NCBI GenBank assembly: GCA_048883405.1
Contig: JBHLQS010000002.1
Span: 1-62,607, forward strand
Length of the DNA stretch: 62,607 nucleotides
Origin: Candidatus Thorarchaeota archaeon
GTDB taxonomy: Archaea > Asgardarchaeota > Thorarchaeia > Thorarchaeales > Thorarchaeaceae
Direction: 5' to 3'
Shown in pieces: positions 1-62,607 of the stretch. A program made the translations under genes and the position numbers. Positions within the stretch are counted from its first letter, which is position 1. Each line of letters begins with the position of its first letter. The notes under the pieces are model-generated. The model was not told where the DNA came from. It ran no database searches and saw only the letters and a list, made by a program, of their open reading frames with translations.

Positions 1-614
1 GCTTTTGTCATCCATCTCATTTTTTCAAGAGTCATATGTTGTCGACAATGGTCATAGACTGATCCAATCACTTCGATAAACTTGACATAGTCCTCTTCGT
101 TTCTCAGACCTCTTATTCTGTATCCCTCTGGTAGCGGATTGTCTGGTATCGAAGCACCCTCTGGGAATTCGTAGTTGTATTCGTGAAGCCCATAGTCTTC
201 ATAACCCATTTCTGTTAGGATATTGGCTCTTCTAGAGTCAGGCCCCACCGTGTACATATACAATCGAGATCCTCCTTCATCGACCAAGCCTCTCTCAAGC
301 TTCTCGATCTCTCGAAACAAGTCCTTTTCAACGAGCTTGTAATCAGGGTGAATCTCAATGTGATAGTTTCCCGCTGAACCGCGATGGGATATCGCAACAA
401 TATCAGAATCGCCTTTATTTGATTCTCTCCAAATTTTGAATGCTTCATCATCTTTAGGTGAATAATCCTCACCGCATGGACCGAATTTCTGGTTCTCAAT
501 CTTTGTAGGGATCAGGTAATGGAGTGTGCCGGTTTGTTTGTAAATCTCAAACAGGAATAATCGGGCTTGATCTAGATCTCTGTCAAAGCTGAATGAACCT
601 TGAGATATCTTCAT
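1..614 (-). CDS. GNAT-like acetyltransferase, N-terminal part (CDS runs off the left window edge)
   Basis: Hand translation from ATG at 614: MKISQGSFSFDRDLDQARLFLFEIYKQTG...PLPEGYRIRGLRNEEDYVKFIEVIGSVY, open to position 1. Absent from the ORF track because it has no stop in the window; the listed 215..499 ORF is in another frame. Family call tentative. Confidence 0.45.
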   Translation of the reverse strand, partial: MKISQGSFSFDRDLDQARLFLFEIYKQTGTLHYLIPTKIENQKFGPCGEDYSPKDDEAFKIWRESNKGDSDIVAISHRGSAGNYHIEIHPDYKLVEKDLFREIEKLERGLVDEGGSRLYMYTVGPDSRRANILTEMGYEDYGLHEYNYEFPEGASIPDNPLPEGYRIRGLRNEEDYVKFIEVIGSVYDHCRQHMTLEKMRWMTK

Positions 615-715
615 GACTATACTCCCTGAATTGACCCTTATATGGAGGATAAATAGAACTGGGACTAGGCAATATCAGCACAGTACCTTATCAATGAGAC
701 CGAGAGAAACAAGTC

Positions 716-746
716 CGCCCGGGGTTCGAATCCAGGCGAGCGCACC
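716..746 (+). other. orphan tRNA 3'-end-like fragment (T-loop plus 3' acceptor strand only)
   Basis: GGTTCGAATCC box at 723-733, then CCAGG CGAGCGC A CC. No matching 5' acceptor strand (GCGCTCG) or proper 5' T-stem strand in the ~100 nt upstream. Confidence 0.35.
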
Positions 747-847
747 GCTTTTGATTCTTGATCCCTCCAATAACGGCAAATCGACTTGACAGAGCCATTC
801 TATGCAAGATTGAAAAGGAAGTTGGCATCTAGTGCTCTTTTGGCGAG

Positions 848-1975
848 TTGAGTCGAATGCAGAAAGGCACTTCAGGGCCCAGTTCCAAGATGCACCCTAT
901 AGTAGCTGTACTTTCCAGGGTGCCAATGAGATTCACCTATACGATAATCCTCGTTGGTATGCTGACCTATGCTGGGTTCTTTCTTCTTATCCTATTGACG
1001 GGCAGGATAACACAGGTCTTCTTCTCATTCATGCACTTGGTGCAATTAGATTTCTCCTTGCTGATTATTGTTGGACTCTTCTTCCTGGACAATTACTACA
1101 AGACCTTGGAGAAAAGACTCAGAGAAATTCGCTATGTCTTCTTGATTGATGATGATGATTTCGAGAAGTATCTCGAAGATCTGACCAGCAAGATGAGTAG
1201 CGCACGGGGCTACCTGCTAGGCGGTCCGTTTATCGCTCTATCAATAGCTTCAATCTTTCTCTTTGTGATGCCGACTATGCCTAATGCTCTATTCCCAGTT
1301 AATCCACTGTCACCTATCTGGCTCTACCTGTCTATAATCGAGTTCAGTTTCATTATGCTTCCATTATTTGGAGTGGCAATCTGGCTTGGTGTGGTAGTCA
1401 TGTCTGTTTCAAAAGATGTCGGACGAAAGCTGGAAATCACTGTGGAGCCAATTTCACCTGATCGCGCAGGAGGACTAGTTTCATTCTCCGAGGTACTCTT
1501 GAGAGGCGTATTCATGTTCTCACTATTGCTAGTACTCTTGATTCCCCTGCTCGCCTACCTTGTGCACAATCTAAGCTCAAGTAGCCCCTTATTGGCTCTA
1601 ATTCCTACAGCAGGCTTGGTGTTGGCAATTATGACCATTTCCATATTCTTTTTGGTCCCTCAATATCACATTCACAGCATCTTGGAGGAACAGAAAAAGA
1701 AGCACCTGGCTCAAGTCAGTAGAGAAGTCAATGATGCCCTTTCCAACATACGGGGCATGCTCTCTGCTTCTCCTACAAAGTCTGACATTCCATCTCAGCA
1801 GCTCACACTTGTGAGCCTTCAACTCACGATGCTCTTTGAACAAGTTGAAAAAATGAAGACCTGGCCGTCCACTCTCTGGATAGCTGCCAAGGCAATCAGC
1901 TCTTTGTTGCTGATTCTGCTAACATTCTTTGTCAATCAGCTGCTCCTGTACTACATAGAATCGATTCTTAGATAA
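848..1975 (+). CDS. polytopic membrane protein, function unknown
   Basis: 375-aa ORF with several long hydrophobic segments (e.g. TYTIILVGMLTYAGFFLLILL, SLLLVLLIPLLAYLV). No motif recognised; start (TTG 848 or ATG 857) uncertain. Confidence 0.5.
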   Translation: MSRMQKGTSGPSSKMHPIVAVLSRVPMRFTYTIILVGMLTYAGFFLLILLTGRITQVFFSFMHLVQLDFSLLIIVGLFFLDNYYKTLEKRLREIRYVFLIDDDDFEKYLEDLTSKMSSARGYLLGGPFIALSIASIFLFVMPTMPNALFPVNPLSPIWLYLSIIEFSFIMLPLFGVAIWLGVVVMSVSKDVGRKLEITVEPISPDRAGGLVSFSEVLLRGVFMFSLLLVLLIPLLAYLVHNLSSSSPLLALIPTAGLVLAIMTISIFFLVPQYHIHSILEEQKKKHLAQVSREVNDALSNIRGMLSASPTKSDIPSQQLTLVSLQLTMLFEQVEKMKTWPSTLWIAAKAISSLLLILLTFFVNQLLLYYIESILR

Positions 1976-2039
1976 CGAACATCAGAATTTGACTTGCCAA
2001 TCAAAACCTTCATGAATCTGATTGTTAATAGTCCTTTTA

Positions 2040-2960
2040 ATGCCCCAACTAGACCATATTGACAAGAGGATCCTTGGCACTCTAGTTTATGATTGCAGGA
2101 CTCCATATCGAGAGATTGCCAAATCTCTAGGAATGTCTGCTACTGCCATTAAGAGTAGAGTCGATGAAATGGTTGCTGCTGGAGTTATAACAGACTTCGT
2201 TGTTGAGTTTTCGTCAGCCATGATTGGCTCAGAGGTCATGATGTTGTGGCTTAGAACAGATGGCACAGAGGAGAGAGAGCAGTTCATTTCAGAGATTGGA
2301 AAAAACAGAGGCGTCATGCAGATTGTTCCCCTTTATGGAGGAGACTATCTGGTATTTGCGGAGTATACGAGCTCGCTCGAGCTGGCGACTCTTGCTGAAA
2401 CCTTCAAGAGCAATCCATATGTCAGTTTCACTGAAATGCATACTCTACTTGAAGTCATGCAACGAGGCAGGAAGACAATCCTAACGAATCTTCAGCTAAG
2501 GGTCCTCAAAGCACTCCTTAAGGATGCTAGGATGCTGATTAGTGATATCGCAAAAGAAACTGGTCTGACAGTGCGGCTTGTTCGAAGGACATTGCGAGAA
2601 CTGAAAGAGAGCGAGGCAATTAGGTTCTCACTTAGATGGCGCCTCAATGTGGGTGAAAGGGTTACCTTTCTTCTAAAACTGAAATGGGACTCAAAGCAAG
2701 CGTCAAGGAATGAGATCATAGATATGCTTTTGATAAACTATGAGGATGAACTCTGGGATATTCTTGTATCTGTAAGTGACCCGATTCTGATTGGTATTGC
2801 AATTGTTGACAAACTGAATAATGTCGACATAATTACAAACGAGATTGGGTCGCACCCTGGTATACTATATTCTGACGCCTTCATTTACAGACGCCCATAT
2901 AACTACAAGAGCATTAAGAGACTCAGTCTTGAAGAAGCCGTTCAGGCGGCTGGAGTCTAG
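2040..2960 (+). CDS. tandem (duplicated) Lrp/AsnC-family transcriptional regulator
   Basis: Two HTH_AsnC-like segments: LDHIDKRILGTLVYDCRTPYREIAKSLGMSATAIKSRVDEM and LTNLQLRVLKALLKDARMLISDIAKETGLTVRLVRRTLRELK. ATG at 2040 preferred over TTG at 2022. Confidence 0.7.
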   Translation: MPQLDHIDKRILGTLVYDCRTPYREIAKSLGMSATAIKSRVDEMVAAGVITDFVVEFSSAMIGSEVMMLWLRTDGTEEREQFISEIGKNRGVMQIVPLYGGDYLVFAEYTSSLELATLAETFKSNPYVSFTEMHTLLEVMQRGRKTILTNLQLRVLKALLKDARMLISDIAKETGLTVRLVRRTLRELKESEAIRFSLRWRLNVGERVTFLLKLKWDSKQASRNEIIDMLLINYEDELWDILVSVSDPILIGIAIVDKLNNVDIITNEIGSHPGILYSDAFIYRRPYNYKSIKRLSLEEAVQAAGV

Positions 2961-3295
2961 ATGGGCTCAATTCAGCCACTTTGTAAGATATGTTCTTTAC
3001 AAAATGACACTCTTGAAGCCTCTTCTGATGTTTTTCTCAACTTCATTTCTAACACAGCTAGATATCCTGTTCTTGCAGATGTTATTCCTGTGAATCATCA
3101 TGACAGAATTGCAGGAAGAAGCAAGGGAAAGTCAAAGCCATACCGCAATCGAGATTCACGGGCTAAGTAGGGTTTTTGGAAACTTCTATGCGGTAAAGGG
3201 GTTTGATTTCCAGGTACCGAATAACTCAGTACCTCAACTCTGCCCTGAAACAATTCTTGGTCATGACCTCACAATAGAAACCAGAAAACGCTGGT
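2894..3295 (+). repeat. segmental duplication copy 1 (Lrp 3' end, intergenic, first ~200 nt of an ABC ATPase gene)
   Basis: Long runs identical to 5166..5640, e.g. CACCGCAATCGAGATTCACGGGCT, GGAAACTTCTATGCGGT, AGATATCCTGTT, GGTCATGACCTCAC. Confidence 0.8.
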
Positions 3296-3318
3296 TTAGG
3301 AGGTATAAAATTGGATGA
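3100..3318 (+). pseudogene. ABC ATPase N-terminal relic lacking Walker A
   Basis: MTELQEEARESQSHTAIEIHGLSRVFGNFYAVKGFDFQVPNNSV|PQLCPETILGHDLT parallels 5371..6360 (…HTAIEIHGLSKAFGNFYAVKGLNLQVPKNSVFAFLGPNGAGKTTTIKLL…GGGTILGHDLT). The GPNGAGKT segment is deleted and the frame stops after 72 aa. Confidence 0.75.
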
Positions 3319-4252
3319 AGTGATTATTAAAGATCTAACAAAGAAATTCGACGACTTAACAGCCGTCGATCATATTGAGTTGAACGTCCCTGAAGGCTCG
3401 ATCTACGGGCTACTGGGACCAAATGGAGCAGGCAAGTCCACAACAGTTCGGCTTCTCTGTACGCTTCTCAGACCCAGTGAAGGCACAGCATCTGTCGGGG
3501 GCTTTGATATCATTGAATCACCAGTAAGTGTTCGAGAGATAACTGGCGTCATGCCAGAAGAGAGCAATCATACTCTCTATCCTACAATTTCCGCCTATGA
3601 GAATTTGGAGTACTTTGGTGGGCTCTATGGAGTTCCTGAGGCAGAGCTACCAGAAAGGATAGAAGAGCTGCTGAATTTCATGGGCCTCTGGGAACGGAGA
3701 GATGATCCTGCTGGAGAGTTAAGCTCGGGCAACCGTCAGCGTCTTGCTCTGTGTCGTGCATTACTCCACCGACCAAGAGTGGTATTAATGGATGAGCCGA
3801 CATCTGCATTAGACCCAATTGCTGCCAAAAAGGTCCGAGAACTCATCATTAGTCTCGCTGCGAAATATAGACAGACCTTCTTCATAAACTCACACAATCT
3901 AGCTGAGATCCAGAGAATGTGCGACAGAATTGCCATCATCGATGAGGGTCGAATCTTGCTCAATGGCAAGACCAAGGATCTTCAATCTGAATTGCAGGCT
4001 AGCCAGAATTTCACGATTCGTGTCAATGATGACCTAGAAAAGGCTCTGTCTATTGCCAAGTCTATGAATTTCGTGACGTCTGCTGAGGAAGAGGTCGACT
4101 CTATCCGTGTCACTATCGAAGACCCGGTAGGCAATAACTCAACTCTGATGCGATCGTTGCTGGAAGAGGGTGTACAAATAATCGAATTTGCGGAACAAGA
4201 GGCGACATTGGAAGACCTGTACCTTGATGTCATAAAGGGAGGTGTCACATAA
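3311..4252 (+). CDS. ABC transporter ATP-binding protein (ABC-2/CcmA-like)
   Basis: Walker A GPNGAGKST, signature LSSGNRQRL, Walker B VVLMDEPTSALD. TTG start at 3311, 7 nt after GGAGGT. Confidence 0.9.
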   Translation: MDEVIIKDLTKKFDDLTAVDHIELNVPEGSIYGLLGPNGAGKSTTVRLLCTLLRPSEGTASVGGFDIIESPVSVREITGVMPEESNHTLYPTISAYENLEYFGGLYGVPEAELPERIEELLNFMGLWERRDDPAGELSSGNRQRLALCRALLHRPRVVLMDEPTSALDPIAAKKVRELIISLAAKYRQTFFINSHNLAEIQRMCDRIAIIDEGRILLNGKTKDLQSELQASQNFTIRVNDDLEKALSIAKSMNFVTSAEEEVDSIRVTIEDPVGNNSTLMRSLLEEGVQIIEFAEQEATLEDLYLDVIKGGVT

Positions 4253-5007
4253 TGGCTCTAAGGAACTCAATGCTCGTTGCCAGAACTGACTTGCGAATGG
4301 CAATGAAAGTGAAGATGGTCAAGTATAGTCTGCTTGTGATGGCCGCAATGGCACCAATTATGTTAATTGGACTTGTCTTACTGCTGGCATTATCAACGCC
4401 TGCAGTTGCAGCGACTATCATAACAATGCTGGATCCAATAATGTCACCTGTGATTGGAATTATGGTCATCGTTCCAGCGTCTATGATCTCTGCTAATGCC
4501 CTTGTAGGCGAAAAAGAACAGAACACTCTTGAGCCACTCCTATGCACACCCCTGACAGATCGTGAACTCCTGATTGGTAAAGTATTGAGCTCATTCATCC
4601 CGACCATTGCTCTACTGCTTGGATCGGTCCTTGTCACTGAGATTGCCACGAATATTATACTCACCTCTGTCGGAGCTGAGGTAATCCTCTTTCCAGGAGT
4701 TTCTAGTCTGTTTCTACTTCTGGTAGCAGGTCCCATTCTAATTGCGGCAGTGGTATCAGTGATGGTTCTCATCAGTGGGAAGGTCAAGCGTGTCTATGAA
4801 GCCTATCAGTCCTCTGGAGTAGTCGTTATGGTCTTTCTGATTCCCCTGATTCTACCCATGCTGTCAATGGATACTGGAGGAAATGTGAACATCAACCTTG
4901 TATGGTTGTCTAACATTTTCACACTGCTTATCGCATCTGTATTGGCAATTATCACATGGACCCTAGCAATCAAGAGATTCAACCGTGATAGAATAGTATC
5001 AATGTAG
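4252..5007 (+). CDS. ABC-2 type transporter permease
   Basis: 251-aa multi-TM ORF whose ATG overlaps the ATPase stop. GEKEQNTLEPLL motif is typical of ABC-2 permeases. Confidence 0.7.
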   Translation: MALRNSMLVARTDLRMAMKVKMVKYSLLVMAAMAPIMLIGLVLLLALSTPAVAATIITMLDPIMSPVIGIMVIVPASMISANALVGEKEQNTLEPLLCTPLTDRELLIGKVLSSFIPTIALLLGSVLVTEIATNIILTSVGAEVILFPGVSSLFLLLVAGPILIAAVVSVMVLISGKVKRVYEAYQSSGVVVMVFLIPLILPMLSMDTGGNVNINLVWLSNIFTLLIASVLAIITWTLAIKRFNRDRIVSM

Positions 5008-5154
5008 TCGAAGAGGGCATTACGCCCTTTTCTCTCTTTTTTTGTACTCCCTTAATCTTCCAACTTCTCTAGATCTTTAGGATGTCGCATCGATAGATCT
5101 CGATAGACTACCTTGAATCTTGAGAATTCTTCTTGGCCCTGTATCCACAAATGA

Positions 5155-5230
5155 TAATCGAAGTACCCTACGACTACAAGAGCATCAAGTGACTCAATCT
5201 TGAGAAGGCTGTTCAGGCTGCTGGGGTCTA
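5155..5230 (+). pseudogene. relic of the 3' end of an Lrp-like gene
   Basis: EVPYDYKSIK*LNLEKAVQAAGV* mirrors the end of 2040..2960 (RPYNYKSIKRLSLEEAVQAAGV*). In-frame stop present; stops immediately upstream. Confidence 0.7.
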
Positions 5231-5640
5231 GATAGGCTCAATTTGGTCACTCTGTAAAGGACCCTCTTTACAAACTGACGGTCTTCGAGCCCTTTCTGAT
5301 ACTCCTGCCAACTTCATACCTGACGCAGGTAGATATCCTGTTTTTACAGATGTTGCACTCGTGAATCACTATGACAGAATCACAAGTAACAACGAAGGAT
5401 AGGGAAAGCCACACCGCAATCGAGATTCACGGGCTCAGCAAGGCCTTTGGAAACTTCTATGCGGTGAAAGGGCTTAATCTACAGGTACCGAAGAACTCAG
5501 TCTTCGCATTCCTGGGTCCAAATGGTGCTGGGAAGACGACCACAATAAAGCTACTATTAGGTCTGACTCGACCCACATCGGGCGGTGGAACCATTCTCGG
5601 TCATGACCTCACTTTGGAAAACAAAAGAATCCGTTCCAGA
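5166..5640 (+). repeat. segmental duplication copy 2
   Basis: Partner of 2894..3295. Holds the intact version, with about 70 extra nt encoding Walker A. Confidence 0.8.
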
Positions 5641-6360
5641 GTAGGCTACATGGCCCAGAATCAACAATACTCTCAGTACATGACTCCTCGCCAGATACTC
5701 AGATTTGCAGCCAAGTTCTTCTATGAGGGAGGCGGCGACCAGTTAGAGGACAAGATAAGCAGATTGCTACATCTTGTTGAGCTCGATCGAAATGCTGACC
5801 GGAAGACAAAGGGCTTCTCAGGCGGAGAAAGGCAGCGTCTTGGGATTGCTCAGGCACTCATAAATGATCCAGAACTGCTCATACTTGATGAGCCTGCAGC
5901 AGGACTAGATCCTCAGGGCAGAGAAGATGTCCTTGACCTTATGAAGACTCTCCAAAGCAGAACGACTATCTTCTACTCCACACACATTCTTGATGATGCG
6001 CAGAGAGTCAGCGATCGTGTAGCAATTCTGAACAAAGGGAGCCTTGTAGCGAGTGCACCTCTGAGCGAGCTTCTTGCTGGAGCAGAAGGTAGTGTTTATA
6101 CGCTTACTCTCAAGGGAAACCCACAGAGAGCAAAGGACCTGGTCACCAAACAGTCATGGGTGAATTCTGTTCGGATTACGGAACAGAATGGGAGGACAAA
6201 ATGGCTAGTTTCAGTCAGGGACGAGGCCATAGCAGAGGAGGAACTCTTGAGGCTTATTCTCAAAGATCGATCTCTCCTTGTCTGCGAATTTGGCATGAAG
6301 AAGTACGAATTGGAAGAGATTTTCCTTAGACTGGTGGAGGATGATAAAAGTGACAACTGA
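5371..6360 (+). CDS. ABC transporter ATP-binding protein
   Basis: Walker A GPNGAGKTT, signature FSGGERQRL, Walker B LLILDEPAAGLD, H-loop STHIL. Confidence 0.9.
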   Translation: MTESQVTTKDRESHTAIEIHGLSKAFGNFYAVKGLNLQVPKNSVFAFLGPNGAGKTTTIKLLLGLTRPTSGGGTILGHDLTLENKRIRSRVGYMAQNQQYSQYMTPRQILRFAAKFFYEGGGDQLEDKISRLLHLVELDRNADRKTKGFSGGERQRLGIAQALINDPELLILDEPAAGLDPQGREDVLDLMKTLQSRTTIFYSTHILDDAQRVSDRVAILNKGSLVASAPLSELLAGAEGSVYTLTLKGNPQRAKDLVTKQSWVNSVRITEQNGRTKWLVSVRDEAIAEEELLRLILKDRSLLVCEFGMKKYELEEIFLRLVEDDKSDN

Positions 6361-7132
6361 AACGTTACCACGAACAGACATAGAGCCCTGGCACGCCGGG
6401 ATGAAAAATCTGATTGGCCGCGAAATTTATCACGAACGCAGCAGGATGTACTGGATACAGCAGATACTGGTCTGGACTCTCTTTACAAATGGGCTGGTTG
6501 TTCTCATTCTCAGTCTACCTGCTAGTATGATTGAAGGGATGGCATCAGCGTATATTCTTTCATTGTCAATCTTTTACAGTATATTGGCCCTTCTCATTTC
6601 TATCTTCATCCCTATATTGATGCAGGGCATCGTCATCGATGAGAAACTGTCAGGCATTGCGGCATGGATTCTCTCAAAACCTGTATCGAAGAAGGCCTAT
6701 CTTCTCTCGAAGTTGGCCGCCAGCATTCTAGCAATCATAGGAGTTTCTGTGGTAATTAACGGTGTCATAGGATATGGAGTCTTCAGTGTATTTGGCTACA
6801 CTCTGAGCATACCTGGATTTCTCATGAATCTCGGGCTCGCAGGTATCGTCGTGGCTTATTCTGTATGCCTGACAGTAATGCTAGGTACATTTACCACCAG
6901 CAGAGGTAAGGTACTTGCAGCAGCTGTAGGTCTGGGCTTTGGAGCGCAGTTGGTTGCAAGATACTTCCCCTTAGTCATATTTCTGATTCCATACTCACTT
7001 CCAGTAATGGGGATTGGTCTTGTTACGGGGGATCCCGTTCAGGGTCTTGAATGGATGCTCCTTTCTGCTTGTGTTCAGATCATCATGTTCACAATCATTG
7101 CGCTCTTTGTGTTTGATAGAACTGAGCTGTAG
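6341..7132 (+). CDS. ABC-2 type transporter permease
   Basis: 263-aa multi-TM ORF overlapping the ATPase 3' end by 20 nt. Confidence 0.65.
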   Translation: MIKVTTETLPRTDIEPWHAGMKNLIGREIYHERSRMYWIQQILVWTLFTNGLVVLILSLPASMIEGMASAYILSLSIFYSILALLISIFIPILMQGIVIDEKLSGIAAWILSKPVSKKAYLLSKLAASILAIIGVSVVINGVIGYGVFSVFGYTLSIPGFLMNLGLAGIVVAYSVCLTVMLGTFTTSRGKVLAAAVGLGFGAQLVARYFPLVIFLIPYSLPVMGIGLVTGDPVQGLEWMLLSACVQIIMFTIIALFVFDRTEL

Positions 7133-7149
7133 TCTGGAGAATTCGCAAG

Positions 7150-7545
7150 ATGAATTCAACCGAGATGATGGAGAGGTTCCGGCGATTTGCTTCAACCGAC
7201 CTCTTCATCACAACTCCCAATCGGATGCATCAGGTATCAGAAACTCTTCTCAAAACCAATGCAGTACGCATCATCCTGACGAGAGATGAGCGCAGGACAG
7301 AGAGCCTCGATGTTGAGGTTGAGGTTTCTCTGCCCTTCCTGCCAGAAACTTCTGACGCGACATCAATACAGGAATACATAGACAGTGCGATTGCCACCCT
7401 TGAGTATCTGAAACGTCTTACTTCCATCGGGTTTGGCTTGGAGGTGGTCCAAGAGGAAGGTATCCTCATAGCTTCTGCTGCCCTGAGTGTGGATACGGAA
7501 GATTATGTATTCAAAGTGCTTAAACCTCCACCTGAATATCCATAA
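7150..7545 (+). CDS. hypothetical protein
   Basis: 131-aa ORF directly after the permease. No motif recognised. Confidence 0.4.
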   Translation: MNSTEMMERFRRFASTDLFITTPNRMHQVSETLLKTNAVRIILTRDERRTESLDVEVEVSLPFLPETSDATSIQEYIDSAIATLEYLKRLTSIGFGLEVVQEEGILIASAALSVDTEDYVFKVLKPPPEYP

Positions 7546-7692
7546 CCCGTCATATTCTGGATCCCAGGATGCGATGAAGTGGGTCAATCAGTTTAGGAAT
7601 TCAAGGGCTTTGATTCTCAAAGGAAATAACGAAATCGTTGAGGCACATTAGAACGATGCGGAAATACCATGGTAGATTCTGTGTCTTATACT

Positions 7693-7719
7693 CCGGGTTC
7701 GAATCCTAGCGAATGCACC
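7693..7719 (+). other. orphan tRNA 3'-end-like fragment
   Basis: GGTTCGAATCC at 7696-7706, then CCTAG CGAATGC A CC. No 5' acceptor partner (GCATTCG) upstream. About 24/30 positions identical to the fragment at 716-746. Confidence 0.35.
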
Positions 7720-7809
7720 GTTCCTTTGCAGCTTATTTGACCAATATGATGATGCAAGCTAAACTATATCTCGGATGAATTGCAATTGGACAGGTAGGGA
7801 TGACCAGCA

Positions 7810-8052
7810 ATGATGAACAAGTTCCAAGATCTGATGAATGCCAAAGCTCCAATACAACTGGTAGTGGACGCTATAACTGATAGAGCGCATCATAAAGTTG
7901 TCAAGGGCACAATAAGACTTGTCACAAGGAGCTACATCGAAATTGGCAGGGTTGCTACAGGGGATGAGAAAGCCCAATTTGGTAGAGATGAGGTCAGAGT
8001 GATAATTCCTATGGAGAAGATTGCCGAGGTAATTTACTCGCCAAGTGAGTAA
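7810..8052 (+). CDS. hypothetical small protein
   Basis: 80-aa ORF, no motif recognised. The competing antisense 72-aa ORF looks less protein-like. Confidence 0.3.
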   Translation: MMNKFQDLMNAKAPIQLVVDAITDRAHHKVVKGTIRLVTRSYIEIGRVATGDEKAQFGRDEVRVIIPMEKIAEVIYSPSE

Positions 8053-8070
8053 GTGTACTCGAGATTGTGC

Positions 8071-9012
8071 TCAATCCGGAACCCCGTGAAACCTAACGGC
8101 GTTCTCCCAATAGAGTTTGCTAAGAACTGATACAGGCAAATCAAGGCCATTGATAAAAGTCCCACCAGTGTCTTTTGTATCTGCATCATCGAACGGGAGG
8201 GGTCTTTCTCGGACATTGGTTTCCCATAGCAGCCGCTGGGCAAGATATCTACCTGTAAAATAGTCCTGACCTCCTCTGTTGGTTGACAAATCTGTACCAA
8301 ACATGATTCTGTCAGAGTATTTGACCAAGAACCGGCGAGCCATATCCACATTCTTGCTGAGCTCCCTTGCCATCCATCGTGAAGATGCTGTGTCTAGCAT
8401 GATATTGGGAAATCTGTCCAGCCATTTGGCAAGGTTTGAGAGGTGATGTATCTCTGGCTGTGAGCCGAAGTGGGGGAGCTGGAAGACAAGGCGTGGATGG
8501 CGTTCTATAACATTCTCAAGTTGTACAAGACTATCGGCCTTGGTGCCGTACTTTTTCTTATCTTGATAGTGTAATTCATAGTAGGTATCGGGGTCAGCGA
8601 CATGAAGCAGGAGTGGGACACCATGATCCTCAAGAGCCCGGAAGATTGGATCTAGACGGAGATCATCAATTCTGAAGTCATCGGGCACTTCCTGGTAGTA
8701 GTCCCTCCAACGAGGACCGAACCACATCTTCGCAAGTCCGTAGCCCTCCGGTTTGATCCTCTCAATGACCGCTATGACCCTATCAACCTCAAAATTTGCA
8801 ATGTCACTAAGAGATAGATACTTTGCAAAAACGAACCTGTTCGGAAACTGCTTCTTTATTGGTTTGAGATTACCCTCCCCATGCACAATAGCGACCTGAG
8901 ATGCGACGTTAAACTCTTCTTCGATCTTCACCATCTGCACTAGATCATCTGAATGACCGATATGCGTATGTGCATCGAAAATTGGCCCTTTGTATTTCCA
9001 CTCTTCTGTCAA
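8071..9012 (-). CDS. amidohydrolase-family metal-dependent hydrolase (TIM barrel)
   Basis: N-terminal FDAHTHIGH metal-binding motif; later HVADPD and HFG motifs. Confidence 0.65.
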   Translation of the reverse strand: MTEEWKYKGPIFDAHTHIGHSDDLVQMVKIEEEFNVASQVAIVHGEGNLKPIKKQFPNRFVFAKYLSLSDIANFEVDRVIAVIERIKPEGYGLAKMWFGPRWRDYYQEVPDDFRIDDLRLDPIFRALEDHGVPLLLHVADPDTYYELHYQDKKKYGTKADSLVQLENVIERHPRLVFQLPHFGSQPEIHHLSNLAKWLDRFPNIMLDTASSRWMARELSKNVDMARRFLVKYSDRIMFGTDLSTNRGGQDYFTGRYLAQRLLWETNVRERPLPFDDADTKDTGGTFINGLDLPVSVLSKLYWENAVRFHGVPD

Positions 9013-9168
9013 AATTGACCAATTCTACGATATTGCAGGTATTGAAAAGCGATTCCGTTCAGGACCATCTCTCTATTGAGCCAGTCCAAGAGCTTCTCTT
9101 TGACGGCTGCCTTGTGTATGACTCAATTCTTAAGATGGACTTTGATTTTGACGAGTCGAGAGAATTCA

Positions 9169-10002
9169 ATGATGACATCCGTAGCGCTTCTGAGATTCAA
9201 GGATAGTCTCAAGAGTACACTCAGTGCGGGCTTGAACCTTATTGGTGGGTTCTCGAACCTGAAATCACCTATACTCATTAAGCCTAACATCTGCACGATT
9301 TCTGATGGCACTGGTTCGTCAGTCACAGACGTGAATGCCGTTGAGGCCATTGCCAGACTCTTTCTTGAGGATGACCAAGGGTTGGCCATTAAGATAGTTG
9401 AATCAGATAGTCAGAGTAAGTACGCCGAAGAGGCCTTTGAGAAGTTCGGATATGCGGACTTAGAGAAGAAAATGAAGAAAGAAGGCTTCAATGTGTCCCT
9501 GGTCAATCTCAGCAAATCTCCTCTTGTCAAAGCAGACTTCAAAGGGAGATACTTCAATAGGCCTGAGCTGCCAGAACTGCTAGTCAATCCCCACTACTAT
9601 GTCACTGTGGCTGCAGCTAAGACTCATTATCTTACCACCATCACAGGAGCTTTGAAGAACCAGTTCGGAGTGCTTCCCAGGAAAGACCAATCCTTCTATC
9701 ACCCTGATATTGATGATGTGGTGGTAGATCTAAATAATCTCCTGCAACCAGACCTATGTATTGTTGATGCAAGAGTTGGTGTCGAGGGATGGAACGGACC
9801 TAAAACGAAACGCCTTGATGCCTTCATCATTGGGTATAAGCCTGCTTCAGTCGATGCCACAATGGCTCGGATCATGGGCCTCAAACCAAGTGAGATTCGA
9901 CATGTACTGGAATCTAGCAAGCTGGGTCTTGGCAACATTGACCCAATAGTCTTAGGAGAAACCATTGAATCAGTGCAGGTCGCTTTCAATCGGCCTAGAT
10001 GA
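9169..10002 (+). CDS. DUF362 domain protein
   Basis: ILIKPNICT, TVAAAKTHYLTTITGALKNQFGVLP and CIVDARVGVEG are typical DUF362 blocks. ATG at 9169 preferred over the track start 9076. Confidence 0.6.
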   Translation: MMTSVALLRFKDSLKSTLSAGLNLIGGFSNLKSPILIKPNICTISDGTGSSVTDVNAVEAIARLFLEDDQGLAIKIVESDSQSKYAEEAFEKFGYADLEKKMKKEGFNVSLVNLSKSPLVKADFKGRYFNRPELPELLVNPHYYVTVAAAKTHYLTTITGALKNQFGVLPRKDQSFYHPDIDDVVVDLNNLLQPDLCIVDARVGVEGWNGPKTKRLDAFIIGYKPASVDATMARIMGLKPSEIRHVLESSKLGLGNIDPIVLGETIESVQVAFNRPR

Positions 10003-10028
10003 CTATGTTTCTTATGCAACCGACTTAA

Positions 10029-10517
10029 ATGAGCAATGCAGCTCGAGTGGCGAGGAGTGAAGAACCAGTGAAAAGAGTTCTATTCCTGTGTACTGGAAAT
10101 TCTGCGCGCAGCCAGATATCCGAGGCTCTGCTAAGACTTCTCGGCGAAGATAGATTTGAAGCCCATAGCGCAGGTACACATCCCGCATCTGAAGTGAACC
10201 CCTTTGCCCTAGAGGTCTTGAGAGAGAGGGGAGCCAGCACGAAGGGTCTTTTTACGAAGACTATTGATTACTTTGTAGGACAGGAGTTTCATCTTGCAGT
10301 GACAGTCTGCGATAGAGCGAAACAGGAGTGCCCAGCTTTTCCTGGAGCTAGAGCGATAGATCATTGGTCACTAGAAGATCCTGCATCCTTTGAAGGGACC
10401 TATGAGGAGATTCTTTCAAAATTCAGAGAAACCAGGGATGAAATTGAGAGAAGAATCAAGATGTACATTCTCCAGGACAAGCTTGCGGAGGATCCCTTGA
10501 AATCTCTCAGATTGTAG
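10029..10517 (+). CDS. low-molecular-weight phosphatase family protein / arsenate reductase (ArsC, thioredoxin type)
   Basis: P-loop VLFLCTGNSARSQ (CX5R-S). Later TVCD…CP cysteines as in Trx-coupled ArsC. Confidence 0.7.
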   Translation: MSNAARVARSEEPVKRVLFLCTGNSARSQISEALLRLLGEDRFEAHSAGTHPASEVNPFALEVLRERGASTKGLFTKTIDYFVGQEFHLAVTVCDRAKQECPAFPGARAIDHWSLEDPASFEGTYEEILSKFRETRDEIERRIKMYILQDKLAEDPLKSLRL

Positions 10518-10525
10518 ATTTGACA

Positions 10526-12535
10526 CTAGCTCTTCTCTACCCAAGAGAACTTCCTCTGTAGAGTTGCAGGATAGACTTTTCGCCAAGGATATTCCACCTT
10601 CTGACACCACTTGTAGATCGTCTTGGGATGGATGTATGACTTGAGGGATGTTCCGAGGTTCCAAGTGCGACAGTCCCGTGCGAGAGAGTAATCCACCTCT
10701 ATCTTGCGCTTCGCTAGCTTGGCTTTTTCCACTCGGTCCTTTGCGATTTTGACCGTCTTCTCAGCACGAGCTACACGTACAGCGGACTTCTCTTTGAAAG
10801 CTGTAAGAGCTAGTTGTTTCTTCTCAAGACTTGCCTTGCTCTTGTTGTAGCGTTTCCGAGCGCTTGTAAGGCCCTCCTCCGCTTTGTCGAGGCGTAATCT
10901 ATTCCGTTCTATACTGGCTTGGGCATCCTCAAGGCGCTGTTTCTTGGTGGTCTTGCCCTTCCTCTTGCTGCCTCTTGTTCGACGTTTTCTATCACGAGCA
11001 TTGTCCCAAGCTATCTTGGCATTGTTTCGCTTTTCACGCCAGGCAACGACTGACTGCTTGTTTTTCTCAACAATCTGTTTTTGCTTAGAAACTGCAGATT
11101 GACGCTTAGCAAGGTGCCCTTTCTCTTTTTTCTTGACCGCCCTCAGTCGCTTCCTTTTTTCAGCAAGTCGAGATTCAGCTTTCTTGACACGTTCTTCTGC
11201 CTTTCTGATTCGTTCTCTATAGCGATCTGCTGATTTAGCCCATCCTTTCGGTGCTTGTTTTGTGTGATTCATCACCCGAGCAACTTCAAGATTGGCACGC
11301 TTCAGTGCTTCCTTCTTAATGAATTCCGGATCAGTCTTTTTGGCTTTGCTCCGACCAAGCTCCTTCTTCATTGTTAGAGTAGCGTGAAATGTCCTAAAGA
11401 CCTTGGCAGTGAGATCCTTGTCGAATCCGCTGAGGAACCGGTTGACTTGTGCACTTCCAACACTTGGGAAGATTTGTGCTGGTTTTTTCGGATCGACACG
11501 AGTGCTCTTGCTCTTCCGTGTCCTGAAAGACTCTAATCGCTCCACTGCATTATCATAGAGCTCTCTAAATACCCTATAGACATCAGAGGGTAATTCCAGC
11601 TCTTTATGCCAGGGCACACTGTCCTTTCCAAGGAAGTTGAAGACGACGGAACTTGGTGTGAATGTGAGATGCTCGATTCTTAGCGTCGTAGCACCCACGG
11701 TGTCAGCCTCATCGGGATCTTTCTCATCACCAACTCGGAGGCTCAATCTGTCTATCAGGTAGCATGCAGCTGCAACCATTCTTGTCTTTGAATTGTCAGA
11801 ATGAAGACCATCCATGATGTATTCTCGAATCTCATCCATCTTTCTAGATATCTTCATGGCTTTGTCAAACTTGGCCGCCTCACGCTCCTGTTTGATAGGA
11901 GTACTGTCATGAAGCCAGATGTACTTTGTACTCTTGGTGAGCTCATCGGTCCATTTGGCAACCCACATACTATCTGGAGCCCACTCGATCTTGGCCCAGT
12001 CACCTTCTGGGACTGCCGCATCTGGACTTAGGTTCAGGGTGATATCCCGTTCCCTTGCACCATGCTTCCATCGCCCTCGCAGAGGGTGTTCCCCTCGACC
12101 CATAAAGATACCAGATGGCTCTGTCTGGTAGTTGCCGAGTTCCATGCGTGCTCCATCCACAAAGGCATAACCAAACTCCTCTTTGAGCCGTTCACGTTCG
12201 GCCTTGCGAGCCTCCCTTGCAGCTTTCTTCTCCTCCTTTGTCATGGCTTCTTTTGCAGCACGTTCTTCTTCAACGAATTGAATTACAGAGGAAAAGTCGA
12301 CCTCATCTGGGTCTAGCGTGGGTTCTACCTTCAGTGCTTTGCTGAAGTCACTCATGAAGTTCTCAATGAAGACAGAATCCTCAACATAGGGTGTTCCCAG
12401 TTTTCTCACCCAGGCAACTGCCATCTCTTCTTGAAGCTGACTGAGAATTTTGGACTCGCCTCGAACAATTATCTCAAAATGATGTGGCTCTGGTGGTCTA
12501 AGTACTATGATGCCTTTATGTTCGAAGGACTCCAT
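10526..12535 (-). CDS. DNA topoisomerase IB, eukaryotic type
   Basis: Blocks match human TOP1 as I recall it: FEHKG, EADTVGATTLRIEH, FLGKDS, TAKVFRTF, MNHTKQ. C-terminal NLGTSLKSYIHPKTIYKWC parallels ALGTSKLNYLDPRITVAWC (catalytic Tyr). Confidence 0.9.
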   Translation of the reverse strand: MESFEHKGIIVLRPPEPHHFEIIVRGESKILSQLQEEMAVAWVRKLGTPYVEDSVFIENFMSDFSKALKVEPTLDPDEVDFSSVIQFVEEERAAKEAMTKEEKKAAREARKAERERLKEEFGYAFVDGARMELGNYQTEPSGIFMGRGEHPLRGRWKHGARERDITLNLSPDAAVPEGDWAKIEWAPDSMWVAKWTDELTKSTKYIWLHDSTPIKQEREAAKFDKAMKISRKMDEIREYIMDGLHSDNSKTRMVAAACYLIDRLSLRVGDEKDPDEADTVGATTLRIEHLTFTPSSVVFNFLGKDSVPWHKELELPSDVYRVFRELYDNAVERLESFRTRKSKSTRVDPKKPAQIFPSVGSAQVNRFLSGFDKDLTAKVFRTFHATLTMKKELGRSKAKKTDPEFIKKEALKRANLEVARVMNHTKQAPKGWAKSADRYRERIRKAEERVKKAESRLAEKRKRLRAVKKKEKGHLAKRQSAVSKQKQIVEKNKQSVVAWREKRNNAKIAWDNARDRKRRTRGSKRKGKTTKKQRLEDAQASIERNRLRLDKAEEGLTSARKRYNKSKASLEKKQLALTAFKEKSAVRVARAEKTVKIAKDRVEKAKLAKRKIEVDYSLARDCRTWNLGTSLKSYIHPKTIYKWCQKVEYPWRKVYPATLQRKFSWVEKS

Positions 12536-12664
12536 CTTAACGCCTCTTCATTTGGCGGATCTAAGCAGAAGGCCGGTCACTCAGCGTGATTTTGCAGCCT
12601 GGTGTCGAGAGCAGAAAAGCGTAAACAAAAGGATTGTGCTGAGGGAGTCATCCAGAGCGATTAG

Positions 12665-12671
12665 TTTAAAT
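12665..12671 (+). promoter_or_regulatory. TATA-like box for tRNA-Gly
   Basis: TTTAAAT about 31-37 nt upstream of the tRNA 5' end. Confidence 0.4.
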
Positions 12672-12701
12672 CAAATCCGTCTGGTCTGCGCTCCAGAGCC
12701 T

Positions 12702-12776
12702 GCGGCCATAGTCTAGGGGTTATGATCCGAGCCTTCCAAGCTCGTAACCCGGGTTCGAATCCCGGTGGCCGCACCA
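12702..12776 (+). tRNA. tRNA-Gly (UCC), CCA encoded
   Basis: GCGGCCA…TGGCCGC acceptor, anticodon arm CGAGC-CTTCCAA-GCTCG, T arm CCGGG-TTCGAAT-CCCGG, then ACCA. Confidence 0.9.
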
Positions 12777-12784
12777 TTCTCTTT

Positions 12785-13498
12785 CTATGGAGCAAATCGA
12801 GCCTTGACTATTCCCATCTTCTTCGTGTATACCCAAAGCAATTCTGCACACACATGCCATGCCATCATTACTTCAGGATCCAGCTCGATGTGAGTCTGGA
12901 AGACAGACTTCACATCCTGACTGAAGTCACCATGCGGGAACGCTCCTACGCCAAGAATGACGGGAACTCTATCATCCTTTGGAAATATCGACTCGAGCCC
13001 ATCGATTGTCGTTTGCATGCCACCCTCAACGCATAGTGCAGTAACGCTCTGAGGACTATCGGCTTTGAGTCGGAGTACAAGGTCAGTGAGAGATTCGTCT
13101 GCTACTCGAAGGAGAGACTTGCCCTCCGGCGGCACTCTTCCCTTTAGCAGAAGCTGCTCAAAGAGGCCTACGAATCTATCATAGTTTCTTGGCAAGCGCA
13201 CAGCCGGATTGACTTCGACCACACGACCGTCTTGGAGATGTAGATGAATACTGAGCAACCCATGCTTGCAGAGTGGAGTTTCCAGTAGTGTCATGAGAGA
13301 AAGAAAGGCAATGTCGGGGCGCCCACGGCGTTCTGTATTCTCTAAATCTGTCATTGCCTGACCATGGTATGATTGATCGAGAAGGAGCTGGTTTGGTTTC
13401 TTACCCCTCCTATTGGCATGTTTCTGGATTACCTTCTTGGAGGTCAGATGAGTTGGTATCAATTCGATGGCTGACTCAAGAAGGATGACATGGAGCAT
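12785..13498 (-). CDS. nep1: rRNA small-subunit pseudouridine methyltransferase Nep1/EMG1
   Basis: MLHVILLESAIELIP…GRPDIAFLSLMTLLETPLCKHGLL…VNPAVRLPRNYDRFVGL fits Nep1 blocks. ATG at 13498 with GGTGG upstream, preferred over 13561. Confidence 0.75.
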   Translation of the reverse strand: MLHVILLESAIELIPTHLTSKKVIQKHANRRGKKPNQLLLDQSYHGQAMTDLENTERRGRPDIAFLSLMTLLETPLCKHGLLSIHLHLQDGRVVEVNPAVRLPRNYDRFVGLFEQLLLKGRVPPEGKSLLRVADESLTDLVLRLKADSPQSVTALCVEGGMQTTIDGLESIFPKDDRVPVILGVGAFPHGDFSQDVKSVFQTHIELDPEVMMAWHVCAELLWVYTKKMGIVKARFAP

Positions 13499-13575
13499 GA
13501 CTGACCCACCTAATCTGGTGGTAGTCACGAACGATTTAAGATGTATCGGATAACTCATCAATCTGAGGAAGTTCG

Positions 13576-13893
13576 GTGCCCAGAAGACGGACTAGGCAAT
13601 CAGAGGCTAAGCGTCTAGCCAGGGCTAGGATAGAGATTCTATGGGAACAGGCCTCTGAAATAGCTAGGACTGACCGAGAAGGTGCTCGCAGACGCATGCA
13701 GATAGCCGCCAGAGTAGCACAGAGAGCACGCATCAAAGTTCCCAAAGATGTCAAGAGAAGGGTCTGTCGACAATGTGGGATTGTACTGATTCCTGGTGAG
13801 AGTTGCCGTGTGAGAATGCGAAACAACCGAGCGAAGCATCTCACAGTGACTTGCACTGCATGTGGAAACATCACGAGATACTATATCGGATAG
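13576..13893 (+). CDS. rnp4: RNase P protein component 4 (Rpp21/Rpr2)
   Basis: Basic helical N-terminus plus zinc ribbon CRQCG…CTACG. GTG start after GAGGAA. Confidence 0.75.
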   Translation: MPRRRTRQSEAKRLARARIEILWEQASEIARTDREGARRRMQIAARVAQRARIKVPKDVKRRVCRQCGIVLIPGESCRVRMRNNRAKHLTVTCTACGNITRYYIG

Positions 13894-13935
13894 GAATGCT
13901 AAAGTGGAAACGCCGCTCGGACAGGACGACCAGAC

Positions 13936-14205
13936 ATGGGACGTGCAGAAACACCAGACAAGACGAGAATAAACATCGCATGGCAAGACGCAGCCATCAT
14001 GCAGATAGGAAAGAGTGGACTCTCTGAAGGTAGTATTAAGGAAGCAAAGAGACTCCTCAAGAAACACAAATACATCAAGGTCCGTCTGCTTAGGTCTGCC
14101 GTGACATCGATTTCTAAAAAGGAGGTGTTCGAAGCTCTTGCGCAAGGGACTGGTTCTCATTTGGACGGTATACGTGGAAACACAGCAGTTCTGTTCAAGC
14201 TGTAG
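13936..14205 (+). CDS. YhbY/CRM-domain RNA-binding protein
   Basis: IMQIGKSGLSEGSIKEAKRLLKKHKYIKVRLL and GNTAVLFK fit the CRS1_YhbY pattern. Confidence 0.65.
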   Translation: MGRAETPDKTRINIAWQDAAIMQIGKSGLSEGSIKEAKRLLKKHKYIKVRLLRSAVTSISKKEVFEALAQGTGSHLDGIRGNTAVLFKL

Positions 14206-14331
14206 ACAATTTCCTTGGCACGTTGCGACAACCTTTTATGCGGACTAATTTTGACGAGGGCAGCCTTCTGAGGTAGGCCACTAGCTCAGTCTATGTGCGG
14301 TGACCCCCTCAAATGAAATGGTGACAGACAG

Positions 14332-14784
14332 ATGCCTACGGTCTATGATATCCCACCTACCGTCATGATACGACGACTTGCACAGGACCTTAGGTCTCGG
14401 GATGAGATCAAGCCTCCAGAATGGGCCCTCTTTGCGAAAACTGGCGCACATAAGGAGCGATCACCAGATGATCCGGACTGGTGGTATATGAGATGTGCTA
14501 GCATTCTCAGGAAAGTCTATCTCAGGGGTCCTATAGGAACAGAGCGTCTACGAATTGACTATGGCGGGAAGAAGCGACGCGGTGCAAAGCCGAATAAGTT
14601 CCACAAAGGAAGTGGAGCGATTGTACGGACTGCCTTGCAACAGCTGGAAAAGGCAGGCTTCATCATGAAGCAGGGAAACAAAGGCCGCGTGATGACTAAC
14701 ATAGGCAGGTCATACATGGACAAGCTGTCTGCAGCTCTTAAGAGGGAACTATCGAAGGCTATACCAGAGCTGGAGAACTACTAG
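14332..14784 (+). CDS. rps19e: 30S ribosomal protein eS19
   Basis: PTVYDIPPTVMIRRLA…PEWALFAKTGAHKERSPDDPDWWYMRCASILRKVY. Sits in the usual gene neighbourhood. Confidence 0.9.
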   Translation: MPTVYDIPPTVMIRRLAQDLRSRDEIKPPEWALFAKTGAHKERSPDDPDWWYMRCASILRKVYLRGPIGTERLRIDYGGKKRRGAKPNKFHKGSGAIVRTALQQLEKAGFIMKQGNKGRVMTNIGRSYMDKLSAALKRELSKAIPELENY

Positions 14785-14804
14785 ACGCCTATTGGGCGTG
14801 GTAG

Positions 14805-15143
14805 GTGAGTGTGCTGAGCGACGAGGAGCTTGATGAGATTCGAAGGAGGAAACTTGCATCTCTGAGAGAAGAAGCCCTTGAAGAACAAGCTAGGGAACAT
14901 CAGATTGCTGAGGCACAGGCGCAGAAGGAGGCAATTCTACGACAGATATTGACTCCCGAGGCCCGTTCTAGGCTCACGAACATCAGAATGGTCAAGCCCC
15001 AAGTTGCAGAACAGATTGAGATGCAGCTCATTCAGCTGGCCTCATCTGGAAGGCTGAGGGCGAGAGTGACTGATGAACAATTGAAAAAACTGCTCCAACA
15101 GGTAACTGGGCAGGAACGAGAGAGGAAAATCTCGTTCAGATAG
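14805..15143 (+). CDS. PDCD5/TFAR19-like dsDNA-binding protein
   Basis: EELDEIRRRKLA…ILRQILTPEARSRLTNIRMVKP…IEMQLIQLASSGRL. Conserved position between eS19 and eL39. Confidence 0.8.
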   Translation: MSVLSDEELDEIRRRKLASLREEALEEQAREHQIAEAQAQKEAILRQILTPEARSRLTNIRMVKPQVAEQIEMQLIQLASSGRLRARVTDEQLKKLLQQVTGQERERKISFR

Positions 15144-15161
15144 CTGTGAAAGGTGAAAGAA

Positions 15162-15317
15162 ATGGCAAGGAACAAACCCCTCGCGAAGAAACTCAGGATG
15201 GCAAGAGCGCTCAGGAGTAATTCCTCAGTGCCCACCTGGGCCGTAGTCAGGTCTGGTGGGAAGGTAAGAAGAACACCCAAGCAGCGAAACTGGCGCGAGA
15301 CCAAACTCAAGCCGTAG
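15162..15317 (+). CDS. rpl39e: 50S ribosomal protein eL39 (51 aa, below ORF-track cutoff)
   Basis: Hand translation: MARNKPLAKKLRMARALRSNSSVPTWAVVRSGGKVRRTPKQRNWRETKLKP*. GGTGA 6 nt upstream; conserved slot before eL31. Confidence 0.85.
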   Translation: MARNKPLAKKLRMARALRSNSSVPTWAVVRSGGKVRRTPKQRNWRETKLKP

Positions 15318-15330
15318 TCAGGTGTGCTAG

Positions 15331-15741
15331 ATGATCGAAGAGAAAGAGATTGAGGAAATCGAAGAGGAGCTTCCTGAACTCGAAGAGATAGACGAGATTG
15401 GCGAGGACGAAGAGATTGAGGCCGTAGAGGATAGGCCAGAAGCTGAGGAAGTTGAACCCGCTGAAGTCGTCCCAGAGGAAGAAATCATCGATGAACGAAT
15501 CTACACAGTACCCCTGAGAAGAGCGTACTGGACAGGCAGCCGACTCCGTAGGTCAAACAGAGCAGTAAGAATACTCAGAAAGTTCGTGGAGCGTCACATG
15601 AAGCCGGAAGAAGTTGTGATTCAGCCCGAGGTGAACGAGAGAATCTGGGAGAGGGGAATCCAGAAGCCTCCACGGAGGATACGAATTCGAGCAACTAAAA
15701 ACTCAGATGACCTTGTCCGAGTTTATCTGGCAGAGGGGTAG
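15331..15741 (+). CDS. rpl31e: 50S ribosomal protein eL31 with ~55-aa acidic N-terminal extension
   Basis: Core ERIYTVPLRRAYWTGSRLRRSNRAVRILRKFVERHMK…IRIRATK. The only in-frame ATG/GTG/TTG upstream of the core is ATG 15331. Confidence 0.85.
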   Translation: MIEEKEIEEIEEELPELEEIDEIGEDEEIEAVEDRPEAEEVEPAEVVPEEEIIDERIYTVPLRRAYWTGSRLRRSNRAVRILRKFVERHMKPEEVVIQPEVNERIWERGIQKPPRRIRIRATKNSDDLVRVYLAEG

Positions 15742-15746
15742 TATAA

Positions 15747-16412
15747 GTGATCGCCCGATATGACTTCGAGGGCGATTCGAATGTTGGAGCCTTTGGAATC
15801 GCCACAGACAAGTATGTGTTTGTTTCTCCAAATATGTCAGAAAGGTCTATAGAAACAATGGAACGTGTCTTCAATCTTCCATTGGTGCAGTCAACAGTGG
15901 CCACTCTGGACGTGATTGGCCTTGTCTGTGTAGCCAATTCACATGGCATTCTTCTCCCTTACACAACAAATGATGATGAGCTTATGGCACTGAAGGAATA
16001 TCTGGAAATCCGGGTGGATTGGATTGATAACAAGATGACTGCCCTTGGCAACATTATCCTAGCAAATGATAACGGAGCTATATGTCATCCGGATTTTGAC
16101 AAGAATGCACGAACCAAGATTTCAGACGCGCTCGATGTGGAAGTCATTCCAGGAACGGTGGCAAATCTGCCTACAGTTGGTTCCAACACAGCTATAACAA
16201 ATCAGGGGGCTATTGTCCATCCTATGGCCACAACAGCTGAAATCGAGAAGATATCACAGCTGTTAAAAGTGCACGTCGAGGTTGGCACAGTCAACCGAGG
16301 CAGTCCCTATACCAGTCTAGGTGTCATGGCGAATATGGACAGCATGATTGTTGGGTCAGAAACAACAGGTGTGGAGTTGGCTCACATCAGTCAAGTCTTA
16401 GGCTTTGTCTAA
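15747..16412 (+). CDS. eif6: translation initiation factor 6 (aIF6)
   Basis: IARYDFEGDSNVGAFGIATDKYVFV…; repeated pseudo-fivefold blocks. GTG start 8 nt after GAGGGG. Confidence 0.9.
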   Translation: MIARYDFEGDSNVGAFGIATDKYVFVSPNMSERSIETMERVFNLPLVQSTVATLDVIGLVCVANSHGILLPYTTNDDELMALKEYLEIRVDWIDNKMTALGNIILANDNGAICHPDFDKNARTKISDALDVEVIPGTVANLPTVGSNTAITNQGAIVHPMATTAEIEKISQLLKVHVEVGTVNRGSPYTSLGVMANMDSMIVGSETTGVELAHISQVLGFV

Positions 16413-16427
16413 AGAGGTGTTATTCAG

Positions 16428-16670
16428 ATGAGTTCCAAAGTGTGGAGAGTAAAGGGCGAATATCGTAAGCTGAAACGGAAGTTCACGTTCTCAAGGGAAA
16501 TGATTGCGCTGAAAGAGGCACATGTCATGGAGAAGATTTACTCTGAGCTAGGCAGTCGTCACAGAGTGAAAAGAAAGGATATCGCTATCACTGAAATTGT
16601 TGAGATCAAACCTGAAGAGACTACAAATCTGGAGCTCCGAAGGATACTCGGACTGGAGAGCGAACTCTAA
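16428..16670 (+). CDS. rplX: 50S ribosomal protein LX (L18Ae/eL20 family)
   Basis: VWRVKGEYRK…KIYSELGSRHRVKRKDIAITEIVEI. Conserved slot between aIF6 and prefoldin alpha. Confidence 0.8.
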   Translation: MSSKVWRVKGEYRKLKRKFTFSREMIALKEAHVMEKIYSELGSRHRVKRKDIAITEIVEIKPEETTNLELRRILGLESEL

Positions 16671-17107
16671 TGACAGAGGAGCAACAGAATCACCTTCAGA
16701 AACTCTACGTGCAACAACAACTTGCTGAGTCCAACCTGAATACACTCCGACAGCAGATCGAATTGACACAGGTCATTCTAAATCAGTATCAAAATGGTTT
16801 TGCCGTGCTAAAGGAGCTCGAGAACAGGAAAGAAGGCGAAGAAACACTGCTCAATGTTGGAGGAGGCATCTTCGTGCAAGCAAAACTGATAGATACCTCC
16901 AGAGTGACGAGAGCTCTTGGGAGTGGAGTCAGAATCGAGCAGAGTCTTGAACAAGCCATTGAAGGAGTCGAAAAAGCCATCGAGAGTCTCGGTAAACAAT
17001 ATGAAAGCCTTCTTTCCGAACTAGGAAAGCTTGCCAGCCAGTCAGAAGCGATTGATACACAGATGAGACAACTGGCGACCCAGATGCAGGGCCAGGGGGC
17101 ACAGTAG
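16670..17107 (+). CDS. pfdA: prefoldin alpha subunit
   Basis: Coiled-coil / beta-hairpin / coiled-coil layout (LLNVGGGIFVQAKL). Conserved neighbourhood. Confidence 0.8.
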   Translation: MTEEQQNHLQKLYVQQQLAESNLNTLRQQIELTQVILNQYQNGFAVLKELENRKEGEETLLNVGGGIFVQAKLIDTSRVTRALGSGVRIEQSLEQAIEGVEKAIESLGKQYESLLSELGKLASQSEAIDTQMRQLATQMQGQGAQ

Positions 17108-17108
17108 G

Positions 17109-18017
17109 TTGTTTGAGAAGCTCCGGGGTGCCATGGACTCTGCGGTCACCAAAGCCACCACAAAGGAGCTAAACGAAAAGAACCTTGTAGATGCCGTATG
17201 GGACCTTCAGATGATCCTAATTCAGAACGATGTTGCAGTAGACGTTGCTGAACATATATGTAACCTGACCAAGGAGAAACTGATTGGGACACGAGCCGGT
17301 CGTCTTGAGAAGACCGGTAAACTGTTCAGAACTGCAATCTATGAGTCAATAATGGAAGTCTTGACACCTGAACACCCACTTGATCCAATTCAGTTCGCCT
17401 CTGACAAGAAGGCAAAAGGAGAACCCACCGTGATTCTGTTTGTGGGTGTAAACGGGACTGGAAAGACGACTACATTAGCGAAGTTGGCGAATCTCTACAA
17501 GAAGAACGGTTTTTCCGTTGTTATCGCAGCTGGAGATACATTCCGCGCTGGAAGCATTGAACAGCTTGAAGAACATGCGAATAGGCTTGGAATTCGAGTC
17601 ATCAAGCAGAATTATGGCTCTGATGCGGCAGCTGTAGCATATGATGCGATATCCCATGCCCGGGCAAAAGGGATTGACATTGTTTTGATAGACTCCGCTG
17701 GTAGAATGCAGAGTAACAAGAACCTCATCTCTGAGATGCAGAAGATTGCAAGAGTCGCAGAACCAGACTTGAAGATCTTCGTGGGTGATGCGCTTGCAGG
17801 AAATGATGCACTTTCTCAAGCAAAAGAGTTCAATGATGCCATTGAGATCGATGGAACCATTCTGACCAAGGTAGATGCGGACCCCTCTGGTGGCGCAGCG
17901 CTTTCAGTGGCTTTTGTTACCGGTCGACCTGTGATCTATATTGGAGTTGGCCAGAGCTACGATGACCTACGCAAGTTCGAGCCTGGGTGGTTTGCACAGA
18001 GACTCGTAGCGGATTAA
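17109..18017 (+). CDS. ftsY: signal recognition particle receptor FtsY
   Basis: GVNGTGKTTT, DTFRAGSIEQL, IDSAGR, TKVDAD, GVGQSYDDL (SRP GTPase G1-G5). TTG start. Confidence 0.95.
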   Translation: MFEKLRGAMDSAVTKATTKELNEKNLVDAVWDLQMILIQNDVAVDVAEHICNLTKEKLIGTRAGRLEKTGKLFRTAIYESIMEVLTPEHPLDPIQFASDKKAKGEPTVILFVGVNGTGKTTTLAKLANLYKKNGFSVVIAAGDTFRAGSIEQLEEHANRLGIRVIKQNYGSDAAAVAYDAISHARAKGIDIVLIDSAGRMQSNKNLISEMQKIARVAEPDLKIFVGDALAGNDALSQAKEFNDAIEIDGTILTKVDADPSGGAALSVAFVTGRPVIYIGVGQSYDDLRKFEPGWFAQRLVAD

Positions 18018-18059
18018 GCAGGTGGACAGTTTTATTACCCGGCAAAATCTGAAACCTCG

Positions 18060-19016
18060 GTGTCTAATCCAATACTCGAGGTAACCATTTTGGATTTCAA
18101 AGGTAGAAGTTTTGTGGATCTATCAGATTTCAATAGAGATGAGCTGAGAGCATTTCTCGATAAAGCACATGAACTGAAACGCAAACAGAAGAATGGGGAG
18201 CCTCACCAGATTCTGAAGGGCAAGTCACTTGCCATGATTTTCATGAAGTCATCGACAAGGACGCGTGTTTCCTTTGAGGTGGGGATGACTCAGCTTGGAG
18301 GCCATGCACTCTATCTTCAGCCCAGTGGCACACAGCTTGGCAGGGGAGAAACGATTGCAGACACTGCCAAGGTCCTTAGCAGATATTGCGATGTTATTAT
18401 GGCGCGAGTATTTGGCCACAATGAAGTGACGGAATTGGCGGAACATGCCACGGTTCCCGTGATCAATGGTCTTTCTGACTACAACCACCCATGTCAAATC
18501 ATGGCTGACATGATGACAATCGAGGAACACAAGGGCAAACTAGAGGGACTCAAGATAGCATACGTCGGCGACTCAAACAATGTGAGCAATTCGATAATGC
18601 AGGGCTGCACCATAATGGGAATGGATGTCACGATTGGCTCTCCAAAAGGGTACACTCCCTCTGAGGAAATCATCAAGAAAGCTGATACATTGAGCAAGAC
18701 CTACAAAACAACCGTTGAAGTGGTGAATGACCCTTCTGATGCTGTGAAAGGAGCTGCTGTGATATACACTGACACCTTCTTCAGCATGGGTCAGGAGAGA
18801 TCTAAGGAGAAGGAAGACGCCTTAATGCCATTTCAAGTCAATAGGGCTCTTGTTGGCAAGGCAGGCAAAGATGTGATTGTGATGCACTGCTTGCCAGCTC
18901 ATCGTGACGAAGAACTGACCTCCGATATAATGGATGATACCAAGTATAGTGTTGTTTTTGACCAAGCAGAGAATCGTCTGCATGCCCAAAAGGGAATAAT
19001 GGCACTCATAGTGTAA
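18060..19016 (+). CDS. argF: ornithine carbamoyltransferase
   Basis: SSTRTRVSFE, HPCQIMAD, DTFFSMGQE, HCLPAHR. GTG start. Confidence 0.85.
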   Translation: MSNPILEVTILDFKGRSFVDLSDFNRDELRAFLDKAHELKRKQKNGEPHQILKGKSLAMIFMKSSTRTRVSFEVGMTQLGGHALYLQPSGTQLGRGETIADTAKVLSRYCDVIMARVFGHNEVTELAEHATVPVINGLSDYNHPCQIMADMMTIEEHKGKLEGLKIAYVGDSNNVSNSIMQGCTIMGMDVTIGSPKGYTPSEEIIKKADTLSKTYKTTVEVVNDPSDAVKGAAVIYTDTFFSMGQERSKEKEDALMPFQVNRALVGKAGKDVIVMHCLPAHRDEELTSDIMDDTKYSVVFDQAENRLHAQKGIMALIV

Positions 19017-19028
19017 GAGGCTGTAGAA

Positions 19029-20000
19029 TTGGTGCGAGAGATTGTTGCCGTGGGCAGAATCAATGTTGACGTAATTATGCGAGTCAGCAGGATTCCGGCA
19101 AAGAATGAGCATGTTACAAGTAGACAAGGTCTCATATCATTTGGCGGTTCTGCATCGAACTTCGCTGCCCAGACGGCTAGACTAGGCGTAGGCATAGGGA
19201 TAGTTGGTTGCGTTGGTGATGACTTCTATGGGCAACAAGCCTTGAAAGACCTATCAAGTGCTGGTGTAGACACCAGTTCAATCCTAGTCTTGGACAACCA
19301 ACCAACTGGCATATTCTTTCTGGCAGAGCAAAAGAATGGAGACAGAGTTGTTGTTTCAGAGCCAGGCGCAAATCGATTTCTAGAGAAACATGTCCTCGAT
19401 GAAGATTTTCTGATGAAATCTACAGTTGTTCATCTCGCTGGTGCATTTCCAATGATGACTTCTAGGATTCAAGAAGTTTCCACGGCGAATGGAATGATAT
19501 TCTCCTTTGATCCTGGAAGGGCTGCAGGCTCCTTGGACTTCAAATCAATCCTTCGAAGGACTGATCTTCTGTTTCTAAACCAAGGAGAGCTGCGCAACTA
19601 CTTCAAGATCAATCCGAATGAGAAGGCACTGAAAGCTCTTGCCAAGACGATTCCCGGAATTGTGATAGTCAAGAAGGGAGAGAAAGGCGCGGTTGCTACT
19701 GACGGGTTTGAATACTGCTCATCTCCGGTTTTCGATGTCCCTGCAATTGACACCTTGGGAGCTGGAGATGCTTTTGCAGCTGGTTTTGTCACAGCCTGGA
19801 CTCGATCAGAGAGGATTGAACAAGCGCTTCATGTCGGAAATGCCGTTGCGGCGCTAACAATAACTAAGGCAGGTGCTCAAAACGGACAGCCCACAATGGA
19901 TGAAACAGCTAAGCTTCTGAAGAAGAATGGAGTAGCAATTGACTCAGTATTGAGAACCTTCAAGCCCAAGAAACGCCGAAAGGGAAGGGGTAGGCGATAG
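19029..20000 (+). CDS. PfkB-family carbohydrate/nucleoside kinase with basic C-terminal tail
   Basis: GGSASNFA near the N-terminus and DTLGAGDAFAAGF near the C-terminus (PfkB signatures). Ends KPKKRRKGRGRR. Confidence 0.8.
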   Translation: MVREIVAVGRINVDVIMRVSRIPAKNEHVTSRQGLISFGGSASNFAAQTARLGVGIGIVGCVGDDFYGQQALKDLSSAGVDTSSILVLDNQPTGIFFLAEQKNGDRVVVSEPGANRFLEKHVLDEDFLMKSTVVHLAGAFPMMTSRIQEVSTANGMIFSFDPGRAAGSLDFKSILRRTDLLFLNQGELRNYFKINPNEKALKALAKTIPGIVIVKKGEKGAVATDGFEYCSSPVFDVPAIDTLGAGDAFAAGFVTAWTRSERIEQALHVGNAVAALTITKAGAQNGQPTMDETAKLLKKNGVAIDSVLRTFKPKKRRKGRGRR

Positions 20001-20082
20001 GCGGTATTACCGTCGTAGTATTCCACTTTTTCTTAGGAGAATACACCGATATTAGCACGGAACTGAAGGTGTGATCAAGCTT

Positions 20083-21264
20083 ATGCATCCATTACTAGAA
20101 GAGGTCCTTCGTACTGTGCCAACTGGAAACCGTGACACACAAACTGGTAAACCCTCTAAGACGACTTCTGCGAAATCTGCCACGACTGACGAGGATTTAG
20201 CTAGTCTTCTAGAGTCAGTCAGCGCAAGAATACTCGTAGTTGGAGTTGGCGGTGCTGGTAACAATGCAGTAACACGATTGATGCAAGTTGGAGTAGAGGG
20301 AGCAGAAACACTTGCAGCTAACACGGATGCACAGGACCTCTATTTCTGCAACTCAAATCATAAGCTGCTTCTTGGGAGGGACACCTGTGGAGGGCTCGGA
20401 GCTGGAAACGACCCTGATATAGGTGAAGCTGCGGCTCTAGAAACATATGAGGTCATTAAAGATGTGATTCGAGGCGACCTTGTGTTCATAACCGCTGGGA
20501 TGGGCGGTGGAACAGGAACAGGAGCTGCACCGCTCATTGCCAAAGCCGCACAAGAAAATGGTGCTCTGACAGTGGCTATTGTTTGTTTGCCATTTGAAGT
20601 TGAGGGTGATACAAGAAGGCGTAATGCACAGCGTGGTCTCAATGCAATCATGGAACACGTGGACACCCTGATAGCCATACCTAATGAGAAACTCCTAGAG
20701 ATTGCACCAGACCTTTCACTCCCTGAGGCCTTCATGGTAGCAGATGAGGTCCTGGTGAGAGCTGTAAAGGGCATCGCGGAATTGATCTCAAAGCCTGGAC
20801 TTGTGAACCTGGACTTTGCTGATGTCCGTACAACGATGAAGAATGGTGGCGTTTCAATCATCGCACTTGGCGAGGGAGAGGGAGAGAACAGAGCGGAAGA
20901 TGCTGTAATCAATGCTTTGAGGAACCCCTTGATCGAAGTTTCAATTGAGAACGCGCGTAACATTCTTGTCAATGTCAGTGGCAGCACTGACCTTCAGTTG
21001 TCTGAGGCAAAGCAAGTCGTACAACTGGTGACTGAGCAAGTGAATCCTGGAGTTGAGATAATCTATGGTGCATTAATCGATCCAGAACTTGAGAATCGAA
21101 TTCGTGTGACCATTATTGCATCTGGTGTGAACTCTCCATACGTTTTCGATAAGACTGAGAGAGTAATGCCTTTAGCAGATGACCTCAAGACGGGCTTGGG
21201 ACTTCAGAGGTTGGATGAATCCGACGTGGACAATCAGGAAGGATTAAAAGAAGACGCGGACTGA
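20083..21264 (+). CDS. ftsZ: cell division GTPase FtsZ
   Basis: VVGVGGAGNNAV, AGMGGGTGTGAAP (tubulin signature), NLDFADV. ATG 20083 with GAAGGTG upstream; GTG 20071 is an alternative. Confidence 0.95.
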   Translation: MHPLLEEVLRTVPTGNRDTQTGKPSKTTSAKSATTDEDLASLLESVSARILVVGVGGAGNNAVTRLMQVGVEGAETLAANTDAQDLYFCNSNHKLLLGRDTCGGLGAGNDPDIGEAAALETYEVIKDVIRGDLVFITAGMGGGTGTGAAPLIAKAAQENGALTVAIVCLPFEVEGDTRRRNAQRGLNAIMEHVDTLIAIPNEKLLEIAPDLSLPEAFMVADEVLVRAVKGIAELISKPGLVNLDFADVRTTMKNGGVSIIALGEGEGENRAEDAVINALRNPLIEVSIENARNILVNVSGSTDLQLSEAKQVVQLVTEQVNPGVEIIYGALIDPELENRIRVTIIASGVNSPYVFDKTERVMPLADDLKTGLGLQRLDESDVDNQEGLKEDAD

Positions 21265-21314
21265 GAGCAGTCGAATCCTATCTGAGAGATTCAGACACCA
21301 GGATGTGAACACAC

Positions 21315-21530
21315 TTGGGCATTACTGAATTCATACGAGAGAGCAGACGTATCCTAAAGCTAGCTACCAAGCCATCCAGGACGGAACTCTGGACAAGCAC
21401 CAAGATCACGCTATTAGCCATGGTTCTAGTTGGTCTGCTCAGCTTCATTGTCCAAATCTTCATGACCACGATTACTAGCGATTGGGGTACCGAAAGCTGG
21501 ATACGGGCATCATTGGTCGGGATATTATAG
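21315..21530 (+). CDS. secE: preprotein translocase SecE / Sec61-gamma
   Basis: EFIRESRRILKLATKPSRTELWTSTKITLLAMVLVGLLSFIV. Precedes Spt5 as usual; TTG start. Confidence 0.85.
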   Translation: MGITEFIRESRRILKLATKPSRTELWTSTKITLLAMVLVGLLSFIVQIFMTTITSDWGTESWIRASLVGIL

Positions 21531-21574
21531 TCCCCAGCCCATCCTGCAGCAGAACATATCAAGGGGGTTTCTAG

Positions 21575-22252
21575 TTGGAGCCAAAAAGCAGCATTTACGC
21601 GGTTCGTACTACTATAGGACAGGAGAAGGGCGTTACAGACCTCATAACCACTGCAGTCATAGGTGAAACAGATGTCTGGGCGTGTCCTTTCTGTTCTGAG
21701 GAGTTTTCTTCCAAGAAAGCTACCCTAGAGCACATGAAAAGCTGCAAGAAGAAGAAAAAGAAGACAGGAGAGCCCAAATTGGTATCCACCAACCAGCTTC
21801 TGGGACGTGTCAAGGCAATTCTGGTACCTGAAACTCTTCGAGGCTATGTTTTTCTCGAAACCCTGGAATTCAGAGATGTGGAGATTGCTATTTCTGGTGT
21901 ACCTCATGTTAGAGGCCGTGTAGGTGGTAAGGTCAGCTTTGATGAGATTGACAAGTTCCTAGTGCCAAAGCCAGCCGCTGAAGGGATTTCAACAGGAGAT
22001 GTTGTAGAGATCATTTCTGGACCATTCAAGGGAGAGCGAGCCAAGGTAGCACGAGTGGATGCGGCAAAAGAGGAACTCATTCTGGAGCTGTTGGACAGCC
22101 CACACACTATTCCCATACGTGTCCACGCAGACTTTGCCAAAATAGTTGAGAAAGCACATCGTGAGGAAGAGGCTGAGGTCGCTGAGGAAGAAGAGGGCTT
22201 AGCTAAAGAGAAAGATGGTGATTTGGAAGACGACTCTTTCTGGGCTCAATAG
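21575..22252 (+). CDS. spt5: transcription elongation factor Spt5 (NusG) with zinc-finger insertion and acidic tail
   Basis: NGN (IYAVRTTIGQEKGV…LRGYVFLE…VRG) and KOW (GDVVEIISGPFKGERAKV). ~45-aa insert CPFCSEEFSSKKATLEHMKSCKKKKKK; C-terminal EEEAEVAEEEEG…. Confidence 0.9.
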   Translation: MEPKSSIYAVRTTIGQEKGVTDLITTAVIGETDVWACPFCSEEFSSKKATLEHMKSCKKKKKKTGEPKLVSTNQLLGRVKAILVPETLRGYVFLETLEFRDVEIAISGVPHVRGRVGGKVSFDEIDKFLVPKPAAEGISTGDVVEIISGPFKGERAKVARVDAAKEELILELLDSPHTIPIRVHADFAKIVEKAHREEEAEVAEEEEGLAKEKDGDLEDDSFWAQ

Positions 22253-22478
22253 ACAGCTTGATCCTTCCATCCACTCCAAAACGCTTAAAACATTCTAGAT
22301 ATGCGGTCGAGTCATCTCCTTAATTGGACATAGACGCAAGACGTCGTGTCTGGGGTGAAGAAAGTGACAATGAATGCAGTAGACCGAGCTGGACAGAGTA
22401 CTACTTGTGCCGGTAGGTCGACCATAATCGGGGTGTCTGAGGACCCGCCGGGATTACTGCATCAGGAGTTGTGAAGAA

Positions 22479-22985
22479 TTGAGCGAAACTAAGCCAATTA
22501 TTGTAGAGGCAATGGTAGAAGGTGGCAAAGCATCCGGAGGACCACCAATTGGGCCAGCTCTTGGACCTACAGGTGTCAACATATTCCAAGTCGTCACCAA
22601 GATCAATGAGGTCACTGAAGCCTATGCTGGTCTCAAAGTACCTGTGAAAATCACTGTCAACCCAAATGACAAGAGCTTCACAGTTGATGTGGGAACTCCA
22701 CCTACTAGCGCACTGATCTTGAAAGAAATTGGTCAACCAAAGGGCTCGGGTGAGCCAAACACAAACATCATCGGGAACCTCACCATTGACCAGCTAAAGT
22801 CAGTTGCAAAGGGTAAAGCGAGTGACATCTCCGCGCTTAGCATGAAGAGTGCAGCTTTGATTGTATCTGGCACCTGTGTTTCAATGGGTGTCACTGTGGA
22901 AGGAAAGACAGCTAAGGAGTTCCAGCAGGAAGTCAAAGATGGTGTCTGGGACAGCCAGCTGGACGAACCGCTCAGGGAGGGCTAA
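22479..22985 (+). CDS. rpl11: 50S ribosomal protein uL11
   Basis: GGKASGGPPIGPALGPTGVN…PPTSALILKE. Confidence 0.95.
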   Translation: MSETKPIIVEAMVEGGKASGGPPIGPALGPTGVNIFQVVTKINEVTEAYAGLKVPVKITVNPNDKSFTVDVGTPPTSALILKEIGQPKGSGEPNTNIIGNLTIDQLKSVAKGKASDISALSMKSAALIVSGTCVSMGVTVEGKTAKEFQQEVKDGVWDSQLDEPLREG

Positions 22986-22988
22986 TCT

Positions 22989-23651
22989 ATGTCGGTCAAA
23001 GTTGAACCCATAGAGGCCGCAGTCGCTGAGGCGAGGAAACTGGGAACGACAAAGAAAAGGAAGTTCAAGCAGAGCTTTGATGTTGCTGTCAACTTCAGAA
23101 AGAAGGAACTTGATGTTACCAAGCCAGAGAATCGATTCAATCAGGAGGTTGTGCTCCCTAATGCGATGTTTCCACCTGCAAAAGTATGCGCCTTTGGCGA
23201 TGGTGAGTTCGCGGAAAATGCCACGGCTGCTGGAGTTCAGAGAGTCGTGTCAAAGGACGAAATCCCAAAGCTTGGCGATGAGAAGAAGGAGAGAAAGGCC
23301 TTAGCAAAGGGCTTCGACTTCTTCATTGCAGCAGTAGACGCGATGCCCCTCGTGGGTCGTTACCTAGGACAGGCATTGGGGCCCAGAGGGAAGATGCCAA
23401 GACCTTTCCCACCACAAGCAGACCTCGGTCCTGTGGTAGAGCAGTATCAACGGACTGTCCGAGTAAGGATGAGGAACACTCCAACTTTCCACGTCAAGGT
23501 TGGTCATGTAAACATGGCTGACAAAGAGATTGCTGACAACATTGCGGCAGTTCTGAGCTTCGTGGACAGCAAAGGATTCCTGGACCGCGTCGGTAGCGTG
23601 CTCGTCAAGAGCACAATGGGACCAACAGTCAAAGTACCAATCGAGAGGTGA
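22989..23651 (+). CDS. rpl1: 50S ribosomal protein uL1
   Basis: FKQSFDVAVNF… GKMPRPFPP… VRVRMRNTPTFHVKVGH. Confidence 0.95.
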   Translation: MSVKVEPIEAAVAEARKLGTTKKRKFKQSFDVAVNFRKKELDVTKPENRFNQEVVLPNAMFPPAKVCAFGDGEFAENATAAGVQRVVSKDEIPKLGDEKKERKALAKGFDFFIAAVDAMPLVGRYLGQALGPRGKMPRPFPPQADLGPVVEQYQRTVRVRMRNTPTFHVKVGHVNMADKEIADNIAAVLSFVDSKGFLDRVGSVLVKSTMGPTVKVPIER

Positions 23652-24667
23652 TTGAAACGTCAGTTTACGAGAAAACAATTCCACAATGGAAACTTGACAA
23701 AGTGGCTGAGCTCGCCGCCCGAATTGACGGGAGCGGGATGATTGGTCTTGTGAATGTGGAGGGTGTTGGAGCTAGGCAACTCTCGGGAATCAGAGAGAGC
23801 CTGAGAGGCTCGGCCACTATGATGATGGCACGGAATACACTGATGATTAGGGCTCTTGAAGCAGCTAAGAAGAAGGGAATAAAGGATCTCATAGAGCATG
23901 TCACAGGCCCTGTAGCCTTCATGTTCAGCAATCAGGACCCATTCGTTCTGACAAAGTTCCTTGGTGAGAACAAGGCTGCGGCACCAGCCAAAGGCGGTCA
24001 GATTGCACCAAAGGACATCATTGTTCCAGCCATGAATACGGGTGTTGCTCCTGGTCCATTCATCAGCGAGCTGGCTGCATTGAAGATTCCAGCTCGGGTA
24101 AAAGGAGGAGTCATTCATATCACTGATGACACCGTTGCTGTTAAGGCTGGAGATGTGATCTCAAACGCTATGGCGCAGATGTTAACAAGACTGGGAATCG
24201 AACCCATGGAACTCCAGCTGAAGCTCATAGCAGCATATGCTGATGGAGCGGTAATGATTGGTGACAGTCTTGAGATTGACCTGAGTGGTCTGTTGTCACA
24301 GGTCATAGCAGGACACCAGTACGCGGTCAATCTTTCGATAAACATCGGATACCCCACGGTAGAAACGATGCCAATGCTGCTTGCTAAGGCTAGTATTGAA
24401 GCCAAGAGACTGACTATGGAGATAGGCTTCTTCGAGCCAGATATGATTGGCGAGTTCTTAGCCAAGGCAAACTCAGAAGCGTTTGCGCTTGCAGCAATAA
24501 TCTCTGAGAAAGACCCAGACGCAATATCCTCCGAAGCCCTTAGCCAAGTTCAGGCTGCTGCTGCGTCAGCTACAGTGGCTCCAACAGAGGAGCCAGAGAA
24601 ACCTGAGGAGGTTGAGAAGGAAGAGGAGGAGGAAGAAGTTGCAGGCCTCGGCGGCCTGTTTGGATAA
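23648..24667 (+). CDS. rplP0: 50S ribosomal stalk protein P0 (uL10)
   Basis: IPQWKLDKVAELA…; C-terminal EEPEKPEEVEKEEEEEEVAGLGGLFG. GTG start overlaps the uL1 stop. Confidence 0.95.
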   Translation: MIETSVYEKTIPQWKLDKVAELAARIDGSGMIGLVNVEGVGARQLSGIRESLRGSATMMMARNTLMIRALEAAKKKGIKDLIEHVTGPVAFMFSNQDPFVLTKFLGENKAAAPAKGGQIAPKDIIVPAMNTGVAPGPFISELAALKIPARVKGGVIHITDDTVAVKAGDVISNAMAQMLTRLGIEPMELQLKLIAAYADGAVMIGDSLEIDLSGLLSQVIAGHQYAVNLSINIGYPTVETMPMLLAKASIEAKRLTMEIGFFEPDMIGEFLAKANSEAFALAAIISEKDPDAISSEALSQVQAAAASATVAPTEEPEKPEEVEKEEEEEEVAGLGGLFG

Positions 24668-24688
24668 ATAATAGCGAGGTAGATAGTA

Positions 24689-24994
24689 ATGGAGTACGTA
24701 TATACAGCACTTCTGCTCCACAAAGCAGGCCAGAAGGTCAACGCCAAGAACATGGAAGCTGTACTCACCGCTGCAGGTGTGGAGGCTGACAAGGGCAGAA
24801 TCAAGGCACTTCTTGCAGCCTTGAAGGATGTTGACATTGATGAGGCTTTGAAGGGTGCAGCTATGCCTATGGCTGTGGCTGCAGCTCCTGCGGCTGGTGG
24901 CGCTGCTGAAGCGGCCCCTGCTAAAGAGGAGAAGAAGGAAGAAGAGGAAGAGGAAGAAGAGGTCACTGCTGGTCTCGGTAGCCTCTTTGGTTAG
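24689..24994 (+). CDS. rpl12: 50S ribosomal stalk protein P1 (aL12)
   Basis: [26 protein letters not shown]…[22 protein letters not shown]. Confidence 0.95.
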
Positions 24995-25015
24995 AGTGGA
25001 GTCCGGTCTTCGGTC

Positions 25016-25075
25016 AATCCCTCTAGTGAGAGGGCGGACAGGTCGCGAGCCTGTTCGCTCATCAACGTTTTTTGT
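25016..25075 (+). terminator. probable transcript end of the stalk operon
   Basis: Two hairpins (CCCTCT-AGTG-AGAGGG; ACAGG-TCGCGAG-CCTGT), then a T6 run at 25068-25073. Confidence 0.4.
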
Positions 25076-25123
25076 CTGATTTGACCCACAAAAACATATG
25101 CCGCCGAATCAAGAGAAGACAAC

Positions 25124-25912
25124 GTGAAGATTGTATATCATCCCCTAATGCGCAAGTCATATGACGGAACCCCTGCAGGTGCATCTGGCAGACTGGACAC
25201 GGCCATTGAGATTCTAAGCAAGCATCCGGAATACGAGTTAGTTGAGCCAAGTCCTGCTACAGATGAGCAAATTCTACGAGCTCATGGTCCAGGACATCTG
25301 GATGAGGTAAGACGAGATAATGACTACACACGCCAGGGACTCCTCTACGAGATGGCTGCGCTTGCTGCTGGTGGAGCCATTATGACTGGCGAGATTGCAG
25401 TGGAAGGCAAGCCTGCCTTCGGACTGATACGGCCTCCAGGTCACCATGCATCGTGGGACAGTTATTGGGGATACTGCTATCACAACAACATTGCAGTGTC
25501 ACTCCTGCATCTCAAGGCCCTGGGGAAGATCAAAACTGCGTTCATTCTGGACTTTGACCTTCACACTGGAGACGGTAATATCAATATCTTGGGAGATGAT
25601 GAGGATTATGTCATCTATAATCCTCGAGGGCATGGAGATGATACCTATCTGACAGATGTGAAACGGGCTCTGGAGTCCAGTCCCGATGTAGACATTATTG
25701 TCGCTTCGGCTGGATTTGATCAGTATATCGACGACTGGGGAAGCAATCTCTCAACGGATGCTTTCAGGAGTATTGGCAGGATGATGTATGATTTTGCCAT
25801 GGAGAGATGTGAAGGCAGGAGATATGGCCTCCTGGAGGGAGGTTATAACTTCAAGGATCTTGGAAAGAACGTTCTTGCCTTTTGTGATGGCCTAAGATTA
25901 GGGACGGATTAA
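25124..25912 (+). CDS. histone deacetylase / acetylpolyamine amidohydrolase family protein
   Basis: RPPGHHA, LDFDLHTGDGN, LEGGYN (arginase/deacetylase fold motifs). GTG start. Confidence 0.8.
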   Translation: MKIVYHPLMRKSYDGTPAGASGRLDTAIEILSKHPEYELVEPSPATDEQILRAHGPGHLDEVRRDNDYTRQGLLYEMAALAAGGAIMTGEIAVEGKPAFGLIRPPGHHASWDSYWGYCYHNNIAVSLLHLKALGKIKTAFILDFDLHTGDGNINILGDDEDYVIYNPRGHGDDTYLTDVKRALESSPDVDIIVASAGFDQYIDDWGSNLSTDAFRSIGRMMYDFAMERCEGRRYGLLEGGYNFKDLGKNVLAFCDGLRLGTD

Positions 25913-25968
25913 ACTCTAGCCTTGATATTCATGGTGACCTTAAATTACAGGGCTATGACTCACTGCTG

Positions 25969-26226
25969 GTGAGAGGCTTGCGACTATTTAATCTCCTTAG
26001 TCCACTATCAAACTTTGTAAGCATGGTAGCGACATATTTGGCCGAGATCTGGGACTTTCTGATCTTTCTAGGGAGGGTTTCAGGAGTAATTGTCATCCTT
26101 GTTGGGGCGATTCTATGGTTCACTGAGGTCAATCCCGGGCGGGGCAAGGGATTGGTCGCCAGTGGGATACTCCTCTCAATAGTGGTACAGTACTTCGTGA
26201 TGTATCCACCATCATTCGTACTCTGA
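25969..26226 (+). CDS. small two-TM membrane protein
   Basis: 85-aa ORF (or 67 aa from ATG 26023) with two hydrophobic helices. No motif recognised. Confidence 0.35.
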   Translation: MRGLRLFNLLSPLSNFVSMVATYLAEIWDFLIFLGRVSGVIVILVGAILWFTEVNPGRGKGLVASGILLSIVVQYFVMYPPSFVL

Positions 26227-26373
26227 CCTCATAACAACCGCAGTTTCACACACACCTGCTAGGCTCGAGGGCACTCTGCTCTCGGGCCACTTTCTTTAAG
26301 GCCCACGTGCTATCATTCGAGGAAACTATGCAATTCCAATAAGTTTATTAATTATAGTTTATTTTGGAAATTT

Positions 26374-27183
26374 ATGTCAAAGATAAATCCAATCTACTTG
26401 CAGATTGCCAATGTGGTGGCGGTTGTAGGGAGTACGGTGTTCAATGCATTGGTGAACATTCTACCTCTCAACGGGATAACTACTGCCGAGGTTTCAAATG
26501 CATACCCGAACCTCTTCACGCCGGCAAACTACGTGTTCTCAATTTGGGGAGTAATCTACACATTACTATTCGTGTTCATGTTCTATCAGATACGAACGAG
26601 TCAACGCGACTCACAATACCTTCAGGATATTGGATTCCTGTATCTACTCAGTGCTGTGATAAACATCGCTTGGCTCACTGTATTTCATTATTCATATCCA
26701 CCCCCCAATGACCTGATCATCCTCACTGCAGTTCCCATCTTCGGACTGTTTCTGACGCTTCTCTACATCTACCTGCGATTGGGTGTCGGAGTGAGAGAGG
26801 CATCAAGAGGCGTGAAACTTGCAGTCCATTTGCCCCTGAGCGTCTATCTCGGGTGGCTATCGGTCGCAACAATTGCAAATACCGCGTCTATCCTCAATTA
26901 TCTTGGGAGGAGTCCAGGGATACCAATCCCGATTCAGGAAACGTGGACTGCGTTAGTGATGGTGGTTGCATTCCTCATCACGTTTCTGATGTTGGTCAGA
27001 AGAAGAGACTTTGCCTTCGGTTTTGTGGTAATCTGGGCCACGATAGGGATTGCAGTGAAGCAAGCCGCGTCCCCCCTGATCTACTTCACTGCGTTGGGAG
27101 TTGCAGTCGCGATTCTTATACTCATTATTCTGCTGCCATTGTTGAAAAGAGAGGGTTTTTCAAAGTACTATATGATGAGCTGA
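26374..27183 (+). CDS. polytopic membrane protein (possibly TspO/MBR-related)
   Basis: About 8 hydrophobic segments. N-terminal NGITTAEVSNAYPNLFTPANYVFSIWGVIY resembles long TspO-like proteins; weak call. Confidence 0.4.
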   Translation: MSKINPIYLQIANVVAVVGSTVFNALVNILPLNGITTAEVSNAYPNLFTPANYVFSIWGVIYTLLFVFMFYQIRTSQRDSQYLQDIGFLYLLSAVINIAWLTVFHYSYPPPNDLIILTAVPIFGLFLTLLYIYLRLGVGVREASRGVKLAVHLPLSVYLGWLSVATIANTASILNYLGRSPGIPIPIQETWTALVMVVAFLITFLMLVRRRDFAFGFVVIWATIGIAVKQAASPLIYFTALGVAVAILILIILLPLLKREGFSKYYMMS

Positions 27184-27309
27184 AACACAAAGCGTTGGGC
27201 AAGTCTTCGCTCAGCGCTCCTCTTTCCCTTGCAACATGAGGGAAAAATGAACCAGTGAGTATATCACCCACCTCAACCTAAGATTCCGAAAACTGTTGAG
27301 ATAGAAGGG

Positions 27310-27774
27310 ATGAAGATGACAGGAAGACAAATGGATCAAGAAACTCAGGAGAAGCTAACACAGTTGTTCAATTCTCAACTGATAGCTGTATTGGGCACCT
27401 CAAGTGATGATGATCCATATACTTGTCTTGTGGGGTTTAGGTTCACTTCGGACCTCAGGAATGTCATTTTTGCAACCATGAGAGATCGCTTGAAGTATCG
27501 CCAAATCAGTTCAAACCCCAGAGTTTCATTAATCATCGATGATCGGAAGAATTCTCCTTCGGACTTCAGTCACGCCACATCGGCGACAATAATAGGCACT
27601 GCAATAGACACTGAAGAACCAGAGCGCGGAATGTTTGCAGACATGTTGGTTGAGAAACATCCATTCTTAACCGACTTCGTAAAGGATTCCAACTGTGCCA
27701 TTATGAAAGTCATGGTCGAGAAGATGTATGTTGTTGGTGATTTTGAGAGAGTGCAGAAAATCAACATGGCATAG
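27310..27774 (+). CDS. pyridoxamine 5'-phosphate oxidase-like FMN-binding split-barrel protein
   Basis: LIAVLGTSSDDDPYTCLVGF…NPRVSLIIDD pattern. Confidence 0.55.
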   Translation: MKMTGRQMDQETQEKLTQLFNSQLIAVLGTSSDDDPYTCLVGFRFTSDLRNVIFATMRDRLKYRQISSNPRVSLIIDDRKNSPSDFSHATSATIIGTAIDTEEPERGMFADMLVEKHPFLTDFVKDSNCAIMKVMVEKMYVVGDFERVQKINMA

Positions 27775-27793
27775 TCTCGCCCAACCAATTCTC

Positions 27794-27799
27794 TTTTAA
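27794..27799 (+). promoter_or_regulatory. TATA-like box for tRNA-Arg
   Basis: TTTTAA 25-30 nt upstream of the tRNA 5' end. Confidence 0.35.
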
Positions 27800-27823
27800 G
27801 AATGTGAAAATGTGAAACAATTA

Positions 27824-27932
27824 GGGCCCGTTGCCTAGTCTGGTTTCAGTAAGCTTTTCGCTTCTGAAAGGCACATAGGGCGCTAGCCTTCTAAGTTAGA
27901 GGTCGACGGTTCAAATCCGCCCGGGCCCGCCA
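27824..27932 (+). tRNA. tRNA-Arg (UCU) with ~32-nt intron in the D-loop (about 27844-27875)
   Basis: Acceptor GGGCCCG/CGGGCCC, anticodon arm CTAGC-CTTCTAA-GTTAG, T loop TTCAAAT, GCCA end. D arm GCCT-AGTCTGG[TTTCAG…CTGAAAGGCACA]TA-GGGC gives 74 nt once the insert is removed. One A-C mismatch in the T stem. Confidence 0.75.
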
Positions 27933-29754
27933 TCTGATTCTCTTGCTTGAACTGAAGAGCGCGTGCTAACCATGGAGGAATCTCAGTTTCTATGATCGAT
28001 TCCAAGTGAGAGAGCCCCTCCAAGGACTCTTCCGTTCTTATTCTGGCAGCTCTTTTGGAGCCTATTCCAGGGAGAGCCTTCCACTGGCTTAAGGAAACAG
28101 TGTCAACCTTGAGGGGATAAGGAAGGACTGTGACTGATCTAGGTCCATGATCAACAGCAAACACGTCGACACATGCCCCAGGATTTGGTCCGCTAGGCAT
28201 GAAGCAGAGTAGTGGATATGTTCCAAGAGGCCTCAAAAGGTAGTTGTTGCCTTCCATCCGTTCCATGAAGACAGATTGAATTACGGTTCCAGATGGTGCG
28301 ACTCTCTTGATCATTTCCACATCGATCTCTTCGCGGACCTGTTTCTTGTGTTGAAAGAAATCGTGTTTCTTGACCTTACTTGTCCTCGTGCTTCCCATCC
28401 TCGTGCCAGAGAATCCAATGACTTGGCGAATATTGATTCGACGTACGATGAGATTCTCTTCCACCAGCCTCTGAAGGAACGCATAGTTGTACTCCAGAGT
28501 CTTTTTGCTCTCTCCCAGAAGACCGTACAGGAGATTGATTCCAGGAAGTAGATGCGGAAGACCCCATTCCGCCCTATGACCTCCCACATCATTTAGCAGT
28601 CTTACGGCTTCAATTACCTGCTCCTCGTCAGCCTTCAAATTGTTACGGCGAACCACCTCTGGATCTACTGATTCCACTCCAAATGCGGCAACATCCCCAG
28701 AAGTATGATGTCTAATGATAGACTTGGCCACCTCTATGCTCTCACGTGGATACCGCGCAATGGTGCCAGGATTCACATTGTCGATATGAAGGACCTGCAA
28801 TTCTGGGGCAGCTCTGCGAACCTTAGAGAAGAGCTCCTCGATAACTTCAGGGTTCGGTTTTGGAAACTCTTCTTCACCGATTTCTTTTGACCCAAATGTA
28901 AACAGGTCTGCCTGATTGCCAATCCTGAACGCACGTGCACCTTGATCGTATAGAGATTTGATCTCCCTGGCCACATCAGACGCAGTCCTTTGCATCGGTT
29001 TTCCATAGAGAGGCTCAGTACAGAAGGAGCAACCACCGGAGATGTAGCGAGGGCAGCCGCGGTACGTTTCAATCTCACAAATGATGTAACCTGCTGAATA
29101 TCCAGGATGTTGCGAGAGTACTCTGGCACCCCGTTTCGCAAACTCTTCCACTTCATCCAATGATTCTCTGGTGCTAGACAAATCGACTGAGGATAGGTCT
29201 CCATTTGCATCCATTATTCTAGATGATACTATCTCGGGGTCGCCCGTAGCAATATAGTCGAATGGAGGACTAAGAACATCCGAGCTCAGAGCCAGCCGTC
29301 CACCCTCAAGTCCACAGCCGAATCGTGCCCATGGACCCACCAATACCTTTGGGATGTCTTCTAGCTTAGCATCAGAAAAGATTCGTTTGGCTTCCTTCAC
29401 AGAGATAGGTGTTCCACCAAGATATTTGCCTGGGACAATCATACCTGCAATCAGGAGAATCAGGTCAGCTGTAGACCAAGCATCATAAGGATCTGCGTGC
29501 CTACGGACATCATCGATTGTCCGGTAGATTATTTCTGTCCTCGATGACTTGGTCCATATGGCGCCAGCAATATACCGGGGATAGGGACTGATGTATGGGG
29601 GAACTCCTAGGTTTGTGGGTTCGTCTACATAGCCATCAACAATGACAACTCTGTCCAGCTCACTCCCACTCCCTGAAGTTATCGTACCCTGCTGCTGAAA
29701 TCTCCAGAGGCCCCTCTGATGTTTCAAAGTATACCCCCTCTCCGGTTGTGGCAT
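27883..29754 (-). CDS. radical SAM protein (archaeal MJ1487-like class) with C-terminal helix-hairpin-helix
   Basis: YRGCPRYISGGCSFCTEP cluster region; N-terminal VVIVDGYVDEP flavodoxin-like part; LPGIGSKRAARI HhH. The last 47 nt are antisense to tRNA-Arg; the first 95 nt overlap thiL. Confidence 0.6.
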   Translation of the reverse strand: MPQPERGYTLKHQRGLWRFQQQGTITSGSGSELDRVVIVDGYVDEPTNLGVPPYISPYPRYIAGAIWTKSSRTEIIYRTIDDVRRHADPYDAWSTADLILLIAGMIVPGKYLGGTPISVKEAKRIFSDAKLEDIPKVLVGPWARFGCGLEGGRLALSSDVLSPPFDYIATGDPEIVSSRIMDANGDLSSVDLSSTRESLDEVEEFAKRGARVLSQHPGYSAGYIICEIETYRGCPRYISGGCSFCTEPLYGKPMQRTASDVAREIKSLYDQGARAFRIGNQADLFTFGSKEIGEEEFPKPNPEVIEELFSKVRRAAPELQVLHIDNVNPGTIARYPRESIEVAKSIIRHHTSGDVAAFGVESVDPEVVRRNNLKADEEQVIEAVRLLNDVGGHRAEWGLPHLLPGINLLYGLLGESKKTLEYNYAFLQRLVEENLIVRRINIRQVIGFSGTRMGSTRTSKVKKHDFFQHKKQVREEIDVEMIKRVAPSGTVIQSVFMERMEGNNYLLRPLGTYPLLCFMPSGPNPGACVDVFAVDHGPRSVTVLPYPLKVDTVSLSQWKALPGIGSKRAARIRTEESLEGLSHLESIIETEIPPWLARALQFKQENQMAGPGGFEPSTSNLEG

Positions 29755-30652
29755 AACCTATCCTCTTTAGAGGAACATGCAGTTTCTTGGCAATCTGCAC
29801 TGCTCCATTCCAACCAGACTGAGGTATCGCAAGCACGAGTAGGAATTCCTCTCCACCCTCCATCACCATCTTCAGTTCGGGAATAGAGTGAGCTTTTGAG
29901 AATTCGGCAATTCCTTCTGCAGTAGGTAGGTCATCGATAAGAAAGGACACACTGCCTTGGGCAGCCATTGTATTCAGTGTGATGCCAAGTCCGTCACTAC
30001 TGTCCATTGAAGCGGATACAAGGTCGTTCTTGGCGAGTGCAGAAACGAATCCGATGTGAATATCTGGTCTATAGGCGGCTCCGATTGCCCTGCTCCTTAG
30101 ATCATCAGCAGCCGTCTTTCTATTGAGCAGCACCTCAAACGCAACCGCCGTGAGACCGAAATCTCCAGTTACTGCTATTATGTCGCCCTCCTTGGCGCCG
30201 CTCCGTGTCACTATACCTTCAGGTGGCGCAACTCCAATTGCAACTCCGGTCAGCACTACATCATTTGAGGACCCGACATCGCCTCCAATGAAAGGCACAT
30301 CCTTCTTCACACAGAATTGGGAGAACCCACGGACAAGTTCTTGGGCTGCAAGGGCATCGAATTCTCTTGGAACGCACAATGAAAGGAGCGTCGCTAAGGG
30401 AGCCGCTCCTTTTGCGACAATATCACTCAGAGCCATGACAGCTGTCTTTCTTCCAGCTTGAGCCTCGGTCATTCCAGGCAGCCAGTCAGTTTCGCGAACA
30501 AACGTATCAACATTCACCACGATGTTCTTGTCCTTGGAGATTGGAATGTCAGAAGCGTCTTCATCATACCCAAGCCGAGCCTCAGCAATCTCATCAACAA
30601 GCTCTCTAATCCGCTTGAGGAACTCGCGCTCTCCAATCTCTTTGGTGCTCAT
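29660..30652 (-). CDS. thiL: thiamine-monophosphate kinase
   Basis: GEREFLKRI…DASDI…VVNVDTFV…GRKTAVMALSDIVAKGA (AIR-synthase-related fold, ThiL blocks). Confidence 0.8.
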   Translation of the reverse strand: MSTKEIGEREFLKRIRELVDEIAEARLGYDEDASDIPISKDKNIVVNVDTFVRETDWLPGMTEAQAGRKTAVMALSDIVAKGAAPLATLLSLCVPREFDALAAQELVRGFSQFCVKKDVPFIGGDVGSSNDVVLTGVAIGVAPPEGIVTRSGAKEGDIIAVTGDFGLTAVAFEVLLNRKTAADDLRSRAIGAAYRPDIHIGFVSALAKNDLVSASMDSSDGLGITLNTMAAQGSVSFLIDDLPTAEGIAEFSKAHSIPELKMVMEGGEEFLLVLAIPQSGWNGAVQIAKKLHVPLKRIGYATTGEGVYFETSEGPLEISAAGYDNFREWE

Positions 30653-30693
30653 TGACTATCCTCCTACTGGACTCATTTGTGTTCATGATAAAC

Positions 30694-30701
30694 TTTTATA
30701 A
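30694..30701 (+). promoter_or_regulatory. TATA box for tRNA-Thr
   Basis: TTTTATAA 28-35 nt upstream of the tRNA 5' end. Confidence 0.5.
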
Positions 30702-30728
30702 CGAATCTAATGGGATGCGCGTCAGTCA

Positions 30729-30805
30729 GCCTCGGTGGCCAAGTGGTTTAAGGCGACTGCTTCGTAAGCAGTAGATCGGGGGTTCAAATCCCCCCCGGGG
30801 CTCCA
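30729..30805 (+). tRNA. tRNA-Thr (CGU), CCA encoded
   Basis: Acceptor GCCTCGG/CCGGGGC, anticodon arm ACTGC-TTCGTAA-GCAGT, T arm GGGGG-TTCAAAT-CCCCC, then TCCA. Confidence 0.85.
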
Positions 30806-30855
30806 TTTCTCTTCACCTTAAGGGTTATAGTGCACTAGCTAATCATCTATACCAT

Positions 30856-31200
30856 GTGAAAATTATGACGAAAGTTGCCTATCCAGATATAATCAAGAAA
30901 CTCCCGAAAGTGAAGCACTCGATGGAGGGCGTGGAGGGATGGCTTGCTCAGGGGAAGGACTTCCAAATAGCGTTCTTCAAGATTCAACCCATGGCCAAAA
31001 TCCCGCCACACAGCCACGGAGCTCAGTTCGGAATGGTGATAGAGGGCGAAATGGTTCTCACAATTGGTGATGACACACAGGCCTATCGTAAAGGCGACAC
31101 CTATAATATTCCCGAAGGTGTCACTCACCATGCGGATTGTAAGTCCGTCGTTCTCGCAATGGACTTCTTTGATCAGGCTGACAGATACGAAGCTGAATAG
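30856..31200 (+). CDS. cupin domain protein
   Basis: PPHSHGAQFGMVIEGEM… GDTYNIPEGVTHHA (two cupin His motifs). Confidence 0.65.
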   Translation: MKIMTKVAYPDIIKKLPKVKHSMEGVEGWLAQGKDFQIAFFKIQPMAKIPPHSHGAQFGMVIEGEMVLTIGDDTQAYRKGDTYNIPEGVTHHADCKSVVLAMDFFDQADRYEAE

Positions 31201-31205
31201 AGTGC

Positions 31206-31460
31206 CTATTCACTCCAACCCATATTCGAGAACTCGATTGCATGTATGACCTTTTGACTAAACTCGTTAGAGTCACACTCAAAGGTGTACATCACAAATC
31301 CATCATAGGCAAAGAAGTGCATCCTTCGTACATGATAGATGATTCTTGGCTGTGCAATTTGCACTAGCTCAAGAAACTCTTTGCGTTTAAACTTCACACG
31401 GTATGAGCTTGTATTTTCTACAGCCGCTGCAGCTGCTGCGGTTCCACCTGCAAATGCCAT
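31206..31460 (-). CDS. hypothetical protein
   Basis: 84-aa ORF with an Ala-rich N-terminus. No motif recognised. Confidence 0.3.
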   Translation of the reverse strand: MAFAGGTAAAAAAVENTSSYRVKFKRKEFLELVQIAQPRIIYHVRRMHFFAYDGFVMYTFECDSNEFSQKVIHAIEFSNMGWSE

Positions 31461-31573
31461 CTTATTTCACCTAATGGTGTTCTGAGTTTCCTGATATCTA
31501 AACTTGGCTCTTGAAGCAGCTTATTGCTGTGAATTACACAGCGCTTATCTGATGGGGACTGTTCTGTCAAGGT

Positions 31574-32341
31574 ATGGCTCATCCAGGAGTAATGCGCGAT
31601 TCTGAGGGACGAGTCCCTCATGTATACCTGAAAGAAGGTGATGTTGCGGAATATGTCTTGTTGCCTGGCCCTCCAGAAAGAGCAAGAGTGACAGCCTCAA
31701 TGTTTGACAGTTCCACAGAATTGGGATTCCACAGGGAATACCTCAGCTTCACGGGAGAGTATCAGGGCATTGAGGTTTCAGTTGTGTCCACGGGAATGGG
31801 AGTGTTCTCAGCAGTTGTAGCAGTTGAAGAACTCGCCGCGATTGGCGCTAGTACTTTCATTAGAATTGGATCATGTGCCACGTATCAAGAGAAGATTCAA
31901 CTTGGGGACAACATCATAGCTACTGGGTGCATCAGGGACGAGGGGTGTACACTAGAATATGCGCCATTAGCGTTCCCAGCAATACCTGACCTAGCCGTGA
32001 TGACAGCGCTCATAGATTCAGCTAAAGAGGTCGGGGCCACTTATCATACGGGAGTTGTGCGAACTTGTGAGAACTTTTACTTACGCGACCGATCACCAGC
32101 TCTCAATGCGCAATATGCGAAACTGGGTGCCATCGCTCTTGATATGGAACTCTCTGCCATATTGATGGCTTCGATTGATTTGGGAAAAAGATCTGGTGGC
32201 ATTCTCACTGTAGGATCCAACATGGTCACGACTGAGAACCGGTATAAAGGGGACCGAATCGCTGAGTTTGACGCGGGCGAGAAGAATATGATAAGAATCG
32301 CCCTAGAAACGGTAAGAAAATTGCACTCTCAAGACCAATGA
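31574..32341 (+). CDS. nucleoside phosphorylase (PNP_UDP_1 family; uridine/purine phosphorylase)
   Basis: VLLPGPPERA…VVSTGMGVFSAVVAVEEL…FIRIGSCA…LDMELSAI. Confidence 0.75.
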   Translation: MAHPGVMRDSEGRVPHVYLKEGDVAEYVLLPGPPERARVTASMFDSSTELGFHREYLSFTGEYQGIEVSVVSTGMGVFSAVVAVEELAAIGASTFIRIGSCATYQEKIQLGDNIIATGCIRDEGCTLEYAPLAFPAIPDLAVMTALIDSAKEVGATYHTGVVRTCENFYLRDRSPALNAQYAKLGAIALDMELSAILMASIDLGKRSGGILTVGSNMVTTENRYKGDRIAEFDAGEKNMIRIALETVRKLHSQDQ

Positions 32342-32676
32342 TTCACCTCCGGGCTTGTGCAGCTGCCCACATCTTTATTCGTATTCAGAAGAACTCAGGC
32401 AGACCAAAGAGGTGAAAATCGAAATGAAACATATCAAAAGACGAAAGGCCAAGAAAAAACACTGGCAGTCACTCCCCCCATTCGAGTGGTATGCAGCGGC
32501 AGGACGATGAGCACTCATTGGCTCATTAATCTAGTTTCCCGAGGTCTCAATGAATTGATACAGTCTAACTGACCTCGGTCTACACTTCTTCTCAAAATTT
32601 GGCATCCTTGTTGCGGGTTTCTCCGACATCTTTAAGTGATTTGAAAATGCATCACCAAATCGCGAACACAAGTGAT

Positions 32677-32796
32677 GCGGAGGTTGCCAAGCCTGGCCAA
32701 AGGCGCTAGGTTGAGGGCCTAGTTCAGTAGTGATTCGCGAGACTCCGGGTAATTCGTAGACCCGGGGCGCGCATTCAAATCTCGCCCTCCGCACCA
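32677..32796 (+). tRNA. tRNA-Leu (GAG) with ~32-nt intron between T-stem and T-loop (about 32742-32773)
   Basis: Acceptor GCGGAGG/CCTCCGC, D arm GCC-AAGCCTGGCCAAA-GGC, anticodon arm CTAGG-TTGAGGG-CCTAG, long variable arm. T stem GCGAG…CTCGC is interrupted by ACTCCGGGTAATTCGTAGACCCGGGGCGCGCA. 85 nt after removal. Confidence 0.75.
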
Positions 32797-32810
32797 TCTT
32801 CTTTTGACCT

Positions 32811-34640
32811 CTAGAGATGCTTCTTCATAAAATCAATAGCTAGTGAGTATTGTTCTCTGAGTTTCTCCTGTGTCTGCTGTCCATGACCTGCTTCCTCATC
32901 TACGAATATCTCTATCTCTTTCTCAAGCTCAACCGCATTTTCATAGAATTTGTATATCGGTTCTATAGGACAACGTGCATCGTTCTCCCTATGTATGATC
33001 AATAAGGGATTGCTGAGTTGTTCAACGAAGTTAATTGGAGACCTGTCATAATACAGGTCGGGATTTGCGTCTGGTGGTCCTCCAAAGAACCGTTCAATGA
33101 AGCTTTGCCCCATGCGGGTTGAGAGCTTATGTTCTTCAGCCCAATCAGTGGATCCAACAATAGCCACCCCAGCATCAAAAATCCCCGGGTGCTTTGTTAG
33201 GACTAGGAATGTTAGAAATCCCCCATAACTTGCCCCTGCGACAAAAACCTTCTCAGTGTCAGGATACACCTTTGAGAGATGATCTCTAGCAGCCAAAACA
33301 TCTCTCAGGTCTCCACCACCGAGATCTCCAATGTCAAGCATCATGAATACATCCCCATATCCTGTGCTTCCTCTGAAGTTTGGACAAAAAACTCTGAAGC
33401 CTGCAGTTGAGTATGCTTGAATCACACTCCCCATAGTTCCCCAATTATCAGCTATCTCCCACCATGGTCCACCATGAAGGAAGAGAATGATGGGATTTCC
33501 TGTCAGTTCTGGAGAATCAGGACTCGGAGGAATATCAAATGCAGGTATCATCCATTCATCAAAAGTCTGGTGCTGCTTGAATTCTCCAGGCGATAAGGTC
33601 ATCTTGAAGGAGCTGGGTCTAGATGAGAGCAGTGTTTCGTAGGTACCCACATCAATCTGATATCTAACAATTTCAGCAGGACTAGCAAGGCTTGACCATG
33701 CGATATACAAGATATCGGGCTTGTTCCTATCAATGTGTAGCGAAGAGCCTACCGAATAGTATGTACCACCTAGACAACAGTTTGGAATTGGTACTTCGAT
33801 AGGATCTTCCGAGTCCAAGATATTCTCGATATAGACCTTCGACCGACCATTCTTCTTGATGCTGTAAATGACTTTGTCGTCAGGGAACCATTTTGCCAAT
33901 TCATAATTGATTCCAAGACCAAGCTTGGTTGCACTGGAATAGACGATTTCAGAGGTTTTCCGATCCCATATCAGTAATGTTTGGTCACCTAGTGCATTTG
34001 TACTCATCAATAGCTTGGTGCCGTCATTATTCCAGTAGAAGTCAACATCCATACTAGTATCCGAGATGGATATGGTTTCAACGATCTTGTCAGTTGTGTA
34101 ATCAATTATCTTTACATCTGACGCCCCTGGATGCCTAGTACTCCACTCGAAATATGTGACCAGAGTTGCATGCGGATTGATAGAACCCATCCCAGCACTT
34201 ACTGTTGTTTCGTATATAGAACTCATCTCTTTGTCTGGCAATGAATACTTCCACAGCCCTAATGATGATGGTGTAGAGCCACTGAACAAGATGTGTGATG
34301 CATCTGGTGTCCATTCTACATTGAAGACCATTGTTGAGTCCAGTTGACATAATAGTGAAGTTTCATACGTTTTCAAATCAGTTAGAAAGAGATTGTGCTT
34401 TTCATCACCATCCTTGTCTTTAGGATAAACGAACCTGCTGTCGTCATGTGACAGACAACCATTCATCACGCGGTCATTGCCTAGCGTCAGTTTCTTCCAG
34501 TCATTCAAGTTGGATAACGGAGCCTGATAGACGTGGGTCACATCCTCCTTATTGCTGAATAGCAGAATCGATTTACTGTCATGGGAAAGGGTGAGTAGTC
34601 CTAAATCGGGGATATCAAATACATCCACCACTTCAAACAA
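32811..34640 (-). CDS. S9-family serine peptidase (prolyl oligopeptidase / acylaminoacyl peptidase type) with N-terminal beta-propeller
   Basis: GASYGGF nucleophile elbow, ENDARCP and EAGHG (Ser-Asp-His triad region). Roughly 380 aa of propeller-like repeats upstream. Confidence 0.8.
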   Translation of the reverse strand: MFEVVDVFDIPDLGLLTLSHDSKSILLFSNKEDVTHVYQAPLSNLNDWKKLTLGNDRVMNGCLSHDDSRFVYPKDKDGDEKHNLFLTDLKTYETSLLCQLDSTMVFNVEWTPDASHILFSGSTPSSLGLWKYSLPDKEMSSIYETTVSAGMGSINPHATLVTYFEWSTRHPGASDVKIIDYTTDKIVETISISDTSMDVDFYWNNDGTKLLMSTNALGDQTLLIWDRKTSEIVYSSATKLGLGINYELAKWFPDDKVIYSIKKNGRSKVYIENILDSEDPIEVPIPNCCLGGTYYSVGSSLHIDRNKPDILYIAWSSLASPAEIVRYQIDVGTYETLLSSRPSSFKMTLSPGEFKQHQTFDEWMIPAFDIPPSPDSPELTGNPIILFLHGGPWWEIADNWGTMGSVIQAYSTAGFRVFCPNFRGSTGYGDVFMMLDIGDLGGGDLRDVLAARDHLSKVYPDTEKVFVAGASYGGFLTFLVLTKHPGIFDAGVAIVGSTDWAEEHKLSTRMGQSFIERFFGGPPDANPDLYYDRSPINFVEQLSNPLLIIHRENDARCPIEPIYKFYENAVELEKEIEIFVDEEAGHGQQTQEKLREQYSLAIDFMKKHL

Positions 34641-34683
34641 GTCTCCGAAATAGCATTATGCACATACCTTGCTAAAAAATTCG

Positions 34684-34706
34684 TTCAAATCTCGCCCTCC
34701 GCACCA
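34684..34706 (+). repeat. exact 23-nt copy of the tRNA-Leu 3' exon
   Basis: TTCAAATCTCGCCCTCCGCACCA is identical to 32774-32796. Confidence 0.85.
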
Positions 34707-34785
34707 CTTTTCCTGTTCTCTTTGAGGATTAGCTATCTTCTTATTATCGGAATCAAACCGGACAGTGTTTGACGGGTGACTTCAG

Positions 34786-35289
34786 TTGAAAGAAGCAAAT
34801 CACAAATTCAATGACAAACTTGTAATGACATATGCTCAATACTTCAAAGCAATGACTAGCCGTGTAGTGAGTATAATCAGGGCATTTGAAGCCGCCTTTG
34901 GAGGGGAGGAAGTCCATAGAGCCCTCAAGGAATGGTCAGAAAACGCAGCGCGTGAAATGGCTCCGGACTCAATAACTGATTTTCAGAAGTTCAAAGATTA
35001 TTGGAAGACTACATTAGAGTCTGATAATTGGTCAAAGATTCTGACCTGTGAGTTTCTTGAAGAGTCCAACAAGAAGTTGGCGTGCAAGTACTCTGAATGC
35101 CTATGGGCGGAAACAATGAAGGATATGAATACTGAAGATATTGGTTACATTCTATTTTGCCACCCAGATTTTGAAATGGCAAAAGCAATACATCCGAATC
35201 TAAGATTGGAGCGGTCTCGTACGCTTATGGAAGGACATGAATTTTGCGATCATACATTCCATTGGGATAAGAAACCAACACCTGATTAG
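34786..35289 (+). CDS. L-2-amino-thiazoline-4-carboxylate hydrolase-like protein
   Basis: C-terminal CHPDFEMAKAIHPNLRLERSRTLMEGHEFCDHTFHW resembles the ATC_hydrolase family block. Tentative. Confidence 0.4.
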   Translation: MKEANHKFNDKLVMTYAQYFKAMTSRVVSIIRAFEAAFGGEEVHRALKEWSENAAREMAPDSITDFQKFKDYWKTTLESDNWSKILTCEFLEESNKKLACKYSECLWAETMKDMNTEDIGYILFCHPDFEMAKAIHPNLRLERSRTLMEGHEFCDHTFHWDKKPTPD

Positions 35290-35308
35290 TGGCTGTGTGC
35301 TTCTATTA

Positions 35309-35326
35309 CGGCCTCCGCACCATCTT
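35309..35326 (+). repeat. third, partial copy of the tRNA-Leu 3' end plus flank
   Basis: CCTCCGCACCATCTT (35312-35326) is identical to 32786-32800, i.e. the acceptor 3' strand, CCA and 4 nt of flank. Confidence 0.7.
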
Positions 35327-35492
35327 TCTTTCTCACCGAGGAATACAGCTTCTATCTGGATTCTAAAGGGCAGCAGAGCGAGAAAAAATGTATGGAGGCC
35401 ATTGAAAGGCTAAGTGACAAGTCGGTCTTTATCAGGATTCTAGGCTCGTATCCTAAGAACACTACCCAAGTTAATGCTTCAAAAGGTGGTTA

Positions 35493-35715
35493 GCTGCAAT
35501 CTCTGATTTCGGACCCACCCTGTACGGGGAGGCAAACCGCATTTTCAGGGTGGGTCCTTTGAGGGAGTTGTCGTCAGGAGCGTGATAGGGGGTTCCGGAG
35601 ACAGAGGAACTCTCGCGCGCTTGGCGGGTCCGGATTGTCAAGGTGGGGAGCAAGAGAGGGCATAGGGACTCGGACTTTTTGAGAGGCCCAAAGGAACCCC
35701 CAGAGAGTCTTGCAC
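35493..35715 (+). ncRNA. unidentified structured RNA candidate (strand uncertain)
   Basis: G-rich intergenic block. Perfect 12-bp hairpin 35511-35522/35546-35557; 9-bp GGGGGTTCC/GGAACCCCC 35588-35596/35693-35701; end-closing helix 35496-35505/35701-35713. Only a spurious-looking 60-aa antisense ORF lies inside. Confidence 0.35.
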
Positions 35716-35908
35716 ACTACTTACAATCATGAACCCTATTGGAGAGATATAAGGCTGTAATGTGACTTTGTGACATTCAAGGACATAGTTATTGCAAAAA
35801 ATCCTTCAGAATAGAGTGGCTTTGCACGAGTGGTACATTCCACAGAGAAGAGGAATCTATAAAGGAGAGCCAGTTTGTGATGAAACCAAACAACAGGAGT
35901 GGCCAGCC

Positions 35909-36913
35909 ATGACAACTCCAAGAATAGGAATCATTGGCATAGGTAACATGGGAATGATTCATGCCCGGGTTCTCAGCAATATTCGAGCTCTCGCAGCTGT
36001 GGCAGATACCGATATGAAGCAAGCTGAACGAGTGGCCAAGATGTATAACGTAGATGCCTTCAATGACTTCGATTCATTGATTGAGCACTCGGAGTTAGAT
36101 GGCATCATCATTTCTACTCCAACTGCAACACATGCCGAAATAGCTGAGAGTGTTGCCAAGAAACAAGATGGAATAAGAGGTATTCTGATTGAGAAACCGC
36201 TGGCGAGCAGGCTCAAGGATGCACGAAAGCTTGCCGAGGTTCTAAGGAAGAAGAACATCATTGTCTTAGTTGGACACTCCGAGATCTACAACCCGGTAGT
36301 TGAACGGGCTCTGAACTTGATCAAAGATGGCGCCATTGGGGTCCCTCAGACGGTCATTCATGACAGGCGGGGATTTGTACAGGCATCAAGATTGCAGTCT
36401 CTAGGAGATGTGTTTGAAGACATTGGAGTTCATGATTTTGACATCATGACCCGGATAAGCAGCGGCAACGCCACTCTCTATGCTCAATGCCAGACCAAGA
36501 ATGGGATTCTGAACACTGGAAATGTCTCGGTGAAGTTCGAAAACGAGGCGCAACACATCTTCCATTTGTCGAGACAATATGTGGGCAGAAAAAGGAGTAT
36601 GGATGTTTCTGGAACAAAGGGAACCCTAAACCTTGACCTCTTTGGACAGGTAATCAAGGTTCAAGACCTTGATAAGGCACCTCTGGCTGACAGCAGGACA
36701 ATTCAGCTTCTAGAACGTGGTGCTACAATCAAAGTGTATGGAGAACCTGTTCTGCAGGTGATAACTGACTTCCTACACTGTATAGAAACAGGTAGCTCGC
36801 CCAAGGTCGGCTTGGAAGATGGGATCCTAGCCCTCGAAATTGTGGAGGCAGCGAGGAAGAGTGCGGTTTCAGGGATGATTGTCAAAATCAATATTCAGTC
36901 TCGGCACGTCTGA
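35909..36913 (+). CDS. Gfo/Idh/MocA-family NAD(P)-dependent oxidoreductase
   Basis: RIGIIGIGNMGMIHARVL Rossmann start, EKPLA motif. ATG 35909, 10 nt after AGGAG, preferred over 35792. Confidence 0.8.
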   Translation: MTTPRIGIIGIGNMGMIHARVLSNIRALAAVADTDMKQAERVAKMYNVDAFNDFDSLIEHSELDGIIISTPTATHAEIAESVAKKQDGIRGILIEKPLASRLKDARKLAEVLRKKNIIVLVGHSEIYNPVVERALNLIKDGAIGVPQTVIHDRRGFVQASRLQSLGDVFEDIGVHDFDIMTRISSGNATLYAQCQTKNGILNTGNVSVKFENEAQHIFHLSRQYVGRKRSMDVSGTKGTLNLDLFGQVIKVQDLDKAPLADSRTIQLLERGATIKVYGEPVLQVITDFLHCIETGSSPKVGLEDGILALEIVEAARKSAVSGMIVKINIQSRHV

Positions 36914-38190
36914 GCCAAGAGATGAGTTCGCGCAGAGGATGTGATTTCAACATTGATTCTGCTGCCTAGAGTGACTTCTTCATGCAGTATGATTGGCTTA
37001 TAGGCGAAGTTTCTACAGACGATGCCACCCCTGGAGCCGGCTTCCGTCGCAATCACCTCTCCAGTCCAACCTACCCAAGACTCATTCAGATCTGTGACAA
37101 GATTCGATACAATGGAACTCAATTTCCGGCTTCTTTCCTTCTTGACTGACGTATCAACTTTGTTGCTAGCTCGTGAAGCCGCCGTGCCAGGACGGTCACC
37201 ATACTTCGAGATGTTGACCACCTCAGGACGCATTTGTTGCATGAGATGGATGGTGTCTTCAAAATCTGAAGCCATTTCTCCTGGAAATCCCACGATGATG
37301 TCTGTTGCAATTGTGGCTCGGGGTAGTTTCCCTCTGATTTTTGAAACAATTTCAGCCCATTCAGCAACTGTGTATTCTCGTCCCATTGCAGCGAGTAGAC
37401 TATCGCTTCCGGTTTGGAGAGGCACATGAAAGAACTTGAAGAAGTGTTCTGACTCCAACACGGCGACCAGGTCATCTATTGTATCAAGAACTAAATTGGG
37501 ATTGAACATTCCCAGTCGGTATCTATGATTTCCTTCAATCTGATCCAATTTCCTGAGAAGTCCAACAAGGGTTTCCCCTGTGTCGTGTCCAAAGACTCCC
37601 GCATCCTGAGATGTCAGACGAATCTCTCTATAACCGAGATGTACGCATCTTTCCACTATGCTAAGGATCTCAGAGACACTATGGCTACGCACACTTCCCC
37701 TAGCGAATCGTACGGCACAGTAGGCGCAGCTTCCAAGGCATCCTTCACAGATTGGTATTGTGCAAATCACACTGTCTGGGGGCCCCTCAAAGAATCTCAA
37801 TTTTGATTCATAGTCAGAGTCAAGATGGATAATTCCCCTCTCTCCCTTGAGCACCCGATCCGCGACGTTTCCAAGTGTGTCCAACGACTGAGGACCTAGA
37901 AGCGCTGCAAATGAGGGGATTGCCCTCTGGATTCGATCTATGGAGATACGAGGCAGACATCCGGCTACTATAACTGGAACAGGTTGGTTCCCGAGCTTTT
38001 CGAGGCGATGAATAATCCTGTCCTCTGTCGGTTCCTTAACACCGCACGTATTGAGGACGATTAGGTCCGCCACCTCAATATCAGGCGTCTGCTCTGCGCC
38101 AAGCCCGTTGAGTCGGCCCACTATTAGATCCGAATCTGCTTTGTTCAGTGAACAGCCGTATGTTTCCAGATAGAAGGTGGTATCGTCCAA
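36895..38190 (-). CDS. MiaB-family radical SAM methylthiotransferase (archaeal/eukaryotic MtaB/CDKAL1-like)
   Basis: N-terminal UPF0004 cysteines (YGCSLN…NTCGV…GCL), radical SAM CAYCAVRFARG, C-terminal TRAM-like segment. Confidence 0.85.
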   Translation of the reverse strand: MDDTTFYLETYGCSLNKADSDLIVGRLNGLGAEQTPDIEVADLIVLNTCGVKEPTEDRIIHRLEKLGNQPVPVIVAGCLPRISIDRIQRAIPSFAALLGPQSLDTLGNVADRVLKGERGIIHLDSDYESKLRFFEGPPDSVICTIPICEGCLGSCAYCAVRFARGSVRSHSVSEILSIVERCVHLGYREIRLTSQDAGVFGHDTGETLVGLLRKLDQIEGNHRYRLGMFNPNLVLDTIDDLVAVLESEHFFKFFHVPLQTGSDSLLAAMGREYTVAEWAEIVSKIRGKLPRATIATDIIVGFPGEMASDFEDTIHLMQQMRPEVVNISKYGDRPGTAASRASNKVDTSVKKERSRKLSSIVSNLVTDLNESWVGWTGEVIATEAGSRGGIVCRNFAYKPIILHEEVTLGSRINVEITSSARTHLLAQTCRD

Positions 38191-38198
38191 GGTCTAGG

Positions 38199-38492
38199 CT
38201 ATCCTCCTTGAACGTGGGGAAGCATCGCTATCTCATCGTCTTGAGATACGGGGGTGTCTTCACCTTCCAGTATTGTGACATCCTTTTTGTTTAGCATAAT
38301 GATCAGATTGCCGCTTATCTTGTCACCTTCCATGATTATCGATTCCAGCTCAGGCCCACCAATCTTGAGTACCTTGTTAACCACGTCTCTAACAGTGGAC
38401 CCATCCGGCACATCTATAGTAAGCACTTGACTATCAAGAGTTCTTCGAATTGGACCAAAAGAATTGAACCTTACTTGCACCGTGAAGACCAA
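38199..38492 (-). CDS. MoaD/ThiS-family ubiquitin-like small protein ending in Gly-Gly
   Basis: 97 aa, beta-grasp-like, ending …DDEIAMLPHVQGG*. Confidence 0.75.
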   Translation of the reverse strand: MVFTVQVRFNSFGPIRRTLDSQVLTIDVPDGSTVRDVVNKVLKIGGPELESIIMEGDKISGNLIIMLNKKDVTILEGEDTPVSQDDEIAMLPHVQGG

Positions 38493-38516
38493 CCGTTTGA
38501 GCTCTTCAGAAGAGTG

Positions 38517-38897
38517 CTATTCAGGGTTTTGATAGTGCAATATGGCTTCATCTACCAAGTCATCAACAACTTTGACAATGTCCTGAATCTCCTCAGACGT
38601 AGCTGCGGCATAATGGATACCTACGGCTGATATCACAGGACACATCAATGCCTTGCACATTTTCTCTGCGGAAGAGTTTGCGACCACGTAGTCCTTATGC
38701 CCGGGTAGGGTGATACTATTGACGCTAATGGTGGAGGCGTTTCTATAATGACTTCTAGTTGGATATGCAACTGCCACACCGCCAATGTGATGCTCGTCCC
38801 CTCCAAAGATCGCCACTAACAGATCTTTACCAATAGTCTTCGCTTCAAGATAGATAATGTGACGGCCAGCCTGTTTCTCAAACATCATGGAAGACAT
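38517..38897 (-). CDS. LpdD-like protein (putative prenylated-flavin chaperone family)
   Basis: LLVAIFGGDEHHIGGVAVA…LPGHKDYVVANSSAEKMCKAL…AVGIHYAAATSEEI parallels L. plantarum LpdD blocks (GGTNPHIGDV…PSHDGRFHKD…AGIHVNQIT) as I recall them. Confidence 0.5.
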   Translation of the reverse strand: MSSMMFEKQAGRHIIYLEAKTIGKDLLVAIFGGDEHHIGGVAVAYPTRSHYRNASTISVNSITLPGHKDYVVANSSAEKMCKALMCPVISAVGIHYAAATSEEIQDIVKVVDDLVDEAILHYQNPE

Positions 38898-38922
38898 CCT
38901 CGTTGTGAGCGAAATACATCCT

Positions 38923-40464
38923 TTATGCGTCTATACCTTCATGCTTTTGAAACATGCGCCATGATAGAGTCAACGTCTTGGGATGGGCTGCACGGTACTC
39001 ATCCAGATGGCGGACCGCAGTGGAATAAGGAGCGCCTTTGACCTTCTCGGGTTCTTTGTATGCTTCCTCAGATATCGTTCTGAAAGCAGATATGAGAACG
39101 TCCAGCTCTTGTTTTGACTCAGTTTCCGTTGGCTCTATCATCAGAGCCTCAGGAACAATCAACGGAAAGTATACGGTTGGTGCATGTACACCGAAATCCA
39201 GAAGTCGCTTCGCCACATTCATGGCTGACACTCCGGTTTCATCCAAAAGCTCTTCACCCGAGATAACGCACTCATGCATTCGAGGAGCGTCCTGCGAATA
39301 TGGAAGGCTAAAACCAGGTATAGCACTAACATGATGGGCAACATAATTAGCATTCAGGACTGCATTCTCAGCTACCGCACGAACGCCTCTTTTTCCGAGG
39401 GAATAGATGTAGGCATAAGTCCTCACCAACACTCCGAAATTCCCGAAATATCCATGGACTTTCCCTATTGTCTGAGGGCAATCATAGTTCCAGTCGAAGC
39501 GACCATCAGGATGTTTCACAATACGAGGAACCGGCATGAAGTCCACCAGCTCTTTCTTAACTCCAACAGCACCAGCACCTGGACCACCTCCACCATGCGG
39601 GGTGGAGAACGACTTGTGCAGGTTCATATGGACCACGTCAAAGCCCATATCTCCTGGCCGTGTTATGCCCATAATGGCATTCAAGTTGGCACCATCGTAG
39701 TACAGAAGTCCACCAGCATCATGGACAATGTCAGCGATCTCCTCGATGTCTTTCTCAAACACCCCTATTGTGTTGGGATTTGTTAGCATCAGTCCAGCCG
39801 TTTTTGGTCCTGATGCCGCTTTTAGAGCTTCAATATTCACAAGGCCATCTTCGCTGGATGGCACGACAACCACTCTGTAACCTGCCATAGCTGCTGATGC
39901 AGGATTTGTACCATGAGCCGCATCAGGAATAAGCATTTCATTGCGTTGCTCGCATTCTTCTGTGACGCATCTGTGATACTCACGAATCAGCATCACGCCT
40001 GTATATTCGCCTTGAGCCCCTGCTGCGGGCTGTAGTGTCACTGCATCCATGCCTGTGATTTCAGCCAACCACTGTTCTAGCTCCCACATCAGTTCAAGGG
40101 CACCCTGACTCGTTGAAGCATCCTGACTTGGATGAAGCCATGCGAATCCGTCAAGATTGGCAGCCCAGTCATTTATGACTGGATTGTACTTCATCGTACA
40201 GCTTCCGAGCGGGTATGTGCCTGTGGAAACGGAGAAATTCATCTGTGAGAGGCGGGTGAAGTGTCTGATGACCTGAAGCTCAGAAACCTCAGGAATTGCA
40301 GGTGGAGTCTTGCGCTGCATCTCCTTTGGAATAAGAGAGTGAATTTTCCCGACGGACTGCCTGATTTCAGCTTCAGCCTCAGGAAACTGATGACTGGTGG
40401 CTCCCAAACTCGACTTCTCGAATATTAGAGGCACATTCCAGCGGGCTTGGCGATATTCAGTCAT
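38923..40464 (-). CDS. gcvPB: glycine dehydrogenase (decarboxylating) subunit 2
   Basis: LGSCTMKYNP…, NLHKSFSTPHGGGGPGAG (PLP-lysine region). Confidence 0.9.
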   Translation of the reverse strand: MTEYRQARWNVPLIFEKSSLGATSHQFPEAEAEIRQSVGKIHSLIPKEMQRKTPPAIPEVSELQVIRHFTRLSQMNFSVSTGTYPLGSCTMKYNPVINDWAANLDGFAWLHPSQDASTSQGALELMWELEQWLAEITGMDAVTLQPAAGAQGEYTGVMLIREYHRCVTEECEQRNEMLIPDAAHGTNPASAAMAGYRVVVVPSSEDGLVNIEALKAASGPKTAGLMLTNPNTIGVFEKDIEEIADIVHDAGGLLYYDGANLNAIMGITRPGDMGFDVVHMNLHKSFSTPHGGGGPGAGAVGVKKELVDFMPVPRIVKHPDGRFDWNYDCPQTIGKVHGYFGNFGVLVRTYAYIYSLGKRGVRAVAENAVLNANYVAHHVSAIPGFSLPYSQDAPRMHECVISGEELLDETGVSAMNVAKRLLDFGVHAPTVYFPLIVPEALMIEPTETESKQELDVLISAFRTISEEAYKEPEKVKGAPYSTAVRHLDEYRAAHPKTLTLSWRMFQKHEGIDA

Positions 40465-41879
40465 TGCTTGCCACCTCCACTGGTGACGATTTGTTCGATG
40501 GCATCCACAAGCTCGTCAATTGCATCCTTCGTATGGATTTCTGTGAAGCATACAAGCATGGATTCGCCGAGATCAGGAAAGTCCGAGGACAGGATTTTGC
40601 CTCCATGAATTCCTCGGTCCAAAAGACCTTGATGAACCGATTGAGCAGAAACACCATCAGTAAAGGATACCACGAATTCCTTCCAAAAGGAAGCACCGAT
40701 TGAGGGAGCCTGCACACAAGATAGTGCGTTCAGCTTGTTGGCAGCATAGTGTGATTTGTAGGCAATGGCTTCTCCAAGTTCTCTGAAGCCATCTGGGCCC
40801 AGTAATGATGTATCGATAGCAGCAGTGACAGCAATAAGTGCCTGATTGGAGCAAATGTTGCTTGTAGCTTTCTCCCTGCGTATGTGCTGTTCGCGGGGAC
40901 TTAGTGTCAGGACAAATCCGCGTTTGAACGGTTCTTCAGAAGTCCTCGTCATTCCCACAAGCCGACCTGGCAATTGACGGATTAGCTTCATGTCATCGAT
41001 ACAGCCGAATATCCCAAGAAGAGGACCGCCATACGACATGGGGGACCCCAAGCCCTGTCCCTCCGCAACAACAATGTCTGCTCCATAGTCGCCAGGTGGG
41101 CGCAATATGCCCATTGACATTATGTCTACTCCTGCAATCAGTAGAGCATCTGCGTCATGCACCAGCTCATTGATTTTGTCAACATTTGCCTCTATGAATC
41201 CGAGATAGCCAGGATTCTCTAGATACACTCCTGCAACCTTCTCGCTTAGTTTCGACTTGAGATCGGCAATGTCCATCTGTCCGCTCGCTCTGTCATAGTC
41301 TATCTTCTCGACCTCTATACCAAGAGGCTCTGCATAGGTGTTGATGACTCTCCAATGAACTGGATTAATGGTGCCTGGAACCAGGACTCGGCTACGCTTC
41401 TTTTTCACTCGAACACTCATCAGGACAGCTTCAGCAAGGGCGCTCGCCATGTCATACATGCTGCTATTAACAACATCAATCTCTAGCAGCTCAGACATCA
41501 GACTCTGATATTCAAAGAGGGTCTGCAGCATCCCTTGGCTGATTTCCGGTTGGTAGCTTGTATATGAGGTGACAAATTCTGACCGCCCTGCTAGAGCCCT
41601 TGTAGCTGACGGTATGTAGTGCATACCAAGTCCGTCACCAAGAAACACCCTCCCACTGTCCGCAGGCTTATTCTTGTCCGCAAGCTCGTGCATCCTTCGT
41701 GCCACTTCGATTTCTGTATGAGACTCCGTGATAGTCAAACCACGGTTGAGTCTGAACTTCTCAGGGATATTCGAGAAGAGCTCATCAAGACTCTTCTTCC
41801 CTATCGATTTGAGCATCTCCTTTTTCGCTTCTTCAGTCAACGGAAGCCACGGATGTTTAAAGTCCATAGATGGGCCCAC
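40461..41879 (-). CDS. gcvPA: glycine dehydrogenase (decarboxylating) subunit 1
   Basis: SYTSYQPEISQGMLQTLFEYQS…; ATSNICSNQAL. 4-nt overlap with gcvPB. Confidence 0.9.
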   Translation of the reverse strand: MGPSMDFKHPWLPLTEEAKKEMLKSIGKKSLDELFSNIPEKFRLNRGLTITESHTEIEVARRMHELADKNKPADSGRVFLGDGLGMHYIPSATRALAGRSEFVTSYTSYQPEISQGMLQTLFEYQSLMSELLEIDVVNSSMYDMASALAEAVLMSVRVKKKRSRVLVPGTINPVHWRVINTYAEPLGIEVEKIDYDRASGQMDIADLKSKLSEKVAGVYLENPGYLGFIEANVDKINELVHDADALLIAGVDIMSMGILRPPGDYGADIVVAEGQGLGSPMSYGGPLLGIFGCIDDMKLIRQLPGRLVGMTRTSEEPFKRGFVLTLSPREQHIRREKATSNICSNQALIAVTAAIDTSLLGPDGFRELGEAIAYKSHYAANKLNALSCVQAPSIGASFWKEFVVSFTDGVSAQSVHQGLLDRGIHGGKILSSDFPDLGESMLVCFTEIHTKDAIDELVDAIEQIVTSGGGKQ

Positions 41880-42016
41880 CGGCTATTCTTGCTGAAACTG
41901 GTCCGAGTTACCCGGTAAAATAGCCTTTCGCCTTGAACCAAAAGGCCGGCTTGATAGCCTCGAATGCTTTTTATGGCATGTAAGAGGATGACCTTCATGC
42001 AGGAGGTTCTGAACTC

Positions 42017-42337
42017 ATGAAACCATGGCTGATGGATATTCTGGCGTGTCCAGTGAAGGAGTGCAGGAGCGCGCTGCAGCTAGAGGTCTATGAGAGCCAT
42101 GTCAAGCACATAGATGATGATGAATTTGAAGAGATCGAGGCTGCGCTAATAACCTGCCCAAAGTGTGGTCGTTGGTATCCGGTAATTGATGGGATCCCCT
42201 GCATGTTGCCTGATGACCTTAGGATGTCAGGAAAACAGAACATTGAAGAAACTGCATTTTTGAAGCGATGGAAAAAACGTATTCCTTCCGAAATCCTTGA
42301 AAAGGGAGTGCCATTTGGCCTGTCAACCGAAGATTGA
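42017..42337 (+). CDS. Trm112-family zinc-ribbon protein
   Basis: LMDILACPVKEC…LITCPKCGRWYPVIDGIPCMLPDD. AGGAGG 9 nt upstream. Confidence 0.75.
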   Translation: MKPWLMDILACPVKECRSALQLEVYESHVKHIDDDEFEEIEAALITCPKCGRWYPVIDGIPCMLPDDLRMSGKQNIEETAFLKRWKKRIPSEILEKGVPFGLSTED

Positions 42338-42368
42338 AAGGTCTTGGCGCTTGCAAAGGGACACAATT

Positions 42369-42444
42369 AGCCCCGTGGTGTAGCGGTCCAGCATTGAGGG
42401 TTTTGGCCTCTCAGACCCAGGTTCGAGTCCTGGCGGGGCTACCA
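42369..42444 (+). tRNA. tRNA-Gln (UUG), CCA encoded
   Basis: Acceptor AGCCCCG/CGGGGCT, D arm GTGTAGCGGTCCAGCAT, anticodon arm GAGGG-TTTTGGC-CTCTC, T arm CCAGG-TTCGAGT-CCTGG. Confidence 0.85.
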
Positions 42445-42445
42445 T

Positions 42446-43291
42446 CTATTTCTCCTTAACACTGATTTCAGGAGAAGGGTCCACCTGTTGGACTCTGAAC
42501 AGTCTCTTGACCTGCGTTAGAACAAGACGATTCCCATTGACAAGCACATAGATTTCAATATAATCATGAAGTCCTGAGGTTGATATCTTCTTCTCGAGAA
42601 CTGCTTGGACCTGAAAGACCCCAGCCGGATTATCCATGACTACTGTTAATCGCAGGGGTTTGTCCCCCTTTTCGAGAATAACGTCATGGATGGCCATTGC
42701 ACTGACAGAGTGGATGTCGACCTTCCCCTTCTGGAACGGTATTATTGTACGACCTTTTGTCAGGTCGCAGCCGTCACCAAGCTTTGTGATACCAGCCTCA
42801 AATGTCAAACACTGTGTGTCGTCATCATGTGCGTAAATTCCGTGCGCAATGAAGCTCAGAATGTCGGTTGCTTTGGCAGGATCGTCATACATCTCAACCA
42901 ATTTGGATTCAAGGACGGGGATAGCCAAAGATAATGATGCCTGAGGATGTTCATTTCTATGCACAACCATACCTATGTCGTGGAGGTAGGTGGAGGCCAG
43001 CACGACAAGACGGGCATCATCAGTGTCGCCAATGCCTTCTGCCACAATGTTGGGCTGGAACGTTTCGTCTAAGATGTCAAAGGCCTTTAGTGCATTCCAT
43101 GTTGCTACTTCAGCATGAACATGTCCATGGTCTGTGTATCCTAGCCTAGAAACGGCCATCCTATTTGCAGTCCGAAGGTATGATTGGACTTTGGGAGAGC
43201 CAGCAAGATATTGATACATCTGCAAGGCTTTTGTATTCGGAGCCAAGAGCTCGCGGACGCTGACTTCATCACGATTGAGGAATTCTTTCAT
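42446..43291 (-). CDS. HD-domain metal-dependent phosphohydrolase
   Basis: TDHGHVHAEV … YLHDIGMVVHRNEH (H…HD motif). Confidence 0.7.
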   Translation of the reverse strand: MKEFLNRDEVSVRELLAPNTKALQMYQYLAGSPKVQSYLRTANRMAVSRLGYTDHGHVHAEVATWNALKAFDILDETFQPNIVAEGIGDTDDARLVVLASTYLHDIGMVVHRNEHPQASLSLAIPVLESKLVEMYDDPAKATDILSFIAHGIYAHDDDTQCLTFEAGITKLGDGCDLTKGRTIIPFQKGKVDIHSVSAMAIHDVILEKGDKPLRLTVVMDNPAGVFQVQAVLEKKISTSGLHDYIEIYVLVNGNRLVLTQVKRLFRVQQVDPSPEISVKEK

Positions 43292-43362
43292 TTTAAGCCC
43301 TCGAGGGGAAAATCTACTTGTTGGTTACTATGATAAGATTTGCGAAAGCTGACTAACCACTG

Positions 43363-46341
43363 CTAAAGGTCGCCGGCCTCCTCTTGGATGGTCAAAAGAG
43401 TACGGTCAATCGCACTTGTCGCTTTCTGAATCGTCTTGAGATAGTCTTGACGCGACTTTTCGAAGGCAACTCGACTGATTCGCTGCTTCTTCTTCCGAAG
43501 CAGAAGCTGACGAAGTCCTGCTTTCGCACCTTCAATCCGCTCGTTATGAAGCTCCAACTGAGACACCATATCACGGTATCTAGCACCGTGACTGGACAGC
43601 TCCTCTTTCACCTTAGGAAGATCAGAGTCAATCGTATCGAGCTGTGACTTGATGTCTCGCTCACGAATCATGAACTCCCTCTTCTTTACCTTGCCTCGCC
43701 TTCTTGCAGCTTCCAATTTCTCAAGGTCCATATTGAGGGCGGTCTTCCTGGAGTAGAGGTTTGCAAATTCGCGAAGTAGTTCTGGTGGGGCTCCGGTCTG
43801 TCGCTGCTCCTCGACTACATGGTCAGCCTCATCAAACTCACCTCCCTCAATATCTAGGCGCACGCCTCTATAGGAAACATAAGCAAGAGCTAGAAGACCT
43901 ACAATTGCAGTGAGAGCGAGTGGCCTTGCGGCGATGAGAGGGGATACCTGATACAGGAGCAGTATTTCTATTGGATTGTAGTTGGATGTGTTATACGTAT
44001 TATATCTCAGAGTTGTGTCAAATACGCCATACAATAGCCTGTATTCTCCGGAAACACTCAGGGTATTTACGGAATAGGGCAGAACTAAATCAACACGGTG
44101 ATGCTCGATCAAGACATCGTCAAGTGCTCCAAATGGAATATCGAGAAGATTGCCGCCAGCTGCGAGTTCTTCGTACTCGCTGATTTGAACTACGTATTCT
44201 ATGTTGAATTCGTAGGAATAGCCGGGCAGGAACTGCTGTGGCCCAAACCTGTCTTCCAAGAGGGTGATGCCTATCTGCCTAGAGACATTCCATTCGCCTT
44301 CTATCGTAAGTTGTGATTGAACCAACAAACCAACGCGGTCATAGACCTTGATATCTGTTGTATAGGCAGGTACTGTAAATGTAAGCTGACTCTCTGGTGA
44401 CAGCCCAATGTTGTCAATATGAATTGTTTCCTTATATGAGAGCCATTCCCAAGGATCTACTACGACGACTGTTGCACGATCAGCTACAATGTGCGGCGTG
44501 AAAGATCTGAAAGCATTGGTAAACTCCTCAATTGTGAGAGGAGCTAGATTTGATGCAGTGTAGTCCGGAGATGGATAGTTAGGAGACTGCGAGTCACCTG
44601 TACGATATGACATTGCGAGAGATGCGTGTCTGATGACGTAAGGCACCACTGGAAACTTTAGGAATGTGAATTCATATTCCTTGTCCGTGATGTGGATCAT
44701 AGTGTTCAGAGAGTGCATCTGCATTGTCACGGTGAATATGTAGGACTGCTCATAGTTGACTGACTGAGCGAAATGAATGCGCCAACGTAGCATTCCTTGC
44801 AGGTCTTGAAGGCGAACTACCTCTAGTTCAATACCGTTCTGGTCCGTTGCAGACACTGAAAGCAGGTGTGATTCCCACCCCATTGGAAGATACATCTCTA
44901 TTGCGGATATCACAGAAGAGCCGTTGTTTGTGACGGTGAACTTGTCCTTAACGCTGGTCCGCATGTATGACTCTGTGCCAATGGTTCTATCCACATCAAG
45001 TCGCATTCCAAGCAGAGGAATGAATGGTCGGTCCAGATTGAAGTCAACAGATGCAGTGCCGGTTGCATTTGTTGGATCTGTGGCATTGAACCAGATAGTA
45101 TGAGTGCCCTCTTTGTAGCTGGTCAGATCCAAACGAGCTTCCCAGAACGTGGTTTCCCGATTTAATACAAGGTCATTCCATGAGTCTTCATCATCGAATC
45201 GATATTGGACATTCTTTACTCGGGTGTTATCAGTGGCGTTGACCTCAATAGTTGCAATCCATGAGAGAGTTTCTCCAGAGGAGGGACTCTCTATGATAAG
45301 GGTAGGACCCGCATTTGGAACCAGCTGCATTCTTGGAGTCTCGGACCAGTAGGTGCGTAGAGTAGGAAGGTCAGCAGTGTTTTCTGTATTGCTGAACATG
45401 AAGATGAACGGGTACATGAAATCGGTGCTATTCAAGAGTGGTATGTCATCCGAATCTGTTGTATTCATAGCAATGATGTACTCTACTTGAGTAGTGGCGC
45501 CATCATCTGATGCATTAGCAGACAGTATTCTGCCTTGATTGGCATCGGCAATATGTTGGAGGGTACTCACCCCGTGTTCATCGCTGTATATGATCTGACT
45601 TGTGTCAGCAGGATTTGCTCTCCTTGTTATTCCTTCTCTAGTTATTCTTGTAAGAGTTATTTCATACTCAAGGTCGAGTCCATAGAGGTCGTGAGTCGGA
45701 TCAGTGTAGGCCTCATCTGCAGGAATTATGAAGTGACGCACCTCACCGATTCTCATTCCAAAGATTGATTCTCGATACATTGCAAGCGAGGGAAGATTGG
45801 CTAGCTCCTCTGCTGATTCGTCATCTGGAAAATCGCTTTCCTGTAGTATTGTACCGTTGGGAAGAGTAAGGATATAGTGAACGGTCACAGAGTCTGTGCC
45901 AATTGCCCTCCAGAATTCACCTGATGGAGTCCCAGGCGCATATCCAATGATTAGATCGCTGTTGTTCAACCCAGCTGTGGTGAAGCTATCTGTATAGTTC
46001 TGCCAGCCTACACCAATCCAGCCAGAAGTTGGAGCCTCTAGTCCGAGATAGAGATTCGTATCATTATGTTCCATATACGCCATTATACCAGTCACAGGAT
46101 CTGTATAGTTGGATGCATATTCCCAAGGGTCAATAATCCCGTCAGCAGCTCCATAGTGTTGGTCCGTAAATGCAACTGATACAATGTTCGAGGACTCAGC
46201 CACTGAGCTTAGCTGCGTCGCATCATGAGCCATATTGTTAGAGTCCCATGTTCCTGTTGAGGGAACCAAAGCGAGGACGCCACTTGTTAAAAAGAGCGCC
46301 ACTATCGCGATTGTCCCTATCCGTCTATGCAGCAGGCTCAA
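43363..46341 (-). CDS. large surface glycoprotein: signal peptide, DOMON-like, FKBP-like, ribophorin-I-like region, TM, cytoplasmic coiled coil
   Basis: Signal/TM IGTIAIVALFLTSGVLAL. FKBP-like VTVHYILTLPNGT…GMRIGEVRHFIIPADEAY. Many N-x-S/T sequons. C-terminal half, TM (LALTAIVGLLALAYVSYRGVRLD) and ~170-aa K/R/E coiled coil mirror RPN1/Ost1 architecture. Confidence 0.45.
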   Translation of the reverse strand: MSLLHRRIGTIAIVALFLTSGVLALVPSTGTWDSNNMAHDATQLSSVAESSNIVSVAFTDQHYGAADGIIDPWEYASNYTDPVTGIMAYMEHNDTNLYLGLEAPTSGWIGVGWQNYTDSFTTAGLNNSDLIIGYAPGTPSGEFWRAIGTDSVTVHYILTLPNGTILQESDFPDDESAEELANLPSLAMYRESIFGMRIGEVRHFIIPADEAYTDPTHDLYGLDLEYEITLTRITREGITRRANPADTSQIIYSDEHGVSTLQHIADANQGRILSANASDDGATTQVEYIIAMNTTDSDDIPLLNSTDFMYPFIFMFSNTENTADLPTLRTYWSETPRMQLVPNAGPTLIIESPSSGETLSWIATIEVNATDNTRVKNVQYRFDDEDSWNDLVLNRETTFWEARLDLTSYKEGTHTIWFNATDPTNATGTASVDFNLDRPFIPLLGMRLDVDRTIGTESYMRTSVKDKFTVTNNGSSVISAIEMYLPMGWESHLLSVSATDQNGIELEVVRLQDLQGMLRWRIHFAQSVNYEQSYIFTVTMQMHSLNTMIHITDKEYEFTFLKFPVVPYVIRHASLAMSYRTGDSQSPNYPSPDYTASNLAPLTIEEFTNAFRSFTPHIVADRATVVVVDPWEWLSYKETIHIDNIGLSPESQLTFTVPAYTTDIKVYDRVGLLVQSQLTIEGEWNVSRQIGITLLEDRFGPQQFLPGYSYEFNIEYVVQISEYEELAAGGNLLDIPFGALDDVLIEHHRVDLVLPYSVNTLSVSGEYRLLYGVFDTTLRYNTYNTSNYNPIEILLLYQVSPLIAARPLALTAIVGLLALAYVSYRGVRLDIEGGEFDEADHVVEEQRQTGAPPELLREFANLYSRKTALNMDLEKLEAARRRGKVKKREFMIRERDIKSQLDTIDSDLPKVKEELSSHGARYRDMVSQLELHNERIEGAKAGLRQLLLRKKKQRISRVAFEKSRQDYLKTIQKATSAIDRTLLTIQEEAGDL

Positions 46342-46498
46342 TCCAAATCACCGTGATTCAGTAGGGTTCGCGGTATACTGTCTACTATATAGGCCGCGAA
46401 CGATGCGCTCGAACCTCTGGACTCGTTAAATAGGTTTCGTCATGCGAATCGTTGTACCACTGCATTCTTCTATCCGAAAGTGTAAAAAAGGGCTGTAG

Positions 46499-47551
46499 TT
46501 GTGCCCGGCAAAGGAGAAAGCCCAATTGCTGACCATCCTCATCGGTATCATTCTTGCATTCTTGATAGTACTCTTTACAATGCCTAGCACAATCCGAATC
46601 CTAAAAGAAAAAGGCATAGTAGGAGTGGACGTCCATAAATCCAACAAGCCAGAGGTGCCGAAAGGTGGCGGGTTTGTATTTCTGTTTGCGATGGTAGCCT
46701 CTTTACTAATCGTGATTGGAATAACAACCTTTCAGGGTCAAGAAGTCGATACAGGACTCTTAGCTGCACTGGTTTCAATCCTCCTCGCAGGAATGATTGG
46801 GCTACTGGATGATAGTCTTGACTTCAAGAATAGGACTAAGATAGCACTCCCAATGCTTGCATCAATCCCAATGATGGCCATGCAGGTAGGTACCACCACA
46901 ATGTCAATTCCATTTATTGGGACTGTTGACCTTGGCGTGCTCTATCCCCTCGTGGTCATTCCTCTGATGATGACATTCATCATCGACTCCACTAACATGT
47001 ATGGAGGAATGAATGGCTTAGAAACAGGCCTCTCGGCAATCAACTCTGCAGCTCTTATTCTCTATGTGGTGCTCCTATCACTCACTGATGGAATTGAGAC
47101 CACACAGGCACTTCTTGACTCAGGAGTAGTTGCTGGAGCGCTTCTTGGTGCATCCATTGCATTTCTCATTTTCAACAGATATCCCGCAAGGATACTGCCT
47201 GGAGACGTTGGAAGACTTCCAATGGGTGCAGCCATAGCTACAGCACTTATCTTAGGAAACATGGACAGACTAGCCATTTTCCTTTATGCGCCATTTGGTC
47301 TCAATTTCCTCCTATACATCTTTTATAGACTCTATGTACACCGCAGAGGAATCGAATATGTGAAGTTTGCCAGTCCAAGAGAAGACGGCACTCTCGAAGT
47401 CGAGGGTCCGTTCACCATGTACTGGGTGCTGCCATACCTTTCAGAAAATGTAACAGAGAAGAGCAACGTTGCTCTGTTGATACTGCTGCAGGCAATCATT
47501 GCCTTTGGTGCAGTGTTCCTGCTGGTATTCTCTGGAATGATATTAGCGTAG
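46499..47551 (+). CDS. aglH: UDP-GlcNAc:dolichyl-phosphate GlcNAc-1-phosphate transferase (GT4 / MraY-Alg7 family)
   Basis: GLLDDSLDFKNRTK, IDSTNMYGGMNGLETG, PGDVGRLPMG. About 10 TM segments. Confidence 0.8.
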   Translation: MCPAKEKAQLLTILIGIILAFLIVLFTMPSTIRILKEKGIVGVDVHKSNKPEVPKGGGFVFLFAMVASLLIVIGITTFQGQEVDTGLLAALVSILLAGMIGLLDDSLDFKNRTKIALPMLASIPMMAMQVGTTTMSIPFIGTVDLGVLYPLVVIPLMMTFIIDSTNMYGGMNGLETGLSAINSAALILYVVLLSLTDGIETTQALLDSGVVAGALLGASIAFLIFNRYPARILPGDVGRLPMGAAIATALILGNMDRLAIFLYAPFGLNFLLYIFYRLYVHRRGIEYVKFASPREDGTLEVEGPFTMYWVLPYLSENVTEKSNVALLILLQAIIAFGAVFLLVFSGMILA

Positions 47552-48592
47552 TTTGTCAAGAAGGTACGTGTCGACTACAAAGTCCATACCATATCTACTG
47601 AAGGCTTGTTGCTCAGCTTTTCTTCGCAGCCCTTGAAATTCAGCAATGTGTTTCTGCCAGTCGGGTCCTAGATATCTGACGTCCCGTGCAAGTTCGTCCA
47701 GTCGTTTGAGGTCTGCGCCAGTCATTGGTTCAGATGGAAGTGAGTACTCTTGAATATCAGCTGGAGTCACTCCAATCCACTCAGCGGCTGGTATTGTTAG
47801 ACCTGGGATATGAGCGGCATTAGCACTACCACTCTTCACAACTTGAGCTATATGCATCCCCCAGGGATCACCGTCAGTGAATAGAAACACAGGGAGTCCG
47901 AAGGCTTTATGCAGTTTTCGCATCAGAGCGCGTGTGGACCTTGGAGGTTGACCCCCAAGTTGTACAAGAATCGCCCGATAGCGTTTCCAGGCCAAGGTTT
48001 CAATCAGTCGTGAAAACATACCACCGGACTCAACCGCCAAAATCATCTCCGCATCTGTTTCAAGAGGCTCAGATGTCATCAGGGCTCGTCCTATTGGGAA
48101 TCCATCAGGACTCAAGGTTAGGTCAACCTCTTGTCCTTCATATCCAGGGACTGTGTAACTCATCTTGACTGATCCAAAAATAGCCGAGTGTTCCTCCGGG
48201 AAGACACCAAAGACTTCACGCGGTTTACCTGTTAGACACTCAAGGTCCGTAATGATGCGGTCTGATTCCGCTTGGTCATTGAATCTTACTCCAAAAGCTT
48301 CACTGGAGTAATATAGGTCCCTCAATGAACTTGTTCGATCGCTCTCCAAGAGTTGCTTCGCGAAATATGCTACCCATATGAGCTGAGCAAAGCTTCGGAT
48401 ATGTTTCAGATTGCTCGAGTCTCTCACAACTCGAGAATCTCCAAGAACGAACTGCTCCAATTCCGGATCGAATTCAATATTATCTGTGCCTCGATTAGGA
48501 ATATCTATTGTGGGAAATTTCCCGTCAATTATGGCTTCATTAATCCGCATCCCCATTGCCGTGAGTATGTTGATTGGATTTTGCTCAGACAT
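47543..48592 (-). CDS. top6A: DNA topoisomerase VI subunit A (Spo11-like)
   Basis: SLRDLYYSS (catalytic Tyr region), ILAVESGGMF, FLFTDGDPWGMHI (Toprim). Confidence 0.9.
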   Translation of the reverse strand: MSEQNPINILTAMGMRINEAIIDGKFPTIDIPNRGTDNIEFDPELEQFVLGDSRVVRDSSNLKHIRSFAQLIWVAYFAKQLLESDRTSSLRDLYYSSEAFGVRFNDQAESDRIITDLECLTGKPREVFGVFPEEHSAIFGSVKMSYTVPGYEGQEVDLTLSPDGFPIGRALMTSEPLETDAEMILAVESGGMFSRLIETLAWKRYRAILVQLGGQPPRSTRALMRKLHKAFGLPVFLFTDGDPWGMHIAQVVKSGSANAAHIPGLTIPAAEWIGVTPADIQEYSLPSEPMTGADLKRLDELARDVRYLGPDWQKHIAEFQGLRRKAEQQAFSRYGMDFVVDTYLLDKLR

Positions 48593-50102
48593 CAGTGTTC
48601 ACCTCAAACAGGGATTGGACCATGTGTGTTGTTGACGTGGGTAGCTCTGAATCTGCAAGAGCTGAACCATATTTGGCGATTATTTCAAACATCTCTGAGA
48701 ATTCGCGCATCTTTCTCGAATCGCGTCTGGCTTTGTCGCGGCGACCTGTATGTTTCCTCAGTGCACGTCCAAGCTTCCGAATAAGACTGGTGGCCTCAAC
48801 TTCAATCTCTGCCGTATGCGCCAATGACTGCTTTCCAGCTGCTCTGTACGGTACTTTTGTCGAACCAAAATGGATGAAGAGTGCAACGGGTAGAGACATG
48901 GAGAATCCGTAGTTTTTCCAATTGATTCGCTTCACAATCTTAGTCATTACGTCTTCGCTCGCATCATAGAGTAGGGGGACTCTATTTGCAAAACGATAGA
49001 GAGTCGGCATATCTACATGTGAAAACTCGCCCCCAAAAGCAATGACTCCTTCCACGAAGAACGGATTACCCTGCCACTCCGAAGCCGTCTGTTTCGAATA
49101 CTGCTTCCATGAGGGATGAAAGAGAGAATCTACAGAAGACAGGAAGGGTTCCTCACCAATTGGACTGAGACACCTGCTATCAGGACGCCCAAATCCATCA
49201 AATCGGCGTAGAGATGAACTCAGACGGGCGATATCAGCACGTGTGAGAGACTCCATCTTAACACCTTTATCAAGACCAATGAATTTCAGAAATCTCATAG
49301 CGGTTCTTGGACCCAATTGTTGAAACTCATCGACTAGGAAATCTTGGATTTTCTTGGAAGGGCTCCTTATTATCAATCTCCGTAGCAATTCCAAATCCGC
49401 AGATCTGGGATGCGGCTTGGAGGGTATAGGATTCTCAGGGACGGCCTGGGTCCAACCGCCTACTCTAGCCGTTTCGTTGCCGTTGAAGTCCAACTCGATA
49501 ACAGCATGAGGAGAAGCAATTGTGGTCAGTCTAACGTATTCAACGACCCTTTCCGAAGACCGCTTCAAATCACCCCGAAGCCTGAGAGTCACAGTTGTAC
49601 CATCTGCGGGTCTGATCTCTTCCCGTGCACTCTCAATAATCGGCAAGTTCTCTTCGATGTCAATCAGGAGGCTGTAGACCTTTCCCGGTCCTGAACAGTT
49701 TTGAGTGTGAACAACGACTGGTGAATCTGTAGTGATTTGGCCGTACAGGATGGCCATTGTCACTCCAAGTCCAAAAGTACCTCTCTTTTGCCTCATATCA
49801 TATTTACTACCATATAGGACTCTGCCAAATGATTCAGGTACGTTCTGATAGGGAAGTCCTGGGCCATTATCAGCAACTTTGATACACAATATATCAGAAG
49901 ACTGAGCAGATATATCGACGCTTATCTGCGGAATGCGCTGTGCATCTTCGCAGGCGTCTAGGCTGTTTTCAACGAGCTCTCGCACAGCAGAATAGACAGC
50001 CTGTGTTGAGTTCCCAAATCCTGCCATTTGGCGATTCCTGTAAAAGAACTCAGCAGGCGAGAGACTGCGAAAACCTTCTACAGATTGATCCATTACGGTC
50101 AT
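48585..50102 (-). CDS. top6B: DNA topoisomerase VI subunit B
   Basis: GHKL ATPase: ELVENSLDA, DNGPGL, GTFGLGV. 8-nt overlap with top6A. Confidence 0.9.
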   Translation of the reverse strand: MTVMDQSVEGFRSLSPAEFFYRNRQMAGFGNSTQAVYSAVRELVENSLDACEDAQRIPQISVDISAQSSDILCIKVADNGPGLPYQNVPESFGRVLYGSKYDMRQKRGTFGLGVTMAILYGQITTDSPVVVHTQNCSGPGKVYSLLIDIEENLPIIESAREEIRPADGTTVTLRLRGDLKRSSERVVEYVRLTTIASPHAVIELDFNGNETARVGGWTQAVPENPIPSKPHPRSADLELLRRLIIRSPSKKIQDFLVDEFQQLGPRTAMRFLKFIGLDKGVKMESLTRADIARLSSSLRRFDGFGRPDSRCLSPIGEEPFLSSVDSLFHPSWKQYSKQTASEWQGNPFFVEGVIAFGGEFSHVDMPTLYRFANRVPLLYDASEDVMTKIVKRINWKNYGFSMSLPVALFIHFGSTKVPYRAAGKQSLAHTAEIEVEATSLIRKLGRALRKHTGRRDKARRDSRKMREFSEMFEIIAKYGSALADSELPTSTTHMVQSLFEVNTDV

Positions 50103-50155
50103 TGTACAACAGTTGAAAGGGCCCTTGGCATTATTAGCTCGGGTATTACATCGCT

Positions 50156-50722
50156 TCAGAGATCGGTATCTTCCCAGAGCTCTGCCTCCATTCTGCTCAT
50201 ATCTCTACGGGCTCTCTCCAACATCCCGTATACGGCACCATGAGGCGCTCCGCCAATGAGCATATCGATGGCTTTCTGGGCATATTGCAGTCCAGGATCA
50301 TATCCAATGAGAGATACTGTTCTGCCATAAATCGAGATTTTTGACTCTGTAATCTGTTCTATTGCTCGTCTGGTTCTGCCTTTCTCTCCTATGATTCTGC
50401 CAGCTACTCGCTTCAGCTGGTTAGGAGATGAACCAACTACCTCACGCAATGAGATCACGAGCAGACGAGCATCCTCATCAATAAGGGACAGCGCATTCTT
50501 GGGGCTGAATCCGCGAGCCATGGCTCGAATTATGTCCTTGGCCTTCCAAGCTAGGACGGGGTCCTCTGTGTCCTCATGACTGGTTATCTTTACAATACCC
50601 TCTGAGTCAACTTCGATCTTTGTGTTTGTTAACTTCTCTACCCTCTTCCTCACTCTGCCATTACGACCTACAATAACTCCAACACGCTCGGCTGGCACTC
50701 TAACAGTTTCGTGTAAATGCAT
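50156..50722 (-). CDS. KH-domain RNA-binding protein (Dim2/Pno1-like)
   Basis: Two KH GxxG motifs (IVGRNGRVRK, IIGEKGRTRR). Conserved position after Rio1. Confidence 0.8.
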   Translation of the reverse strand: MHLHETVRVPAERVGVIVGRNGRVRKRVEKLTNTKIEVDSEGIVKITSHEDTEDPVLAWKAKDIIRAMARGFSPKNALSLIDEDARLLVISLREVVGSSPNQLKRVAGRIIGEKGRTRRAIEQITESKISIYGRTVSLIGYDPGLQYAQKAIDMLIGGAPHGAVYGMLERARRDMSRMEAELWEDTDL

Positions 50723-51538
50723 CTAGTCTTCACCAGAGGACAGTATCTCTTTTGCTATCTCCTTTGGGTCTTGAGCCTCGACCCCGAGCTTCTGGAAAAA
50801 GGTTGTGATGTTGCTAATATCTCTAAGTAGGTAGCGGCTTGCATAGTCGTGAGTCTTGAGAACAGCTTGTGACACATCGATAATCACAGGTCCATCTTGC
50901 CAGAGGATATTGTACTCACTTAGGTCTGCATGGACAAGTCCTGCATCAGTATAGCCAATATGAATCATGTTGATGATTTCGTTGAATGTATCAACCGGAG
51001 ATTCGATTTCTGTGTTCTTCATCAGTTTCGCTGGTGTTCCAGCGTCTAAATCACCAATGAACTCCATAACAAGTACATTCCGTTGAATGTCAATGGGTTT
51101 GGGGACACGAACTCCTGCTTCATGATATCGATTCAGGTTCTTGTACTCTTTCAAAGCCCATTGTGGAATCAGTGTTCTGCTTCGACGGCCGACGCGTTTG
51201 AAGCGAGGATCACCCACTATATACTCAAGCATGTAGTCTGTTTCAGCAGTACTCACACGAAATATCTTCACTGCCACTGGTGTGCCTTCAGGGTCTTCAC
51301 CAGTGTAAACGTTGGCTTCTTTTCCAGTACTGATTGTACCATGAAGCAAATTGATTGTACCTCTATTCAGAAGCTTGTATAAAGCCTTCAAGGTTGGAGG
51401 GTCAATTACACCCTCAATTACTTTGAATTCATCTGAGTCCTTCCGTCGTTTCATCTTGCGGCGATCGAGCTCAGATAGAAGTCGCTCATGCTTCTTGTCT
51501 AGGTCTTTCAACTTGCCATGACTTCCTAACAGGACCAA
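50723..51538 (-). CDS. rio1: RIO-type serine/threonine protein kinase Rio1
   Basis: ISTGKEANVY, VAVKIFR, LVHADLSEYNIL, IDVSQAV. Confidence 0.9.
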   Translation of the reverse strand: MVLLGSHGKLKDLDKKHERLLSELDRRKMKRRKDSDEFKVIEGVIDPPTLKALYKLLNRGTINLLHGTISTGKEANVYTGEDPEGTPVAVKIFRVSTAETDYMLEYIVGDPRFKRVGRRSRTLIPQWALKEYKNLNRYHEAGVRVPKPIDIQRNVLVMEFIGDLDAGTPAKLMKNTEIESPVDTFNEIINMIHIGYTDAGLVHADLSEYNILWQDGPVIIDVSQAVLKTHDYASRYLLRDISNITTFFQKLGVEAQDPKEIAKEILSSGED

Positions 51539-51587
51539 TTGAATTAAACTCGGTGCAAATCTGGTCGCATTTCAGAAAAAGGTTGGC

Positions 51588-51941
51588 CTAGAACATCTTC
51601 AAAAGACCCTTCTTCTGAAGCCAGTCAAGCTCATTGCCTCGATATCTATAGACAACATCACACTTCTGATCGGATTGGAAGTCCCAGGGTACAATTACGA
51701 CTGTATCACCAACACGCATCCAGACTCTTTTCTTCATTCGACCAGGTATACGTCCGATACGAATCTCCCCATCCTCGCATCGTACCCTGACTCTATCAAA
51801 GCCCAACATCTGGATGATGATTCCATACATCTCTCCATCATCACGTCGTGGAGTTCTAACCCGGACTAGTTCTTCGGTGGGTGGACCTTGTGGCTTGCGT
51901 TTACCTCTACGGGACAAAATAATCCTCCGTTCATGGTCCAT
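51588..51941 (-). CDS. eif1a: translation initiation factor aIF-1A
   Basis: GEMYGIIIQMLGFDRVRVRCEDGEIRIGRIPGRMKKRVWMRVGDTVVI (S1-like OB). Confidence 0.9.
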   Translation of the reverse strand: MDHERRIILSRRGKRKPQGPPTEELVRVRTPRRDDGEMYGIIIQMLGFDRVRVRCEDGEIRIGRIPGRMKKRVWMRVGDTVVIVPWDFQSDQKCDVVYRYRGNELDWLQKKGLLKMF

Positions 51942-52017
51942 GCTATAGAGTGCTTAGGACCTGACTCTCAATGTCGAAGGTGGCCATTTAAGCGTAGCTC
52001 TCCACACATTCGAGGAT

Positions 52018-53106
52018 TCAGTCATTGGGCGGAATCAGGAATACTCGATTGTCCAGTTGGAGCCCAAAAGCAGTATCGCCATTTGAAACATCTATTGTCA
52101 TGTCTCTCTGATCAATCTCATGTATTTCAAAACTCTCAGAGTCCATGATTTGAACTGGTTGATCGTGGAGATTCGATACTACCATGAATTGGCGTTTGTC
52201 CGATTCTGGTGCAATAAACTCGATAGTCCTCCACTTTGCACTCCTGGGATTGATTGTGAATCTATTCCCATTCTTGAGATTATAGCAACTGAGACCACCA
52301 CGACCCATTGCTGTTACTTGACATGGCTTTGAGCCAACCCGTATGAAGTCTCCAAGCGTGAATTTCTGAAGACGAATGAGAATAGTTATCCGATACTTCT
52401 TCTTACCGCCTTTGTCTTCGCCAATGAGTTTGTAGTTCTCCTTGCGTTCAGCAAGATACCTTTGCTGAAGACTATCTGCTATTCGTTTGCAGAGGTGCTC
52501 AGAACCAATCTTGAAGTCTAGTCCATATTTGTCCCTGTTCATCTCTGTCACGAAGGCCTTAATGTCCTTCCCATACTCCGCCACAGTCAAATCCGTGACG
52601 ACTGAAACTATCCCATCCTCTTCCTCATCTGTAATTGATCTCTCATCAGCTCGAACCTGAAGTATAGCTTCGTGGTAACCCCCACTCATCATAGCGCAGG
52701 TATCACATGTCGCGTAGCTGAATCGTACCTCGACAGGATAACTCTCAGAATATGTAGCTAGTGATGGATCTGAACTTCCGGATGCAATTACCATGATATC
52801 ACGTACTCTGTCCAGTGTCTTTTTTTCTGTGTACTCTAGCTGGACACCGTCAACATTCCGTTTGACCTCTTGCTGCAAAAGAATCTTCATTTGACGCTCT
52901 ATCAACTCTTCAGAATCGGAAAGATGTTCGCTGATCGTTTCCCATCCACCGGGCACTTTGACTGCCCCACACCGCTTGCAAGTGAGTAGTTTGAGTGGAG
53001 ACCTGACCTCAACTAATGGGTGTGCTTTTCTGTAGCAGTCAGCACAGAGCCCATCAATCTCGGACTTGTTTCCGCACTCATAACAGGGAGCAGTCAAGGT
53101 CATCAC
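52018..53106 (-). CDS. NMD3-family protein (60S subunit export/biogenesis factor homolog)
   Basis: N-terminal CYECG…CADCY…CKRCG zinc clusters; 362 aa. Confidence 0.8.
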   Translation of the reverse strand: MMTLTAPCYECGNKSEIDGLCADCYRKAHPLVEVRSPLKLLTCKRCGAVKVPGGWETISEHLSDSEELIERQMKILLQQEVKRNVDGVQLEYTEKKTLDRVRDIMVIASGSSDPSLATYSESYPVEVRFSYATCDTCAMMSGGYHEAILQVRADERSITDEEEDGIVSVVTDLTVAEYGKDIKAFVTEMNRDKYGLDFKIGSEHLCKRIADSLQQRYLAERKENYKLIGEDKGGKKKYRITILIRLQKFTLGDFIRVGSKPCQVTAMGRGGLSCYNLKNGNRFTINPRSAKWRTIEFIAPESDKRQFMVVSNLHDQPVQIMDSESFEIHEIDQRDMTIDVSNGDTAFGLQLDNRVFLIPPND

Positions 53107-53209
53107 CCGTGATAGATTACTGATTCCTTAAAACGTGGTGGGATTCACCAGCGTGTTGACACCTTTGCTTCAGCGGAAGCCTTTTTTGAATTATGATTAA
53201 CAATTCCTT

Positions 53210-53641
53210 ATGCCTCGAAGGAAGCAGTTCAGAAAGGTCTCCGAAGAGCCCGTAATATCAATCTTTAAGCCTGCTGGCATTCCTGCAAAAGAGCTAGACG
53301 AGATTTTCATTACAGTTGACGAATTTGAGGCAGTGAGGCTGGCTGATTACGAGGGAATGAATCAGAGAGAGGCCAGTGATGCGATGCACGTTAGCCAACC
53401 CACATTCAATCGGATTTTGACTTCGGCAAGAAGGAAGATTGCAGAGACCATAGTGCGTGGAATTGTGCTTCGAATTGAGGGAGGAGAATATGTCCTGCCC
53501 TGTGATGTTCGTGTTTTTGAATGCGAAAAATGCGGGAATACAATAGAAGCCCCTCTAGGACAACCTAGACCTAGGATTTGCCCTGAGTGTGGTTCAGACA
53601 CCCTATACAGAAAGAAGATGTCCAAAGAAACCAACGAGTGA
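53210..53641 (+). CDS. DUF134 (UPF0251) DNA-binding protein with C-terminal zinc ribbon
   Basis: PRRKQFRKV…FKPAG…VDEFEAVRLADYEGMNQREASDAMHVSQPTFNRIL; CEKCG…CPECG. Confidence 0.75.
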   Translation: MPRRKQFRKVSEEPVISIFKPAGIPAKELDEIFITVDEFEAVRLADYEGMNQREASDAMHVSQPTFNRILTSARRKIAETIVRGIVLRIEGGEYVLPCDVRVFECEKCGNTIEAPLGQPRPRICPECGSDTLYRKKMSKETNE

Positions 53642-53647
53642 ACCAAA

Positions 53648-54049
53648 ATGAATTTACACAAGATAGCAATACCAGCGATTTCTGAGCAGGGACTTGATAG
53701 TCCAATAAGTGCACATTTCGGTCATAGCCCAATGTTTGTTATTTCCACTGTTGAAGACGGAGAGGTTGTTGAGGTGGAAACTCTGAGGAATGCGGGGCAT
53801 TCCAGTTGTGCTGAACCGGTAATGGCATTGGCAGACAGAGGGGTCAAGGTCCTAATAGTATCAGGAATGGGAGGCCGACCATATATGGTGACTCAGCAAG
53901 TAGGAATCTCTGTCAAAAAAGCAGAAGGAGTCACAGTGAGAGATGTCCTGAATAACTATTTGGAGGGAATCTCAGCAGATATGAGAAGGGACGCGCTCTG
54001 CGGCGGGAAGTCAAAGGCGGAATGTAGCGGAGAATCACAAAATCACTAA
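53648..54049 (+). CDS. NifB/NifX-like (dinitrogenase FeMo-cofactor biosynthesis domain) protein
   Basis: KIAIPA…ISAHFGHSPMFVI…VKVLIVSGMGGRPY. Usual partner of DUF134. Confidence 0.7.
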   Translation: MNLHKIAIPAISEQGLDSPISAHFGHSPMFVISTVEDGEVVEVETLRNAGHSSCAEPVMALADRGVKVLIVSGMGGRPYMVTQQVGISVKKAEGVTVRDVLNNYLEGISADMRRDALCGGKSKAECSGESQNH

Positions 54050-54348
54050 AGACGAACCCATTGAGCGTGTGGATGCCCCTCTATATAGGCGACGGCTTGT
54101 TCATGGACGAAACCTGCCTTCATTGCAGTCTTGACGCTTGTTGAGCCAACCATGTTTGCAATGGTTGCTTTGTTGAGGTGTTCGACACAGACCTTGACAT
54201 CGACCAATTCGTCTCCATAGAACTCTGGAGAGACCTTGAACTCGATCGCACCCTCCGTCAGTGTCTTTCCGAGAAGCGCTTCGTCACACATGGCAACTAC
54301 ATAATGCCCGTCATGTGTTTCACGTGCACGCATGTAGACGTTAGGCAT
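54046..54348 (-). CDS. DUF424 domain protein
   Basis: YMRARETHDGHYVVAMCDEALLGK…EFYGDELV. ATG 54348 preceded by AGGAGG; track start 54396 would overlap aIF2-beta. Confidence 0.7.
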   Translation of the reverse strand: MPNVYMRARETHDGHYVVAMCDEALLGKTLTEGAIEFKVSPEFYGDELVDVKVCVEHLNKATIANMVGSTSVKTAMKAGFVHEQAVAYIEGHPHAQWVRL

Positions 54349-54362
54349 CCGTATTCCTCCTA

Positions 54363-54776
54363 TTAGACTGGTCTCACGGAGGTCCGAGCTCCGCATGCTG
54401 AGCAGATTAGATAGTAGGCGTTACCCGCTTTGGCCATGCTAGTGTCTGGACGTGTACATACTGGACAGATCACATATGATTCGATATATCTGCCTAAGAC
54501 ATCATCTATTTGGTCAGACATAAACTTTCCATTGAAGATAGCACTGCTCCCTTCAATATTGCCTGCTGTGGCTAGCTGGCCGGCCACATATTTGAGCACC
54601 TCTTTCCCTGGTCGGTTTAGAATGTTGATTATCTCCTGAAAGTTCTGCCAAAAACTTCTACTGCCCTGAACCATCAATTGCACTTTCGGAACTTGGAATC
54701 TCTCTCCAGACCTCTTGAATGCATCCTCAGGGACTTGAGAACGCGCCCTTTCTAGAAGACTCTCGTAGTCGTCCAT
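54363..54776 (-). CDS. eif2b: translation initiation factor aIF-2 beta subunit
   Basis: YESLLERA…FQVPK…; C-terminal zinc ribbon CPVC…CSACG. ATG 54776 preferred (GGAGTG upstream). Confidence 0.9.
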   Translation of the reverse strand: MDDYESLLERARSQVPEDAFKRSGERFQVPKVQLMVQGSRSFWQNFQEIINILNRPGKEVLKYVAGQLATAGNIEGSSAIFNGKFMSDQIDDVLGRYIESYVICPVCTRPDTSMAKAGNAYYLICSACGARTSVRPV

Positions 54777-54825
54777 AATCCAAATCACTCCGGATTCGCT
54801 ATTAAGCTGTCGCTCTGTACTTCGT

Positions 54826-55518
54826 TCAGGAGTCAGCCGGACGATAGATACCGACTTTTACTTCTACCAGACTTCCCTGACCTTGAAGATCTAGGACCTT
54901 TAGCTGAATATCAGTCCGGTCATGGCCTTTCTCCTCAAAGAAATCCACGATGGACGCGATGGGGACACCTTCTTCCGCAGAATTCTCTTCAATGTACTGC
55001 ATAATTTGCTTGTAGATTTTGCCAGAAACGGGCGTGCCTTTCTTCTCTGGAGGTTTCTTTGCGACTTCGTGTTTGGGAGGGGCAGCAGAGTCCTTGAAGA
55101 AGTCTTCTGATCCAAAGGTCGTTTCAAGTGCTACCCCGCTGCGAGTGAGCATTGCAGCGTATCGCTCTAGTAGATGAACTGTCATGTAATTCGGGTCGTC
55201 GAGTTCTCGCACTATTTCTGGAGATACATATACTTCACCTTGGTACTCTTTCACTTTACCGATAATGAGTGCTAGAATATTCGCCTGAACATTCTCGAGA
55301 GAGCTTGCTTCGCCACCCCATGCCTTTGCCCTAATCGTTTCAGTTCCGTCATCAATTGTTATGCTTGCATAGCCTTCTTTCGAATAATGGTCGACTATTA
55401 GACCGACTAGAGCAACTCTTCGCAATTCCACACCATATGGAGATATGACATGAGAGCCATTATCATCTCCAAAGGTTCCGTTCACAATATCGCTCACTGC
55501 AGCCCGTACTGCAGTCAT
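54826..55518 (-). CDS. OB-fold plus C-terminal winged-helix protein (RPA32/Stn1-like)
   Basis: OB part RRVALVGLIVDHYSKEGYASITIDDGTETIRAKAW…ILALIIGKVKEYQGEVYVSPE; C-terminal wH-like IYKQIMQYIEEN…GVPIASIVDFF. Family call tentative. Confidence 0.45.
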   Translation of the reverse strand: MTAVRAAVSDIVNGTFGDDNGSHVISPYGVELRRVALVGLIVDHYSKEGYASITIDDGTETIRAKAWGGEASSLENVQANILALIIGKVKEYQGEVYVSPEIVRELDDPNYMTVHLLERYAAMLTRSGVALETTFGSEDFFKDSAAPPKHEVAKKPPEKKGTPVSGKIYKQIMQYIEENSAEEGVPIASIVDFFEEKGHDRTDIQLKVLDLQGQGSLVEVKVGIYRPADS

Positions 55519-55604
55519 TCTCTCTCGACTCAGGGTAGTTCACCTGTCCGTGTTTGTCTTGTTCACTCTTCAGTATTTATCGTTCTCTATATGATTAGAA
55601 CCAT

Positions 55605-56636
55605 CTAGAAGAAGTCCGTTAGTGAACTCTGATGTGTGGACTCTCTTGTTTCCTTCAGAGCTTTGTCCAATCGTTCCAGAGACTTCTCGACACGATTTGA
55701 GCTAAAGTCGTGTTCCCCACAGAGGATTCGAACAATCGCGTCACGGTCAGGATCAGCCCATTTCGGTTCCGCGACTTCCATCTTGGGAGGATTCAGAAAG
55801 ATGTTCCTTATCTCTTCATAGGGAAAGTCCAGTTTGATCTCACGTTCCTTCTCAATCTTCTCAAGACTTCCATACTGCTTGATCCATTTTAGTGCAGTCT
55901 TGGCACCCACACCCTCCAGCTTGTCGTTGTAGTCAGTTCCAATGAGGATGGCAATGTCAATGAGTTGTTCTCGAGTTATCTCCAGATGCCTGAGATTCAA
56001 GTCCAGATCAATGATCTCAGGACTGATTGTCCTATACTTGGAACGTCCAAATCTCCTTCTTCCCGAGATATTCAGATTCCTAATCATCCGAGGACAGTTG
56101 TATAGCAGTGAGTCATTGTCCTGACTTGCACTTGCCCATACGATGTTAGCCCTAGTCATCTGCGCAGCCAGAGCCTCACCCTCAGATGGTGCTTGTATCA
56201 CTGGGATCCCGAGAGCTTCTAACAGCTCCTTACTCTCCTCAATCATGGGACTGGTCAGTCTGGAGCTGGCTTGTCCGGCTTTCCGTGCATCCTCTATTCG
56301 ACCCTCTGCCTTTGCTCGCGCCCACTCTTCTCTTGCAGCCTCGCGAATCTCTTGCCGTCGTTGAACCTCTGCGTCTTTTAGCTTGGGAGCCTCACCGTCA
56401 AAAACAAAGGCTGGACTGATTCCGTTCTCTAGCAGGTTCAAGTTTCTATAGAAGAGTCCAGAGAGATGACTGGTCACACGACCTTGTCGATCCATGAGGG
56501 GTGTCCCATCGGGCTGTCTGATACTAGCGAGAAAGGCATAGATTGTGTTGAAGGCATCAATCGCAATTTTGCGTCCACCCAGCTCTCTCAATGAGATTTG
56601 CTCGGCAGTTACTATATCACCCAGTTTGGTACCCAT
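55605..56636 (-). CDS. fen: flap endonuclease 1
   Basis: MGTKLGDIV…IAIDAFNTIY…VFDGEAP…APSEGEA…GTDYN. Confidence 0.95.
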   Translation of the reverse strand: MGTKLGDIVTAEQISLRELGGRKIAIDAFNTIYAFLASIRQPDGTPLMDRQGRVTSHLSGLFYRNLNLLENGISPAFVFDGEAPKLKDAEVQRRQEIREAAREEWARAKAEGRIEDARKAGQASSRLTSPMIEESKELLEALGIPVIQAPSEGEALAAQMTRANIVWASASQDNDSLLYNCPRMIRNLNISGRRRFGRSKYRTISPEIIDLDLNLRHLEITREQLIDIAILIGTDYNDKLEGVGAKTALKWIKQYGSLEKIEKEREIKLDFPYEEIRNIFLNPPKMEVAEPKWADPDRDAIVRILCGEHDFSSNRVEKSLERLDKALKETRESTHQSSLTDFF

Positions 56637-56811
56637 AAGATACTCTCCAGACTTGCTAGCAGGTCTTCATAGTCTCTACAACCATATATGGATTAAGCTC
56701 AATCGTGACGTGTTGCGAAGGGTATACGCTTCGACAGGTTTATAAAAACCGCACGGCTGGGCCCATGAAACGCAACCATCAATAATACCCTTTGGTGATA
56801 ATTTGTCCAAT

Positions 56812-56979
56812 ATGAGAGCTATCAGATGCACTTCATGTCACCGTTCAATCTCCCCACAAGAGAACAGCGTGAAGTTTCAGTGTCCATCATGCGGCGAATT
56901 CATGATCTGGCGGTGCGAGGTCTGTAGACGCTTCTCTGTCAAGTATAGCTGCCCCAATTGCGCATTCGATGGGCCATAG
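56812..56979 (+). CDS. small zinc-ribbon protein (COG2888-type, translation-associated), 55 aa, below ORF-track cutoff
   Basis: Hand translation: MRAIRCTSCHRSISPQENSVKFQCPSCGEFMIWRCEVCRRFSVKYSCPNCAFDGP*. Four CxxC pairs; lies directly upstream of aEF-1beta as in many archaea. Confidence 0.7.
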   Translation: MRAIRCTSCHRSISPQENSVKFQCPSCGEFMIWRCEVCRRFSVKYSCPNCAFDGP

Positions 56980-57001
56980 TTAGAAACGGATTTGATTTGT
57001 A

Positions 57002-57268
57002 ATGGCGAGAGTTGTTGTCACATTAAAGATAATGCCAAAAGACGTAGATATCAATCTTGAGGATCTATTGGAACGTATCAAGTCCAATATTCCGCATGGG
57101 ACAGATGTCCGAGCAACTGAGATAGTTCCCGTGGCATTCGGCTTGAAGGCAATAAGGATGAATGTTGCCAGAGAAGAATCGATGGGCGGCACTGACGATA
57201 TTGAAGAAGCCATTGGTTCTCTTGAAGGTGTGGCCCAGGTCGAAGTCGAAATGGTTTCGCGCATGTAG
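57002..57268 (+). CDS. ef1b: elongation factor 1-beta (aEF-1beta)
   Basis: VVVTLKIMPKDVDINLEDL…IVPVAFGLKAI…VEVEMVSRM. Confidence 0.85.
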   Translation: MARVVVTLKIMPKDVDINLEDLLERIKSNIPHGTDVRATEIVPVAFGLKAIRMNVAREESMGGTDDIEEAIGSLEGVAQVEVEMVSRM

Positions 57269-57496
57269 AGAGATTCGCGCCATCTGTCCAACGCGTTCTG
57301 AAATAACGATTAGAACTCAGGGTTTATAACTAGTATTTCATCGGAATCCTCGGTAAATCTCCTTCTCCTTGAGCCTGATTATGTTGGTGTTAAAAAACCC
57401 TTTATGGGAACCTGAGAGAGAGGAGTTGAAGGTCGTCGGTAAGCCGTCCTGTCTCTGAGCTATGAGAATCCACAACCAAAAGGATGTGGCCAAGCA

Positions 57497-59698
57497 TTGG
57501 TCGAAATAGTACTAAAGGTAACAGAAGCCGAGCATCGGGACATTGGTCGATTCATTGTTAGAATCGATGCCATGTCCATGGAGAAACTGGGCGTAAGAAC
57601 TGGAGACATTATCCAAATCAAGGGAAAGCGTGTGACTGCTGCCATAGCTTGGCCAGCTTATCAAGGAGATAAAGGCCGAGAGATCATCAGAATGGATGGT
57701 CGAATAAGACGAAACGCAGGAGTCAGTTTGAGCGAAAAAGTCACTGTTTCACGTGCGAATGAGGAACCCGCACGTAATATCACTCTTGCACCAACATCAG
57801 TACCGATTCGTCCAGAGCCTAGATTTGAGGAGTTCGTCAAGCGCAAACTTCTCAACTGCCCTGTCACCACAAATGACACGGTTTTCATTCCAATTCTAGG
57901 ACGGGCCATCCCCTTCAAAGTCACTGGCGTGAAGCCAGCCGGGACGGTTGTGGTTCAACACTCTACAATGCTCTCAATCGCAGAGAAGCCAACTGGAGAT
58001 GTGGTTGGAGCGGCACAGGTGACCTACGAGGAGATTGGTGGTCTTGCTGATGCGATTCAGAGAATCCGCGAGATGGTAGAGCTACCAATGCGACATCCAG
58101 AGATTTTCAAGCGTCTCGGTATTGATCCACCGCGCGGTCTGATTCTGCATGGTCCACCTGGGACGGGGAAGACCTTGCTTGCCAAGGCTGTAGCGGGAGA
58201 GTCGGAAGCCAATTTTGTACACATTAATGGGCCAGAAATCATGTCTAAGTTCTACGGAGAGTCAGAACAGAAGCTGAGGAAAATCTTCGAGGAAGCAGAG
58301 GAGAATGCTCCAAGTATCATATTCATAGATGAGTTAGATGCCATTGCACCCAAACGAGAAGATGTGCAAGGCGAGGTTGAGAGACGCGTTGTGGCTCAGC
58401 TATTGGCAACCATGGATGGTCTCAAGGCGAGAGGCCAAGTGATTGTAATAGGAGCCACTAACCGAGTGAATGCACTTGATCCTGCATTGCGAAGACCTGG
58501 ACGATTTGATAGAGAGATAGAGATTGGGGTGCCTGACGAGACTGGTCGATTGGAGGTGCTCCACATACATTCACGTGGAATGCCACTGACTGCTGAAGGG
58601 GACAATCGGGTTGACCTTCAGGTCCTAGCCCATATTACGCACGGTTTTGTGGGGGCAGACCTGAACGCACTATGTAGAGAGGCAGCGATGAAGGCACTTA
58701 GAAGATACCTTCCGCAGTTCAATCTGGAGGATGAGGAGATTCCTCAAGAGGTCCTTGATCAACTTGAAGTCAATAGTGAGGACTTTCTAGATGCGCTCAG
58801 AGAGATACAGCCATCTGCAGTGAGAGAGGTATTCATTGAGGTTCCAAATGTCAGATGGTCAGATGTTGGCGGTCTTGAGGAGGTCAAGGAGAAGCTCAAG
58901 GAGGTTGTTGAATGGCCGCTGAAAACGCCAGAGGCATTCAAGAAGTTCGGAATCGAGCCACCAAGGGGTGTGTTGATTTTTGGACCCCCTGGATGCGGAA
59001 AGACGCTCCTGGCTAAAGCTGTAGCTACTGAGAGTGACGCGAACTTCATTAGCGTTAAGGGACCCGAATTGTTGTCAAAATGGGTTGGTGAGAGTGAGAA
59101 GGCAGTAAGAGAAGTGTTCCGGAAAGCTCGAACTGCGGCACCAGCGATAATATTCTTTGATGAACTTGACTCAATTGCTCCCTCAAGAGGCAGAGTCTCT
59201 GGAGACAGCAATGTGACTGAAAGAATGGTGAGCCAACTACTCACTGAGATGGACGGCTTAGAATCAATGAAGGATCTCGTAGTCGTTGCCGCAACCAACC
59301 GACCCGACCTTATAGACCGAGCCCTTCTCAGAAAGGGAAGATTCGATAGATGGATCTACATCCCACCACCCACTGCAAAGGGACGCGAAGCAATTTTCGA
59401 GATATACTTGGACAGAATGCCCCTTGACAAGGATGTGAATATCAAGAAATTGGTGGAAATGACTGAGAATTTCGTTGGTGGTGACATCGAGAACCTATGC
59501 AAGGAGGCGGGAATGCATGCCCTCAAAGAGAATCGTACAAATGAAATAGATTCTGTTTATTGGAGACATTTCGAGGAGGCATTGAAGGCAGTGCAGGCCT
59601 CCATTACGCCCAAGGACATCGCGGACTACGAGAAGATGAATGAGGAATTCCAGAGAACAGCGGCAAAGCCATCAACTGCGCCGCCAGGCTATATATAG
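57497..59698 (+). CDS. cdc48: CDC48/VCP-type AAA+ ATPase
   Basis: N-domain ([10 protein letters not shown]), two AAA modules ([15 protein letters not shown] / IIFIDELD; [15 protein letters not shown] / IIFFDELD). TTG start. Confidence 0.95.
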
Positions 59699-59711
59699 AG
59701 AGGGAAAAAGA

Positions 59712-59972
59712 ATGACTTCGTGGAGCGTCATGCCTCTCAGAAACATAGTGATGGAGATACTTCAGAAGAGAAGAGGAGTCATTCTTGATGACGAGCTTGA
59801 GAGATCGTTGAAGAAGGCGCTTGGACAAGAGCCAAGCGATGCTGAGCTAAACTCTGCTCTTATGGAGCTGGAGATTAACGGTCTCGTGCATGTGAGCCAA
59901 ATCACAAAGACGAAAAGACGGATCGAAGTCATAACTGAGAGTCACGAGTTCTTGGCTGTAGACGAGGACTAG
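59712..59972 (+). CDS. hypothetical small protein downstream of cdc48
   Basis: 86 aa from ATG 59712; the track start 59640 lies inside cdc48. No motif recognised. Confidence 0.4.
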   Translation: MTSWSVMPLRNIVMEILQKRRGVILDDELERSLKKALGQEPSDAELNSALMELEINGLVHVSQITKTKRRIEVITESHEFLAVDED

Positions 59973-59983
59973 TCGAGGAACTG

Positions 59984-60451
59984 ATGATGCCAGACAAACG
60001 TGTTCTAGCTGCGGGCAAGTTCGACATTCTGCATCTTGGACATCTGGCATATCTGCGGCAGGCAAAGGAGGTTGCTGGTGACGACGGCGAGCTTATTGTG
60101 GTAATAGCCCTGGACAAGACTATCGAAAAGGAGAGGGGTGCTCCGCCTGTCTTTCCTCAAGAGCAACGCAGGAAACTCGTTGAGGCGCTAGATGTCGTTG
60201 ATAGAGCGATCCTTGGATATGACACAACCGATCACACCCTCATTGTTGCAGATGTGAAACCAGATATCGTTGCACTTGGCTACGATCAAGTGACCGATGT
60301 TCAATCTCTGGAGAGGAAATTCCAGGAGAAGCACATGCCTACGAAAATCGTTCGGCTGAAACATCAAAAAGCAGACGGTCTGTGCTCCTCAACCATGATT
60401 CGTGAACGAATTATCCAGTTCTACCGCGAGAATGGCAGAGTCAAGACCTGA
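59984..60451 (+). CDS. ribL: cytidylyltransferase-fold protein, probably archaeal FAD synthetase RibL
   Basis: VLAAGKFDILHLGHLAYLRQAK (HxGH), ~155 aa, …SSTMIRERI. Confidence 0.65.
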   Translation: MMPDKRVLAAGKFDILHLGHLAYLRQAKEVAGDDGELIVVIALDKTIEKERGAPPVFPQEQRRKLVEALDVVDRAILGYDTTDHTLIVADVKPDIVALGYDQVTDVQSLERKFQEKHMPTKIVRLKHQKADGLCSSTMIRERIIQFYRENGRVKT

Positions 60452-60452
60452 T

Positions 60453-61859
60453 TCACATAACGAGCTCGCCGCGCGCTCTCGCATCTCGGAGCATGATAGC
60501 CCTTCTCCGCCGTCTATCAATGGTCCACTTCCATATGCCAATTGCAATTCCTGTAAGGGCTGCGAGACCAATCACCCCCAGAAATGTGTACAGACCAAAT
60601 GGAAAATGCACGAAGAAATCCGGAAGCGGCCCTGTTATTAGATACGGCCAGTTCACAATAACTCCAAATGCATAGAGAAAGCCCACGATTGTCAGCTCCT
60701 TTAGATAGCCGACCTTGTGTTCATCATCTTCAAAGAGGAATATTGCGGGACCCAACCAAAACAGGTACCAGGGCATTTCCCATCTGAACACAAAGAGAAT
60801 TGCGGGGAGCATGTAGATGTAGAACGGCTTCAAGAGATTGATTTTACCCAAAAAAGATGCATCGCGAAAAGCCTCACTGTCAGGAAGATAGAGACGAATA
60901 GTAGACAGCATGAAGGCGGCATATATCAGAAGCGGAATTAGAGCGGGCGGCCATGGATAGCTGCTAATGACTGTGCTGTTTTCTATAATTGGAGAGGCTA
61001 TGAATAGACCAGGGTACATTGGGTTCACTACATATGAGCTATAGGTGGAAGTGTTCAGGAAATGATTCAGCAATGAGCTGAAGTCAGCGCCTAGAAACAG
61101 AAATGGAATGACTGTTAGCAGCATAGATGCAACGAACCAGATGAGGGACACAGGTGCTGCAAGGAACATTATTGGAAGGGCAACCACCGAATAGATCTTG
61201 GTCTGGACCGATAGACCCAGTGCAAACATTGCCTTTCCATATTGTTTTTCCTGAAGAAGAACCAGTGACATGAGAAGGAGACAGTCTACAATTGGCTCGA
61301 GCTTACCTCCACCTGCTGACATAATCAGGCCATAGACATAGTATCCAGCGAAGAACATGCGTGCCCATTGGTTCTTGAAAATACGATCACCGAGAAGAAT
61401 TGCAACCAAGACAAGATTCAGATTGAACACAAGAGTCAGTAGGAAGTTAAGCCACAAGGGCTGTAAGCCACCCTGCCCAGGGAAGAGCCAAGTGGCTATA
61501 GAGAAGAAGACTAGACCGAATACGGGGTACTCATAGGTGATGTTGCCCAAATAGTCAGGAAGCACATGTAAGCCATCATTATATCCCCATTCTGGTGGAA
61601 GGGCTGCCGCCAGTTCATGGTCGTTCATCTCATAGACTTGGAATCCATATATCCAGAAAGCCTCACCGTACATCTCGTTTCGATTACGGTCGCGTTCTAT
61701 GACCAAGTAATTGGCGAAGGGGATAGCAATCATTGAGATTACTAAGCTCAGCACAAGCTCTCTACGGAATCGCCAGATTGTGATTGAGATTGCGCGGAGC
61801 ATTTTTGTTTCCACCAGCATCTTCAGTCGCACGATAGGATGGCGGCTGCTCGAGACCAT
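60453..61859 (-). CDS. polytopic membrane protein (possibly a GT-C-type glycosyltransferase)
   Basis: 468 aa, more than 10 hydrophobic segments. No catalytic motif confidently recognised. Confidence 0.4.
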   Translation of the reverse strand: MVSSSRHPIVRLKMLVETKMLRAISITIWRFRRELVLSLVISMIAIPFANYLVIERDRNRNEMYGEAFWIYGFQVYEMNDHELAAALPPEWGYNDGLHVLPDYLGNITYEYPVFGLVFFSIATWLFPGQGGLQPLWLNFLLTLVFNLNLVLVAILLGDRIFKNQWARMFFAGYYVYGLIMSAGGGKLEPIVDCLLLMSLVLLQEKQYGKAMFALGLSVQTKIYSVVALPIMFLAAPVSLIWFVASMLLTVIPFLFLGADFSSLLNHFLNTSTYSSYVVNPMYPGLFIASPIIENSTVISSYPWPPALIPLLIYAAFMLSTIRLYLPDSEAFRDASFLGKINLLKPFYIYMLPAILFVFRWEMPWYLFWLGPAIFLFEDDEHKVGYLKELTIVGFLYAFGVIVNWPYLITGPLPDFFVHFPFGLYTFLGVIGLAALTGIAIGIWKWTIDRRRRRAIMLRDARARGELVM

Positions 61860-61920
61860 AATTAAGGTTTTGTGAGCACAACGTACTCAGGCAGTATATA
61901 ACGACTCGCAATACATGCGG

Positions 61921-62607
61921 TCAGCCGAGGTAGGTCGGACAAGGCCATGTGTCACACTTCAGACAGTTTGTACACCTTTCGGAGTCAACTGATATCTTCT
62001 CATCATCAAGATTCAATGCATTATGGTCGCACTGAGGGATACATGACCCACATGCCTGACAAAAGAGCGCTCGCCTCACTACACGCTCCACTTGCTTGGC
62101 CAGAGCCTCAACCTCAGACTCATCCTTCCCACGTATGACCAAAGAACCAGAGCTGAATAAAGTGATTGTATTCTCTCCAGAGATTGCTCTGAGTGCTCCG
62201 AGTTCTTCAGACAGCCTAGTCCTGCCAAAGATAGGCATCAATCTTGATATTCGATCTAGATCGACACCTTCTGAGAATTGCCCCTCCAAGCTATATCCAG
62301 AATCTGTGCATGGAGAAACCCCCTGAATTACATCTAGCTCTAGGCGGTCAGTAGGTCCAGGACGAACATTTTCAATATCTAGCTCAAGTTCCTCTATCAA
62401 CTTCAATTGACCCGGGGGAAGACTCTTCCATCTCCAGAAACCAAGCTCAGCCCATTCCTGGGAATAACCAAGTCTTTCTGCCCAGTCGCCGAGTTTCTCT
62501 TTCCATCTCGCGTAGAGATTTGGATGAGTTTCGCGAAGACTCTCAATCTCGGCAAGGGGTGATGCAGGACACAGGTAACAACCCATTCTATGGTAGCCTT
62601 TATTGTA
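61921..62607 (-). CDS. PAPS-reductase-fold protein with C-terminal 4Fe-4S-type cysteine cluster (5' end outside window)
   Basis: Frame stays open upstream of the track Met: YNKGYHRMGCYLCP matches the Y..GY..hGC..C block of the PAPS reductase family. C-terminus CQACGSCIPQC…CTNCLKC. Confidence 0.55.
   Translation of the reverse strand, partial: YNKGYHRMGCYLCPASPLAEIESLRETHPNLYARWKEKLGDWAERLGYSQEWAELGFWRWKSLPPGQLKLIEELELDIENVRPGPTDRLELDVIQGVSPCTDSGYSLEGQFSEGVDLDRISRLMPIFGRTRLSEELGALRAISGENTITLFSSGSLVIRGKDESEVEALAKQVERVVRRALFCQACGSCIPQCDHNALNLDDEKISVDSERCTNCLKCDTWPCPTYLG

Follow-up and report, generated by a model that had tools for sequence, protein, structure and literature searches.

OST1/ribophorin I is a eukaryote-like accessory subunit of the oligosaccharyltransferase (OST) and translocon supercomplex for protein N-glycosylation. 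An earlier note on the window (the whole stretch of 62,607 nucleotides of Candidatus Thorarchaeota DNA analysed here) pointed to a protein whose C-terminal part would run parallel to human RPN1, preceded by DOMON-like and FKBP-like modules. This raises two questions: is this protein a genuine OST1, and what might its N-terminal extension be for? We find that the gene is in all probability a Thorarchaeia orthologue of OST1/ribophorin I with a long-form architecture; its features are collected in Table 1.

Table 1. Features of the OST1 locus, in window coordinates.
Feature	Position	Strand	Basis
HD-like gene, 281 aa, 71 nt downstream of OST1 gene	42446..43291	-	weak HD/phosphohydrolase matches only
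Probable long-form OST1/ribophorin I gene	43363..46341	-	992 aa, TTG start
Cytosolic four-helix bundle (aa ~853-989), net charge +10	43375..43785	-	AF2 and 8whn_A match
Single transmembrane helix (aa ~801-823)	43873..43941	-	hydropathy scan and AF2
OST1/ribophorin I extracytoplasmic core, two beta-sandwich domains (aa ~446-799)	43945..45006	-	AF2, Foldseek, profile
Big_7 Ig-like domain (aa 346-416)	45094..45306	-	PF17957, E 4.1e-12, 47 bits, above cut-off
C-terminal half of possibly DOMON-like beta-sandwich (aa ~238-335)	45337..45630	-	AF2 strands, DOMON profile alignment
FKBP-like domain (aa ~143-236), remodelled pocket, apparently inserted in beta-sandwich	45634..45915	-	FKBP_C, family profile
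N-terminal half of possibly DOMON-like beta-sandwich (aa ~45-141)	45919..46209	-	AF2 strands, spliced DOMON matches
Predicted signal peptide	46252..46341	-	basic n-region MSLLHRR and hydrophobic residues 7-30, hydropathy scan
Divergent intergenic region, 157 nt	46342..46498		GGTGAT Shine-Dalgarno of OST1 gene at 46347-46352 (-)
GT4 polyprenyl-phosphate HexNAc-1-P transferase, AglH/Alg7-like, 350 aa	46499..47551	+	PF00953, E 4.2e-28

The window protein carries a genuine OST1/ribophorin I

Of 23 orthologous loci inspected, 21 have the TTG start codon and its upstream Shine-Dalgarno sequence. The product is a type I membrane protein: beyond the predicted signal peptide, the hydropathy scan gave one further hydrophobic segment (residues 799-823), in agreement with the single transmembrane helix claimed in the earlier note, followed by a K/R/E-rich tail of 169 residues (35 K+R, 31 D+E) where about 170 had been announced. 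In public databases the protein is annotated as 'Ig-like domain-containing protein' or 'hypothetical protein'.

A Pfam search of the window protein itself, which the earlier note had suggested as a check, returned neither Ribophorin_I (PF04597) nor DOMON at E <= 1, and both assignments rest on orthologs, profiles and structure. Structure prediction followed by Foldseek comparison with RPN1/Ost1, also suggested there, was carried out as well. The AF2 model has a pLDDT of about 90 over the OST1 core and places the transmembrane-region helix at model residues 377-402 (residues 806-831 of the protein). When this model, built for residues 430-992, was searched against the PDB, human RPN1 and yeast Ost1 occupied all of ranks 1-8, with E-values from 1.1e-28 to 4.8e-19 and TM-scores normalised to the target (TMt) of 0.51-0.68; the first different fold came at E 4.7e-8, more than 10 orders of magnitude away. 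At the sequence level, phmmer linked the OST1 region to about 280 relatives of 550-620 residues, several of which exceed the Pfam Ribophorin_I threshold, and a Ribophorin_I match is present in 8 of 37 orthologs of the long form. A family profile (A5) combining the OST1 region of the window protein (~446-989) with 52 short archaeal relatives matched human RPN1 over its full length (E 3.1e-47), yeast Ost1 (E 3.3e-26) and 8WHN, the cytosolic domain of the OST1 of Lokiarchaeon MK-D1 (E 8.9e-49). Residues ~446-989 are thus a genuine OST1/ribophorin I, as the block-by-block parallel to RPN1 had led one to expect. Fold and domain order, including the transmembrane helix and, in the case of RPN1, also the bundle of cytosolic helices, are those of RPN1 and Ost1 in solved OST complexes (PDB 6S7O, 8B6L, 6EZN, 6C26), but pairwise identity is only 13-15%, the window protein has its N-terminal extension and it resides in the archaeal cell membrane instead of the ER.

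These data also bear on the idea of a generic Ig-repeat S-layer protein or adhesin superficially resembling ribophorin I, or of a chimeric gene call. The public annotation and the missing direct Ribophorin_I match would both fit such an origin, which is nevertheless effectively refuted by the Foldseek gap, the full-length profile match to RPN1 together with a tail homologous to 8WHN, and the recurrence of the complete 1-992 architecture in about 70 independent assemblies.

The earlier note had described the cytoplasmic tail as a coiled coil. The AF2 model instead shows four helices, and the tail matches 8whn_A both as a single sequence (E 5.8e-5) and as a profile (E 1.4e-7): it is a four-helix bundle, a homologue of the domain through which MK-D1 OST1 and human RPN1 bind ribosomes, and no other part of the protein is as conserved (74-88% column identity). 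The MK-D1 domain binds ribosomes, and the signal peptide of the same protein works in human cells (PMC11417166). MK-D1 OST1 (Prometheoarchaeum syntrophicum, WP_147663064.1, 607 aa) and the window protein share a signal peptide, two beta-sandwich ectodomains, a single transmembrane helix and, on the cytosolic side, a basic bundle of four helices, and differ in the ~400 additional N-terminal residues of the latter, made up of an FKBP domain, apparently within a possibly DOMON-like sandwich, followed by Big_7.

The N-terminal extension is specific to the class and conserved

The full-length long form (query residues 1-992, 46-92% identity) was recovered, with the same genes alongside, from about 70 Thorarchaeota species genomes and from one deeper lineage whose ribophorin-I core region is 32% identical, whereas other Asgard OST1s (Loki, Odin and other lineages) have about 550-620 residues and lack the extension. 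Since, in addition, residues 81-320 exceed the OST1 core in conservation, the FKBP pocket is fixed and sequons are retained, the extension is real, class-specific and under selection. Asgard OST1 itself was already well known, and the novelty claimed earlier narrows to the N-terminal fusion; we found no description of an OST1 with an FKBP/DOMON-like/Ig extension in the literature that could be searched.

The degenerate FKBP proposed earlier was borne out. On the window protein, Pfam FKBP_C aligns with residues 149-217 (E 6e-4) at 20.5 bits, 0.6 bits under the 21.1-bit cut-off; it is present in 35 of the 37 orthologs (best E 4.7e-11), and all ten of those checked individually scored above the cut-off. 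The family profile further matches FKBP2 (2pbc) over residues 143-234 (E 3e-5). The domain is remodelled but conserved: D37 is replaced by Q or E, R42 by P and F46 by S, with a shortened 80s loop (near FKBP12 residues 87-91), but Y26 and Y82 are invariant and all 37 of 37 orthologs carry Y for W59, Y for F99 and L for I56. The deeper lineage has kept a canonical FKBP (E 2e-13), nearest to MtFKBP17 (1ix5, E 2.4e-12) and including the archaeal bulge. Judged by sequence, the Thorarchaeal FKBP thus derives from the archaeal short-type FKBPs, of which MtFKBP17 (PDB 1IX5) and MjFKBP26 (3PR9) are the best relatives of the deeper-lineage insert. Those proteins are chaperones that occur free in the cytosol and carry an IF (insert-in-flap) domain, whereas the FKBP of the long form has no such domain and sits outside the cytoplasm, nested within another domain; its bulge, D37 and R42 have moreover been lost in crown Thorarchaeota.

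According to the AF2 model, this FKBP appears to be inserted inside a beta-sandwich and not placed in tandem with it, because DSSP orders six strands before it and five to six after it, and because DOMON matches bridge the junction only once the FKBP is excised, the DOMON profile then aligning across both halves from position 12 to position 116 of its 124. That this sandwich is DOMON-like, as claimed in the earlier note, is possible. PF03351 is the only recurrent Pfam family for it, found in 9 of 20 members with the FKBP spliced out (best E 5e-5), all matches being below threshold (best E 3e-5 to 5e-5 overall). Foldseek of the N-terminal model returned generic Ig/FnIII matches only, comparison with PDB sequences gave no support for DOMON, and hhalign against the cellobiose dehydrogenase cytochrome domain (1D7B) aligned 26 columns at 1.7% probability. 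The two folds are alike as beta-sandwiches, with about 11-12 predicted strands here, and the DOMON hallmark motif is shared (...TSGWIGVGW...NNSDLIIGY... against ...ASKWIGIALGGAMNNDLLLVAW...); across the family, the N-terminal half reads HYGxADGIIDPxEY...LYxGLEAxTSGWIGxxWQ...NNSDLIxGY. The difference is that the sandwich here is interrupted by the 95-residue FKBP insert. The Big_7 domain is an addition to the earlier note.

The density of N-x-S/T sequons remarked on earlier is real: the ectodomain has 14, compared to 7.5 +/- 2.4 in composition shuffles, and 11 of these are retained in at least 26 of the 37 orthologs. About 12 lie within the extension, where they are mostly conserved, with 8 to 16 per ortholog.

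Possible role of the extension

In other proteins, DOMON domains are binders of heme or sugars. It is conceivable, though in our view doubtful, that the protein is an OST1 orthologue whose extension has nothing to do with nascent chains, being either a glycosylated spacer or envelope module, which might for example bridge the gap beneath the S-layer, or a DOMON that binds heme or sugar and serves in redox chemistry or adhesion. The Ig-like Big_7 spacer and the heavy, conserved sequon load, typical of exposed envelope domains, would suit such a function, and the loss of the catalytic-type residues D37, R42 and F46 together with the shortened 80s loop could have left the FKBP as a mere structural relic. 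The invariance of the pocket aromatics in 37 orthologs and a conservation exceeding that of the OST1 core argue, on the contrary, for a retained binding function, and the deeper lineage has preserved its canonical FKBP.

We tentatively favour a role in handling nascent chains or glycans, by analogy with human FKBP11, which sits beside OST-A on ribosome-bound translocons and whose pocket serves protein binding and not catalysis (PMC12804085). With FKBP11 (PDB 9N9J/9YGY), too, a lumenal FKBP is kept beside OST through a single-pass membrane protein whose cytosolic segment is basic and binds ribosomes. Because FKBP11 acts in trans as a polypeptide of its own, whereas the Thorarchaeal FKBP belongs in cis to the OST1 chain itself and is of archaeal short-type origin, the resemblance is probably an analogy by convergence and not orthology. 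In the proposed mechanism, the tail would dock a translating ribosome beside SecYEG at the archaeal cell membrane and the OST1 core would flank AglB, with the glycosylated N-terminal module projecting outward from the membrane-distal end of OST1. The aromatic FKBP pocket, devoid of the catalytic-type D37 and R42, and the DOMON-like sandwich, maybe lectin-like, could then bind nascent chains or their glycans, or hold on to them, as the chains emerge, making the module a built-in chaperone or adaptor that need not be a prolyl isomerase. The divergent AglH-like gene would provide the first step of lipid-linked glycan synthesis.

Gene neighbourhood

The divergent Alg7/AglH-type neighbour reported earlier was recovered as such. 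It has the GT4 family domain of AglH/Alg7 (DPAGT1) GlcNAc-1-P transferases, and its best solved relative is human DPAGT1/Alg7 (E 6e-16, 62 bits), but the lead over MraY (4e-13, 52 bits) is small, and its substrate and lipid carrier are putative. Its sequence displays DDxxD and NGLE-type motifs, the latter being a mark of the GPT type (Alg7/DPAGT1-type transferases). Its adjacency to the OST1 gene is retained throughout Thorarchaeota, wherever a related locus includes that flank. This adjacency may be historical rather than functional, because the pair lies within a long conserved housekeeping synteny block (TopoVI, RIO1, NMD3) and is absent in Odinarchaeia, where the OST1 gene has no glycosylation neighbour.

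No gene for AglB/STT3, Ost3/6 or Sec turned up anywhere in the window, nor at a distance of up to 10 kb from the OST1 gene in 79 related loci; STT3 has been reported as universal (PMC10307638). We infer from homology that the window protein physically associates with an OST. The lack of a nearby AglB and the Odinarchaeal arrangement could, along with the strong conservation of the cytosolic bundle and ribosome binding by its homologue, be read differently, the protein being mainly a ribosome receptor and general SecYEG/TRAP translocon accessory that would offer all secreted proteins an extracytoplasmic foldase, largely independently of AglB and glycosylation. We consider this improbable, as all eukaryotic complexes solved so far contain the homologous fold as an integral subunit of OST (6s7o, 6ezn, 6c26) and the AglH-like partner is conserved throughout Thorarchaeota. 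On the other side of the OST1 gene, the HD-like gene directly follows in every locus that includes this flank (70-96% identity) and is possibly co-transcribed with it.

The C-terminal region of the long-form protein is OST1/ribophorin I

OST1/ribophorin I is among the 'eukaryotic signature proteins' cited for a eukaryote-like ribosome-translocon-OST machine in Asgard archaea, and its function is poorly understood, in eukaryotes included. The C-terminal 560 aa of the 992-aa protein encoded in the window are OST1/ribophorin I. When the protein was scanned directly with Pfam and NCBIfam, Ribophorin_I (PF04597) was not matched, and the identity claimed for it in the earlier note was therefore tested by other routes. 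PF04597 did match 8 of the 37 orthologs, with a best E of 5.5e-8. An exhaustive phmmer search with the OST1 region returned 281 relatives, mostly of 550-620 aa, with matches beginning at residue ~20-60; E-values against the short archaeal relatives ranged from 1e-41 to 1e-20, and four of the six short relatives tested, namely P0132, P0133 (Odinarchaeial), P0134 and P0137, passed the Pfam Ribophorin_I threshold. A profile built from the OST1 region of the window protein and 52 short archaeal relatives (profile A5) aligned to human RPN1 over nearly its full length (E 3.1e-47), to yeast Ost1 (E 3.3e-26) and to 8WHN, the cytosolic domain of OST1 from the Lokiarchaeon MK-D1 (E 8.9e-49). When the profile was made of the 37 full-length orthologs, it reached 8WHN and FKBPs among the PDB sequences and did not reach RPN1, short-form relatives being needed to bridge from the window family to RPN1. 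By sequence comparison, then, the OST1 region of the window protein is homologous to RPN1/Ost1.

An AlphaFold2 model of residues 430-992, computed from a 37-sequence alignment (pLDDT 86.9), exhibited a pair of beta-sandwich domains, one long TM helix and four further long helices. Ranks 1 to 8 of a Foldseek search of the PDB were occupied exclusively by RPN1/Ost1 (E 1.1e-28 to 4.8e-19, TMt 0.51-0.68), from human OST-A/B (8b6l_O, 6s7o_E, 8pn9_E and 6s7t_E) and from yeast (7oci_A, 6ezn_A, 8agb_E and 6c26_1). The next fold, that of integrin, followed at E 4.7e-8. The modelled fold is that of OST1, with two beta-sandwiches, one TM helix and a cytosolic helical bundle, and together with the match of profile A5 to RPN1 these eight top ranks bear out the assignment proposed earlier. 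Asgard archaea have been known to possess OST1 since 2017, and structural studies of it exist (PMC10307638, PMC11417166); the core as such is therefore not a new finding.

The tail of the window protein alone matched 8WHN with an E of 5.8e-5. Like its counterpart in human RPN1, whose topology it shares, the 8WHN domain is a bundle of four helices; in pull-downs it binds ribosomes (PMC11417166). The earlier note had placed a cytoplasmic coiled coil at this end of the protein: the tail is present, but in view of the homology to 8WHN and of the ribosome pull-down by that domain we read it as a four-helix bundle and, by homology to the MK-D1 domain, therefore as a putative ribosome-docking domain. 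This bundle (aa ~853-989) carries a net charge of +10 and is the most conserved stretch of the protein.

Gene model, topology and sequons

The OST1 gene and its GT4 neighbour, which is AglH/Alg7-like, were recovered as two divergent ORFs with the coordinates and spacing reported before (see table). Of the 23 orthologous loci that were inspected, 21 have the TTG start of the OST1 gene, and in 20 of these 23 loci the motif GGTGAT lies 5-7 nt 5' of it, so that the gene model appears sound. The conserved non-ATG start may serve translational tuning. In locus L075, which represents a deep lineage (proteins P0126/P0271), the OST1 start is ATG and not TTG.

A hydropathy scan of the window protein revealed just two hydrophobic segments (7-30 and 799-823). 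The predicted layout runs from a signal peptide through ~770 aa of ectodomain and a single TM helix to a basic tail of 169 aa; on hydropathy the predicted topology is type I, as in OST1/ribophorin I. The ectodomain contains 14 N-x-S/T sequons compared to 7.5 +/- 2.4 in shuffled sequences, 11 of them being kept in at least 26 of the 37 orthologs. Sequons number 8-16 per ortholog in the N-terminal 400 aa versus 3-4 in the OST1 core, where three sequon positions are invariant.

Coordinates and characteristics of features in the window
Feature	Position	Strand	Remarks
ORF without Pfam/NCBIfam match	848-1975	+	375 aa
ORF without Pfam/NCBIfam match	6341-7132	+	263 aa
Topoisomerase IB, eukaryotic-type	10526-12535	-	669 aa; Topoisom_I_N, catalytic core and C-terminal domain, E 1e-15 to 5e-58
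ORF without Pfam/NCBIfam match	13639-14160	-	173 aa
FtsY (SRP receptor)	17109-18017	+	
FtsZ	20071-21264	+	
Spt5-L11-L1-L10 cluster	21575-24667	+	
Glycine-cleavage P-protein genes	38923-41879	-	~1.5 kb from OST1
HD-like gene, function putative	42446-43291	-	281 aa; 71 nt 3' of OST1, same strand
OST1 gene	43363-46341	-	992-aa ORF, TTG start
TTG start of the OST1 gene with GGTGAT 5' of it	46339-46352	-	
GT4 gene	46499-47551	+	350-aa ORF, divergent from OST1 gene, 157-nt gap
ORF without Pfam/NCBIfam match	60453-61859	-	468 aa

A remodelled FKBP domain, predicted to lie within a DOMON-like sandwich

The N-terminal ~400 aa preceding the OST1 core form an extension that includes a Big_7 Ig domain (346-416, E 4e-12), a family detected in 21 of the 37 orthologs. 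FKBP_C (PF00254) was detected in 35 of the 37; in the window protein its match at 149-217 scored 20.5 bits, compared to a cut-off of 21.1, while 10 of the 10 orthologs checked individually passed this cut-off with 26.9-43.3 bits, and the FKBP of the deep lineage scored 50.8 bits (E 2e-13). The ortholog profile also matched FKBP2 with an E of 3e-5 over residues 143-234. On alignment to FKBP12, the pocket residues Y26 and Y82 are invariant, and all 37 orthologs share the substitutions W59->Y, F99->Y and I56->L. Further changes are D37->Q/E, R42->P, F46->S and F36->I/L, and the 80s loop is shorter than in FKBP12. The canonical FKBP12 pocket set (Y26, F36, D37, R42, F46, V55, I56, W59, Y82, F99) is thus not found in full. 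These comparisons predict that the FKBP fold is present and make membership of the PPIase enzymes doubtful. The domain is degenerate compared to canonical PPIases yet clearly under selection, its pocket being remodelled but fixed, in keeping with the 'degenerate FKBP' first noticed in the sequence.

The FKBP of the deep lineage is canonical, with D37, F36, V55 and I56 retained, and is closest to the archaeal short-type MtFKBP17, bulge included. The insert is therefore of archaeal FKBP descent, with later remodelling in crown Thorarchaeota. A kinship to the eukaryotic ER FKBPs, in which the Thorarchaeal domain would be ancestral to FKBP11, is disfavoured since the least-derived copy lies nearest to MtFKBP17.

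In the AlphaFold2 model of the N-terminal three-domain region (pLDDT 84.8, pTM 0.77), the segments ~45-141 and ~238-335 are all-beta according to DSSP, the FKBP being flanked by about 11-12 strands. After in-silico removal of the FKBP, DOMON alignments from Pfam ran across the junction (profile positions 12-116 of 124), which supports the predicted nesting of the FKBP inside a DOMON-like sandwich. DOMON was then the sole recurrent family, found in 9 of 20 sequences (best E 5e-5). Three orthologs, P0029, P0015 and P0060, matched DOMON after the excision and gave no DOMON match at E <= 0.01 when intact. Among intact sequences, DOMON (PF03351) was detected in 6 of the 37 orthologs (best E 3.2e-5), and the window protein, scanned directly with Pfam and NCBIfam, gave no DOMON match. 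Bit scores, shown for three matches, were 14.0-19.4 compared to a gathering score of 32.7, so that every match with a bit score shown fell below threshold. Foldseek on the three-domain model returned generic Ig, FnIII and cadherin matches only, with neither DOMON nor FKBP at the top; the profile of the FKBP-excised sandwich found nothing in the PDB, and its hhalign comparison to 1D7B (CDH cytochrome/DOMON-like; the sequence used was checked to be 100% identical) gave a 26-column motif match with 1.7% probability. Because the scores are sub-threshold and neither PDB, Foldseek nor hhalign searches confirmed the family, a DOMON identity is plausible and not established.

Distribution and annotation of the long form

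The closest relatives of the window protein are all from Thorarchaeota MAGs. The long form (query residues 1-992, 46-92% identity) occurs in about 70 species-representative genomes, all of which are Thorarchaeota or mislabelled relatives, and this architecture recurs in the far more divergent deep lineage, whose proteins measure 975-1000 aa and are 32% identical in the core. The N-terminal extension is lineage-specific. What is new here is this class-wide FKBP/DOMON-like/Ig extension of OST1, of which searches of the searchable literature (Thorarchaeota with FKBP; archaeal Ost1 with DOMON) returned no mention. Long-form proteins are publicly labelled 'FKBP-type peptidyl-prolyl cis-trans isomerase', 'Ig-like domain-containing protein' or 'hypothetical', and OST1 can therefore be missed in Thorarchaeota; the present finding corrects this annotation.

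Two shorter Thorarchaeal proteins, P0121 (608 aa, starting within the Big_7 domain) and P0124 (565 aa), represent long-form proteins cut short by gene calling or by a contig edge, and were rejected as true short OST1 paralogues. On a contig of 2.7 kb assigned to a 'Pirellulales bacterium' bin (L070, CAYTND010000390.1), an OST1 of Thorarchaeota type is accompanied by the HD gene, suggesting bin contamination. The orthologue in a MAG labelled Hermodarchaeota (L002, JBHLLF010000009.1) shares 88% identity with the window protein, suggesting an inconsistent taxonomic label. In L075 (GCA_053940065.1), an actin-family gene (15872-17017, plus strand) lies about 3 kb 3' of the long-form OST1, consistent with an Asgard origin.

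Possible role of the extension

The analysis demonstrates the OST1 fold and homology, a predicted type I topology, a ribosome-binding-type tail and a conserved, sequon-rich, FKBP-bearing extension. We propose a model in which OST1 would belong to the translocon of the cell membrane, its bundle docked on the ribosome and its core adjacent to AglB. The N-terminal module would be glycosylated and extend outward at the distal end of OST1; as a chaperone or adaptor it might bind chains as they emerge, or glycans. In a recent structure, human single-pass FKBP11 adjoins OST-A on translating ribosomes, its pocket binding protein and not isomerising (PMC12804085); entries 9N9J and 9YGY contain both RPN1 and FKBP11. 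The Thorarchaeal protein brings about a comparable arrangement within one polypeptide. This likeness is probably a convergence, because the Thorarchaeal FKBP is of archaeal origin.

A further reading, which we put forward tentatively and consider rather unlikely, is that the FKBP-fold module and a lectin-like DOMON sandwich, fused in cis to the ribosome-docking OST1, make up, in Thorarchaeia, an extracytoplasmic folding and quality-control station that catches nascent (glyco)proteins leaving SecYEG/AglB. It would be a convergent prokaryotic counterpart of the eukaryotic pairings of malectin with ribophorin I and of FKBP11 with OST-A, the latter reported in PMC12804085. If true, chaperone and lectin coupling to N-glycosylation would have arisen before, or independently of, the ER.

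The class-wide fusion of OST1 to an FKBP-fold module and a possible glycan-binding sandwich hints that, on the outer face of the archaeal OST, OST1 places modules for substrate handling beside the site of glycosylation, an idea recently raised for human FKBP11/CCDC134 at OST-A too. The long-form protein is also a source of soluble domains suited to biochemistry.

Gene neighbourhood and OST partners

The GT4 protein belongs to PF00953 (E 4.2e-28), and among its relatives of solved structure human DPAGT1/Alg7 scores best (E 6e-16, 61.7 bits), slightly ahead of the best MraY (3.7e-13, 52.5 bits). By this modest margin it appears closer to eukaryotic GPT (Alg7/DPAGT1-type) than to MraY/WecA, as the Alg7/AglH-type reading of the divergent neighbour had anticipated; its specificity for UDP-GlcNAc and dolichyl-phosphate is putative. 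The order TopoVI-A, GT4 divergent from OST1, HD-like gene was found at every locus with enough flank, the deep lineage included. In Odinarchaeia and relatives, a short OST1 lies beside GcvP genes and without GT4. The AglH-OST1 pairing is therefore Thorarchaeota-specific, within a long syntenic block, and GT4-OST1 adjacency was rejected as an ancestral state for Odinarchaeia, where OST1 adjoins GcvP.

Neither AglB/STT3 nor Ost3/6 was found in the window among all ORFs of at least 600 aa (topoisomerase IB, radical SAM, S9 peptidase and Cdc48) and the other real-looking ORFs of 150 aa or more. When the window and 79 related loci were scanned for the motif WWD[YWFN]G, no ORF with it emerged, and no AglB lies within 10 kb of the gene in the 79 loci.

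The HD-like gene was present in every related locus with flank (L001-L073) and is more conserved than OST1 (70-96% versus 46-92% identity); it may be co-transcribed with OST1. Glycine-cleavage P-protein genes lie near OST1 in the window, and in three Odinarchaeia-type contigs (L077, L078 and L079) they are directly beside the short OST1; this proximity looks like a remnant of an older OST1-GcvP synteny. The archaeal housekeeping genes around OST1 and GT4 comprise topoisomerase VI A and B, RIO1, a KH/Dim2-like protein, NMD3, Cdc48, glycine-cleavage P subunits, a Trm112-like protein, FtsY, FtsZ, Spt5, ribosomal L11/L1/L10, S19e and eIF6. FtsY is the only other translocation-related gene in the window. 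Four window ORFs had no Pfam/NCBIfam match (see table). The window also encodes a eukaryotic-type topoisomerase IB, an unusual enzyme for archaea.
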